Shown: one piece after another, positions 1-64,000 of the stretch
Layout: every line of letters starts with the position of its first letter
Position numbering within the stretch: position 1 is the stretch's first letter
Source: Paragordius varius
Taxonomy: Eukaryota; Animalia; Nematomorpha
NCBI GenBank assembly: GCA_964247055.1
Contig: OZ176050.1
Coordinates: forward strand, 11,346,001-11,410,000
Reading direction: 5' to 3'
Length of the DNA stretch: 64,000 bases
The notes under the pieces: model-generated
What the model was told of the DNA's origin: nothing
Databases searched by the model: none
What the model saw: only the letters and a program-made list of their open reading frames with translations
Position numbers and translations under genes: made by a program

Positions 1-480
1 CATTGTTAATTATTAATAATTTTTAAGTATTTTAGACATTTTAATCAGGTAAAAAATTCGGTTTTTAAATTTGGTCAAATTTAATTTTTTTTGTTTTTTT
101 ATGTAACATTGATAATTGTAATCAATTACTACATATTTTGGACATTTTAATAAATACAGTTAAAAATTGCGGTTTTTAATAAATTTAATAAAAATTTAGT
201 TTTTTTTTGTTTTTTAGGTTTTGCATTGTTAATTGTAATTAATTACTACATATTTTGGACATTATAATAAATACAGGTAAAAATTGCGGTTAAAAAATTT
301 TAGTAAAAATTAAATTTTTTTGTTTTATAGGTTTTGCATTTTTAATTGTAATTAATTACTACATATTTTGGACATTCTAATAAATACAGGTAAAAATTTT
401 AGTTTAAGAAAATTTATGTATTATCCAAAAAAATTTTTGTTTTTTAGGTTTTGCATTGTAAATTATACATAGTCTTGAAA
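1..480 (+). repeat. Tandem array of about 4 degenerate units of ~117 bp
   Basis: Recurrent AATTGTAATTAATTACTACATATTTTGGACATT...AAATACAGGTAAAAATTGCGGTT motif at ~115-120 bp spacing; same unit as at 52185-52760. Confidence 0.85.
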
Positions 481-1019
481 TATTTTTTACATACTATAAT
501 AAAGACAGGTAAAAATCAATGTTTTTCGGTTTTATATGTAACTATAAATACCAACCAATATGAAAAATAATCTATATTCATATAAACATCGATATATAGA
601 TGCAACTAAAATATATTTATTAAAAATTTTAGAGGTTTAAAAGATCGATAATAAAGACTTTCTACTATAAATCACACAAAATATACTAAGCCGATATTTT
701 TTAATCACCCTTCAAAAATTATGAATAAGAAGCATATTATTTTTAGATATAAATAAATTTATTTATATATAATAAATCATTATAATATATGTTGGAATCA
801 TCCAGCTTAATGGTCAATCTATATCATCATTGTCATTGACCGTCTTGTATGTTAGATTTACAATTTAATGATTAATATCATCAATTATTATTATAGGACA
901 GTTGAATTTTGAAAATACCGATTGCAATAGTGTGGGAGTCTTATTTATCAGTAACATTATAATATATACATTGGTTCGATATTCTTTATAGTCCGGGTGA
1001 TCATCTAAATAAAAAAATA

Positions 1020-1770
1020 AAAAAAGATTATTGGGTTTTTGAAATTATAATCACTATCTCTTTTTTATGAAATCTAACAAAAATATCTGATAAAATACTC
1101 AATTTATCATCCAAAAGATCACTGGAAAACGTGGATAAAATTAAGAATATTTTACCATCATTCTCTGGGATGATTATATCAGCTAACATAAAAGATAGAT
1201 GAGTTTTTATGGAATTTAATAATGATATTACTGTTCCTACAATCGCTTTCCTGGATTCCATAACTATTATCACAATTAGAAACGCTAATGGGAGCTAACA
1301 CCAATTAAAATAAAAAATAAATTAACCTTCATAAAATCGGAAAAATATTTTTTTTATAAAAAAGAAAATAAAAAATGTTATAAATTTTTCCACCTGCATT
1401 TTCTTTTTAAGAGCCAAAACTAAAAAAACACGTATCCCCTTCATAGTCTTAAAAAAATACAAATTTGATAAAATTTTCTTCTTCGCACTCATACCATGCC
1501 AGAAAAGCTTAGGCGCCTTGTCTTCATAGTGTAGGGAATTTTTCGTGCTGTTTTGGCTAAAAAGAAAACTGTAAAAAGATCATTTTCAATTTTTTTTATA
1601 ATGAAAAAATCATTTTTGCAAATATTATGAAGGTAAATTATTTTTGTATTAATTAGGGGATTCTAACAATGAGAATGTTTTAGCTCCCAACAGTATTTCG
1701 GATTGTGACAACTATGTTCATAAAAAAGAGATAGCGATTATAATTTTTAAAAACCCAATAATCTTTTTTA
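1020..1770. repeat. Degenerate ~750-bp inverted repeat nested inside the first element
   Basis: 1021-1075 (AAAAAGATTATTGGGTTTTTGAAATTATAATCACTATCTCTTTTTTATGAA) is the reverse complement of 1716-1770. 1270-1390 pairs with 1575-1712 (GGGAGCTAA/TAGCTCCC). Confidence 0.65.
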
Positions 1771-1961
1771 TGTACTACGAAATAATTTCGTGGGTCAGTA
1801 TTTTACGCATTGGATAAACCATTTATGTTATTGGACTGGCAATAAAACTACTGAACATACATTAAAATGCATACTGTATTGTAAAAAATATTTTTTCTAT
1901 GTGAATAATTGTCGACTAAGCCAATGCCCAATCCGTTATAGGGAGCCAGTCTATTTGCTAA

Positions 1962-3387
1962 CACTGCTCGACAAAGTTTTGCACCACCCCCCCCCCCATT
2001 TTTTGCATTTTCTGTTACCTAATGGCATGGAAAGGCCAAAACAAAACAAAAATTTAAGGCCGCCAATAGGTTTTTTTTAATTTTAAAAAACAATTATTCC
2101 TCGTGTACATATATTTAAATATTTAAACGAGCTTATCAATACAAGTGGTATTCCAAAGATTTTCAATTATAATTTTAGACCGAAAATGCAAAAATTATCC
2201 AAACATACCAGCCCCAGTATACGATACCACAGAAGATTTTTTTTATTAACGAAGACTGCAGATATTGATGATTCATATAATAGAATTTTAAAAAAATGTC
2301 GTCGATCTATATATTAAAATATAAACTGCCCGAAACCGCTGCTATTTGTTATCTCTTCTGCACGAGAAATACGTCTTATCGAGCACAAAGATAGACAATA
2401 TACAATAAATTAATATCAATCTATACAATATGTTAATGAATTCTATGTATTAAATAAAATAAACTTTATGAATATAGAGTTAAAATATATTGCTAAGCAA
2501 AGAGTATAAATATCAAAAATCTTAAAAATCGAAAGGTAATGTATGGTGTGTGGTATGACTGCAAAAACACCCAAGCAATCCTATAATGATGCCAGGTATG
2601 GCAAAGGTATACAATAATGACGTGATTAAAGCCCGGTAGGAGAGAATTTCAATATAAAGTAGTTAACTTCAGCAATCTGAAATTGACCAAATTAACTAAA
2701 TCACAGAATAGAGTTAAACAGATTTGACCATGTAATCGGATAAGAGGATTAAAATATTATTGCATTTCATAAAATTATGGTAGTATATTATCCATAATCC
2801 TCCTAATAAAAGTGGCTGCCCAACATCCATCTGAAATTCAAATAATAAAGCAGCCAATCATATTAAAAATAAATAATATATACTAGGATAAGTAAGAAGA
2901 TTTTTTGTAAGAATCAACCGAAGAGAAAACCCCTAATAAGTACTAGAAATAACGTAAAATAACAAAATAAATTTAGCCTCTCTGAAAGCCGAAGGTTTAA
3001 ATCATAGAATGCCTTTTTAGTATTTTTTTAATATAAATTTATATGTGCTTAAAATCAACTTAAAAAAAGACTAAATTTTGTCGTTTATATCCATACTATT
3101 TTTTTCTCCCTGATATTTAAATGATATATTTATATTCAAATGTTAGAGTTTATAACGCTTTATTAAATGATATTAATTTTATAACATAATAACTTTTACT
3201 ATAAAGTTATATTTAATTTTCGTCCGATTTTCCCTTTTTTTGAAAAATCGAAAAACCTGTAATATCTCAAAATTCTGATTGGGGGAATCAAAAATTTTTT
3301 CAGATTCGGTTTTAGAACACTGAAATTAGTCATAATTTAAAATTTTGAGTAAGGGTGCTCAAAAATGTCCAAATTTGTCGACTAGTG
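1962..3387 (+). mobile_element. Non-autonomous Tc1-like DNA transposon, copy 1 (older, with ~290 bp extra internal sequence)
   Basis: Imperfect TIRs CACTGCTCGACAAAGTTTTGCAC and, reverse-complemented, CACTAGTCGACAAATTTGGAC; TA-type flanks; collinear with 47701-48827 and with the reverse complement of 3850-4982. Confidence 0.8.
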
Positions 3388-3849
3388 TTATTGAACTCAT
3401 ATTGTTTCATAGGTTTTCTGAAATTAGCAACGCTAAATTATTTTCAAGTGGTGTAGTATTATAAGAGAGTAAAGTTCTACCAAGCGGCTAATTAAAAATA
3501 GGTACATTGCCTTTATACGGGATTAAACCAGATTGATTACATAGTCTCGTAGCTTAAATCATAATTAGCTTTAAAGCCTACTTATTTTTATATGGTGTCA
3601 CATTTTCAGAAGGTGGAGCCATATCTAACGCTTAATTAAGGCGCTAAGTTGAATTTATTGCCTTTATAAAGATATTACTTACAACCACTATTAATGTATA
3701 ATCTCATAAATTGGGCGAAAATTTGTTTCAATTAATTCTTTTTGGCTCTATTTTTTGGAAAAATGTCCTTTTAGGCGGCTATATACAAATACCAATTAAA
3801 TAGCCGATTATATTTGGCTCTATCGTAAAAAGGTAAAATTGTAAAATAA

Positions 3850-4982
3850 CACTAGTCGACAAATTTGGACATTTTTGAGCACCACCACTCAAACTTTTAA
3901 ATTATGACTAATTTCAGTGTTTTAAAACCGAATGTGAAAAAATTTTTGATCCCGCCAATCAGAATTTTGAAATATTATAGGTTTTTCAATTTTTCAAAAA
4001 CAAGAGAAAATCGAGAGAAAATTAAATATAACTTTAATAAAATGTTATTATATTATAAACTTAATATCATTTAATAAAGCGTTTTAAACTCTATCTTTTG
4101 AATATAAATATGTCATTTAAATATCAGAGAGAAAAAAATAGTACGGACTTAAACGTCAAAATTTAGTCTTTTTCCTTCAAGTGAATTTTTAATACGTATA
4201 AAAAAATTTTAAAAAAATACTAAAAAAGGCATTCTATGGTTTAAACCTTCGGCTTTTAGATAGGCTATATTTTTTTGTTAGTTTTCGTTCTTTTGAGTAC
4301 TTATTAGGCTTTTTTTCTTGAGTTGGTTCTTATAAAAAATCCTTTATTTATACCTAGTGGATATACTTTATTTTTTAAAATTATTGGTTGTTTTGTATTT
4401 TTGATTTCAGATGGATGTTGTGTAGCCACTTTTAGTAGAATTTACTATTATGGGATTGGACCATTTGTATTTACCTAATCTTTTTATTCAATTTAATTAT
4501 AGAATTTATCTAACTTTATTCTGTTAATTGGTTAATTTGACATGTCAATTTGCCTGGATTTTGCTTGCAAGTCTCTCTTATCGGGATTTACGATTACTTA
4601 TTGTTATCTTTGCCATATCTGGCATAATTGGATCGCTTGGGGGATATGCAGAGCTGTGCAGCCGCCCGTATCTATCACACTATACATAAGCCCCTTTTAG
4701 ATTTTTAATACTTTGGCTCTTAGCTTGTTTAGTATCTTATTTAATGCCTAGAATTTTGTTATTCATGCATGGAATATTACTTGTATCGACTTGTTTTTGA
4801 ATATTTAAACATATATACACGAGGAATGATTGTTTTTTTAAATTATATACAAATTTAAAAATTAAATTTCGGAAAAATCCTATTGGTGGCCTCAATTTTC
4901 TTTTTTGTTTTGGCCTTTCCATGCCATTAGGTATCAGAAAATGCAAAAATAATGGGGTGGTGTAAAACCTTGTTGAGCAGTG
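3850..4982 (-). mobile_element. Non-autonomous Tc1-like DNA transposon, copy 2 (1133 bp)
   Basis: Near-identical reverse complement of 47701-48827; same imperfect TIRs. Confidence 0.85.
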
Positions 4983-5029
4983 TAATGGTTTAGGTTTCCT
5001 AGTAAAATGTAAAATATTAATCAAGCGCA

Positions 5030-6009
5030 GAATAGGGCTCCACAGGTTGTAAAATACACCACTATAGAATCTCTGACGTTATCATTTGACATAAAAAATA
5101 TGTTTTTTTATATTCCCCCGTATAATTGCAATTTTAGCACTTTCTTTTGATTAGCATTAGGGTAAGGTTCGATGCGTAAAACAGACCATTAGATAATATT
5201 AACAATTTAAAACTAATGTTCAAAACATATAAGTATGGATTTGGAACTTTTGGGTATTTATTTCCCTTTAAAAAAACACTTTCAGTTCTTATTTCAAAAT
5301 CGCCAAATAAAGTTCCACCTTTTGTAAAATTCGCTAACATATAAAGATAAGGTGGATTTGAAGCATTTCTTCGTCCGCGTTGTATGACTATGAAAGATTA
5401 ATATGAATTTCAGGTCTTCTCGAATAATTTTAGTTAAAACTTCTTTGCTTATTAGGGTTTCAACCTCTGTAGCATACGCCATAAAACAATGTGGCTTTAA
5501 AACTTTATATAAATACCTATGAATCTTTACGAATACAATAATTTAAATTACTAGAAAACCTCCCACATCACTTTATTAATTAAATCACCGGATTAAATTG
5601 CACTTGTTGCAGAATAGACCATAAAAAATAACGTAAACCATCGAGATATAAATAATGGTTTTAGATATTAACAGCATATGGGCAAAAACAGTCTCGCGCT
5701 TTCTTTTAATTAGCGGCTGGGTAGGGCACCCTCGTGGATAAGACTTAATATTCCCTGCAATTTTTTAAAAAAGCCTATTAGATATCCTTACTTTAACTGT
5801 AAAGAAAATCCAATTTATAATTGAATTTTTCTGTTTTTAAAAAAATGTGGTAATCTTAATATATCTTTTCATTATGCCAATGAATCAAACAAAAAATAAA
5901 ATAGTTGTATCGAGACCAAAAATTTTTTATATAGTCCGATTGAAAAATCATATATTTGATGTTTCGAGCTAAAATGCGGCCCGCGAAGCCATTTGTGCTG
6001 ACATCCCTG
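5030..6009 (-). mobile_element. Decayed Charlie-type hAT transposon relic
   Basis: The end at 6009 reads CAGGGATGTCAGCACAAATGGCTTCGCGGGCCGCATTT on the minus strand, matching the MITE ends at 14113, 36134 and 40031. ORF 5294-5482 (AYATEVETLISKEVLTKI) loosely resembles the Charlie/GTF2IRD2-type YHTEVRWLSRGKVL motif. Left boundary uncertain. Confidence 0.45.
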
Positions 6010-9000
6010 TTTTAATAATTCCCTGCCTAGTGTTAATAGTGATGATGGAAAAATTGGGCAGTTTTAGGGTTCGATCTCTGACACCCCACACAAATCACAT
6101 TGCAAGAGCCTGACGCCTGACCTCCTATAATATCACGCCTTCTTACCATAGGGATTCAATAAATTTTAGAATATTTCCAATTAAAGACAGTGCGCATTTT
6201 TAATCAGATTGTGCATAGGGTAACACTTTATTAAACAACGTTCCTCGGTAGCAAGTTATGGATTTAATAATGATTTTAGGCAAAAAAATTTGACAACAGC
6301 TGTTAAATTAGCACGTGGTTAAAGCCTATACCCTATGTTTAACACATTTCCAGACAAAAAAATCCCGTCTGTAACTACTTATCTTTTTCTGTTTATTGTA
6401 GAAAAAATATATTATCGATTTACTTGCTAATGCTATAAGCAAGTCACAAAGAGGCACGACATGGCTCAGTTATTTGATATTTTAAAAAGTGAGGATTTTA
6501 AAATATGGAACCGATATTTTATAGTTCACTGGTTTAGTCTTAGAGGTTGATTCTTACATAGGAATTTCTTAAAGTTCGTTTTGTCACAAATCAAAGTTTA
6601 TCTGACAAGTTGTAAATCTTATTAATTTAGGAAGACGTTTAATTGCCCATAATTTCTACTTTTTCATTATTTCTTGATTGCAAAAAATGATAAGAAAATA
6701 TCTTTTTCTCCAACCAAATTTTGTTCGTAATTGTTTTACAATGTCAATTAAAAAAATTGAAGATTATATATAGATAGAATTATATTGTTGTCAATTTATA
6801 AAATTTATTATAAAAAAAATGCTTGAGAAAATAGGAAGAGATATAATTATAGATTTATTTTATAAAGTATAAGTGGTAGTAGATTGGTTAGTAATTATAG
6901 GGTTGTCATTTTATGAAATACTCTTACATTTATTTTAATAATAATCCTTCCACAAGTGTGGGATAGTTTAAAGTTAATAGAAAAAAACTACCTCAAATTT
7001 TCTTAGCATTTTTTTACCTGTCCTGACACCACACTACATAAAATACATCCAATTATAGTATTAAGATGATGAGATGATAAAGAGATAACATTAAAATTGG
7101 TAATCATCTATATTTTTAGCAATAAATATACTCTCGATACTTTTAAAATAGATGTTTTGAGATTCAAATAATATAAATATAATTATTTATTTGATTGATT
7201 TTATCATTAAAACTTTCTTTTTCGTAATAATAGTTAAATAAAACTTCTTTTGTCAAAAAAGTGTTACATTAGGTTTTCAAACAATTATAATAGTTTTCTG
7301 GCATCAATGAATTTTATGAATCCACTCCTCTCTAACCCTTAACTAATAAAAATTTTAAGTAAATATTTTTTATAAAGCTCCGTTGGAGTTTTATTGTTGG
7401 GTGAATTAAACAGCCTAGGCATATCCCTTAAGTTAAATGTAAGATGTTATGAAATGCCTGGAAAAGCGTAATTATACAAATTGATTTACGGATTATAGAG
7501 TGCATTAATTTTGTAATTTATGATTTTTTCTTATGTTGTTTAATATATAATATATATAGACACCAAAACATATAGTAAATCATTGAGGCTTACCTTCAGC
7601 GTCTTAAACTCCAGATATATATAGATATATATTATACTCTCCTATTCTAGTTCTTGTAGGATGTAGTCAGGGAGAATTTACTTATATATTTATTTATTTT
7701 TTGAAAGATTTATTAATAGGATTTTAAATCTATAAATCGAAAATACTAATTTTTGTGATCATACAAATACTCTCTCTCGCTCTCTATAATTAAAGTTTAA
7801 CATTTTCGATTTTTGTAATACAGGATGATTAATTGTTATTATATATTTTACTGCTTAATAACTTAAAATACTTTACTTAAGTGGGATCTCGATGTCGCCA
7901 AAAATCTAATGCAATAAAACCTTTACGTATATGTCAAATAAAATGTTAAGAAAAAAAATACTAATGGGTTAAAAAATCTTTGTATATATAAAAACCGATT
8001 AATTAATAAAATTAATTATTATTTAATAAAAACACAACCTATTATGATCAAAAACGTATTAAAATTTTGATTATTGATAAGCATCCACTTTTATGCAAAA
8101 TCTTCTCGTTAAAAAATTATTAATTAATTATAACTTTTATTAAGATGACGTTTGAATATATATATAATTATATATTAATCATAAAATATAAAAATTCTAT
8201 TAATCGTTAAGAAGCCATCTAAATTTTAGGAGTAGATTCTATAACAGATGATATTTTGATGGCATATATTAAATTAAATAATAAGTTGTTTTTATACCGA
8301 ATAAATATATAAGTTGTGTATACACTACACAGTATTAACCACTTTAACATAATAATGGCCAACTAGACTTTTAATTAGGATTCCTAATTCCTAAATCCGA
8401 AATAAGAACTAAACATGGATAATTAACCAATTTATTGTTAAATTTGGGGGCTGGCACATAAGGTGTAGATGTAATGTTAAATTTTTAACCCTAAATATTT
8501 AATATTTTGTTTACTTTGTTTTAATTTCCCTGGAGAGAAAATAGAATAAATGATTAAAAATTAGTCAATATATCTCAATTTTTTAGGGCAACTTGGGAAT
8601 AAAACCTATAATTAAACAAGATAGCAATGTTGTGTTAGCCTTTAAATTTTTTTACAAAGACGCTATAAGAATGAGAACACAGATTTATAAATCAATTTTT
8701 AATTTAAGGCCTTACATTTACTAAACGGCAAGAATAGCGAGATACAGACTATTAATGCAATCCAATCTCCAATACTAAGCAAGCAATTTAATTGCTTTTA
8801 ATTCCATTAAAGTAGTTAATAATATATATGATATAATATAGCAAATTAATAGCAAAGGATAATACCATTTTTTGCTCTCTATTTCTCTCTCAAAGTCATT
8901 TCCTTCCTGTAGGAAGTAATAGTAGCAACAAAATAGTTTCAATAACTCAATTAAGCATTAGGTAACCCTCATTGTTTTGCGCATGCGATATTAAGGTTGA

Positions 9001-9505
9001 AACACCTAATATATCTTATAAATAAATCTTGGATATATCAAAATATATATCGATTTTTAGTTAATAATACTAATGATACGTATAAATTTCATAAGGTAAT
9101 AAGGTTAGATTGATCATTAAGCTACCTAAAATAATGAAACCTAGCTGGGTCCCAGTTCAAATTATAAAAATGTTCTAAAAAGAAACTTAAGTTTTGCTAA
9201 AAAATGATTTTGCACACACCAATAATATCATCTAACCATATAATTTGACATAAAATTATATAAAAAAATAGTTACAAGCTTAGTATCCACCTGTGCACCA
9301 TAGCACGTTTCTGTCATATGAGGTAACTTTCAACTTTAAAGCCTTTAAGGTTTTAAGTAAACAGGCGAGAATACATATATTAATTTTCATTTTATACGGT
9401 GCTGTAAAAATCATTAATGCTAAACAATTTACAGGTCAAAATCCCTACTTTAAATTAAAATATATTATTACTATATCAGGTTGCAATAAGAAATGGATTT
9501 GGTAT

Positions 9506-9530
9506 TATATATATATATATATATATATAT
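9506..9530. repeat. (TA)n microsatellite
   Basis: Uninterrupted TA dinucleotide run. Confidence 0.9.
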
Positions 9531-11200
9531 GGTTTGAATAATTCTTACCATAAAAAGACATAATCTTAAGTATTATAGATGCAATTAGTTTAAATTATTT
9601 CATATTTAATTAATCCTAAAATCCTTGCTGTGTATTATATGAAATTTGATAATATTAAACCAATTCTACGGTAAGATTCTGTCTTATATATGATATTGTC
9701 ACAATTATCGTAGGAGTTCATTATGATGATATTATTATATATTCATATATTAATCTTTTATAGGTTTAACAGGGCAGACCCAGTCTACACTAACAATAAT
9801 GACCCCTTCCACCGTTAAGTTTGATTAAAACCATTTTTACTATTTAATTTCTAGTCACAAATTTAATTTGGTTTTTAAAAACTATCCTATGTGGTACCAA
9901 GTTTAGTCTCATATAATTAGTTGACAAATTTAATGATTCAAATTAATAATAAGTTATAATGTAATTTGATAGTAAAAGTGACCGTGATAGTATAACAATA
10001 ATATAATTTTGATTTCTGCCCTTATAAGTTTCAAATTAATTCCCTTTTCACTTTAATTGACATTGGAGAGTTAAAATTTCAAGTGATAAAAGGATGTTTG
10101 AAGGAAAACTATGTTCACTGCTGAACGGTTATTCACAAATAAATTAATATGTTTTTTCAATTTATATATAAAGCTAGTTATATACAAAAATAATATAATC
10201 TCATGATTTTTCTCAAAATTACTAAATAATAGAAAAATCAATTCTGCTACTAAACTTTAGGGCTAAATACTGGATTTCCTTACCAAATCCTAACCACTTG
10301 CTATTATATTAAAAAATAAGTATATTTCCAATCATACTCAAAATTAAGGCGATGTAAAATATAAAAATATCCCTAACTTTTAATCATTTCTCGTTTGGCT
10401 TCGGTGATTTCAAAATTTTGTATACGATAATTCAACCTCAATCTTAAATAATTTTCCATCTTTTAAATATTATCCTAAGTTAAGAAGATGCATATTTATA
10501 GTTTCATCTTTTTTATTAATTATGTTTTATGGTGAGCAAAATTCAGATAAAGTATTTTTGTGCATAAAAGCTAGTTTTTTAGCAAAACATTTAGCGCTTT
10601 TCAAAACCACTTTAAAAATATTTTCTTTGAACTCTAATGATGAAACATTTAGCATATAAAAAACAGAAAGCTATAAAGGAAAAATTTAATAAAAATAAAT
10701 GATATCGGCTCATTAATATAAGTTTTGCTCTTTTTTCTGTCAAAAATAGAAGTAAAAATATTATTAACAACAAATGAATTAATTTTAAATTTCAAAAATG
10801 TACTCAAATATACCACGAAACTACCATATTAAAATGTAAATTTGATCCTACACTAAAGAGCAATATCATTTATAAATTGGCACCCTTTTTTATTGAGTGA
10901 TTGATTAAATTACCCATAATCGTTTTCGACCATTGGGGTTTTGAGAGACAGAGAGAAAGTCCTATGCGCTACTGTCCTTTTCAATAACCAATATTTATTT
11001 AAACTTTAAATTATTGCGTTTTAAAACAAATATAGTTTTATCTTGTCCTAGGTAAGAACAGTCAAACCTCTTTTCATGGGATGGACCTTATTGTAAGTTG
11101 CTCGCTCCTTTTGCTCTTTTTTTCTTTAAAAATAAAAAATAGAAAAAATAAATCATATGTTTTAACTTTTCACTGTATATAATTATATTAGTGTATTTTA

Positions 11201-11369
11201 CAGTAGCGTATGGAGTAAAAGATTGTTAGTGCAAAAAATAAAAAATTGTCTTTTTAAAAAAACAAGGGGACATTATACATATGTGTATTTACAACTAGGA
11301 TTGTTTTTTTAAAAAAAACATTTTTTTATTCTATTTTGCACTAACATTCTTTTATTCCATACGCTACTG
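11201..11369. mobile_element. Hairpin MITE, family B (Tc1/mariner-type)
   Basis: TA-CAGTAGCGTATGGAGTAAAA ... TTTTATTCCATACGCTACTG-TA; inverted arms of ~60 bp; TA target-site duplication. Confidence 0.85.
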
Positions 11370-12610
11370 TAAATACTTTTTTAAAATAAAATTATCCTGA
11401 ATTTAGTTAATATATAGAAAGTCAGTTTCAACATCATATGATTAGATATAGTGTATATATTGGATTCTGAAGCCGGATCGTTTGTTATTGAGTCTGTTTC
11501 TAATTTTTTCCTTCGCAGTTTTTTTTTGCTTTTTAGACAACTGTGATGTTAACAATTAAAAATTAAAAGTATAAATTTTAATACAAGGTTTTTTAGGACT
11601 TGCTTTTGCCTAAACTACCCATAGTTAATAATTTGGGAAGAAAGTGGAAAAACACATTCTAGCCAATAAATTTAGTTCAATGTAAAACCCATTCAAATTT
11701 TTTTGCATGTAATAATTATATTTGTTTAAAATAATTATTACATGCAACATGAGAATTTTAAAATTATTATTTCGGTGAGTATATGATCACCTTAAAAAAC
11801 TTATTTTCTAATGTATCCAATGTTAAATCCTTACAGAATTTATGTTTGTTTTTTAAAGGTTTTAATGCTCTCTCTAAAGACATTTTATCTAGTGCGTTTT
11901 ATATGCCGCGTCGCATATTCATCGATTTTTTCTTATGGTAATTATTAATGACGCTATATGGTTAAAAAATTTGCTCAGCATAAAAAAATAACCTTCATTT
12001 AACTTTTTTAGCATCATAATATTTTTTAGTCTCATCATGCATTTTTTTGATTAAAAAAATATTGTAAATTATATATTTTGTAATATGAATGAATTTCAAT
12101 AATACATAAGCTAATATGATTGATTATATATTTAATATGGTTCCGGTCGCAGAGAGCATGTAAAAAAGATATGCTTCAAAAGATATTCTATTTGCCGACA
12201 AAAAGAATGTCAATTTTTTCAATGTATAGATAACAAAATAATCTTTTTATAAAGTTGTATATATCATAAACGAAACCCCTTGAAAATTGCGTATAGAATA
12301 ATTTGGATAGCATGGTATAAGTAAAAAATTTATATGTAATAACTTTTGTATGTTATTTAAAAGAGTATAACTCTATAAAAATCATTAGCATTCACTAATA
12401 CAAATATTGATTGGGAATTAGTTACGTAGAAAATGTTGTTTAATAATAAAATCTTTATCTTATTACATCAGCGGTATTATAGTACATTATTCCATTTCTA
12501 TATTAATAAATACTTTCCAACAATATAGAATGCTTACTTTTTTTAAATCTATATATAATTTTTACTAATTAGGGGGACGTCGGTTAATGGATTTTAAATA
12601 TATCAATATA

Positions 12611-12772
12611 CAGTAGCGTATGGAGTAAAACAATATTAGTCCATAATAAAATAAAAAATTGTTTTATTAAAAAAACAAGGGGATATTGTTTATTTACAAG
12701 TAGGATTCTTTTTTCAAAAAACAATTTTTTATTCTTTTATGGACTAATATTGTTTTACTCCATACGCTACTG
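12611..12772. mobile_element. Hairpin MITE, family B
   Basis: TA-CAGTAGCGTATGGAGTAAAACAATATTAGTCCAT ... ATGGACTAATATTGTTTTACTCCATACGCTACTG-TA; homologous to 11201-11369. A solo TIR fragment lies at 13199-13211. Confidence 0.85.
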
Positions 12773-13288
12773 TAATAAAAATGAGTTTTATCCATTCACC
12801 GATGAGTTTCCAAATAAAATATTTAACTTTAATAATTCGTGTCATAAGTTATATTTAATTCTCAAGAGTAAATGTTTTAAATAAAAATCGTGACTTTTTA
12901 ACACTAACCTGTTGTTAGTCTGGTTATATTAATTTTTTTTATTTTTTACAGGAAATATCATGTGTTAAAATTATTATCTTAGCGCTATTTTCACATGATA
13001 GTATTATTTTGTAAAGTAAAAATACGGGAAAATCCATTAATTTTGATTTATATAAAAAATTTAATTATTATATATAAGTTAGTTGTCAAAGTTAACGGTT
13101 ATGATATTTCGAAAAACATTCAGTGTAATGCAAAATAAGGAATGATTAACTTTGTCATAACTTTTTGTTTTAAAATTATGAACAGACTTAATTATACACC
13201 ATACGCTACTGTTATTTTTTAGTGATTGGAATCTGGTGAATGCCGAAGTATTTTAAGAATTTCGATTGGATTTTGAATTGAGTAGATA

Positions 13289-13467
13289 CAGTATGCATTT
13301 TAAGGTTGCTTATTTCACACTATTGTTTGCAATTCGCAACACAGTAGTGTATGGAAAAAAAGAAAGGAAAATTTTTTTTTCAACATTCTGTTGTTTTTTT
13401 CCATACACTATCGTATTGCGAATTGCCCAACTATAGTTGAAATCAGAAACCATTAAAATGCATACTG
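13289..13467. mobile_element. Hairpin MITE, family A (179 bp)
   Basis: TA-CAGTATGCATTTTAA ... TTAAAATGCATACTG-TA; palindromic arms; homologous to 41694-41873. Confidence 0.85.
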
Positions 13468-14112
13468 TAAATGTAAAACAAAACCCCCAAATAAACAAAA
13501 TATAATTAAACCAATAAATTAATTTTCATATCTTTTACTTGATGATATTCATTAAGTTTTTAAAATGGATTTTAATTGGTCCAAAATAGGGTAAAGAATT
13601 CAAATGGTTACAAACAGAATTTTAGCAATACACACAACAACCAAAAAGAGAAAAACAAATATGCGCATATGATAAAATTTATCGTTTTTTCATTTTTTTG
13701 CTAATATATTTTTTTGTTCTATATGTATAAATATAAAATCAATTTTGGTTATTGTTGTCACAAATAGTAAATATTTTACATATACGTTATCAAAAAAATT
13801 GTGTTGCGAGTCAATAAAAACTTGAAAAGTAAAAAAATTGTGTTTTGCATCAATTTGTAAAACACAACACAACACTCGTTTTTTAAAAGCGCACAGAGAG
13901 GAGATAAGATGATGGATTTCAAAGCATGCACATGAGATTGCATGATTGTATATATGTTAATTTTTTAACGCAAATTGCTTTTATAAAAATATGTATTTGA
14001 TTAAAAATCAATATGCACAAAATACTAAAAAATTGAAATTTACCTTCAATATGTTTCCTCTAAAATGGAGCTTTACATGTAAAAATGCTTATTTTAAATT
14101 AAATGCCTAATC

Positions 14113-14388
14113 CAGAGGTGCCCAACACAAATAGCTTCGCTAATCACATTTTTAAACCAAAACATGCCCGCGCAGGCCGCACCAAAAAATAAATGGCTAT
14201 TAATTACATTATGTAAAGTAAAACACTAAAAAAACTTAATTTTACGATTGTCGCTAGTTCGATGCCAAAATTTGAAAAGAATTATTCAAAATTGTTTAAA
14301 AAACATCAATTTTACTATGATGAATTTTAAAAAGAGCAATATCTTTGCGTATTATGGACCTTCTCACAAAATAGCGTGGGCAATCCTG
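14113..14388 (+). mobile_element. Charlie-type hAT MITE (276 bp)
   Basis: Ends CAGAGGTGCCCAACAC ... GTGGGCAATCCTG; flanks GCCTAATC and GCCTAATT (7/8 match to an 8-bp TSD); internal GCTAGTTC..TGCCAAAA block shared with the 29866 and 40031 copies. Confidence 0.7.
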
Positions 14389-16044
14389 GCCTAATTGAAA
14401 CTAAGGCTTAAATGATTTTCATATGTACATTTCAAGAGAGGGGGTTTGTTAGGGGAAAATTGTCAAAAAATAAATTGAAATGTTTATAATTTATTTTTAA
14501 AATTCATATAATATTTTTAAATTATATATATATATATGGTAAATTGAATATATATAATATTAAATAAATAGATTGGTAGAAGTTTGTATCTGTTGGTGTT
14601 CTAACATAAAATCATCAAAATAAGAGGCAATAAGAGGCAATAAATTTTTTAAATAAAAGAAGTTATATATTAAAATTTGCAATTTTTTGGACATTCACAT
14701 TTGTTTTATTTATAATAAATAAATGAACATTATAATTAAATAATTTTTTACATTAATAATACTTTATCATTATACAAATGGTAAAAAGTCAAAATTTAAA
14801 ATAAATGATGCCTGCTTGTCACATTATATTTAAAAAATCATTTTCTAAAATAAATGTATGTTTTAATAACAGCACAAAACATAATTTTCTATTGATTTTT
14901 ATATCATATAATTAATTACATAAATAAACTAAAAAACAATTTTGTTAAGCATGAAAAAAAAACTTTTCTAAAAATACAATAAAATGAAATTCACAAAGTT
15001 GTAAGAAAAATAAATTTTTTAAGAGAGTAATAGAGAGAAGATAGTGATTGAGATCTTAGATTGAAAGCAAAAAGTGAGTTTTTAGTTCATACGGTGGGTC
15101 AATCATTTGATGATGAAGTTAACTTGTTGGGTTTGCGACTAATATTTTAGGTTTCCAATAGTATTTTAACTCTAATATTCCATGATTTTGTATTATAGTT
15201 TTGTTTCGTATCAGACAAAACACCAACCACACAAAGAGGTTATAACACTAAAAAGTAGATTTTTTTTCCATAAAGCTACTTAGGTTTTGTTGTGCATACG
15301 CATAATTTATAAATGAGTAAAGGTTGATATAGTATATATCGTGTTGTTTTGAAATAAAAATTGGCAAAAATATTGTAAATAACGTATAGTAGCAGAGAAT
15401 AAACATGCTCACGCTTTTTCAGTGCTAATAATTGTCGAGGTATAATTTTTCGCGACTTCTCTTTTTTCATGTTTTAAGGTAAATACAGATATAACTTAAA
15501 TACGTAATACTTATAATATATTATTATAACTATAACGCAATGATTATCAATTTAAAGAGTTAAATAGTTTTGATACATGGTATATTACCTAAATTGTAAT
15601 AAATTAATTAATTAATTATATAAGTTTAAAATTGTTACAATTAAATTTTCTATAAAGCAAAAAAAACGGTTATAATATAATTGCAAGTTACTGAATAACA
15701 TATACAGAGAAATAAAAACATTCACATAGAGAGAATCCGTTTTTTTTCGTTTGTTCAAAAATAATCAAAAAATAAATATATAATACGTAATTTCAAGTGT
15801 ATATGATGATTGTTTAATAGAAATAAATTAAAATATATGTGCAATAAAAGTAATAACACAATTGATAAACCTGAGAAAAAAACAAGTATAGCGTAACTTC
15901 ATGCAGCGGTGTTTTGAATTCTACTCTATGCGCCTCATTTCAATTAATTCCTTGAATAATTAATCTGTCAGGATTTAAAAATTAGGATTTTTAATATAGG
16001 ATTGCATATTTGATTGTAGGGGGTGGACATTTTATCATAAAACA

Positions 16045-19000
16045 TCAAGATGATGTCCAAATTTCATTAATATCGGGGCTCATTCGTTCCAGAAATTGGA
16101 AATGAGGCGATACACCTGCCCCATTGTTATGTTGAGTGGAAGTAGTATTGCTGGATAGTTTTGGCATTATATTTTGCTGGAAAACACCGCCATAAAAATG
16201 ACCTTGTAAAATGTTGGCTAATATAGTTTTGTTGGGCATATCCTGAGACTCTTCAGTGTCATTAAAGCACGTTGATGAACCCAAAAATTGATCAAATTTG
16301 GCAATAGGAGACGATGTTAGGGTTGAATCACATTCATCGAAATCGTCATTTGCTGAATCTGAAACAAAATTATTACAACTGTTATAAGGCTTGATCTGAT
16401 TATCATCAAAATTTGAACTCCTCTGTGTTACATGATAATCAGTATTGTTGTCAAAGAGCAACTCCTTTACAGTGGAATGATTAGATAAAAATGTATCCAC
16501 CACTTTTTTGTGTAACATTTCATCGCTCTCCAGATGACTGGTCCCGTTGTGAATTATTTTGTGATCATTTGTTGTTTTGTCATTGAGCAGTGATGTAGAT
16601 GTATTGAGTTGTAAAGTTGATTTTGGAGCAGTATGAAAATAAAATTGTTCAATGAGATGTTGTTTGACTGTAGGGAGAACGGTACCCCCAGTTATTTCAG
16701 TACCAAACGTTTGACACTCATTCATTTCATCTTCAAAATCCATATTTTCAATCGATGGCGCACCTTGATCACCCTTGCTTGAAGAAGGATTTGGTTCAGA
16801 AATTATTGATAATTCGTCATGTAACAGGTCAAGATATCTATCTGAATCATTAAAAGTTTTTTTGTACAAAGGGAAATCGGGCGTTTTCCCAAGTATCGTA
16901 TTTTTGAAACTATCGCCGCTTTTGTCGTCAGATGTTACCCCTAGTGAAATGGGAGTACCATCACCCAACCAATCAGTAAAATCTTGAAACAAGGAATCAC
17001 CATTAATATTTAAATAAGAACTTTCCAGACAGCCATTGATAATAGTGGGTGTATCGTCAACAGGACTACACCAAGAAACATTTGTACCATCATACAAAGT
17101 TCCATCTTGATCGAAATTACCAAGAGCCGAACTTTTCAGAGATACTGAATTGTTTGAAAAGGATTCTTCTTCGCTACAATCCACGAATCCACAATCACTA
17201 GCTGCTCTTTCTAAACCACCTAATTTGTTAGGATTCTTGGAATCAAACGTAAAGCTATTAAAAGATGGTGGTGGCAAAACTTTGTTGGCAGATTCGGGAT
17301 AATTTGAAATCACATTGCTATTACCATTCTGAGATTTAGTTGAATCCTTCACCAATGATGAGCACGAGGAAGATTGTGGCTGATAATAATCATTTGACGA
17401 TTTTGACTTAAAGGACCCAAAGTTAAGCCGCGTGGTAAAATCTATATATATGTATATATATATATTTGGGGATAATGAGGTGCAATTATTTATTAATAAG
17501 GGCTCTTAGAAAATGAAACCAAAATGACGGTGGTCAAAATTATATGAAACCAAAACACATCGAAAGGGCCCATTCTTTTATATGGGCAGGTTCTGGTTTT
17601 AAACAAATTTGGCAAGCCCAGTTATATAATAAAATAAAAATGGTCCAAGAACTTAACACGTTATAACAGAATCGTCTGCTTTTCTTTAAAAACGCAATGA
17701 TTTGTACTAAATAAAAATATATGTACCTAATTGATCGTCATGAAACCCGGATGAATTGGTGTCTATGCTATGTTGTGAAGCCGTTTCAGATTTCCAATCA
17801 GGACTGCATATAAGCGCATTGTCATTTATATTGGTCAATTTAGTATCGATATACTTAATATCCTGTAACCGTAATACTTTTTTCTCGCCCGGTTCAGCTT
17901 CACGTGCATGGCTTTGAACCATTTTTTTCTTGAATTCTTGATCAATCTTCAAATGGGTAAAACCATTTTGTTTTAAACCTCCCAACAATTGAAGATTATT
18001 AACAGAATTATTTGATAACGACTTTGCAGAATTGTTAGCCTTTAAAAGGGTATAATTCATGGGCAAAACTACATATTGAACTTGATTTCCGCAGGTATTA
18101 TTATGATTTAATGAAATTTTAGATTGAATCAATGAGTTGGCAGAATTACCCGTTTGTAACAACACAGTTCTATTGCAATTTTTATCGAAAAAATGACTTT
18201 GGTCTACCATTTCGCTGTTGCCCATGCTCAGATTAGTTTTAAAGCTACTTCCATTCGGAAAATGAGTGAATTTTTGATTCATGCCATTCATGACAACGGC
18301 TTTAGTTTTGCACTTTTTGCGTGGGCGATACTTGTAATCAGGATACTCTTGACTGTGTAAAATACGTAACCTTTCAGCCTCCTCTATGTAAGGCCTTTTT
18401 TCTTGTTCCGATAGCATTTTCCATTGGCGGCCCAGGCGTTTACTAATTTCAGCATTGTGCAATTCGGGATCAGTTTCGGATATTTTGCGGCGTTCGATTT
18501 GACTCCAAACCATAAATGCATTCATGGGTCTTTTGATGTGTGATGCCGTCGAGACATTGCTAGACAAAGCCAAGGAAGAATTAGATGGTCCCATCGAAGT
18601 TTTAGAAGGAGATCCAAGGATTCGGTTGTTTTGATAAGCAAAAAAGGTCGCTGATGACTCAGGGGCTTGGACTTTTTGTTGGGCACAAAATGGTATTAAG
18701 TGGTTATTTACGATATTGTTTTTATTACTGTTATAAAAAGCATTGCGCATAAAACCAATGTGGCTATCGAATTTAGATTCATTGTTTATACGCGAACTAA
18801 GTTTAGCTATAGCATCCGTGTATGGGGTAGTTGAGGGAGTATTATAATTAAAACTGATGGCAGTTTTATCAACATTTAGGGTTGGGGACAGATAACTACC
18901 ACTATCATTATTGTTAGAAAATATATTATTGCATTTAATTTGCTGTTCTTCCCTCATATTAATGTCTTTAAAAAGCTCTAATGATGTATGATCTGTGGGA

Positions 19001-19746
19001 TATGAGCAATTTTCAGTTATATCATCATTGTTATGATTAGAAGAGCAAGCATTTGGTTCCCACAATAAATTATGGAATATACCTTTTTTATCATCAGTAC
19101 TTCGTACGATTGCATTCATAGAATCTTGACCACTGGTTTTAGTTATAAGCCTTGGTTGATTAGTGATCATAGATATATTATCGCCAGGGTTCAATATATT
19201 TGATGACTTTGGAGCTAAATGACTATCATTCATAGATGTTGAGGATGTTAATTTTGATGTATTAACTGATAATGTTTCACCAAAATCTAAAGAAAAACTA
19301 TCTTTCACACAGCCATTAACATTAGTTGTTATCGTATCCAAGCGTGTATTAACGTTTAACGTCATTTCATTATTTTTTCCATTAAGGTTGTGATAAAATA
19401 TTGAAGTATCCATAAGATTTACGTTGTCAACCAAATGATCAAGATTTTTATTGTGACCATTACCATCATTAAGTCGTGTGGTTTGTCCTTGCATATGTTG
19501 TTTTTCATGGCTATCTTTACTATTACCATAATTATTAGAAACCACATCTTTCTCATTGTATGTGGTGTGAGTATTAATGCATGGTATATCATTGCTAATA
19601 GAAAATAATGATATATTTTGGTGACAATTTTTTTGATTATTATTTTTATCATAGTTATCGATTTGTGGTGAAGTTGGAATTGAAGGACAAAAAAAGCCAT
19701 ACCTTTCATTAGTGTTTGAGGATATGCAAATGTTTTGATCATTCAT
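16045..19746 (-). CDS. SoxC: SoxC-group HMG-box transcription factor (Sox4/11/12-like), two exons 19746-17727 and 17441-16045, predicted 1138 aa
   Basis: HMG box at 18540-18313 ([76 protein letters not shown]); WSQIERRKI is diagnostic of group C. A phase-1 intron 17726-17442 (GTACAT...ATATAG, 285 nt) joins the two track ORFs in frame. The C-terminal [16 protein letters not shown] resembles the SoxC SHFEFPDYCTPEVSEM activation motif. Confidence 0.92.
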
Positions 19747-21788
19747 AATGAACGGCAGATTGTTGGAAAAAGTTACTGAATTTTAAAACAAGACAAGAGA
19801 GAGATTGTCTTAAAAATTTCAAACATACGCACCTCACGCACACTCACACACTATACTCTGTGGTAGTTTACCATTTTTATTATTGTCAAAGTGTAATTAT
19901 TAATTAAAATAGAGGTAATGCGTGTGTGTAAGCGTGTTTTTGGTAAATTGGAAATAATTGACAATCAAGGTAGATGAAAAAAACAGGTTAGAGTTTACAA
20001 TAATGAGTAATTGAATGGGTTTGATAGATGTGTAAACAAAAAATGAATAATGGTTTGGTTTTTTCCATAGTTTGATAATAAAAAATTTATGGCAATATTT
20101 ATTTGTTAGCTGTGTTTTTGGAGTGATAAGATTACTATTTCAACATCAGTGAAAAGCGTTTAAATATTTATGCATGTTTGTTTAAACTCAAAATTTGGTG
20201 TTTGATTTATTGGATGATAAAATTTGAGATATACTAATGTTTATTCTGTGGTTTGTTGGTAAGAGTATATGAGTGTTTGGATATGTATGTGATAAGAATA
20301 CCATTTTTAAGCTTTATATTTGCATCATAAACAGATGATATTGTGGAAATAAAGGTTGGAAAATTCGTTATTCCAAAACAAAATAGTTAATATTTTTGAG
20401 AATGAGCACGCCTCTTGAATATTATAATTTGTGCAAACGCGAAACGCTTTGATTGAGCAATCTGTAAAAACAAAAAATAATAAGTTTTATGATTAAATAT
20501 AATCTAGCTTTTCTAATAAAATGGTTTAAAAAAAGGTTAGAGACTTAAAATTACCCTAATAATGTCCAACAAAATATTGCGGCGTTAAACTAAAAATATT
20601 TGATACAAAAACATCCAAATTTAAAGAAAAAAAATTATTAAAAATAATATTTTACCAATTATGTTTGCACTTAATGATGCATAACCGATGATTTAGGAAT
20701 ATTATATAAGGATAAACATAAGAATAAATATTGGAATAATTTAAAAAAAGTGATACTTTAAAAAACTGTGTCGTGTTTAAAGTATTTTAAAGAAATTTAT
20801 AATTTCAGTAATATTTAAAAAATATAGCGATTATTACTAACATCGAAGAGTTACAAGTTCTTCTGCAAAAAATCGTACAAATGAAGTTTATGTCGTATAT
20901 TTATACTTTTATTTTCCTTGCTTTTTTTCTTTTATTTTTCCTTTTTTGTAATGTAATGTGTGTGTGTGTACATATAAAATAACAAGCAAACTCTTTATAT
21001 ATACTAAATCTCATTTATACAATGCAAAAAAACGCAAAAGACACGCAAACATATACATAGTATAGTAGTATAAAAGCTTGATGATGTTAAAATATAAAGA
21101 AAAAAAAAGAAAAGTATAGTATATGGAAAATTTCTGTATACAGATGCATTAAACATTGCAAAACAGAAAATTGTTTATCTTTTGCTTTGATACAACAAAT
21201 TTTTTTAGAGAAAAGATACAGTGTGTCGCAATACAAAAATTTAGATGTTTTTTTTGGAGGTGTGGCTGACTGTGACTGCCTAATTATTACAAAATTTTGA
21301 AAAGAGGGATAGATATTTTAGCGATCGAAAAAAATTCATAAGATTTAAATATTGGTAAACACTTTATATAATCATTTCATATCCCTCTATCTCTATTGTG
21401 TTGATTACTACAATATAAAAAAATTAATTAAATATAGACACGTCATAAAAAATTTTGCTATTAGCATTAAAGTACAATCGATTAATTACATGATAGCTAA
21501 AGGGTAATGTAATTTACCCAACAGAAATGTACAATCATATATTATTATTATTCAAGCTCCCTCCCCTCCTACTTTGTAAAATGTTGTTAAAGCTTTTATA
21601 TTAATTGAATTTTTGTGCCTTGTAATTTATAATATTGGAGCGTACCTTTTCGCTGTGACAATATTAATACAATTAATGGCTTGGTGTTTTAACACGGTAT
21701 ACATAATATTGCAAAGAGAAAATAATGGTGATTGGAGTTGACTAAGTTTAAAATATTTATATTTACTTTTAAACCCTTTTGTTATATA

Positions 21789-22003
21789 CAGTCATGTCTC
21801 CTTTACTTTACAAATTTTTTTTTTCGTTAATGGGTATAAATATTTGGTAAAGAATGGAAAAACAAGAGCTCTATGGTAATTCTTATACTTTTTTTGATGA
21901 ATATGATATTGTTGAGACCATAGATCTCCTGTTTTTCCATTCTTTACCAAATATTTATACCCATTAACGAAAAAAATAAATTTTTATAAAGAATACATGA
22001 CCG
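21789..22003. mobile_element. Hairpin MITE (215 bp, Tc1/mariner-type)
   Basis: TA-CAGTCATGT ... ACATGACCG-TA, with a near-perfect inner stem: CGTTAATGGGTATAAATATTTGGTAAAGAATGGAAAAAC and its reverse complement. Confidence 0.8.
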
Positions 22004-22433
22004 TAAATACCTATCCAGCCTACCACAAACTACCTCTATAAATCAAAGACAACAACAGCAGATTGAAAAGATTTATATTACAGTATGTAACTTATAATGT
22101 CCAATTTAGTATGCACAATACAACAATAGATCTCACAAAAAGTAAATATATGGTAAGAATTTGCAAAATAATGTTTAATTTTTCAACTTATATAGAGATG
22201 GTAGATAGATAGATTTTTTTGACATATTATTAAGGGGAGAGGGAGGGGGGATAAAGGATGCTAGAGTAAAAGGATACTTATTAAAGGCTTAATAGAGCTT
22301 AAACAGACACCTGCCTCATAAAAATAAAAAATCTATAAATATACATTACAAATATACACTAAATGAATATTATTACTCATCAAGGTATTATCTTAATTAT
22401 ATAGTATTCATATATAGGTAAGCTTAAAATTTT

Positions 22434-22436
<3 letters not shown>

Positions 22437-22469
<33 letters not shown>
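22437..22469. repeat. (TA)n microsatellite
   Basis: Uninterrupted AT/TA run. Confidence 0.9.
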
Positions 22470-22473
<4 letters not shown>

Positions 22474-22686
22474 CAAAGATAAGGTATTATGTTTATTTAA
22501 ATAAAATTCGAGAAAAACGAATTTTTACAAAAAAGATACCCATCATATGTTAAAATAAAAATTAATAGTTTACATAATATTGATTATTATCAATATTTTC
22601 AACATTTATGGAGGTGTCCTTTCAACACAGCTGTAACAATATTACATTTTAGTAAACGGGATTTAATCAAATTTAAGTTTGATGTT

Positions 22687-22689
<3 letters not shown>

Positions 22690-22730
<41 letters not shown>
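22690..22730. repeat. (TA)20 microsatellite
   Basis: Uninterrupted TA run of ~40 nt. Confidence 0.9.
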
Positions 22731-22733
<3 letters not shown>

Positions 22734-24794
22734 GTGATATCTAGCTGTGAGAAAATTATCTAGCCACTCAAAATTTAGAATACAGTTTGAATCAATCAAT
22801 ATTAGTGTTTGCCTTTATATATATCAAAAAAATGGTATATATGTTTTTTATAAAGATTATTAACATGCCATTTTATAGAAAAAATAAAAATATATATAAA
22901 TATAAGATAAAAAAAGTTCAAATTGCATATTTTATGATAAACGGTTTATATTATATTATCAGTGAATGGAATTTTCTAAACTGTTAGTTTAAAACCCATT
23001 ATATAAACATACAAGTAATTTATTCTTATTGATTCTAAATTACATTTTTTGAATTCAATTGTATAGAAAAAAAAACTATAAACTATGGTCTGTTTTTTAT
23101 ATTAATTTATTGATTAATTTGTATAAATTATGTTCTACAACATGAATATATATCTATATGTTTAGCGAAACATTGTATCATTATCCGCTTTTAATATACA
23201 CACGTAATAAGCATTAAAACACAATTCTCACTAAAAAAATTCATGTATGATTCTTTAGAACATAGTTAGCATTTGGTGTTTCTAAAGCTTACTAAGATAA
23301 AAAATGCGTCAACACTATTAAACTGGGCCCGAAATAAACCTCATTGTTTTTAGAATGAGCGCTCCGGACTCGGCAGATTTTTTCGGAAAATTACATCAAA
23401 TTTTTTTCTTTCTCTTTCAATAATGAGATCATAAATCGTTTTTCATAAAATACTATTTAAATGTTATAAGGCTAATAGCTTTGATTATAAAAATGTTTTG
23501 GATAACTGTATGTGTGCCAAGAATCGAGTGTTGCAATATATTTTTAATGTAAGCGCATTTACAATATCGTATGGTACATAGAAAGTTTGTCCATTCTAAA
23601 ATATATAAAATTAATATAAAACATAAACCAAAAATGTTTAATTTTAACCATTTGTTGCTTTTTACCATACGTTACTGTTTATCAATAACAAAAAAATTTA
23701 ATACATATAATTTTTAAATAAAAATATTTAAAATCCACTTAACGTCAATGCTGCTGATGCTAAACAAAGTAAAACGCTATTTCATTTTTATTCTCATGAA
23801 TTTCAGATAATGTTGACTTCTGTTATAAAAATAACTTATTAACCATACTGCTTTAAAATAGAAGCTATAAGATTTACTGGATCCTAACTAATTAAAAAAT
23901 AAAGTGGGTAAAAGTAAAAAATTTAACCAATTTTCCAATATATGATTAAAACTATTTCAAAAAATAACCTTACAATCAATAAATATAATAATTTATGTAG
24001 TCTCATAGCACACAATCCAAATAAACAATATTTTTATAGTTAATAATTTATGGACTTTCTTCATTCAGTGTTGATTATGAAGGATTAAGAAAGAATAACT
24101 TTTATGGCAAAGATGTGTTGTGCAACACAAAAATAATTAAAAAAATGATAATTAATTACTCAAAAAATAAATCTGGCAATGGATAGTTTTGAGTGAATCC
24201 AATTAACTTATCGAATTGTTTCCATCATCCATAAGTATAAAATAAATTGGTTGGCTGACCTTCGAACAAACTTAAACAATTATTTATTAAGACTATTAAT
24301 TTAATTAGATTTATATTATGATTTTCATATAGAAATGGAGAGGATATATTGTTGATTTCTTACAATCAGATGGTAACTTTAACGGCATACTTAAAATAAT
24401 GTGACCAAACTTAACTGGTTAGTTTTAATCCTTTTAATTTATCGTTAATTCAAAATAAAGATGTATCACAAATTCAACAATGGATATAAAAACGGTTAAA
24501 ATTCAGATTTAGAGGATATTATATTCATCTAGAAATTACAAACAATAAAAATGAGAACCGATATGACGGTCACGAGACGATAATCGATTAATTTACTAAA
24601 CGAAACAATATAAATTAAACCTAATAAAATGTGTTTTGTTATTATAGTTTAATAAATTTTTAAACAATGATAAACATGACTGGTTATTTTCAAAAGAAGC
24701 ATTTACAACACGGTGATGAATGCATTAACCACGGTGAGATATAATTCACATTGCTAGAATAACATTGCATCAACTCAAACATTTGCAAATATCT

Positions 24795-24910
24795 ATAGGG
24801 CACATTTTAACTAGTACACCTCTTTAAAAGATTTGATTTTCGGGAAAGTTGAAGGGAAAAAGAAAAACTGGTTAAGGTGGTTGGATGGTATAAAGAAGGA
24901 GTTTGGTAGA
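24795..24910 (+). mobile_element. RTE-clade LINE 3' fragment
   Basis: Frameshifted translation GHI...KDLIFGKVEGKKKNWLRWLDGIKKE matches the RTE/BovB ORF C-terminal motif (GH...LMLGKIEGRRRRGR..MRWLDGI). Confidence 0.6.
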
Positions 24911-27900
24911 TAAATAAGTGTAAAGGAAATACCATGGGTAAAACAAGTTGAGGGAAATTGTAATTTAATTTCAAAGGGGTCGAATTCGACCTAGGAATTA
25001 CCTACCTACCTTTAATTTTGGAAAAAAGAAGATAAACAAATACCATGGCCTACCTTATCCTATAATAATAACTAAACATTTCCAAATAAACATACATTTG
25101 GAATTTTTAAACTGTATATACATGATTAAAAATTAAATGGCAACTATTATATCTATCCAAATACATTTTTGTATTTTTCATAGAGGTAAAAAGGAGAAAA
25201 GAGAGAAGAGGTGTTGGCAGAGGGGAAATGTCGTTTTGTCATCCAAGTCTCATACTTATATCTTTCATATTAAATCATGTCTATAATATTAACATTTATT
25301 ATCTGCCATCATATATCAATAACATTTTTATAATTACACATCTATAATAGATTTATTTTCCTCTCAAAATCACGTTTTTTTATCAACATCATATTTGTAT
25401 GATTTTAGTTTACATTTTTAATTATTTTTTTTTCATAAAACAAAATCATAGATAAATATATATATGAAAAAAAAATATAATAATCCAGTAAATACATAAA
25501 TAATATAGAATGATGCAAAAAACCAACTTTTCACTGCACTGTTAAACACCAAAACCAAGATGGAATATTTTAATTTGTATAATTAAGGTTGGCAGAAGCA
25601 CAGTCGCATACACACACAACATAAATATTAACAGTTAGTTAATTTTTTCAGTTTCTTATAAATATTATATGTTATATAATTAAAAATTTATTTACAATTT
25701 AGTTTTGTTATCTAAACATAAACATAGATAGATATATTATAATTAAATGTAATAGTGTCATAAATTATTTAGAAATTAAGCCATTTTTAAGCAAGCAATT
25801 CCAAACTTTTTACAACGAGGAGTTCTAGTTGTCAAATTAAATTAAATAGAGGAGAGTAATAAATAACCAACATATAAAATATTTGTATATTCATATAATA
25901 AAATCTTTTAGGCAAATTCCCTTATGTTAACTGTCCAACATATTGTCGTGTTAGTATAGATGCTAACAGGTTGGACATTAGCCAATGCAAATACAAATAA
26001 ATAAACGTTATTAAACAATTATAAAAATATAATAAAAATCGAAAAAAATTGAAAAAATTAATTTAACACCTATTTTAAATCCAATTTAGGTTTAACCATT
26101 ATTTTATAATTCTTTTATATCATATGTTATCATATGTTCACAATTTTTTGAGTGGTTATTTTCGAAGCGATCACAATCACGATCACCTCTAATTTAACTA
26201 TTTTATGCTTTATAAATGCTAATTGTGAAAATAATAAAAGAATTGATTACAAAAAATAAAAAGGATGTTTTTTTAGAATTACAAAATTTCTGAACTATAA
26301 ATAGATGAGCGAAACCCAATAATTTTAAGTTACAAGATTAATTTTAAAATTTGTTATATAAAATTAACACAAAATAATATTTTTCACTTACTTGCCTGCC
26401 TACACCGTAATTGTAGGATCAAAGGTTTGTTTAGTGAATAATATTTATTTGTAAAACAATGTTATAAACAATTTTGTATATCATATTATCTATAATTAAT
26501 TTATGCACATAGGTGTGATTGACAATAATTTTTATAATAATAAGGTAAAAAAATTTTTTTGGTAAACCTGAGAATATTTACAAATTATTTAATATACATG
26601 TCAATGTTAAAACTTTAAATATTTTTTTTTCTAAACATAGAATAAAAACAGATTTTAAATTATATTTATACCGACTTATCTTAGCTTGCCTTAAACTTTG
26701 TCAAATAGTGGCTCTAAATTTTTTAAATCACAAGGCATGTGATGATTAATTTAGTTTGTATATGTTAAAGTGTATGAAAAAAATTTTCAATGTAAAACCT
26801 ACAAAATTTGTTGCTTAAACTTTTGAATACAAATCATGTATATATGGCGTTCGATAAAGTGGGGCAGTTAACAACTCTTACCTTAAAAACAATTATTTTA
26901 TAGAATATCGAATGTGTTAAAACCATTTCAAAAAGTTGCACTTATATAACATTAGGGGACCAAAATATATAAAATTTATCCATGACTTATTACTTATTTT
27001 TTTACCTGAGAGCAACATTTAAACAGCATAAAAATGTGATTTGGCGTTCAAATATAATCTTTTGTAAACCATTTTTTTGTCGATAAATTAATTTAAAAAA
27101 TTAACTTTATCAGCTTTAAAATTACAATTTTTTGCTACAAAAGTTGTCAAATAATGGCTCCGAAGTAGTTTGATATGGAACTTTTTGTGTTTAATAATTA
27201 TAGCTTATTTAAATTATTTTCATCAAGATACGAGCATAAATATAAATTAGGCCGTCCGCTTAGATATTTTTGACAAATATAAAATTAAAATTGGCAAAGA
27301 GTCCAGCCTTTCTATTGAAGTGTTCAACATAAGCTACCGTATCATAAAATCGAATGTTTTGTAGAGAGTGATCAATATTTTTTCAAAGTATGAATAAATT
27401 TAAAATATATTTTTATATAACTTTATGTCTAGCATTATTGTATGCCAGTCTAAGTTGAGAATAAAAATATGAATATTTATTTGTTTTTACAATTATTTAA
27501 ATATACTTAACATTAATCAAGCAGCCATTGCCATACCAATCCATATTACAAAAATCGATTATGTTTAAATTATATAATGGTTTCCAATATGATTTATGGT
27601 GCAATTACGATTTTATACATGATTCTTAAAACTTATTTATATATATACGTAGCAATTAAATTAAAATATCTTTGAGAATGCTTCAAATATAAGCATGCTT
27701 TGTTCAATAAATATGTATGGTTAATATTATTTTTTTATAAAAACCTATAGATTTTTTTAGCTTTAAGAGTCCATATTATTATGAAATATTCAAGATTTAA
27801 AGTCTCTCTTTTTTTAATTCTAAATCGATTTCACTCATATTAAAAACATAAATTAATTTATAAAAAATAGTTTGAAAAAACATTTCTTTATTTATCGAAA

Positions 27901-29865
27901 AAAAAGATACCAAAATATTTCTTATTTGCCAAGATTTTACTTGACAACTTAAAATAAAAATGTTTTCAATACTATTTTTTACAAAAATGGTAATTGGTAA
28001 AATCTTTTAATAATTAGGATTTTATAAAAATAAAAAATTTAAAATCTCCATACCAGATACTAAAACAAGTTAATCATATTTTTATAAGTTATAGAGTCAG
28101 TTTCAAACAAATGGTTTATAAAAAAAACCATATTATCAATTTTTCACTTTTGAAAACCACCAAATATTCCATCATATTTTGTTAATTTTAGTTTTTTTTT
28201 CATAAAATCAATTTAATTTTAGATGCATCATTGTTTAAATATCGAAACTCAATGAAACTTAATAAATTTATTTTTTACCATTTATCATAAGGCTTTTAGC
28301 TCTTTAAATAAATCAATTCTTTTAAAGAGTGTTCTAAAAAGGTGCCCACAGACGTTTGAGAACGGTGTTTTATTTTGAAACATAAAGAATATATATGTCA
28401 TCTCTAATTTTTATGATACTCAAATGAAATTTGGCCATAAATATTTTTTTATAAAAACATTTCTTTAACATTGGTGATAATTCATTGTCCCATCTAAACT
28501 TTAAAAGCATGATTTCAAAAAACGAGCCTGTAAAGTAAACTTAATCCCCTTAAAAGTCTGAAACATGATGTGTAATTAAATTTGGTTGTTGAAAAAAAAG
28601 ATCAAAGACAATTTTTTATAAAATATTACAAATTGAAAGATAGTTTATAGCTTGGCTTGTTGATTTAATTTAAAGCGAAATGTGCGTAAAATATTTTTTA
28701 ACGATATATTTACTATGGTTAAAAATCAAAAAATGTTGATCCCAAAAAAGTGTTTTTGTAAAATTTTTATATCGTTTTTCAAGCGCACATATAATGAAAA
28801 ATATAATTAAAAAATAGGTATATATAAGAGATTTAAAATTTGATATTTATAATTTTGTTGTATGAAATATAATTTGATGCGATGCTTATAATTTTTCAAA
28901 ATGAACTTATCAATTGAATTGTTGTGTTGAATTGAATTGAATCAAAAATCTTATGCGCAATTATAAAATTAACGACACACCGACGACGTTTAGAAACCTT
29001 CTCACCTCTTAATTTGAAAATTATCTTTATAATTTTAAAAAAAGAGACGCTGCTTATTGTTAAATCAAATTTAAATCTTAATAATTCAAATATATAATTA
29101 TTATAAATAGTATGTGGATAAAATGTTAACGTTTTTACACACACCTATCTGATTGATTCCATTGTATTTATTTTTTTCAATGAAATAAGGATATGTACAT
29201 TCATGTATCAACATAACTTAATTTCCATCATATAGAGTAGACAACAATGATGCGATTAAAAAGCAGCCAGCGTTTTTGAAAATTACTGATAAATGGTAAA
29301 ATTGTTTACACTCCGATCTTCGGGAATGAGTTATCATCTAATAAAGAGTCCTTTAAAGAAACGAAAATTTATAAAGTTAACCATGTTTTATTCATAATAT
29401 GGCATTTAAAGTTTAATCTAACTGTAATGAGGACATTTTAATTAAAGATTTGATATTTTAAGGAATATTGTGTCAATTTACAAATATCTAGAGAACATCA
29501 ATTTAACATTTATTCTTAAAGCATCTTCTAATCTATAATAAAAAATTTTTTTGCGCATAACGCATTAAACTTTTTCGTGCTGCTAATTTAAATTTAAATT
29601 TTTAACAACAGTCAAAAGAATCATATATATGGCAACATTTTTACCACTTTTAAGATTATATGTTTTTACTATTTTAAAGCATCATTATAAAATAGATTTA
29701 AATTGTTTTACAATATTTTAAACAAGCTTTAAAGTGATCAAAAAACCCAATTTCGTATTAAAGTTTGAACAACTACTAGAGATATGTCGAGTATATATAC
29801 CGAATGTGTTGGTATAATAGACGGATAATTATGATCTAAAAATGTTTTTGCATCCAAGTTTAAAT

Positions 29866-30101
29866 CAGGGCTAATGGTTTCACGCGCCGCATTTCTGACT
29901 TAAAAAATTTGACGGGTCGCATTCGAAAAATATATCGGCATATAAATTTCAAACATAAGATAATTACTTATATTAACATGTTTTGCTAGTTCATTGCCAA
30001 AATTTGGAAAAATTTATTCAGAAATTTTAATCATTAATTTTACTTAGATTTTGTGCATATACGGGATGCATAAATATTTCGGAGTGTGCTGGACACCCCT
30101 G
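29866..30101 (+). mobile_element. Charlie-type hAT MITE
   Basis: Ends CAGGGC... and ...GTGCTGGACACCCCTG followed by CTCTAAAA; internal blocks shared with the 14113 and 40031 copies. Confidence 0.6.
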
Positions 30102-32199
30102 CTCTAAAAATACTAGGTATTTTGGGGAAATTGTTCATAATTATATACTAATACAGTAAGTGGACCTTAAATCATACTTTACTGTGGTAATATTCTCTCA
30201 TAAAATATTTTTCGTTGTCATAAAGAGAAATTTGTAAGTTAAATTATTATAGTAACTTTTTAATCAATAATATATCATTTTTGTGAATTTGATTATGTAA
30301 ATTGTATGGGTTTCTTTTGCTTTAGTTAAACAAATTTTTAACTAATGTTTTATTATAATGTTTTTGGATATACTTCCAACTCAGCAGTATAAGTTGATTT
30401 TTAATTCGTAAATACTTCATGCATTTGAATTTCACATATGGGCGGATAATTTGAATAATATCATTAAAATTTTAAATTCCCAAGTTTCCTAAAGAAGGTT
30501 TTTAAGGATAAAGGGTGTTTTAATCCAATATTAAGCTCCGATATTTATTTTAAGTTTATAATAATAAATCATTGTTTTTAAAGGCAAGGAAAATATGCTT
30601 AATTTACCGTAACTTTACCTACTTTTATTTAAATCTGCGTTTTGAGCTATATAATTATAAGGAATTATAGAAATTAAAATGCTTTTCTAGATGAATTCAT
30701 TTTTACAATTTAACAAGATTTAATGGATTTTGAAGTATATAAACATAAACCTATATGCTATATTAGGTGTGTATTTAAAATTCCATACAGGTAGTTTTAT
30801 TTTTTATTTTTGACAAAGGAAACAGGAAAGTATTAAAATTTATCTTGATTAAAAAAATATATATAGAGATAGAGAGAACCTGTTCTAAAAGCAATATAAT
30901 CCAAGAATCAAATAAATAGTTTTAAGTATTTAATTTTGTTTCTTCCTTTCAAAGTTGAAAAAAGTTTCAAAAGCGATCATACTTTATATATACCTATTAA
31001 ATTTATTTTTTTTGAATGATGAATTAGAATATAGGAAGGTATATATTATCCTATAATTCGCACACATATGCCGCGCGCCTTTTAAGCTTTTATTTAATTG
31101 TATAACAATTGTCAACAATGTTCTCTTCTCATCATTTAAGGAAAAAAAATTATCAAAGAGATACGATATTCTCATGCTTTTATTGTGTTCTTCATTCAGA
31201 ATATTAGATACCTGTTTAAATTTTCGTTTAAATTTGTATATGTTGACAAAGTTTCATAGTTTTTTTTCAAGTTTTACATAGATTATTTGGTATAATATTA
31301 TGAAAAATAGTTATTAAATTAAATAGCAATACAATTTTTAATAAAACTAGAGACCTTTGACTCTGTTGCTACTTTATAAAAAATTTATTTTTTATACATG
31401 TTTCACAATAATAAATTTTAAATAAAAAGCACCATTATGTTTAAATATTGGATAAACAGTTTCGTGAAGAACCAACGAAAACATAATAAAAGATCAAAAG
31501 AAATTTCTATTAACATTGAGAGAAAAATTATTCTATATATAATGTCTAAAAACAATCATATTCTGCTTTTATACCTACTCATATAAATTTGTTAATTTTC
31601 TCAAACAACATGTTAGTTATCTAAATTATAATTTATCATAAAAAGCGATAGAACCAAGCTGCTAAAAGTAAATTATTTTATAAAAAAATCAGACATACAC
31701 ACATATATTTTTTTTGTATTTGTCATCTCCTTTCCTAGATTGGAAGAAAGAGAATGACAGAAAGGACATATAAAGAAAAACATCAAGTGTTGTTTTAAGC
31801 TTTTATGCTTCTCAAATGACATATATTAATAGGCTTGTGTTATGTTATATAATTTTTATGTTGGACAAATGAGTTGATGTTAAGGGGATGTTACACACTT
31901 ACAGTTTATATCAAAATGATGGCATAAATGAAACATAAACAGTAACTTTTAAATTTGTAGTTGAGCAACAACCTGGAAAGTTGCAGAGGCTCTCAAAATA
32001 TCTAGCTTAGGGAACCCAAAATTGTTTTAAATATATTATATGATTGCTTTTTCTTAGTTTTTCCAACGAATGTTAATAAAATTTGAGCAAAATTGAAATG
32101 TAATGCACAGGATCAACAGTTACGGGATATTGGGGCGCTCAAAGAAGCCTTTTTTTGTTTTTTTGCATTCTCGTTTTTAAGTATTCACAAGGAAATAAT

Positions 32200-32590
32200 A
32201 CTACTAAAAGCGGCATCATATGGATTATTTTCGAATCATGGCTTTTAGAGGAAGTAATCAACGTAGGATACTGGGATATCTAACGGAAAGACAGAATAAG
32301 TAAGGAAAAGCTAAACACCCAAACGCTTAAAACAAAAAAAAAGAATATTAAGATATTTTGGTCATGTTAAGCGATTGCTCAAAGAAAGACATAATGTTTG
32401 GAAAGGTAGAAGGGCGAAAAAAACGAGGCCGACTACATATGAGGTGGTTAGACAGATAAAAGAGCTAACTAAGTTGACATTGAAAATTTTAAATATAGCG
32501 ATAAATGATAGGAAATGGAAGTTACTAGTGAAGACTATATCCAAAATGTTGATTTCCGCCTAGTTATGACCAACTAACCAACCAACACAA
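32200..32590 (+). mobile_element. RTE-clade LINE 3' end (5'-truncated)
   Basis: Frameshifted translation RRILGY..KDRIS....LRYFGHVKR..KDIMFGKVEGRKKRGRLHMRWLD..KELTKLTLKILNIAINDRKWKLLVKTIS, followed by a CAAC/CTAAC-type microsatellite tail at 32570-32588. Confidence 0.75.
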
Positions 32591-35500
32591 TGGTACCTGT
32601 TAGAAATTAAAAATCAAATAAAAAGATTATTGTTTTTTCCCAATTTACCCAAAAAGATTTTGGTTTATTTAAAAGAGTTTGGACCGTGATCTCCAGGTTC
32701 CCGGTAAAATTTGCGAGATAGATTTTTTAAATATTTTATAATAATTTTGTTTGAACAATAGGCCATGCATATACTACTTTAAGGGTCAAATATAATTTGG
32801 GTGTATAGTATCAATGTTTCCAACTGTTTAATATTTATTCACAGTGAAATGAATAATCATTTTATATCACGACTAAAAAATTTAAAAATCGATTTTTTTG
32901 ATAGAGCTGAGGTAATAATATCTGGCAACAACTCATCTATATTACCCTAAATGCCTATCAACCGCGTGGCTCATCATACAATAATTGTTTTTCAAAGCAT
33001 TTAACTCTTATTTAAAAATCTCATATTCGATTTTAACAAAACATAATTTTTGTTACTTGAACCTATTGAGGCATTAGCGTGTTTTTATAGTCATAACATA
33101 TAATCAAATTTTGAATTTTATTATTGGCCAAAAAAACATGCATTTTCAATCGATTGACAAACTTTAATTTTTGTAGCGGCTCGGGGGTAGATGCAGGCTA
33201 CAGAATTTGCGTAAAATACTTATTATTATATATTATAGAGATAAGATAACAAAACTTGAGGAATAATTAAAAGCCTCTTCTGTCTAAAGCTATCAATGAA
33301 TGGATTTAAACTTCTCGAGAAAAAAAGGGAATCATATAAGTATAGTTGAGCGTTAAAATGTCGTAAATCACCACAATTTATTTTTGCGATAAAAAAATAT
33401 GGTATATAAATGAAGTTTTTATTACTTTTAGAGTCATAGTCATGAAAATAATTTTATGATGATGAAAAAATAGAGAGCAACAACTAACTATCTACAAACT
33501 ACTGTAAGGCCCCACTATTTGGTAATTTTTATGGTTTTTTTATTGGCTGCCTCCGAAATTTCTTAAAAAGACTATATTGGGATAAGAAATATAGAAATAA
33601 TAACAAGTGTAATGTTATTACACCTTCGAGACAAGTGAAAAAATAAAAATTTGCACGTAATTATTTTATTAGTTGCTGTCTAAATATTGATGTTTGATCA
33701 TGTAAAAGCCAAAAATTATTAAGCTCAATAAATAACCATTTTCAAAATGTAGCCCTTCAAAAAGTAATTAAAACGTTACTGCTTCCACACATAAAAAACT
33801 AAGTGTGCAGAGTTATTTTAAAATACCTAAGCTCTATTTTGGTGGAAAACAACAAATTTATTAAAGGGCCTTAAAAACAATCAATCTGTTTATTAAAAAT
33901 ATATTAAGTAAATTAAACTTTTTTGCTAAAAGTTTTATATGGTAAGCAAACCAACCAGCTAATAATCATTGGTAATGTACATAAAAACCTGATAATTTAT
34001 GTGTGTAAAATATTTAAATTTTCATCTTCCCAAATAATTTGAGGTAAGATTTTGGACAATATCGTGATAAGAATTATAAACAGAAAATGGTTTTTCATTT
34101 AATTCACGTTTATATGATAGCTTCGTATATATTTACATATCTTATATTATTTTCCAATTTAAAATCACAAAAAATAACTAAATATATGCTATTTTTAAGC
34201 GTTAAAAGATAAAAAAATTTAATGGCGTGTTTTAGTCACAGTTTTTATTTTAAAATATATACACTGTTTTAAGTCTGTTTAAAGCTTATCTAGATATATA
34301 GCTTCGTATATATTAAATGAGTTTCAAGTCAATCTTTTTAATAATGTTATATGAAAATGTAAAGTATCTTCACAGTTATTCGCTGGAAAACGCGTATAGA
34401 CCTCTATGCGAAGAAGATTGTTGGGGTTTTTATATTTCATTTGGTTTTGGGTCACTTTGAACCTTAAGTAAATCAAGGACTCCATAACCAATTTAAAACA
34501 CCAAAATAAGGTATACAGTTGTTCAGCTAAATCATATATTGTTATGGATAAAATCATTTCATATTTTTTTATAATAGGCGGAATAACTCCCAATGTAGCA
34601 TCAATAAGTTTTGTAAAATTGCAAAAATTTTCGTTACGACATATATATTTAGTCTTAAGGTAAAATCTTTGTAGCTATCAAATTATTATTTTTCGCATAT
34701 TCACAAAATATCTTTAAAGTTTATTAAATTATTTCACATACTTCACGTTTTTAAACCAAAGATGGCTATATGTTTAAGCTTTAAAATTGTTTTAGTAATT
34801 TGTGGTCAGAATGAAATTGTATTTAATTATAAATGAGAGTTTTTATATTTTCGAGATAATTATTTTTTAGTTTTTAAATTCAGTTCCCCCAGGTTTTTAT
34901 GCATGGGTTTTCAAGCTTTATTAAAAAATTGGGCTACCGCTACATAAAAGGGAATTAGTTTTTATGGTGTTTCGTTTGCGCGAAACATTAACGAATAATT
35001 AAAATCAAAGGTCCATTAAAAATGAAATTTAAAAATTATTAAAGGAGCATCGCCAAATTTAGCCTCTTGCATAGCTAATATTATTATATAAATATGTCAT
35101 ATATATTTTGTTCTTATATACTCAGCTGTTTGGCCATTTTGTTTTTATGGCGTTTAATACCACCCAAATTTTTCGGTTAATCAAAATTTTTATCAAGAAA
35201 ATGTCCCCCAAAGTCGACAATCTAGGATATATAATTGGTTATCCATCATTGTAAACGTATCAGAATAAAAGTACTTATTAAAACCTTATTTCTTAGTAGT
35301 ATTAATACAGTGGATGATACTGGAAAAACCTGTTTATATGCACATAGAGATAAAAAGAGTAAAGCATTGAATATATTACTAAAATATAACTTCATTTTTG
35401 CAAAATAAGAAAAAAAAACTGTTGGAAATTCAAATTAAATGTAAATTTATAGAAAAAAAATCCATGATATATATATATATATAAATATGGCCAAGGGTAT

Positions 35501-35844
35501 ATTTAAAAACACACATAATATATAAAAATCAATATATAGATTATTGCCATAATTATTTTTATTATATTAAAATTGTCAACAAATTACGGAAATTTTTCGA
35601 CACTTTGAGTTTCCTTTTATTATCAATTTTAATTACAATATTATGTTAATGAGTTATTGATAATTATATATCTATTAAATAATAGAGGTAGATAAAAACC
35701 AATTTTACACATCTAAATTAATTTATTACATTTGGGCAGAAATAATTACAAATGCAAATAAGCTAGAAGAAATTAATGCAAAAAAATTAAAAGTTTACAT
35801 TATAACACAAAATATTTTAATTAATTATTGCCTGTATTTAAACC

Positions 35845-36134
35845 AAAATTATCCAACATACGGCTCTCCGAAATATTTGCACAGTCCGCAAAAAATTTCC
35901 AAAAATACCAAACATAAAATTTTCTAATTAAAATATGCTATTCACAAATTCCAAAGTAAAATTGACACTTTTTAAACAATTTTATGATTATTATCTCTTG
36001 CCAATTTTAATAATAAGTCACAAAAAGTGTTAAATTAATTATAGAATTGGGTTTACATTTTTAAATGCGTTTCGTCAGATTTTAGAGTAATAAATGAGGC
36101 CAGCGAAGGCATTTGTGTTAGTTAAAGACCCCTG
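35845..36134 (-). mobile_element. Charlie-type hAT MITE (degenerate)
   Basis: The minus strand begins CAGGGGTC...AACACAAATGCCTTCGCTGGCCTCATTT. The other end (AAATATTTCGGAGAGCCGTATGTTGG) matches the 3' part of the 29866 copy. Confidence 0.55.
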
Positions 36135-37894
36135 AATTTAACCTTACTAAGTTAACATTAAATTATAGTTTAAAAATCTAACGGGTTACCTCTATCGTTT
36201 TCTCGTTCAGGAATACAGAGTTCAGCTATCCAATAGATCTTAATCAGTATAAATACTAAAAATATTGGATTATAGTGTAAAATAAAATAAGATATTAAAA
36301 TAATTAATAGACAAACACTTGTATCTAATTATAGTAAATTATTATTAAAAACACTTTTTAAAAAATATAAATTATATATATAAAATAAATTATATATATG
36401 GTGGATGAGTAGCAGACGTAGGACAAATATACAATACAATATTATTTTTTATGATAATGAGAAATAGATAATATTGTGAACTAGAAAAAGCAGATTCATC
36501 TTATATTATTATTATACAATAATACATAATAATCAGTAGACAAAATCGAATGATTCTTAATTAAATATAGTAACTGATTTTTTATTGTGATTTAATTATA
36601 TATATAATTGGATATTTTTTATATTCTCTTTATTAACAATATAATAACTGTCAGTATATTTATTACACACGTTTATATATGGATAAAATAAAAATTCATC
36701 ATGGATGATATCAACACCACAATTTAATAGTGGATTGAGGTAATCTCTGAAAATTTCTGGAAATACAAAAAAGTGTATTAAAAAGATGGTAATACAATTT
36801 AAAAAAAATACCCAATAATGCGAATTTATTTTTACAAATACCCAAATTTGTGTTTAAAATGGGACTATAGAAAGATAATTGTCTTTGTTTAAAAAGTAAA
36901 AAAATGATTTATTTCACCAAAACGTGTACAAAATATTTTCGGTAATTTTACTGAAAAAAAGGGCAATAAAATCTAAATATGAGCGAAACTACAAAAATTT
37001 AATGTTGTTAGGGACTTAGATTTAAACCATTAATTATAGTTAAGTTGTTTGTTGTAATAAGTCTTAAGGTAATCATCGGTTAATAACCATATAATCTTTT
37101 GATCCGAGCTATAAATAGTGCAACACTCATCAAAATATTTCCTTTGAAGTTAGTTGTCTTGTGTTTTTCGTTCATTGTACCCCTACAACACATACAGAGA
37201 GCGCTGAAATTGGAAATATATAAATTTTTGAGTTAATGATAACGCTAAACACTTGTTTCTTTATCTCTTTGAAAATTGGCTGCTTCAAAAAAGGCATTTT
37301 TTTTATAAATCAATAAATTAATCTTATTTTTATTTTCCTATTTTTTAATAAAGCAATTATTCCGCTTTTCATTATAAAAGTTGCTTGCAATTTACTTCTC
37401 ATGTGAAATGTGAAATTTGGAAACGTTTCCCCTATTATTTTATTATAATTTAATCATATATATATATATATATATAAATATTAATTTTGGTGGTGTCGAA
37501 AAAAATAGAATTAAGTGACCAGGTTAACTGTTATATAGAAAAAAGCTTTCAATTTTAGATTGTGTTCGTTGGCCTATTGTTGTGTTTTTATAAAACCAAT
37601 TAGAGGAGTTCACATAATTTATGAGATTACCAACAACAATATAGAACAAAAAATACAATGTTGCTTAGTTTTTACCTTTGATACCAAAAGAAAGTTTTTT
37701 GCATCAGCTGTTTAAGCAAATTTTATAAACATTGAGAGAGAAAATTTGAGTTTTAAATACGTTCGGTGCAATTTTTTTATATAAACATCATTTTAGCCGT
37801 CCGTATAAAATATTAGTAGTAATATGAGGAGGCATATGTGCACATAATAACAAAAGTAAAAATATGATAAAAGCTAAAATATATTATGTATATC

Positions 37895-39717
37895 TAAGGT
37901 GACCAGACGTCCCGCTTTTGGCGGGACAGTCCCGCTTTTTCACACTTTGTCCCGCGTCCCGATGCGTTTTAGAAATGTCCCGCTTTTTCACGATTATATA
38001 AAATTAAATTTTTTAAATACATTTTTTTATAAAAAATTTATTTTTTTATCCGTTTAAATTTATAATCAGTTATCTTTAAAATCTATATCAATTTTAAATT
38101 AAAGTTTTTTATTTGAAGCCATTGTATGCATTGTCCTTTCGCCATATGCATTTTCTGAATACAAAAAGATTTGCTGAAAATTAATTTCATATCGCCATAC
38201 TACGTTAATAAAATATTTTGGTCCAGAAACCGGAGTAAAATTAAAATTTTAAATTTTATTTCTCTACCCGGTGCGAATTCCGACATAATTTTACTTCAAT
38301 AATGAATATTCTAGGAAAAAATAATTTAAAAGACAAAATCATCGCATATTGCGGTGACAACACCAATACGAACTTCGGTGGAAAAGCAAGGAGGGGAAAA
38401 AAATAATTTTCAGTAATTAGCAGATAATCTTAATCAAAACAATATTCGTTGGGTATGTAGCGCATATAACACACAACGCTATTCAAACAGCTGCTGATTT
38501 GTTACCCCTAGATGTGGAAAATGTAGTTGTTAAGGTATATTCCTATTTTTATATACACGGTGCGCGTTGAAACGCCTAAGAAATTCTGTGCAAATGCAGA
38601 AGTTCAATATTAAAAAATGCTTGGATATTGTAAAACTCGTTGGTTTGCTCTTCTGCCAGCTATCTAAAGAATTTTAAAAAATGATCTTTTAAAATCCTAA
38701 TTTTTTATCACAGGACAAATGTCCTACAACTTTGGAAAAGTTTTTTGAAAGTGATTCTTCAATATGGTTAGAGTTCCTACATAATCAAGCTTTTCTCTTT
38801 CATGTTATTAAATTGATAGAAAGTGACAAAACTTCGGCCATCGAAGTAGCCAATGAAGTTTACCTAAAAGTCCAATGTCAAGAAAGGTTATAAAATAATT
38901 TTATACCAGTAACCATCCGCAATATTATAAATAATTTAAAAAAACAAGGCTTAATAAAACGCCAAGATATCCTGTACCATTAAAAATGTTTCATACAAAC
39001 TGTAAAGATTATTGGAAGACTGGAGGGTGCAATTTAATGAAATTGATCATTTTCATTGGATAACATTAAAACCAGAATTTAATTGGTGCGATGTTCAAAA
39101 ATCATTTCTGCATCTCCCAAAAATTCCCAAAAAGTAACCTTTCAGAAAATATCTTTTTTCTAAAGTATCATTAGTTATAAAATATATTAATAATGAAAAA
39201 CTTAAATATAAAATATATTAATAATGAAAAACTTAAATTATGGACAACAGAAAAAAAATACAGTAGAAAAGAAATGGTTAGAAATATTTCATCATTTTGA
39301 AACAAACTATGTTCTATACAATATTTTAAAAATTGTAGAATTTGAATTATCTTTACGTGGAACCAACGCTGCTACTGAGCGCGTTTTTTCCACAGTAAAT
39401 CAGATGTGGACATCGGAAAAGTCAAATTTAAATGTTGAAACTTTACCATTTTATCTGTCAAATATAATTTGACAAATTCTTGTGAAATCTACTATAAAAT
39501 GATGACAATCTGCTAAAACGCATTCACTCAAATAAAAAATATACCAAGGAATTAAATATTTTTTTATATTTATCATGTATTTGTGTTAAAATTAAAAATA
39601 AATAAATACTACAATAAATTTTTTGTATAATTTTTGGTTGTACACCCCACCTCATAACCCCCCCCCCCCCTTCTCAGATTTGTCCCGCTTTTTCCTTCAA
39701 AAAATCTGGTCACCTTA
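37895..39717 (+). mobile_element. hAT DNA transposon (Blackjack-like TAGGGTGACCA termini), 1823 bp, with decayed transposase
   Basis: TIRs TAAGGTGACCAGA / TCTGGTCACCTTA; perfect 8-bp TSD TGTATATC (37887-37894 and 39718-39725); subterminal GTCCCGCTTTT repeats. Frameshifted transposase motifs: GDNTNTNFGG, C.AHI.HN, KTRWFALLPAI and the C-terminal dimerisation motif GTNAATERVFSTVNQMWTSEKSNLNVETL. Confidence 0.92.
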
Positions 39718-40030
39718 TGTATATCGCCTTTTGGCAATAATAAAAAGTTGTTTTTTGTACTTTTAAAAAATATAAATAATGGATGGATAGATAGTACTTT
39801 TATGGTTGATTAGATTGGAAAATAAAATGGGATAAAGACAATCATAATAAATATAATGATTATAAAACAAGAATAGTATATAGATATATGCATAAAAAAT
39901 TGAGCATTATAAATGTAAATATCAGCATGATAATTTTGTAAAACGTAACTTGTAAAATTTTTTTAACCATCAACTTTGAATAGACTTAAAAGATTTTTTA
40001 GCTTTTTTAATACTGTTTTTGACTCTAGAG

Positions 40031-40306
40031 GTGAGTGCCCAACACTATTGTCTTCACGGGCCCCATTTTTTGGTCAAAAAATCCGAAGGGCTGCCTTCGC
40101 AAAATATATTGGCCTTAACAAATATTTTATTAAATTTATAATATAAGACTGTGAAAACGAATATTTACATTAACATCACGTGCTAGTTCATTGCCAAAAG
40201 TTGGATCAGAAATTAACGAAATTACTTAGATTTCGTAAAATTTTGTAATTGAAATTTCTCGTGGGCCGAGAAATATATTGGATGGACACTTGATGAACAC
40301 CCCCTG
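40031..40306 (+). mobile_element. Charlie-type hAT MITE
   Basis: GTGCCCAACAC ... GAACACCCCCTG, flanked by CTCTAGAG and TTCTAGAG, the NTCTAGAN target typical of Charlie elements. Confidence 0.7.
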
Positions 40307-41039
40307 TTCTAGAGATACTCTAACTGTGGCCCAAGGGTGGCATGCGGCCCTAAGAGTGTTTTATGGCCCTAAATTTGAATAAATATCTGCATGTGTCAAA
40401 GAGCAAGATTTTTAACTGTATTATTTCGTGCCTGGCCTGTAAGACAAGATAATTATTTTTTACGGCCCTTGGGTTTTCAACCTTTTTTTGTTCACGCCCC
40501 ATTAAATTGAAAAAAAATTCTTGCGCACCCTCTGAAAAAAATTTAAGGTAAAAATGCGAAATATATTATAATATTATAAAAATCCCAATCGATGAGAGCT
40601 TTATTTGCATTTTTTGAAATATTTTTTCCATATTGGTTAGAATTGAATTCGCACCTGAAATCTTTCAATTTATTTGTTCAATTTTTTAATTCCAAATTTT
40701 TCGCTCCCTCATTTTGGAAGAACCTATCTAGAGTTTAATATGTAATTCTAGGTGTAACTTAATTGTTCTTCTCACCCATTTAAATAACAAAAAGCCCAGC
40801 AATATAAAATAATTATCTCGATCACGTTTGCACCTATATAATTTTAGATCGAAAAAGCAAGTCAAATGATAATTAAATTTTATTGTCAAAACGGGAATTC
40901 TTTTACAGCATAAAATATTATAATTATTGTTACCTAAATTAATTAAAAAATAATTTACTTGATTGATTACGAATTTCGTTATTATATTGACTAAAATAAT
41001 TTTAAAATCATAACTAAATTAAATATTGATCAAATAGTC

Positions 41040-41066
<27 letters not shown>
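41040..41066. repeat. (TA)n microsatellite
   Basis: Uninterrupted TA run. Confidence 0.9.
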
Positions 41067-41072
<6 letters not shown>

Positions 41073-41693
41073 AGGAATATTAATATTTTAATAAAGATTA
41101 GCTGTTTATTTATGTATTGAGAAAATTATTTTTATAAAACGCTAATCAGCTGTATAAGGACCCATGGTACTACGTAAAATAAGAATGAAAACATTTTGTT
41201 ATGAAATAGAATAGGTATGGTTGTAATGTCATTGATATAATATCGTTGTAAAGAGCCGATACTAAAACAATGTAAAATATTAACCCTTAAATATTATTGT
41301 CAACTCTACACTATTTATTTTTTGAAATTTGCCACCATTTCTGTTCAGTAAACAGGAATGTTATTAGTTATATGGGTAATTTAACCGGTTAATAGAAAAT
41401 TTTAAATGTTGAGCAAGTGGGATTTTGTTTTTTTCTTGCTTAAAACAAAAATTATAATTGCATGCAAAAATTATCATTTGTTACTAACCAATAAAAACCA
41501 TATGATCAACCTGGTTGTTTACTTTATCGATGAATTTCAAAAAAATGTATATATGACATAAATATATATATTAAATTTAAACTGTGTTAATTGGAATATT
41601 TATATTGTTATAACATTTGCGCACCACGTCTTAATTTATTGATGATTAATTACTGGAAATTTACAAAATTACTGAGAACGCATTAATGCTGTA

Positions 41694-41873
41694 CATTTGT
41701 GCATTTTAATAGTTGCTTACACCCTATAGTAGGGCAATTTGCAACACAGTAGTGTATGGAAAAAAGAAAGGAAATAATTGTTCATTCGACATTTTGTTGC
41801 TTTTTCCATACACTACTGTGTTGCAAATTGCCCTACTATAGTGTGAAATAAGCAACCATTAAAATGCATACTG
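41694..41873. mobile_element. Hairpin MITE, family A
   Basis: Homologous to 13289-13467. The right TIR CATTAAAATGCATACTG-TA is intact and the left TIR is degenerate (CATTTGTGCATTTTAAT). Confidence 0.85.
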
Positions 41874-43249
41874 TATATAAAATTCCAAAAAAATCGTTCT
41901 AAAATATTTGGGAAACAATTTTATTTTCAGATACATGATTTTATAAATAGCTCCACGGTTTTTTTCAATTAAACTATTACTGTGTTAACAAATAGTCAAG
42001 ATATTAATAACCGGTACAATTACGGATAAATTCAATTGAGTTAACAATTTTCGAAAAATATTAGTAGTCTTACAAAAGTTTTATAAAAATATAATAGTCA
42101 AAAAAGAAGTGGATTGCACTTAATTTCATTAAAGATGACAACTAATTTTTTATACTCTATCCTACCTGTTAAGATCCTGTAAAAGTCAAATTATTTTAAA
42201 TCGATAAATCCAAAACAAAAGTATATATTTTAAGGTAGTTCAAAATAACACATGAGATTCTATATAAAATTAAAAAGGTATCTAGGAAATTAAATTATCA
42301 CTTTTTATATAATATATATATATACTTATGACTAAAGTTTAAAAACCTATAATTATATATCCCAATAATGTTCATGTTTAATTTGTAAGAAAAAAAGGAC
42401 AAATTTTACCTGAAATATATTTTAAAGTAATTTAATCTTTTCATTTCCCTTTAACATGTGGTGCAATTTTTAATATATTGTTTTTTATAAACCAACATAC
42501 CCCTTTTAGACTTATGTATAGTACAGGACAAGTTAGTTTAAAATAGTATATCAAGAATGTATCATCTGCGGTATTTCACCTTTTATTGTAAAATAAAATT
42601 TATAGGAAAAAATAAGTATATATGATGGATAGAAATAATAAAATTATTTTATTTAATTTTAAATTAGAGTAATCTTAATTCAAAATCTGGCATAGAAAAA
42701 ACAGAATAGAGCAGATTGATGAAACATTAAACAGGGCATAAATTCAATATATATAGATATATATTCTGATTGCTATGGAGAGATCTACAAGTATTTTATG
42801 AAGGGACCAATAAATTATTAAGCATATTATATACTGTATCTTCATAACATCTTCTGATAAAATCTGTAAAAGGTATGTGGTTAAACATCCTAATATATGT
42901 TATATAAATATATAAAGTTCATATTTAAATAACAATTTATTTGATCAATGTTTCATACATCTTCTCATTTAATATAAAAGATTTGCTGTAATTACCTACC
43001 ACCAAAATAATTAATTTATATTACATTGTAAATAATTATATTTCTTATTTAAAATGTAATAAAAATTATTTTTGTGTCAATACTCTTAGCACAAGTAATT
43101 TAATGTAGAATTCAAACATTGTCGAATCACATAGTAAGCAGCAAATAATACTTTATATAGCTAAATTTGAATTTTAAACAAAATATATGATGTGCAGTCC
43201 ACTAGAAAATCCATGATATCCAATTAATAAGTTAAAGATATTTCCAGCT

Positions 43250-43600
43250 TGTTGTTGTTAGTCCTTAAATCAATGTTGATTTAATGATATTTCGTATATG
43301 TATTAACCAGTTTGTTTGATTAGTGTCTTGTATTGATAATTTGGCTTCAATGTCCAAATTATCGATCCAGCTCGTTATACGCCCATCGAATTTTTTAAAT
43401 CGTTCTACTTTTCCTATCATGAGCTGGTAGTTCAAGTTTTTGGGTTTAGCAATATAAATGAGTAAGTTTATACTGAGAATGAGCCGAACAGGCATATGTT
43501 GGGTTAATCAGTCTCTCCACTACACGAATGATCCCACATTGTTATCAAAATCCCTTGTTGACCTTGAGAAGCACTTAATACAATTTACCAACGAATGTAA
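43250..43600 (-). mobile_element. RTE-clade LINE 3' fragment
   Basis: Track ORF 43265-43495 contains QLMIGKVERFKKFDGRITSWIDNL, similar to the RTE C-terminal GKIEG..GRPR.SWLDNI motif; (AAC)n tail on the minus strand near 43250. Confidence 0.55.
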
Positions 43601-46350
43601 AAATTTGGTCTAGAATTAGAGTAAACAAAAATTATGGATATAAACTCTTAAAATCAATAGAAAACCCTAATCCATGGATAAATTTGCTTTAGGTGTTTAA
43701 TTTATGGTTGTCTGTTTTGTGCATAAGGAGGATATTTAAAGGTAAATCCATGTTATATTTAATCCAAAACTTATTAGGAACATCAAAATACACATATGAT
43801 TTTAAAATTATCACATTATATTGCTTATGTTGATGTATGCCATTTCTAGGACTGGGTCTGACAATGTGACCAATTAAGAAAGTTATTTACACTTTTGTGG
43901 TAAATTTTTCATAGAAAAAAGCAAAATTAGCGCACATTTTTTAAATAATTTTTTTTGGTAAAATAATGTTACATTCCAAAAAATATCACTAAAATATATT
44001 ATAAATTACTTATAACAATAATTTTAAAAAATTATTTTTTAGATGTGGGCCTCGAAAGTGCCATATTTTAATGTTGTTAGTAAAATGGTATACCTCTCCT
44101 AAAACTCTTAAATAAACCCCAAAATGCCATGATTGCGGAATAGAATTTTTTAAATATGCTAAATTTTGACATCAACTAAAAATATTTGAAAAATATCATA
44201 TTTTTTCAAAAATTTAATTTTTAGAAAAATTATATGGAGCGCACTTTATACTATTTTGAGGTATGATAGAAACGGTTTAAAATCATTTTAACATATTATA
44301 AAGCCACTTTTCTATATAATTTGATGATGCTAAACCTTTCTATTGGTTCAGATTTTATTTAGGTTTGTTTACTCAAATTAACTCTTTTTTTTTAAAAAAA
44401 CTCATTTAATATTCGTTCGCAAAATCCAAGGAATTAATATTGTAAATAAACCGCAGTTGAAGTTATTTTAGTTAAAATTTAATTATCAAACATTTTAACA
44501 TGTATTAGATAAAATTATTTTTTTACAGTTTTGAGACTTCTAGAGCAGGTCTGAAGAGCCATAATGACATTAACATTTGATTCAAACTGGGGTATCTAAA
44601 TACCCCAGACTATAAATTAAGAATTTTATAAAACTACTGAAGGAAACGGTCCCAATTTAAATTAATGCTTCTATCCTAATGAAAATTATATAAATATGCC
44701 TTAATATCTTAATAAAATTTTGTTTTAAAAAAATTTTTTATGTCAAACTACTTCGACGCCATTTTAATTAAAATTTTTTTGAATATCGTCTTCATTTGAT
44801 TTTAATGGTAAAATTAAAGCTAATATTTTATCTAACATTGATAGAAATAGAAAAGGCGGTATATTTTGTATTATTTTTTTTTACCATTGCATACATATCA
44901 CGTTGACTAAATTTTACCTTTCGGTTTTAGATTAAAATAAGTAATATCAAGTATTTTTGAATAATATTTTTTATATAATAGAAGTGCAAAATTTTGCCAT
45001 GGTTTCGATTCCTTCCATATTTATTAAAGAAATTAATTTTAATCAGGCCTGGGGTATTCGACTGCCCCTATTCGAATCGAAGACTAAAATGAATGTTTTG
45101 TATCCAAGTGTTAATCAAGACATAAGTATTAAATAAATTTATTATATAAACATAAACAGTATGTTAATTTTATATAAATAAAAAATAACTAGTAAAAGTA
45201 TTATAATATTGCTAAATTTGTTTAATTATTATAATAATATGTGTACAAACAAAATTTTTGATAAAATGCATCAAATTAAACCTTTGATATATCTGCCATT
45301 GATTAATGCACAAATATAAATTATATAAGAATGAATTCCATTCGAGAAGTTGATGATTTTCTGTATAAAATACTCAAACATACCCCAGTTAAATTCCTAA
45401 TGTGTGTAGAGCATGCAATTTTTAAATATAATAAATATTAGAAATATATGTAGGGCCTACCGAGGATTCTTTTAAAATTATATTTAAAATCTGACGTCTT
45501 AATAAAAATCAATATTAACAAATCACTGCTTGTTTCACCTATTGAAAATATTCCTTTAACAATGACCCAGGTTTACCAATTGTCCAATAATATGGGTATT
45601 CTTATATTAAAAATGAGATTGTGGTTTTCAGAAATATGGGCTCTTCCACTACATAATTACAAAAAACGTTTACTAGTGACAAGTACTAAATATTTCGATT
45701 GTAAAGACAATAAAAAATATGATATTTTTTTTCATAATTTTACGATGCCACTCAAAAATTGAGCTTTTTGCACCTGTTCTAGAGTCTCAAATTACAGCTC
45801 CACAACAGTGAAACAAACGGCTGATATTAAAAGTAAAATATATCGTATTTTTTTGCTGGCAAAATATAGCCTAAAAGTTGAAAGTTAAAATTTTTAATTT
45901 CTAACCATAATATACATTACTTGTTGTGTTAGCGATTTAAAATTTAGAAATAAATGGCGGCAAAAATGTTTGATAGGAGTTTTTTATAATGTTACATTTT
46001 TCAAAAATTATTTTTTGTATAATGCGCTTAAAAGGCTTAATGAAAGCATATTTTCGAATTCGATTTGATTTCTTAATACTTTTTAAGATATTTGAATTTA
46101 CAATCATCACTGGGATATGAAATTGCCCCTAAAGGTTATGAAGTGCTAAATAATCGCTTAAGTTTATAACGTAATTATAAAGATATGATATCATTTATAA
46201 TACGATTTCGTAAAAAAGAAAATATACACATTTAATCGATACTATGTTAGCTAGTTATTTCAATAATTATAACAATATTTGGAATAATATTGAAGTTTAT
46301 ATATTTTCTTCTTTTTTGTCATATGATAGCCAAAGACCGGCAATTTCAAA

Positions 46351-49300
46351 ATGTTTAAATTGCAGCATCAAATAAAAACTTATTTCAAAACCAATGGACT
46401 AAATATTAAAAGGTTTTACTAATATTTAAATATAGTGATGCTATGGATGTATTAAAACTGCACATTGAAAGGAATAATTTGGAAGCTAGTTTAAATGATG
46501 TACTTAATTCAATTTTGGAATATGTATTAAACCATAGTGAACAAATTAATGCAAGTACCCTTGATAAAAAATTAATAACCCACATTTTGGCGTCACATAA
46601 AACAAAAAAGTATTTAATTTTAATATTTTAGACAAGCTCCTTTAATGGTTGTTGACGCGTTTTCATGCCCTCGCCTTATATATAACGCTGACGATAATAA
46701 AATTCAAAGGTATTGCTATAGGTTTATTTTCCGGGTTATTACAGCACAATTTTAAAGTATTAAGACATGATGCTATAAATTTTACGTTTAATAAATTTTA
46801 AGATACAAATTTTATTCATATCTAAAATTAAACTCAAAAAATATAATTCATAAGAATAACCAAGAAAATAGATTAATTTTGTACATGAATTATATAAAGG
46901 GTAAAATATGTTAAGGTTCTGACTTTTTAATATTTCCCTTTACACGTAATAAGAAATATTTTTTGTTCCATTTATTCCGATTTTTTTAGAAATATAATGA
47001 ATACATAGTAAAAATTGAGTCAACCTTTCAAAAAACAGTATATTTTATTAAAAGAGGCTTTTGCCCAACCCAAAACCTTATGTTCTTCATAAATATTTTC
47101 AAAAACGCAATCATAATAATTGGATAAAGCCTTTAATTAGTCTATTTTTACCATTTTTATATTGGGTGATTGATTATATGTGTTAAATTAATAATATATT
47201 TAAATAGTAATTTTGCTTATGCTTTAGTATGGGTTTTTATATGTCAATAAAATAACCAAATTACTGCTGTCATATTAAAAATAAACTATATATTTCTAAT
47301 ATTAGGTGCTTGAATCTAAAAAATGGTTTTGACGCAAACTCCAAAACAGATTGCTATATCATGCGTTATAACATTCTATTTTATCGGTTATCTCATAGCA
47401 AGCTATTTTCCATTCTACAAGCAAAATCAGTAGCTAATAATGCGAAGAAAATGGATACCAACAAGTTTCAGGTAATATTTTATGTTTATTATACCATTTG
47501 CACTTCAAGAGTGTGTGTCCTTATACACTTTATAATCCTTGAACATTTCAAGTTGGTCCGTTATTCTTGCTTTTTTAACTTTTATCAATCAAATTGTGTA
47601 TCATTCTCTATTTTATAATTTTTAACCTATTTTCTATATTCAATCTTTAAATCGATATCAACTTTTAATCATTAAGAAACTTTATATCATTCCTAAATTA
47701 CACTGCTCAACAAGGTTTTGCACCACCCCATTATTTTTGCATTTTCTGATACCTAATGGCATGGAAAGGCCAAAACAAAAAAGAAAATTGAGGCCACCAA
47801 TAGGATTTTTCCGAAATTTAATTTTTAAATTTGTATTTAATTTAAAAATAACAATCATACCTCGTGTACATATGTTTAAATATTCAAACGAACAAGTCGA
47901 TACAAGTAATATTGCATGAATAACAAAATTCTAGGCATTAAATAAGATACTAAACAAGCTAAGAGCCAAAGTATCAAAAATCTAAAAGGGGCTTATGTAT
48001 AGTGTGATAGATCCAGGCGTCTACACAAGCTCTGCATATCCCCCAAGCGATCCAATTATGCCAGATATGGCAAAGATAACAATAAGTAATCGTAAAGCCC
48101 GATAAGAGAGACTTGCAAGCAAAATCCAGGCAAATTGACATGTCAAATTAACCAATTCACAGAATAAAGTTAGATAAATTCTACAATTAAATTGAATAAA
48201 AAGATTAGGTAAATACAAATGGTCCAATCCCATAATAGTAAATTCTACTAAAAGTGGCTACACAACATCCATCTGAAATTAAAAATACAAAACAACCAAT
48301 AATTTTAAAAAATAAAGTATATCCACTAGGTATAAATAAGGGATTTTTTTAAGAACCAACTCAAGAAAAAAAGCCTAATAAGTACTCGAAAAAACTAACA
48401 AAAAAAAATATAGCTTATCAAAAAGCCGAAGGTTTAAACCATAGAATGCCTTTTTTAGTATTTTTTTAAAAATTTTTTATACGTATTAAAAATTCACTTG
48501 AAAGGAAAAGACTAAATTTTGACGTTTAAGTCTGCACTATTTTTTTCTCTCTGATATTTAAATGACATATCTATATTCAAAAGATAGAGTTTAAAACGCT
48601 TTATTAAATGATATTAAGTTTATAATATAATAACATTTGATTATAAAGTTATATTTAATTTTCTCTCGATTTTCCCTTGTTTTTGAAAAAGTGAAAAACC
48701 TATAATATTTCAAAATTCTGATTGGCGGGATCAAAATTTTTTCACATTCGGTTTTAAAGCACTGAAATTAGTCATAAATTAAAAGTTTGAGTGGTGGTGC
48801 TCGAAAATGTCCAAATTTGTCGAAGTGTTATTTAAAATTTTTATAAGTTTGAAATAAAAAAATATAAGCTTTCTGGGTTATTTCTACAATTTTTCATTAA
48901 AAAATTTATAAGTTAATAATTTTGTTAAAAAGAAACAAAAAAGTGGGTTTTAAATAATTTTATTTTTTATTAAATATATAATAAATAAAGGAAATTAAGT
49001 TAAAAAATAATAAAATTAAAAAATACATGCAAAAATCATGGTTAATTCCAAATTTAAAAATTTTAAGGAACAACTTGAAGTGTTCGAGGACGCTCTTGAA
49101 GTGCAAATGGTATATCACGCACAAAACATCATGTTCTTTTATAAAAATAAATTATATTGCTTTTTAAAACATTAAAAATCCCTTTTTTCGAAATATATAA
49201 ATTTTGTATTTTAATCAAATAAAAATTAATAACCTTTTAAAAATACCCTTTTTCATTTACCCACAGTTACAGATTGAATTGGTAAATTTTAAAAATGTCA

Positions 49301-52300
49301 TATAATAATCAATAAAAAAACCGTTGATATTTTTATACACTTAATTCACATCATCGTAGAAATTCTTATTTTAAATTTCTTTTTTTAATAGTTTAGGTAT
49401 GCTGCCTTTATCGATTTGATTAAAATTATCACAAATTACAGTATTATATAACAATTATATCATTACAAATAAGGTCCGACAGATATGTCAATTTAAGGGG
49501 TCAAGTAGTCCTGAAGAACATCTCATATGTTTAGCCATGCTGACTCGTTTGAAAAACAATATTTTACATTTGGAAGATCCCACTGGACACGTAGAGTTAA
49601 ATACTTCGGAAACAATATCCTTTTTATTTTAGAATTATATTATCATGTTTAAAAATTATTCCTGCAAGTTTTTTTGCATTTTTTTGTTTGGTTTAAGTAA
49701 ATCACTCATTTTTTAATGCTGTACACATCGAGTCAAATTTTTATTTCATATGATACGCATTTGATTTCTTCAATGAATTGTTATTAAAGAGTTAACTGCC
49801 GATTAGGCAATTAACAATTAATTTAGAATTTCATAGTTATAATTATCAAAAAACGTTAAATTAATCACACTATGTTTTTCAGATGGATTTCTATTAGTGA
49901 TCATTGTAGTTGAAATCTGCCCAATTTATTGCGTTTATGGCAGTGACCAAAAAATTAAAAGGGCCGCAAAAAATATTTTTCATGTCTCAAAGGCCGCTCA
50001 CCATATAATTCCGATGAAAATTTCATAGCTGTTTGACACAGATACTATTCAAAATAGGGCCTCGATTTAATACCACTGAATGGTTTACAAAACATGATAA
50101 TCATTATATTTATTTCGCCTTGTTTTTGTTTTAGGAAAAATGGTTTATGTATAGCACTGATTAATAACTATGTATAAAAAATTATTTTCATGCGAATTAA
50201 CTTAATTGTTTCATTTATCATATTTATTTTTTGCCAAGTTATTTTACTTAACTCTAAAATTATGGCAAAATGATATATTAATCATAACAAGTATGGCATG
50301 ATGGTATTTTTTGTGAATCCCAATTTGTATTAGCAGAAGGATACTTTATGGATAATGTATTTCATGCTTTAGCTATTGGTTTTCCGCCACTCGAATCCGA
50401 ATATGAATCCCGGTAAATTGTTTTTCCTATTATATATTTTTTATTGTTTTAATAAGTTTCACGTTTGTTAAATTTTTGTAATTGAGAAACTACATCCAAG
50501 AATGCTTTTTAATTATTCGACATTATCTGTAGGAATTCCATACATATAAAACTATTGTAAATACAGTTCCGCCTATGATGTGTTATGCTAATCATGGATC
50601 TTTCTAGTTTTAACATGCAAATAATTATTTATCTAGGTTGAATTGTCATCATTATCCAAAACAAATAAAATTTGATTTTTTGTCATAATATATAATATAT
50701 TATGAATATAATGTAAATGATATTTAATATAAACGAAAAACTTTTTTTTCCTATGCAATAATCATGATAGGGTCGCATTTTTACTTTACATTAAGTTAAT
50801 GATTAAATTATATATAATTTACAAGTGTGCATTAAAATATAGTAAACATTTGGGTGACACCAATTTTTTTGCCCCCGAACCCGAAATAAATCCCAAAACA
50901 AATTTGTCAAACGAATTGGGAAAAGATGATATCATTGATAATTCGCTTAACACAGATTCAAGCTTTTTGGCCCTCAACGTTGATGAGAAATTGTTGCAAA
51001 TTAATGCTTATTTTGTCATTCTTAGTGATATTTTCTTAGATGATCCAAAAGTATGACTTATAATCGTGCAGTAATGTTTAACTCAAATTATCATTTTTAT
51101 TGGTAACATAATTATATAAATTATAAAATCCACAATTCAAATTTTCACATTTATTTAATATTAAATTATTCATTTATGGTTATTCTCCTTCATTAATTAT
51201 ATCAATTAAATATATGGTGTATAAATGCCAAAAATTTTAGGTAATAGAAAAATTGGATAAATTATTTGCCGGATACAATGAATTGGAACATGTGCCTTAT
51301 GCTTTTATTATGTGTGGTTCATTTTTATCGCACGCAAAATCTCAATCCAACAATCAGGATTCTTGCAAAACATTTTCAAGTATTACTAAAACATTTCGTA
51401 AATATTTTTTATTTTTTGCTCAAAAATTTGTAATAATTGATTTATTATCTAATTAAAATCATACCTTAATGTTTGATTAAGCAATAAATAGATTAGAAAT
51501 GAACGAATAATCTCTGAATTTTATTTTGTTTTACCAGAATACTTCAATTCGTTGGCTCATATGATTTATAATTACAAACAGTTGGCCAAAAGATCTAAAT
51601 TTATATTTATTCCACACTTAACGCAAGATCCTGGAATCAAGGGAATTTTACCAAAGTAATCTTATGTTTATAATTTAATTATTCATAAATACGTATAATA
51701 TACGGCACTATACAGTATGCATTTTAATGTATGTTAAGTAATTTTATTGCCTGCCAAATAACATAAATGGTTTATTAAAAGCGTAAAATACTGACCCACG
51801 AAATTATATCGTAGTACACATATGAAAGAAGATTGACGTGAGAATTAACATAGGCTTTAATTTGATGGATATTTTGTAATGTTAAATTTTGAGAATATTA
51901 TAGCAAATTAGTTAACATTTGTAATATTGTTGTTACGTATTTAGATGCGGAATTATGTGGGTTTTTATCTTTTATAAATTAATAAATAGTAAAATACGTA
52001 TTTTAAGATTTTTTATGTTAATCATTCCTAAAAATAATAAATATTTTTCAACATGCTAAAAACCTGTATTAATCAAATTGGTATTATAATTTTATATAGT
52101 TGTTATTACTAATTAAAATAACACAGGTAAATATATATTTGTGAAAATTTGAGTAGATTTTAGATTTTTGTTTTTTATGTTTAGCATTGTTAATTATTAA
52201 TAATTTTTAAGTATTTCAGACATTTTAAACAGGTAAAAATTGCGGTTTTTAACAAATTTAGTAAAATTTAGTTTTTTTTTGTTTTTTAGGTTTTGCATTT

Positions 52301-55300
52301 TTAATTGTAATTAATTACTAAATATTTTGGACATTTTAATAAATAAAGGTAAAAATTGCGGTTTTTAACAAATTTAGTAAAATTTTTTTTTTTTGTTTTT
52401 TTAGGTTTCGCATTGTTAATTGTAATTAATTACTACATATTTAGGACATTATAATAAATACAGGTAAAAATTGCGGTTTTTAACAAATTTAGTAAAAATT
52501 TAGTATTTTTGTTTTTTAGGTTTTTTGCATTTTTAATTTTAATTAATTACTATAATATTTTGGACCATTTTAATTAATAGAGGTATAAAATGAGGTTGTT
52601 TTTATATTTAGTAAAAATTTAATTTTTTCTTGTTTTTATTTAATATTGTTAATTGTAATTAATTACTACATATTTGGAAATTTTAATAAATACAGGTGAA
52701 AATGGCGGTTTTTAACAAATTTTAAATGTAACATTTTTTGTATTTTGTATCATTGTTATTTACTTAATTGCTAAATTTTTTGGACATTTAAAAAACTGAT
52801 GTAAATTGCGGTTCTTAATAAATTAGTTTTATTCAACCTTGCTAATTTTATCACTATATATTTGTGAAACATTGATATATACAGGTAAAAATTACTATGA
52901 TTTGTGGTTTTTTAAATTTTTTAAAATATTATTTTATTTGTTTTACAATGATAACTATATATATTAAATATAGTTAACATATCTGAGCATGTAAAAATGC
53001 ATGTTACGGTTTTATGTTTGACATTTTATTTTCCAAATCAACTATTTATATTTTAACAAACACCTTATGTCACCAAAGATTGACAATAAGATCAAGATAT
53101 ATACATCTTTTAAAGTATCTGAATATCGCCAAATATAAATAAATTTATTTGAATTATAAATGTATAATTATACAAAATATTCATAATATTATGTTTGAAA
53201 CTAACATTCTTCTTATTGATATTTATACAGGTGATATACGATGCGGTGTGAGTTCATGATGATCATATAGATTGAAGAATAGTATAAGATGCAATTAAAT
53301 GAAAATAATCCTGATTACCATCATTTTCTAGGTAGATTCTAAACTAAAATATAAGATAATTAATATTTTAGAAAATTGATGCCTATTTCTAGAAGAATTT
53401 TCAACATAAATTGGGGGCTAAAACATTCAAAGTTTGAAAGAAAACTAAATAAGGTTGACTTGGCTTTTTAACAACTAAATTTGCAAAAAAATATTTTTTT
53501 CAAGATAAAAAATTCAAAATGATACTTTATGTTTTGTTCGTTCTACCATCCTAAACTATAAATATGAAAAGGCTTATATGATTTCACCATACCAATGACG
53601 TCAAATAGAAAATAGAAACAAATATTTATTTTCAAAGGCTTTGAATGCAACAGCACTCCAAAAACTAAGCAGGCAACACTAACATTGCTTGCTTTGGTGA
53701 AGAATAGTTTTTTATATTTATAGTTTAGGATGGTAGAACGAAAAAAGTATCATTTTTGAATATTTTATCATGAAGAAAATATTTTTTTGCAAATTTAGTT
53801 GTTAAAAAGCCAAGTCAACCTTATTTAGTTCTCTTTCAAACTTTGAATGTTTTAGCCCCTAATTTATGTTGAAAATACTTCTATAATCCAGGTATCAATT
53901 TTCTAATATATTAATTATCTTATATTTTAGTTGATAGAATCTACCTAATTGAAATTTCTGGATTATCTGCATTTAATCTTCAATCTATATGATCATCATG
54001 AACGCACACCGCATCGTATAACAATTCTAAACAAATTACCTGTATTAATATCAATAAGAAGAATGTTAATTTCAAACATAATATAATAAATATTTTTTAT
54101 AATTATACATTTATAATTTAAATAAATTTATTTTATTTGGCGATATTCAGATACTTTAAAAGATGTATACATCCTGATCTTATTTTCATTCTTTGGTGAT
54201 ATAAGGTGTTTTTTAGAATATAAATAGTTGATTTGGAAAATAAAATGTCAAACATAAAACCGTAACATGCATATTTACCTACTCAGATATGATAACTATA
54301 TTTAATATATTAGTTATCAATGTAAAACAAAAAAATAATATTTTACAAAATTTAAAAAACCGCAAATAATAGTAATTTTACCTGTATATTCAATGTTTCA
54401 CAAATATATAGTGATATAGCAAGGTTGAATAAAAGATTTGAAATTCGTTAAAAACCGCCATTTTCACCTGTATTTATTAAATTATTTCCAAATATGTAGT
54501 AGTTAATTACAATTAACAATGCAAAACCTAAAAAACAAAAAAAACTAAATTTTTACTAAATTTGTTAAAAAGCGCAATTTTTACCTGTAATTATTAAAAT
54601 GTCCAAAATATGTAGTAGTTAATTACAATTAACAATGCAAAACCTAAAAAACAAAAAAGACTAAATTTTTACTAAATTTATTAAAAACCGCAAATTTTAC
54701 CTGTATTTATTAACAATGCAAAACCTAAAAAACAAAAAAAAAACTAAATTTTTACCAAATTTGTTAAAAACCGCAATTTTTACCTGTATTTATAATAATG
54801 TCCAAAATATGTAGTAGTTAATTACAATTAACAATGCAAAACCTAAATAACAAAAAAAAAACTAAATTTTTAGGAAATTTATTAAAAACCTCATTTTTTA
54901 CCTGTAATTATTAAAATGTTATGTAGTAGTTAATTACAATTAAAAATGCAAAACCTAAAAAAACAAAAAAAAACAAAATTTTTACTAAATTTGTTAAAAA
55001 CCGCAATTTTTACCTGTATTTATAATAATGTCCAAAATATCTAGTAGTTAATTACAATTAACAATGCAAAACCTAAAAAACAAAAAAAAACTAAATTTTT
55101 ACTAAATTTATTAAAAACCGCATTTTTACCTGTATTTATTATAATGTCCAAAATATGTAGTAATTAATTGCAATTAACAATGCAAAATCTAAAAAACAAA
55201 AAAAAACTAAATTTTTACTAAATTTGTTAAAAAGCGCAATTTTTACCTGTATTTATTATAATGTCCAAAATATGTATAAATTATTTACAACTAACAATGC

Positions 55301-57359
55301 AAAACCTAAAAAACAAAAAAAAACTAAATTTTTAGGAAATTTATTAAAAACCGCAATTTTACCTGTATTTAATATAATGTCCAAAATATTTAGTAATTAA
55401 TTACAATTAACAATGCAAAACCTAAAAAACAAAAAAAAAATTTTTAGGAAATTTATTAAAAACCGCGATTTTTACCTGATAAAAATAATGCAAAACATAA
55501 AAGTCAAAAATCTAAAATCCATTTAAATTTTCACAAATATATATTTACCTGTGTTATTAGTAATAACAAGTATATAAAATTATAATACTAATATTGATTA
55601 ATACAGGTATTTAGCATGTTGAAAAATATTTATTATTAATAAGAATAATTAACATAAAATATCTTAAAATACGTATTTTACTATTTATTAATTTATCAAA
55701 GATAAAAACCCACAAAATTCCGCATCTAAATACGTAACAACAATATTACAAATGTTAACTAATTTGCTATAATATTCTCAAAATTTAACATTACAAAATA
55801 TCCATCAAATTATAAAGCCTATGTTAATTCTCACGTCAATCTTCTTTCATATGTGTACTGCGAAATAATTTCGTGGGTCAGTATTTTACGCTTTTGATAA
55901 ACCATTTATGTTATTTGGCAGGCAATAAAATTACTTAACATACATTAAAATGCATACTGTATTTATATGATTTAAATAAAAGTTAAAAATTTACCCAAAT
56001 CAAGAATTTAACTTTTTTTTATTATCTACGAAAGGCACTCATTACCCAAACATGTTAAAGAAAATTTTGAAAAAGCATGGAAACTTGCGCCATCATCAGC
56101 CAAAAAATTGAAGCACTCAGAAAATTCTGGAGCCACAAACACAGATTCAATCACCAATTATAATTTTGATATGATGGATAAATTTGTCCACTCACATGAT
56201 GTTGAAGAAAACACCGCAAATGAGTAGGCTTTAAATTTCATTTTTGTCATAAAATGTAAATTTAAATTGGTTTTTATAATTTTTTCCCTTATATTTGACG
56301 TTTACAATGTTTAGAGATTCGTATGTTAATGAAAGCGTTGAAAACTATCCCTTTATATTTGGTACAAACCCTTGCCGAATTCAATTTATGTCATATAATA
56401 TCACTGTTTTTCGCTCTGATCTCATGTGTAAAATGTTAAGAAATGCCATACATTTACCCAATCTCAATGATTCTGACTATATCAATAATAATTCAACAAT
56501 CATGTGCGAAACTGGGGATGATATTACATTAAATGATAACATACTAAATGGTTCAATAGCACCCAACGAAGTTAATAAAATGTCAGAACAGGTATTTCGT
56601 TCTTACAAAAAATATTTAATTACTTTTTTAACAATCAATATGTTTACCGTCTGTCCATATAATGCTTTGAAAACATTTATTTTTCTAAGTGAAATGGGTT
56701 TAATTTTAAGTGATAGATATCTATACATTTACTTTTAATACGTAATACTCTTATTAAATTTTTACTGTGCTATATAAAAAGATAAATTTGCATTTGTAAT
56801 ACTATTACTTAACACAGACAAGATTTATTATCACATTATTAGCTGGCCTACACTATTTTAAGTCAATCTCATTTAAATCCTTTGCCACAACTAAGTTGTC
56901 CCATCATCCCAAACTTGGATCATAGTTTGGGTTTATATCCTTTACCCGATTTAGTTATTGTAGCTGATAAATATTTGCCTTACACATACAGTTCAACACA
57001 CCATAATGCGTTTGTGGTGAATCCGGTATGTAATTTACAGATTTTTATTTTTTATTCTTGGAAATTTTTTGCCTTAAATATTTTTTTTTAAAAAAGGTAT
57101 TTTTAGGCAAACATAATTACTTTCAATGATGTTATCATATACTGCTGCCTATTTATATTTTTTTTTAAATTTTTTTGGAATCATACCAAATATATTAAAT
57201 AATTTAATTATCAAAAAGAATTTATGATACTACATATATGTGTCGTTTTTTACATTTTTATTTTAAAATATATTTTAGGGATCCTTTGCCAAAAACCGAT
57301 TCTCATTTAAAGTGTATTATCCATATCAACATCGCATAGAAGATAGTCAAATACCATAA
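46351..57359 (+). CDS. POLE2: DNA polymerase epsilon subunit 2 (B subunit), 13 exons, predicted 651 aa
   Basis: Exons 46351-46412, 46436-46609, 46632-46709, 47306-47471, 49474-49614, 50291(or 50288)-50412, 50843-51050, 51241-51397, 51538-51655, 56035-56223, 56315-56591, 56843-57025, 57279-57359 sum to 1956 nt with all phases compatible. Recognisable motifs: LEDPTGHVEL, FVLAEGYF..FH..AIGFPP, FVILSDIFLD, FIMCGSF, TNPCRIQF, LYPLPDLVIVADKY, NPGSF..NRFSFKVYYP. Confidence 0.93.
46413..46435 (+). other. 23-nt GT-AG intron (POLE2 intron 1)
   Basis: GTTTTACTAATATTTAAATATAG; contains an in-frame TAA; removal gives ...NIK-S-DAMDVL in frame. Confidence 0.75.
46610..46631 (+). other. 22-nt GT-AG intron (POLE2 intron 2)
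   Basis: GTATTTAATTTTAATATTTTAG; retention stops at TAG 46629-46631; removal gives ...KTK-K-QAPLMVVDAF in frame. Confidence 0.78.
47701..48827 (+). mobile_element. Non-autonomous Tc1-like element, copy 3, inside POLE2 intron 4
   Basis: TA-CACTGCTCAACAAGGTTTTGCACC ... GTCCAAATTTGTCGAAGTG; near-identical to the reverse complement of 3850-4982. Confidence 0.85.
49615..50290 (+). other. U12-type (minor spliceosome) intron, POLE2 intron 5
   Basis: 5' splice site ATATCCTTTT is a perfect U12 consensus, placed exactly where homology ends (SET|). A U12-like branch site TTTACTTAAC lies at 50243-50252. No GT-AG solution keeps the frame. 3' end at 50290 or 50287. Confidence 0.8.
52185..52760 (+). repeat. 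~117-bp tandem repeat, about 5 units (left arm)
   Basis: Repeated ...CATTGTTAATTGTAATTAATTACTACATATTTTGGACATT...ACAGGTAAAAATTGCGGTTTTTAACAAATTTAGTAAAA... units. Confidence 0.9.
54440..55480 (-). repeat. ~117-bp tandem repeat, about 9 units (right arm)
   Basis: The CAAAACCTAAA anchor recurs near 54522, 54638, 54719, 54837, 54949, 55068, 55185, 55300 and 55416; spacing 112-119 bp, with one shortened unit. Confidence 0.9.
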
Positions 57360-57615
57360 CGTTAATATATGTGAAACGACAAATAATTATAATTCAAAAA
57401 TTTATTTATCTTATTACAATAAATATAGTATTGTCTAATGAAATAAAAAATAAAGTCAATAATTATTCATGATATTATATAAATAATAATAATATATTCA
57501 TTTGCAACATCCCCAAGTTAAAATAATGTTACAACATAAAAACTGAGCACCGATGATGTAATATTAAAATTTCCCTTTTATACTTTGTCAACGAAACCCC
57601 AAAATTAGTTTGTTT

Positions 57616-60600
57616 CTATACAATATTTTTGGGGCTGTTTTCATAAAAATTGTGTTGTGGTATAGTGCTTGTACAAATAGGTGGTGATAATAAATTGTTT
57701 GTTGGTGTTTCGGAATACGGTGAAAAATTTATTGCCTGATTATATTGATTCGCATTTATATTGCTGGAAAGGTCTGTACTATTTAGATTATATGAGGGTG
57801 TTGTTGGTAGGATATTTGGGTTTGGTGGTAAATAAGTAGTGTTATCTAGAACGTAAATTAATCTTGAGTGAAATATCAAGTTTTTTTAGGAACTATTATT
57901 AAATTCCAAAACTTTATTAGGCTGTTTTCAGCAAATGTTTGTAAAATTAATATTTTAAATGAAACTATACAAAAGCAAATGAAGTTTAATTATAGCATGG
58001 CACATTAAAATTATATAATTGAAATCATGTCTCTAATTTTTTTGCAAACAAGCATTTTAAGGTAAACCTCAAAACACTTGTTTTTAAGATTTTATAATAA
58101 ATTTACATTTATCTTAGGTTAGAAGCAAATCTAATTCATGAATTACCCATTTTAAAAAAGATAAAATCGGAAAAAGTAATATACCAAGATAGGGATACAT
58201 GATAGGCTGATTTATATTATCTGAGGAGAGTGGTTGTTGATAATACATATACTGCATGTTATTTGGGTAATTGATATGATTCATCATGTCTAATGCTCCC
58301 GTGTTAGAGACGACTATTAAATATTTGGAAATGACATGTAAGTACATTTTCTTGGGTATAAATTAAATTAAGGGGATTTAAGAAGTTTTTCAAATAAAAA
58401 GAAAATACTGTCAATTTATGTAATAGACAAAGTTTTTTAATCTTAAAAATATAATTATATGATTGTAGTTGTAAAATATGGTGTTAAAACATAAATCGGT
58501 TAGTTAAACTTTTAAATCAATAATTTAAAACCGTATTCATAGACATTATACGGTAAAAATTAAAGAAATGATTTAACTTGGATTTTACCCTTTTATACAG
58601 TATGAGTAAATATACACTGCTAATTTTTCATTAAATATTGCCAAATAGCAGATACAGATTATTATTGGGTAATAAATAAAACAAGCTATTTACATTTATT
58701 CATACCGTAATTGGTATTCACATTAATTTGGTAACAATAAATTTAGTAAGAAAAATGAGGTTTTTACAAGTATTCGCAAGTATATTAAATATAAATATAT
58801 ATATACATACTGGGTGCAATCGTTGCAATGGTGTTGATATCGCCTTGTTTTAATTGTGACGCATTTAAAGGATCACCTATTATATGGATATTTATATCGT
58901 AACCAAAAAAATATTTTATATAAGCATATATTATGCCTTTTTTAACTCAATATATTCAAAAAAACCATAATTAAACAAATAGAAAAGGTCGAAATGATTA
59001 AACTTTCACACCACTTTTAGTGTTATAAAGTTACCTCCAGGTGGTATGGGTGTGTGTGAATTAGTAGTTAAATGTTCTTGTTGAAGTCGAATTTCTAACA
59101 AAATCTTTGGCAAAAATTTTGCAATTTTAGCCCAAGTCTGTTCTTTCAAGATGGGATCTGATGCGAAAATACCCGAGGTGTCCATAACTAACAACATATT
59201 CTTTAGGGTTTCTGGAATAGCTTCAATCTAGGTTTATTTATTTGAAATTTTAATAATTATTTTTGACATTATAAATAATCCTACACCACAGTAAAAATAT
59301 TTTTATTTCGCTAATTACAGAGTCAATAAACCACATAAATTGCTTTATCTAAAAAACCAGGTGGGTACTAAAATTATAAGTTTTAACCTATTCATTACTT
59401 AGGCTTAGGTTTTTAACCGGTGTAAAAAAAATAACCGAGTCAGTCATGATCGAAATCAGTCATTTATTCACAATAGGAAATACATGTTGTAACTATAAAA
59501 AAATCAATTGCAAACACACTTAATGAATTGCAAATAAGATGGATAACTTTTTTAGAATATCACTAATTTAAAAAATTTAAATTTGACATTAAATTATATT
59601 TTTTTCCTATAACTAATATTTTTATAGGCAGTCACGATCATGATTTCATTTATAATAAAATTTAAATTTAACAATCTATCTATTTTATACCAACATATCT
59701 GCGGACACAGGTGTCGAACTACCCGTTGTTTCATTTTGCATGACATTTTTATCAGTTAACACATCACCACCGGATTTCGCTGTTTGTTGAGCATTGTTAG
59801 ATGGAACATTTGAATTCACGCTAAGCAAACTAGCCTTATAAAATTGTTCCAAATAGCCTAGAATACCCATCCATATAAAGGTAAAAGCTTCATCTTTAAC
59901 GCTTTTTTCGCATGTTTCAGTTTCACCGGTAATACCGTGATCATTAGCTGATATTTCAATAGGTTTTTCTTCTATATGATAAAAAAATTATAGGAAAATA
60001 AGGGTGCTAACCACTCAATATAATTTTATATTAGAAATGAATGTGGTTACCCGAATATAGAATGTTTAGTTTTTGCAAAAATATTTTGCATAATATGGTA
60101 CAAGCCTTGTGTTTACACTCCTCCATATTGCTAGCCATGATTTTCCACTGATTTCCGCCTTGATTAAAAAAAAATGATTGAAAAATAAGTTAAAGTTAAA
60201 TTATTTTATTTACCCCGATTTTTAGCCATTTTCTCGGATTTCAGCGCATGGATATTACGGACATAGAAATCCATTAAGGGAAACAATATCTTTATATTAT
60301 AAATAAACAATATATAAATATATTCATTAAACATCAAAAAATCAATGTTTGTTTTTAAGATTCAATATTATCAAGATAAATAAAAATTGTGCCCAGGTTT
60401 TTACTCGATCATTCCATTGTTTTAATTTTTTTAATTTATCGTCAAAGAACAAAGCAAAATGCATTATATAAACTCACCTTAGTAGAATATACTAAATGTT
60501 ACTAGAATAAAGTTTTACCAATAATATTACATATAAACGTAAGTTAAAAATATAGATATATAACTTGAATAAAGCATTCTTCCCATTCACGCTTTCCGAG

Positions 60601-63600
60601 ATATTCTTGTAAATCCGCAGATAACAAAGCCCTCTGAAGGTAAGAAAGTGATGTTATTTTTACCTGTTTTCGTTTGTCGCAACACATGCGACATAATCCT
60701 AACAACAATAAATGTATATTATAAACAGATTTTGAGTAACTTTCTAGAAAAATCTATTTAATAACATATCAATCAATAAATTTATTACGTTATTAAAATT
60801 AACCAAAACCAAACATATTTTTTACGAATATATGATAAATACCTTTAAAAAGTGGTTTCCAAACGCAAGGCCATATAAAAGATTGGATCCATGTTATTTT
60901 ATCCGGTTCGAGGCTTTGTAGAACGTCCCTCATATACGAAGGCAATCGCGATAAAAGAGATTTATGACTCTCAGAAAGCGTGGGTGCTATTGTGTTAGGC
61001 ATGAGAATTGTCGCATTTTCACGCATAATTATTAACATATCTAGCAGCTAGAGAGCAAAAATAAGTTAGTTTTTAGAATAAAAATATGGGTAAATATTAT
61101 GTTAACGCTATTATTGTAATAAATAAAGTGATATATATTCAGCAATACGGAAATGTATTTTAAATCTAAATTTTTGATTATTGGGATAATAATAACATAT
61201 GTATATTATATATATATTAGAATGTATATTCCTTTAATTTTTATGATTGATAAAATTTACACGTAGAAGAGGCGTAGCTTGCATTTCTGGTGCGCCCTCC
61301 CCATCCATGTATTCCCTTGCATTTTAAAAAAATAATCAAATTCAAACTGTGGTCATGAACACTCATAAATGAATGATTTTTTATGTATTATTCGAAATAA
61401 TAACTTTTAAATACCTATTTGTTTGAAATAAAATTAAAATTTTTTTAAATCCGGCGTCCCTTCAACTATGGCGCCCGGTGTATCAGACCCCCATTATTCC
61501 CCTAGAGACGCATCTGCTCGTAATTACACTAAATAAAATCCAAATTGCAGAATTTACATATATATCATGTACCGAAAATTTTGGATATAGATATAATTTA
61601 AAAGAATTCAATTACCCTTTTATTAATCTAAAAATTATATAATATGTTTTATCACCTGGTAGTAAACTTGTTCATATTTTTCTCCAGAAACATTTTCGAG
61701 TTTAATCGGCGATGCTCTCTCTTTATTTTTGACATATTTTGCATTTGATCCTATGTATCAAAAATTTTGGTAATAAAAAGTTAAGTTATTATTAGCTTTT
61801 GAAAAAATTTTATTTTTATATATATTTTACAATTTATTTAAAAGAAACCAAAAAATATTTACCTTTTCTAGATATTTTGGGTTCATCTGAACTCAAAATA
61901 TCACATTCTGAATCACTTTCTCCGCTGGCATCCTCGGCAGATGTATATTGATTTTTTAAACCCATGGAATGGGGCGATTGAGTTGCTAATAATTATTTGA
62001 AGAGCGTAAAAATATTTTATATATTTTATGAAACACAACTTGGTAAAAAAGCGATCATAGTCAAACTCTTTCGAAACTTCTACTGGAATGACATATTTAT
62101 AAAATTGACTTTTTTCCTCTATGTATTTATGATAAAGAGACAAGAATAATATTTACATTAACAATTATTTAAATTTAGAGCCATATTTTATTAGTTTTTA
62201 CCTAATAAAATATAACCTTTTCTATAACATAAATGAATATTTCCATTGTTTTTGACAAATAGTAGTATAACTATTTCAAATTTATCAATACCTATGGGGT
62301 TATTGTTTTGAATCATTGTTGAAGCATTGGATTTATTTAGATGGTTGTGGCCATAATTTGCATCGACATGATTGGTGGGCAAATGTTCCATTTCATAATA
62401 ATACCAAATTCCCAAAGGTTTGTTAAATATGCTATCAGCTAAAATAGGAAGTATAGGGCACTAATTCAAAATATGAGCCTAAAAATAAAAGGCTAATATT
62501 TTTTATAAGGGTAACAATATTTTAAACCACGATAAATTATGCAACCCGCAAAAAATTTAAAAAAACTACCAAATTTTAAAATAAAAAAATACTACTCACA
62601 AAATATAAGTAAAATTGATATTTCTTAAACAGATATTCCAAATACGTGTCTTCATTTGGAAATGAAATAGTAAAAATTGTTAAAAGATATAGTAACTTAA
62701 TATTTATAAAGTATGTTTGTTTGAAATCTAATAAAATATTTGTAAAATCCCATATATTTTTTAAATCCCGTTTTAAACCCTTTATATTTATCCTTTGGGT
62801 AAGGAATAGAGATGTTAATTTGTAAAACTCAAGTTTTTATTTCACATTTGTATTAATATAGATTAATTGTACAATTTCACAAGAATCATAAAATATGGTT
62901 TTCTTTACAAAAAATATTAGTTTTTTATTTTTGTATTTTATCTTAACAATTTTAATTGATTGTAAATATACATACAATTATCAAGACTATCCTCTGTTGC
63001 AAATGAGGCACGTTTATATGCACACAAAAATTGCGATACAGAACCATTAATTTCTATTCCCAATTTATCGCTTTTGTGTTTATTGGTGGTGTAGGGAAAA
63101 TCACTAACAACATGTTTACTGCCAGTGTGGAATTTTAAGCGTTTCCCTTTTGAAAGCACAAAAAAATATGCTGTTAACGTTAAAAATGGGGTACAAATAT
63201 CGATGTGAAATTAGGTTTTTTACAGGTAAAAAATGAAAACCGATCGATGACCGCTTAAAATACAGTCCTTAACGGTAACCAATCGATTAGTACCACAGAT
63301 GTAATTAAGTGTTTTAAATAAATAAAAACGAAACGGAATTAACCAAAATATTTCGTTTTAAATGTTAAAATATAAATAAAAATGACAAATGTTAATTAAA
63401 TCTTTTTACTTTTTTTTAACCTAGATTGTAAATAAGCGTCAATATTTATTACATTACACAATAAACCCATTAACATTTTTTGAAAAATTATTTTTGAGTA
63501 TAATCAACAGTCAATGCATTAATAACCGGTTAAATCCGGTCTAGAGATCGAAACATTGCATTAATTACCTTTGATGTACGTTTCAACGAAAACTAAAAGT

Positions 63601-63973
63601 GTATGTACGACCAAAAAATAATTGTTGGTTGTTAGTGTGTGTGTCACGATAAACGTCAATATTTCGCAACATTTCGTAAATGAAAAAACGTGATGCGGTT
63701 TAAGTCTAACGCGGACCGTATTAAAATCACTGGGTTGGCGATTTTGAAAATCGGGTGTACCAATGCGTTGAATTACTTGCTGATTAATAAATGATGATGG
63801 GAAGGAATAAGGTTCAAGTTGATTCTAAAATAAATTTAACAAATTTATTATAATTAAAAGTTTAGTAATATACAACTATATAGAAGGGAACAATAGGGTT
63901 GAACAATAATTTAATACCTTTTCCACGAAATACCATTCATCTCTTTTGCTATTATCCTCGGATGATGGTTGTG
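57616..63973 (-). CDS. GBF1: Golgi brefeldin A-resistant Arf guanine-nucleotide exchange factor 1, 3' part (5' exons outside window)
   Basis: Exons (minus): 63973-63918, 63824-63569, 63170-62976, 62438-~62201, ~61985-61863, 61750-61656, 61047-60843, 60698-60565, 60289-60214, 60158-60051, 59971-59691, 59227-59035, 58876-58811, 58313-58185, 57845-57616. Motifs match the GBF1 HDS region: KCCEILTFIV, LLVFVET, Q|LLDML, W.PLFKGLCRMCCDKRKQVKITSLSYLQRALLSADL...EWEECF, ILFPLM, ACTILCKIFLQ, EAIPETLKNMLLVMDT, TWAKIAKFLP. Boundaries between 62438 and 61985 are uncertain. Confidence 0.9.
61268..61516. mobile_element. Degenerate MITE with CAGGGGCGTAGC-type termini, in a GBF1 intron
   Basis: AGAGGCGTAGCTTG ... 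CCCCTAGAGACGCATCTG, with GC-rich subtermini (GGCGCCC); flanks CACGTAGA and CTCGTAAT are only partly similar. Confidence 0.45.
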
Positions 63974-64000
63974 CTATAAAAATTGAATATAAATAAACAT

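What the first reader, a model, noticed from the sequence alone, without database searches (positions are those of the whole stretch)
46413..46435. 23-nt spliceosomal intron in an animal-type gene
POLE2 exon 1 (MFKLQHQIKTYFKTNGLNIK, matching the human N-terminus ...SAFKLRGLLLRG) runs into TAA unless GTTTTACTAATATTTAAATATAG is removed; removal restores the frame exactly. From memory, human POLE2 has a phase-2 intron at this same codon. Introns this short are established for ciliates such as Paramecium, chlorarachniophyte nucleomorphs and dicyemids, but are below the usual bilaterian minimum. Every other intron I mapped here, apart from intron 2, is 79 nt or longer. A TACTAAT branch-like motif sits only ~5 nt from the 5' end. 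This may be an undescribed class of ultrashort introns coexisting with normal and multi-kb introns.
Basis: partly seen in the sequence, partly recalled or inferred. Interest (0 to 1): 0.8.

Follow-up and report, generated by a model that had tools for sequence, protein, structure and literature searches.

The report
23-base intron in hairworm POLE2
The DNA-polymerase-epsilon subunit 2 gene of what is very probably a horsehair worm reads correctly only if segments of 23 and 22 bases are spliced out where other animals carry introns of 46 to 1,158 bases, which would add a third animal group to the two published with introns under 30 bases; RNA proof is still missing.

Summary
Window 46413-46435 is a 23-nt GT..AG segment. 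Removing it joins a 20-codon ATG exon to exon 2 through a rebuilt Ser codon; left in, the frame stops at TAA.

I rate it a real U2-type spliceosomal intron at about 0.9.
- A profile built from 21 POLE2 N-termini ranks exons 3, 2 and 1 as the top three of 5,075 six-frame segments of the window. Exon 1 ends at profile node 21 and exon 2 starts at node 23.
- A quail, an acanthocephalan, an ostracod and a nematode all have a phase-2 intron in that same codon (1,158, 52, 67 and 46 nt).
- The neighbouring 22-nt segment (46610-46631) also sits at a conserved intron position.
- I mapped 21 more 21-31 nt GT..AG introns in 11 other genes of this genome. They rebuild invariant GTPase motifs.
- U1, U2 and U6atac snRNAs look canonical.
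- The mitochondrial contig has the hairpin palindromes described for Nematomorpha and uses the invertebrate code.

No RNA or raw reads could be obtained, so splicing is inferred, not shown. This scan has already reported the same intron class elsewhere in this genome. Introns under 30 nt are published for dicyemids and myxobolids, and I found no report for hairworms. Verdict: a new member of a known kind.

The parts
46351..46412 (+). POLE2 exon 1: ATG, 20 codons, then the first two bases (AG) of a split Ser codon
   Evidence: Matches profile nodes 4-21 of a POLE2 N-terminal HMM.
46413..46435 (+). The finding: a 23-nt GT..AG micro-intron, phase 2, 13% G+C. It holds TACTAAT at positions 5-11 and an AAA run 5-7 nt before the AG.
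   Evidence: Unique GT/AG solution. Removal places profile node 22 on the rebuilt AG|T codon. Orthologous phase-2 introns exist in four other animals.
46436..46609 (+). POLE2 exon 2 (T of the Ser codon, then DAMDVL...HKTK, then AA of a split codon)
   Evidence: Profile nodes 22-68, E 0.006 against the whole window's six-frame segments.
46610..46631 (+). Second micro-intron, 22 nt, GT..AG, phase 2, 9% G+C
   Evidence: The split codon falls at profile node 82, where Steinernema (49 nt) and Neoechinorhynchus (56 nt) have phase-2 introns.
46632..46709 (+). POLE2 exon 3 (QAPLMVVDAFSCPRLIYNADDNKIQ)
   Evidence: Profile nodes 86-108, E 0.001. Best hit in the window.
46710..47305 (+). Intron 3, 596 nt, ordinary GT..AG
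47306..47471 (+). POLE2 exon 4
49474..49614 (+). POLE2 exon 5 (after a 2,002-nt intron that holds a repeat copy)
49615..50290 (+). Intron 5. The donor reads ATATCCTTT (U12-type consensus) and there is a branch-like ACTTAAC at 50246-50252. The 3' end is not resolved.
   Evidence: A U6atac gene is present in the genome.
50291..57359 (+). Rest of POLE2. Exons: 50291-50412, 50843-51050, 51241-51379, 51538-51655, 56315-56591, 56843-57025, 57279-57359 (stop TAA at 57357-57359). Introns: 430, 190, 158, 4659, 251 and 253 nt.
   Evidence: PF04042 DNA_pol_E_B matches the pieces 51241-51384, 56328-56606 and 56843-57016.

Best explanation
Window 46413-46435 is a genuine U2-type (GT-AG) spliceosomal intron of 23 nt in the POLE2 gene of a nematomorph (horsehair worm).

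Shown from sequence: the exact boundaries, the frame logic, the profile continuity across the junction, and the conserved position and phase in other animals. It is the shrunken orthologue of an ancient phase-2 bilaterian intron. After removal the codon AG|U reads Ser, and exon 1 supplies the conserved first helix of the Dpoe2NT domain.

Inferred: the pre-mRNA is recognised across the intron (intron definition) by the ordinary major spliceosome, whose U1 5' end and U2 branch-binding box are canonical in this genome. The 5' site is AAG|GUUUUA. The branch adenosine is either A10 of UACUAAU (13 nt before the 3' site) or one of the As at positions 16-18. The 3' site is AUAG|U, with no real polypyrimidine tract.

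The intron belongs to a genome-wide class of 21-31 nt introns that sit beside 46-86 nt and kb-sized introns, often in the same gene.
For: 1. Unique GT..AG solution that removes an in-frame TAA and restores the frame.
2. A POLE2 N-terminal HMM (21 homologues) was searched against all 5,075 stop-free six-frame segments of the window. The top three hits are exon 3 (E 0.001), exon 2 (E 0.006) and exon 1 (E 0.64, conditional 3.8e-4; next hit 9.2). Exon 1 ends at node 21, the split Ser is node 22, and exon 2 starts at node 23.
3. A phase-2 intron lies in the node-22 codon in Callipepla squamata (1,158 nt), Neoechinorhynchus agilis (52 nt), Notodromas monacha (67 nt) and Steinernema hermaphroditum (46 nt). 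The 22-nt neighbour matches phase-2 introns at node 82 in Neoechinorhynchus and Steinernema.
4. I mapped 21 further 21-31 nt GT..AG introns in 11 other genes of the same genome. They rebuild invariant motifs (GKS-SLL, TIG-xDF, W-DTAG, Y-YRG, KE-ICI). At the same position in paralogues the lengths differ by non-multiples of 3 (25 vs 26, 22 vs 29, 21 vs 27).
5. Ras-family intron sizes fall into three groups: about 15 at 21-31 nt, 8 at 46-86 nt, 17 at 250-3,200 nt, and none at 32-45 nt.
6. U2 carries GTAGTA, U1 carries ACTTACCTG, and U6atac is present.
7. The POLE2 5' region is single-copy in the 110.6-Mb assembly.
Against: The raw reads behind the assembly were not inspected either.

Exon 1 alone is only a weak profile hit (8 bits). 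Exons 1 and 2 alone give no Pfam Dpoe2NT hit and no PDB POLE2 hit.

My annotation-free ORF-bridging test showed no GT..AG excess at 18-34 nt over control dinucleotides, but its background was too high to detect a class of this density.

The 5' splice site pairs with U1 at only about 4 positions. A branch point 9 nt from the 5' site would be sterically unusual.
Confidence: 0.9

Rival explanations
1. The 23 nt are not removed. Exon 1 is an upstream ORF or 5' UTR, and POLE2 translation starts at ATG 46443 (MDVLKL...).
For: ATG 46443 is in frame with exon 2. Exon 1 alone scores only 8 bits against the profile. No RNA data are available.
Against: The protein would lack the conserved first helix (I..xFK..GL.[IL]K) that all 21 homologues have, and which exon 1 encodes immediately upstream in the correct register. 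The interruption lies exactly at an intron position and phase shared by four other animals. The 22-nt segment downstream cannot be avoided by any alternative start.
Confidence: 0.04
2. Assembly artefact: a longer intron was collapsed to 23 nt, or a short indel was introduced by long-read errors.
For: Raw reads could not be inspected. The region is AT-rich.
Against: A collapse would have to leave exact GT..AG ends and the correct phase, both here and at 46610-46631. The same would have to happen at 21 other sites on five chromosome-scale contigs, all within 21-31 nt. The segment contains no long homopolymer run.
Confidence: 0.02
3. The segments are removed from DNA rather than RNA (somatic excision of short internal eliminated sequences, as in ciliates), or POLE2 here is a decaying pseudogene with frameshifting insertions.
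For: The sizes (21-31 nt) resemble Paramecium internal eliminated sequences. Programmed DNA elimination exists in some nematodes (general knowledge).
Against: The boundaries are GT..AG, not TA..TA. The positions and phases are those of orthologous spliceosomal introns. All 12 exons are otherwise open, and three give family matches. As the only POLE2 5' region found in the genome, the gene is unlikely to be dead.
Confidence: 0.02

Closest known systems
Ultra-short introns of myxobolid Myxozoa (Henneguya salminicola, Thelohanellus kitauei, Myxobolus; Hadjez et al. 2026, PMC13644364)
   Same: Animal GT..AG introns of about 20-30 nt at conserved positions between conserved exons. The 5' signal is reduced to about GTA, there are A residues shortly before the AG, there is little or no polypyrimidine tract, U2 is canonical, short introns cluster within genes, and the host is a parasite (searches compared).
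   Different: In myxobolids the median of all introns is 22-27 nt. Here the class is roughly a third of introns in my small sample. It shares genes with introns of 150 nt to 4.7 kb, in a bilaterian (ecdysozoan) with the invertebrate mitochondrial code. Splicing in myxobolids was checked with Iso-Seq; here it was not.
Introns of Dicyema japonicum (Dicyemida; cited in PMC13644364)
   Same: A bilaterian parasite with introns under 30 nt and reduced splice-site motifs.
   Different: In dicyemids the short size is the genome-wide norm in a compact genome. This genome is 110.6 Mb, repeat-rich, and keeps many kb-sized introns.
Tiny introns of ciliates (Paramecium about 25 nt, Nyctotherus, Stentor 15-16 nt) and of chlorarachniophyte nucleomorphs
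   Same: The size range, AT-richness, GT..AG ends and inferred intron-definition splicing (abstracts; nucleomorphs from general knowledge).
   Different: Those are protists whose introns are nearly all tiny. Here the code is standard and the introns are shrunken orthologues of ordinary animal introns.
Human 'ultra-short' introns (43-65 nt; PMC4463651)
   Same: Rare, very short U2-type introns coexisting with very long ones in the same genome.
   Different: The human minimum is about twice as long. The 21-31 nt class here is a separate mode, with no introns of 32-45 nt in my sample.

Membership tests
U2-type (GT-AG) spliceosomal intron | GT at the 5' end and AG at the 3' end | tested here: met
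   46413-14 is GT and 46434-35 is AG. There is no alternative GT or AG inside.
U2-type (GT-AG) spliceosomal intron | Removal restores a continuous, homologous reading frame | tested here: met
   Profile nodes 21, 22 and 23 fall on the last codon of exon 1, the rebuilt Ser codon and the first codon of exon 2.
U2-type (GT-AG) spliceosomal intron | Position and phase shared with introns of orthologous genes | tested here: met
   Phase 2 at node 22 in a quail, an acanthocephalan, an ostracod and a nematode.
U2-type (GT-AG) spliceosomal intron | Absent from mature mRNA; lariat formed at a branch adenosine | not testable with these tools
No same-species transcript protein was found.
U2-type (GT-AG) spliceosomal intron | Major-spliceosome snRNAs with intact recognition boxes in the genome | tested here: met
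   U2 at 177.7 bits with GTAGTA; U1 at 124.3 bits with ACTTACCTG.
Animal ultra-short (<30 nt) intron class (Dicyemida, Myxobolidae) | Length under 30 nt, recurring in many genes | tested here: met
   23 and 22 nt here. 21 more of 21-31 nt (18 under 30) in 11 other genes.
Animal ultra-short (<30 nt) intron class (Dicyemida, Myxobolidae) | The short size is the genome-wide median | tested here: not met
   Only about 15 of about 40 Ras-family introns are micro, and 9 of 11 POLE2 introns are 158 nt to 4.7 kb. The sample is small.
Animal ultra-short (<30 nt) intron class (Dicyemida, Myxobolidae) | Reduced splice-site motifs (about GTa ... AG) and an A run before the AG | tested here: inconclusive
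   Of the first 20 micro-introns listed, 14 start GTA and 6 GTT; 16 end TAG and 4 AAG. TAAT- or AAAT-like motifs lie 5-14 nt before the AG, but at about 85% A+T this is not distinguishable from chance.
U12-type (minor) intron | Donor /[AG]TATCCTT and branch TCCTTAAC close to the 3' end | tested here: not met
   The donor is GTTTTACT. Intron 5 of the same gene, by contrast, does have ATATCCTTT.
Ciliate-type internal eliminated sequence | TA..TA boundaries and removal from somatic DNA | tested here: not met
   The boundaries are GT..AG. Somatic DNA could not be tested.
POLE2 (DNA polymerase epsilon subunit 2 / Dpb2) | DNA_pol_E_B domain plus the N-terminal Dpoe2NT helical domain | tested here: met
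   PF04042 matches three exons (E 7e-5 to 2e-6, each just under the whole-protein cut-off because single exons were scanned). An N-terminal profile of homologues that carry PF12213 hits exons 1-3. The nearest homologues are named DNA polymerase epsilon subunit 2.
Nematomorpha (source organism) | Mitochondrial genome crowded with long perfect hairpin palindromes, and the invertebrate mitochondrial code | tested here: met
   Contig C44 is 15,693 bp. COX1 uses TGA for Trp and AGR at conserved Ser positions. There are 57 and 20 inverted-repeat pairs in its two parts, with arms up to 208 nt, 100% complementary and 0 nt apart. This is the feature described for Nematomorpha in PMC6649704 (abstract). 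I did not test whether the palindromes lie inside genes.

The most novel reading that the evidence does not exclude
Horsehair worms (Nematomorpha) are a third, independent animal lineage, and the first ecdysozoan and first large-bodied one, with a discrete class of 21-31 nt introns. Here the class is not the product of wholesale genome compaction. It is a separate size mode kept beside 46-86 nt and kb-sized introns, even within one gene.

Common aligners and gene predictors set minimum intron lengths near or above this size. The class would then be systematically mis-annotated, and part of the low BUSCO scores and the reported 'rampant gene loss' in hairworm genomes would be an artefact.
Probability: 0.4. 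Interest if true: 0.75.

Novelty: new member of a known kind. Interest (0 to 1): 0.62.

Why it matters
Until 2026, introns under about 30 nt were thought to be absent from animals. The one comparative study I found lists only myxobolid cnidarians and dicyemids, and links the trait to parasitism and tiny bodies (PMC13644364).

A hairworm would add a third lineage: parasitic, but macroscopic and tissue-rich, with a repeat-rich 110-Mb genome. Here tiny, short and kb-sized introns share the same genes. That separates intron miniaturisation from genome compaction. It also offers a system in which one spliceosome must handle 22-nt and 4.7-kb introns in a single transcript.

There is a practical side. 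Hairworm gene sets built with default minimum-intron settings may be broken at such sites. The Gordionus montsenyensis assembly, for example, reports 71.6% BUSCO completeness. Whether micro-introns contribute to that figure is my inference and was not tested.

Tried and rejected
2. Single-exon searches. Exon 1 and exon 2 gave no Pfam Dpoe2NT hit and no PDB POLE2 hit at E up to 10. The N-terminal domain is too divergent for single exons, so I used a home-built profile instead.
3. Same-species transcript proteins. The representative search with the C-terminal exon gave at most 65% identity over the matched stretch. A RhoA-like exon search gave at most 88%. Neither returned a protein from this species.
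4. An annotation-free test on 264 kb. I counted GT..AG segments that bridge two open frames and compared them with five control dinucleotide pairs. There was no excess at 18-34 nt and about a 2-fold excess at 45-120 nt. The background from chance ORFs was too high, so I rejected it as a test; it is not evidence against the class.
5. The actin and kinase Pfam samples added little. Most stops inside kinase matches were alignment run-offs into introns.
6. Intronless Rap1-like and Di-Ras-like genes were checked as possible retrocopies of micro-intron genes. They are distinct paralogues.
7. A myxozoan or dicyemid origin was considered. The mitochondrial code and the hairpin-rich 15.7-kb mitochondrial contig argue against a myxozoan and for a nematomorph; a dicyemid was not tested directly.
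9. I did not fetch human or other mammalian POLE2 loci. A bird stands in for vertebrates.

Full report
THE OBSERVATION. On the + strand an ATG at 46351 opens 20 codons (MFKLQHQIKTYFKTNGLNIK), followed by AG at 46411-12. The next 23 bases, 46413-46435, start with GT and end with AG and contain no other GT or AG. Read through, the frame runs AAA AGG TTT TAC TAA and stops. With the 23 bases removed, AG plus T at 46436 gives Ser and the frame continues DAMDVLKLHIE. A second segment of 22 nt (46610-46631) behaves the same way, also in phase 2.

THE GENE. Three downstream exons match Pfam PF04042 DNA_pol_E_B. A search of 1.84 billion representative proteins with the exon at 56843-57016 returned 266 relatives. 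Those I looked up are named DNA polymerase epsilon subunit 2 in Notodromas, Steinernema, Tigriopus, Trichuris, Callipepla and others. Most of those I fetched carry Dpoe2NT plus DNA_pol_E_B. My exon map has 12 exons from 46351 to 57359 and 11 introns of 23, 22, 596, 2002, 676, 430, 190, 158, 4659, 251 and 253 nt. Everything was searched exon by exon, by reference.

IS EXON 1 REALLY JOINED TO EXON 2? On their own, exons 1 and 2 are too divergent for Pfam or PDB. I therefore aligned the N-termini of 21 full-length homologues, built an HMM, and searched every stop-free six-frame segment of the window (5,075 segments, 104,186 residues) with filters off.
- The three best hits are the segments holding exon 3 (nodes 86-108, E 0.001), exon 2 (nodes 22-68, E 0.006) and exon 1 (nodes 4-21, E 0.64, conditional 3.8e-4). 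The fourth hit has E 9.2.
- hmmalign puts the last full codon of exon 1 on node 21 and the first full codon of exon 2 on node 23. Node 22 is left for the rebuilt Ser codon.
- Homologues read, for example, FKMYGFTLK-S-EAAQDL. This gene reads FKTNGLNIK-S-DAMDVL. The 23-nt removal is therefore exact to the base.

CONSERVED INTRON POSITION. I fetched annotated POLE2 loci and mapped each protein back onto its DNA. A phase-2 intron splits the codon at node 22 in four species:

| Species | Group | Intron length |
|---|---|---|
| Callipepla squamata | quail | 1,158 nt |
| Neoechinorhynchus agilis | acanthocephalan | 52 nt |
| Notodromas monacha | ostracod | 67 nt |
| Steinernema hermaphroditum | nematode | 46 nt |

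The 22-nt segment splits the codon at node 82 in phase 2. Neoechinorhynchus (56 nt) and Steinernema (49 nt) have introns at that same place. Both micro-introns are thus shrunken orthologues of old bilaterian introns.

A CLASS, NOT A ONE-OFF. A Pfam Ras search of the window's own 110.6-Mb assembly gave exon-by-exon matches. Where neighbouring matches had consecutive profile coordinates, I read the DNA.
- This gave 18 GT..AG introns of 21-31 nt in eight small-GTPase genes, including a Rab-like gene with five (21, 21, 22, 22, 22) and another with four (27, 29, 28, 23).
- One proteasome subunit has a 27-nt intron, a Chk1-like kinase a 24-nt one and a CDK-like kinase a 30-nt one.
- Each removal rebuilds an invariant motif (GKS-SLL, TIG-xDF, W-DTAG, Y-YRG).
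- Paralogues have introns at the same site with lengths differing by non-multiples of three (25 vs 26, 22 vs 29, 21 vs 27). Coding read-through cannot explain that.
- Estimated Ras-family intron sizes fall into three groups: about 15 at 21-31 nt, 8 at 46-86 nt, 17 at 250-3,200 nt, and none at 32-45 nt.
- Micro-introns cluster by gene, as reported for myxobolids.
- They are about 85% A+T. Of the first 20 listed, 14 start GTA and 6 GTT; 16 end TAG and 4 AAG.

THE MACHINERY. The genome has U2 genes with the canonical branch-binding GTAGTA box, U1 genes with ACTTACCTG, and a U6atac gene with AAGGAGAGA. U12 was not found, but only 42 of about 10,000 candidates were scored, so this says nothing about absence. 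Nothing suggests an unusual spliceosome. The mechanism I propose is ordinary U2-type splicing by intron definition, and it is inferred. The branch point could be A10 in UACUAAU or an A at positions 16-18.

THE ORGANISM. Earlier notes of this scan called the genome hairworm-like, and I tested that. Contig C44 (15,693 bp) carries COX1 with TGA as Trp and AGR at conserved Ser positions, which is the invertebrate mitochondrial code and not the cnidarian one. The contig is packed with perfect hairpin palindromes, with arms up to 208 nt and no spacer. That is the peculiarity described for Nematomorpha mitochondrial genomes (PMC6649704). The nuclear G+C of about 25% is close to the 26.9% of Gordionus montsenyensis.

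WHAT IS MISSING. No same-species transcript-derived protein turned up. The raw reads behind the assembly were not checked either. An annotation-free ORF-bridging test was too noisy to detect the class.

RIVALS. Three alternatives each get a few per cent: translation starting at ATG 46443 with exon 1 as an upstream ORF, an assembly collapse, and DNA-level excision or a pseudogene. All three fail to explain the exact profile continuity, the conserved position and phase, the unavoidable 22-nt neighbour, and the 21 parallel cases.

COMPARISON AND NOVELTY. Introns under 30 nt in animals are published for Dicyemida and, since September 2026, for Myxobolidae. That paper surveyed 51 animal genomes, names no nematomorph in its main text, and predicts that more lineages will be found. 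My paper searches found nothing linking hairworms to intron size. Subscription-only papers are outside that library. The difference from the two published groups is that here the tiny size is one mode among three, not the genome-wide median. This scan has already reported the same class at many other places in this genome, also without RNA. What this report adds is the POLE2 case, with exact profile continuity and four-species positional conservation, an independent GTPase sample, and the mitochondrial test of the organism.

VERDICT. It is a new member of a known kind. Confidence that the 23 nt are a real spliced intron is about 0.9.

Noticed in passing
window 49615-50290 (POLE2 intron 5): The donor reads ATATCCTTT, the U12-type consensus, exactly where exon 5 must end. 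A branch-like ACTTAAC lies at 50246-50252. The only frame-compatible 3' ends (AA at 50289-90, AC at 50287-88, AG at 50290-91) lie 36-40 nt further on, so the acceptor is unresolved. A U6atac gene exists at G000:C2:4857045-4857187 (66 bits). A minor spliceosome in a nematomorph would contrast with its loss in nematodes (the nematode loss is from general knowledge).
   Followed up: partly
G000:C3:257000-530000 and other contigs: 46 U2 snRNA matches, at least 35 over the Rfam cut-off, many of them divergent copies clustered in about 270 kb of contig C3. There are also 17 U1 matches, 16 of them on contig C6. Whether the variant U2 copies are expressed or related to micro-intron splicing is unknown.
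   Followed up: no
G000:C44 (L042, L043): A mitochondrial contig of 15,693 bp with dozens of perfect hairpin palindromes (arms up to 208 nt, 0 nt apart) and a tandem array of a roughly 72-nt hairpin unit at about 6750-7450.
   Followed up: partly
window 1751-2077 (+), 4740-5078 (-), 47626-47916 (+): Three copies of one repeat, whose open frame reads ...LHFLIPNGMERPKQKRKLRPPIGFF.... One copy sits inside the 2-kb POLE2 intron 4. It is probably a transposon family.
   Followed up: no
window 16048-19782 (-): Two large open frames (486 and 691 codons, 34-36% G+C against 25% around them). The second holds an HMG box of Sox type ([10 protein letters not shown]...YKYRPRKK), so this is a Sox-family transcription factor gene.
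   Followed up: no
window 52200-55500 (inside POLE2 intron 9, 51656-56314): Arrays of roughly 115-nt repeat units on both strands (open frames reading ...KTKFLLNLLKTAIFTCIYNNVQN...).
   Followed up: no
L030 (G000:C5:8097580-8097987, -) and L029 (G000:C2:7965188-7965373, -): Some micro-introns are multiples of three and contain no stop codon (24 nt in a RhoA-like gene, 27 nt in a Rab-like gene). ORF scans cannot see them, and if retained they would insert 8-9 residues into conserved GTPase loops.
   Followed up: partly
window 57600-64000 (-): The 3' part of a large gene whose frames include ...EAIPETLKNMLLVMDTSGIF..., a GBF1/BIG-type Sec7 exchange factor by eye.
   Followed up: no

Follow-up and report, generated by a model that had tools for sequence, protein, structure and literature searches.

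Introduction

Introns of less than about 30 nt have long been considered beyond the capacity of animal spliceosomes. Among 51 animal genomes surveyed, introns below 30 nt were reported in Myxobolidae and Dicyema japonicum only, and further lineages with them were predicted (PMC13644364, Mol Biol Evol 2026); Nematomorpha are not mentioned there. A length of 22 nt lies below the presumed acceptance limit of the canonical animal spliceosome (PMC13644364). Our search of the literature found no report of such introns for Nematomorpha and no hairworm genome paper mentioning introns.

Here, we describe a 22-nt element at positions 46610–46631 of a 64 000-nt stretch of DNA (the window) from the hairworm Paragordius varius. 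Judged from the sequence, it is very probably a genuine U2-type GT–AG spliceosomal intron of the gene POLE2, shrunk from an ancestral metazoan phase-2 intron.

Methods

A profile was prepared from 111 animal POLE2 proteins. Orthologues were gathered by searching a representative library with exon 10 and by a word search with the ostracod protein. Each stop-to-stop open frame on both strands of the window (2248 frames) was scored separately against the profile. Exons were searched singly; joining was confined to a local frame check at candidate junctions and to the sum of the exon lengths.

For the comparison of intron positions, the POLE2 proteins of eight animals were mapped to their respective loci, with the first 130 residues placed at every locus that was used. 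The assembly (110.6 Mb in 44 contigs) was scanned with Cpn60_TCP1 and the CCT genes were listed exon by exon.

Identity and structure of the gene

The gene is POLE2 (DNA polymerase epsilon subunit 2, also subunit B), with 12 exons on the forward strand at about 46351–57359. The window is repeat-rich with few genes and its GC content is 20–35%, mostly about 25%.

Exon 10 (56315–56591; profile positions 393–431, 42.8 bits) matched the solved human POLE2 chain 5vbn_A (E = 3.8e-9) and, more weakly, yeast Dpb2. The Pfam family DNA_pol_E_B matched three exons of the window; when Pfam was run on single exons, DNA_pol_E_B was obtained from exon 8 alone and Dpoe2NT was undetected on exon 2. A whole-genome search for Dpoe2NT gave no candidates, and the control genomes were equally silent. 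No meaningful match to exons 2 and 3 was found among the solved structures with phmmer, and no transcript-derived or related protein matched exon 2 in a word search. With tblastn, using four orthologues, the exons were aligned collinearly. The orthologues of exon 10 in the representative library were at most 33–59% identical, which indicates that no close relative is present there, and per-exon BLAST against 176 collected proteins gave no near relative.

The best 12 of the 2248 frames scored with the profile were the 12 exons, in profile order from 4–21 to 496–521. Exon 1 (46351–46412, 62 nt, beginning with the ATG at 46351; profile 4–21) and exon 2 (46436–46609, 174 nt; profile 22–74) scored weakly, at 2.8 and 4.6 bits, respectively, yet they ranked 12th and 11th, above all 2236 background frames. 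Composition-preserving shuffles reached the observed score in one case out of 2000 for exon 1, in 15 out of 2000 for exon 2 and in none out of 2000 for exon 3 (46632–46709, 78 nt; profile 84–105, 11.9 bits). The ranks of exons 1 and 2 and the shuffles indicate that the frame upstream of intron 2 encodes the N-terminal helical domain. The gene thus combines, as POLE2/Dpb2, DNA_pol_E_B with a collinear N-terminal helical domain, the latter seen with the orthologue profile and not with Pfam.

The remaining exons are exon 4 (47306–47471; profile 96–173, 15.5 bits; also aligned to the orthologues by tblastn), exon 5 (49483–49614; profile 160–207, 30.1 bits), for which the acceptor is ambiguous between 49473, 49482 and 49497, exon 6 (50291–50412; profile 208–248, 45.4 bits), exon 7 (50843–51050; profile 278–296), with an acceptor placed tentatively at 50842, exon 8 (51241–51379; profile from 296, 31.6 bits), which carries the Pfam match, exon 9 (51538–51655; profile up to 374, 32.1 bits), exon 11 (56843–57025; profile 438–496, 62 bits) and exon 12 (57279–57359; profile 496–521, 27.9 bits), which ends with the stop codon TAA. 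Each of the 12 exons is intact, and together they measure 1740 nt, which is divisible by three.

Introns 1–11 measure 23, 22, 596, about 2011, 676, 430, 190, 158, 4659, 251 and 253 nt, with an uncertain acceptor for intron 4 and an uncertain 3′ end for intron 5. Two of the 11 are therefore short (introns 1 and 2), and introns 3–11 span 158–4659 nt; the chance that the two shortest would be the first two of 11 is 1 in 55. Intron 1 (46413–46435, 23 nt, GTTTTACTAATATTTAAATATAG) and intron 3 (46710–47305, 596 nt) are both GT–AG introns in phase 2.

A probable 22-nt intron

Intron 2 (46610–46631, forward strand) reads GTATTTAATTTTAATATTTTAG, with GT and AG ends. Exon 2 ends on the second base of a Lys codon, which places the intron in phase 2, and exon 3, from 46632, reads (K)QAPLMVVDAFSCPRLIYNADDNKIQ. 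If left unspliced, the frame of exon 2 (MDVLKLH...HKTKK) runs on as ...KTKKYLILIF and then reaches the terminal TAG of the intron itself (46629–46631). Exons 2 and 3 lie in different reading frames and excision of the 22 nt restores the frame. The letters are exactly as claimed in the earlier note, which described a 22-nt GT–AG phase-2 element with a length that is not a multiple of three; its report of two consecutive GT–AG mini-introns was likewise confirmed, the upstream one being the 23-nt phase-2 intron at 46413–46435. Both are shorter than the 30-nt limit of the animal ultra-short class (PMC13644364).

Only four GT–AG pairs between exons 2 and 3 restore the frame without a stop, with lengths of 22, 40, 82 and 100 nt. 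Among these, a GTA(T/A) donor, as found in the other introns of POLE2, is unique to the 22-nt pair: its donor is GTATTT, and those elsewhere in the gene are GTATTG, GTAATA, GTAAAT, GTATGA, GTATTA, GTAATC, GTATTT and GTATGT. Upstream of the AG are the branch-like motifs TTTAAT and TTTTAAT and a run of T (TTTT), strings that are common in DNA of 25% GC. The pattern GTATTT-N8–22-TTTTAG occurred twice in the window against 1.6 occurrences expected, so that the bare motif is not enriched; being at the level of chance, it leaves the case for intron 2 to its context, namely homology and intron position. The intron begins with GTATTTAA and not with RTATCCTT, the U12-type 5′ splice site, and so falls outside the U12 class. 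The features of a U2-type intron that were found are the GT and AG ends, the in-frame joining of homologous exons and an orthologous position and phase.

Intron positions in other animals

Intron 2 splits a codon in phase 2, and ten residues further on stands the F of the conserved (I/V)DAF motif. An intron at the same codon and in phase 2 was found in Priapulus caudatus (197 nt), Branchiostoma (211 nt), Patella vulgata (1231 nt) and the sponge Oscarella lobularis (62 nt). No intron is present at this position in the mapped POLE2 loci of the crinoid, the horseshoe crab and the ostracod.

The position of intron 1, at a Ser codon followed by Asp-Ala, is occupied by introns of 67–2520 nt in seven animals. 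The Ser codon is likewise split in Priapulus, Anneissia, Limulus, Notodromas, Oscarella and Patella; in Branchiostoma a 521-nt intron shares the codon and phase, but the codon is for Ile and is followed by Glu-Ala. The codon and phase of intron 3 are common to Priapulus, Anneissia, Branchiostoma, Patella and Oscarella, and in Priapulus, Branchiostoma and Patella the homologue of exon 3 is likewise 26 codons (78 nt) long. Each of the 11 intron positions of the hairworm gene has a counterpart in Oscarella or the crinoid.

Since intron 2 shares its codon and phase with ordinary introns in other phyla, the 22 nt are most probably what remains of an ancient metazoan intron after shrinkage. At this position, the introns of four other phyla measure 62–1231 nt, against 22 nt here. 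One of the four, Branchiostoma, is a chordate, which makes the match with a human intron proposed in the earlier note plausible. The earlier note also claimed that the mini-intron restores the frame and connects the N-terminal helical domain with the following POLE2 exon, and this is supported at the sequence level by the collinearity with the profile and by the conserved position and phase.

Two further loci differ in structure. The POLE2 locus of the goby Eucyclogobius newberryi (GCA_026437365.1) consists of one uninterrupted, intronless ORF of 1584 nt, which points to a retrocopy or cDNA-like sequence. A mammal-like entry (P0026) was set aside. POLE2 of Nematostella vectensis was mapped with one intron only, of 1545 nt at codon 120.

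Short introns elsewhere in the genome

Four more short introns were found in the scan for CCT genes, at the 5′ ends of two genes on other contigs and between perfectly conserved CCT chaperonin peptides. In the gene at C1:9887150, the peptides HIRESNIVAAK, AVADSIRTSLGPRGMDKM and IKSKNGDVSITNDGATIL are separated by GT–AG introns of 25 and 26 nt, and the gap that follows is of about 590 nt. In the gene at C2:9804550, VIRTCLGPRAMLK, MLMDPVGGLTVTSDGNAILRE and IAVKHPAAK are separated by GT–AG introns of 28 and 36 nt. The mid-gene and 3′ introns of the CCT genes examined are of 65–75 nt or longer, most gaps between exons ranging from 65 nt to several kilobases. Stops within mid-gene CCT matches were considered as micro-introns and rejected; they are exon edges or introns of 65–75 nt.

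Five of the six short introns in the three genes start with GT(A/T)T, and all six end with (T/A)AG after a run of T or A. A YTAAT-like motif lies 6–12 nt from the AG in five of the six, this being a common string at 25% GC. The dependence on a 5′ position that the earlier note had put forward fits POLE2 (introns 1 and 2) and the two CCT genes, three genes that suggest such a dependence rather than establish it.

In an ArfGEF gene with a DCB domain (C5:11793994–11794561, reverse strand), consecutive profile matches lie about 22 nt apart, with stops inside the match, and this gene may have further micro-introns in its N-terminal domain. A search with the DCB family, aimed at a neighbouring GBF1 gene, matched other ArfGEF genes instead.

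Alternative explanations

The RNA might be spliced at another pair of sites, either the donor at 46592 with the acceptor at 46631 (40 nt) or one of two pairs with an acceptor at 46636 (82 and 100 nt), with the loss of 6–20 more codons. Each of these pairs restores the frame without a stop, and the shorter protein would be no bar to the 40-nt option because the region at profile positions 74–84 is variable. The 40-nt donor is, however, GTCACA, whereas all other GT donors of POLE2 and five of the six short introns have GTA or GTT followed by A or T. The ancestral position and phase shared with four phyla, and an exon 3 of 78 nt, are reproduced by the 22-nt pair alone, and we consider use of another pair very unlikely. 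Even less likely is a gene with no splicing at this point, in which translation would start at Met 46645 (MVVDAF...), the N-terminal domain would be lost and exons 1 and 2 would be relics or an upstream ORF. An ATG is indeed present at 46645 in the frame of exon 3, and the weak scores of exons 1 and 2 would suit such a reading; against it, both exons are still open, are collinear with the profile and score above every background frame. Their boundaries are, moreover, ancestral intron positions with GT–AG ends and correct phases, which decayed relics would not keep.

The 22 nt could also reflect an error of assembly or sequencing, a lesion in a pseudogene or DNA removed at the genome level in the manner of ciliate IESs. 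The AT-rich, low-complexity composition would suit such readings. Against them, intron 2 agrees in position and phase with an ancestral intron, its ends are GT and AG and not TA and TA, and the gene has 12 intact exons out of 12 with a summed length divisible by three. A second mini-intron also lies 175 nt upstream, and the CCT genes on other contigs provide four further cases. These explanations are extremely improbable, and a genuine, shrunken intron 2 is the reading followed below.

Proposed mechanism and implications

An ancestral metazoan phase-2 intron at the split codon would have shrunk to near the minimum. It would be removed from the pre-mRNA together with the 23-nt intron 1, and this removal would join the N-terminal helical domain (exons 1 and 2) to the remaining protein; translation of unspliced RNA would presumably be truncated at the TAG of intron 2. 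As the 5′ end is not RTATCCTT, removal is attributed to the major spliceosome, which would recognize the intron across its own length. The branch adenosine may lie in TTTAAT or TTTTAAT, 8–14 nt from the AG, with the T run as a minimal pyrimidine tract. About 8–14 nt on either side of the branch adenosine would be too tight for the canonical simultaneous binding of U1 and U2 (PMC13644364). Genes may accommodate very short introns chiefly towards their 5′ ends, perhaps, as a speculation, with help from the cap-binding complex or through another effect of position.

We tentatively suggest, with slightly less than even confidence, that hairworms (or one lineage of them) have a position-dependent class of 22–36-nt introns that occupies the first one or two intron positions only, the other introns being ordinary or kilobases long. 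If true, sub-30-nt introns would have arisen independently for a third time in animals, with no link to genome compaction, and their splice sites would have to be paired in a cap-proximal or otherwise specialized way. The 22- and 23-nt introns stand at ancestral positions beside introns of up to 4.7 kb in the same transcript, which argues that the extreme shortening is not merely a by-product of compaction; one spliceosome would have to handle introns of 22 and 4659 nt within one POLE2 transcript. Annotation programs that accept no intron below 30–40 nt would mis-annotate such 5′ ends, giving truncated or frame-shifted N-termini, and this may add to the apparent gene loss and the low BUSCO scores of hairworm genomes.

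Intron 5, a probable minor-spliceosome intron

Intron 5 (49615–50290, about 676 nt, with a provisional 3′ end) is a ATATCCTTT intron with a perfect U12-type 5′ splice site, ATATCCTTTTT. No in-phase GT donor is present at the end of exon 5, where the sole GTs (49591 and 49596) are part of the conserved match. At the 3′ end, the reading frame requires AA|G (50290) or a site nearby. The Limulus intron at the same position has TTCCTTAAC 12 nt before its AG. Intron 5 is, on this sequence evidence, a probable minor-spliceosome intron.

A U6atac snRNA gene was found at C2:4857045–4857187 (66.3 bits, gathering score 33), together with a weaker full-length U12 candidate at C5:10606517–10606667 (34 bits, short of its gathering score of 53). 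From these sequences, the genome seems to keep a minor spliceosome.

Other features of the window and genome

The assembly, at 110.6 Mb, is smaller than the 200–300 Mb given for studied hairworms, and its GC content of about 25% is similar to the 26.9% of Gordionus montsenyensis. Within intron 9 of POLE2 (51656–56314, 4659 nt), families of mirrored ORFs on opposite strands encode near-identical peptides; an example is 53014–53142 (forward) and 54133–54255 (reverse), an arrangement that fits a large palindrome. A dispersed repeat encoding ...FLIPNGMERPKQKRKLRPPIGFF... is present in at least three copies, at 1790–2080 (forward), 4737–5024 (reverse) and 47737–47919 (forward), one of which is inside intron 4 of POLE2. 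A long intronless ORF of 679 aa with a Sox-type HMG box (17707–19746, reverse) is followed on the same strand by a low-complexity ORF of 436 aa (16045–17355, reverse).

The mitochondrial contig (C44, identified by COX1) contains palindromes with no spacer, with arms of 131 and 97 nt, inside ND1-like and ATP6-like ORFs (positions 53–314 and 4064–4257 of C44:5980–10320). Positions 773–1472 of the same segment hold a tandem array of hairpin units of about 72 nt just upstream of COX1. Long perfect inverted repeats in mitochondrial protein-coding genes have been published for Nematomorpha only (PMC6649704, PMC10380579), and C44 shows this trait. A search with a 136-residue piece of COX1 gave matches at 70–79% identity and no close relative.

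Comparison with known systems

The closest counterparts of intron 2 are found in the myxobolids Henneguya salminicola, Thelohanellus kitauei and Myxobolus rasmusseni and in Dicyema japonicum, animals that likewise have GT–AG introns of about 20–30 nt (PMC13644364). The likeness extends to conserved ancestral positions between conserved exons, to the clustering of short introns and apparently to A-rich, branch-like residues just before the AG with almost no pyrimidine tract (PMC13644364). Myxobolids, Dicyema and the hairworm are all parasites.

The systems differ in extent and in setting. Median intron lengths in myxobolids and Dicyema are 22–27 nt and their genomes are compact (PMC13644364), whereas two of 11 introns are short in the POLE2 gene described here, which lies in a repeat-rich, gene-poor window. 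Short introns form the bulk of introns in the myxobolid and dicyemid class, but not in POLE2 or in the CCT genes. The short hairworm introns seen are, furthermore, all at the 5′ ends of genes, unlike the myxobolid and Dicyema picture.

U12-type introns are a different class, to which intron 5 of POLE2 apparently belongs (ATATCCTTTTT) and intron 2 (GTATTTAA) does not. The tiny introns of ciliates and nucleomorphs (15–16 nt in Stentor; cited in PMC13644364) fall in a similar length range, have canonical GT–AG ends and are presumably removed by a conventional spliceosome. Ciliates and nucleomorphs are, however, unicellular systems in which nearly all introns are tiny (cited in PMC13644364), whereas in the hairworm such introns are a minority class in an animal gene.
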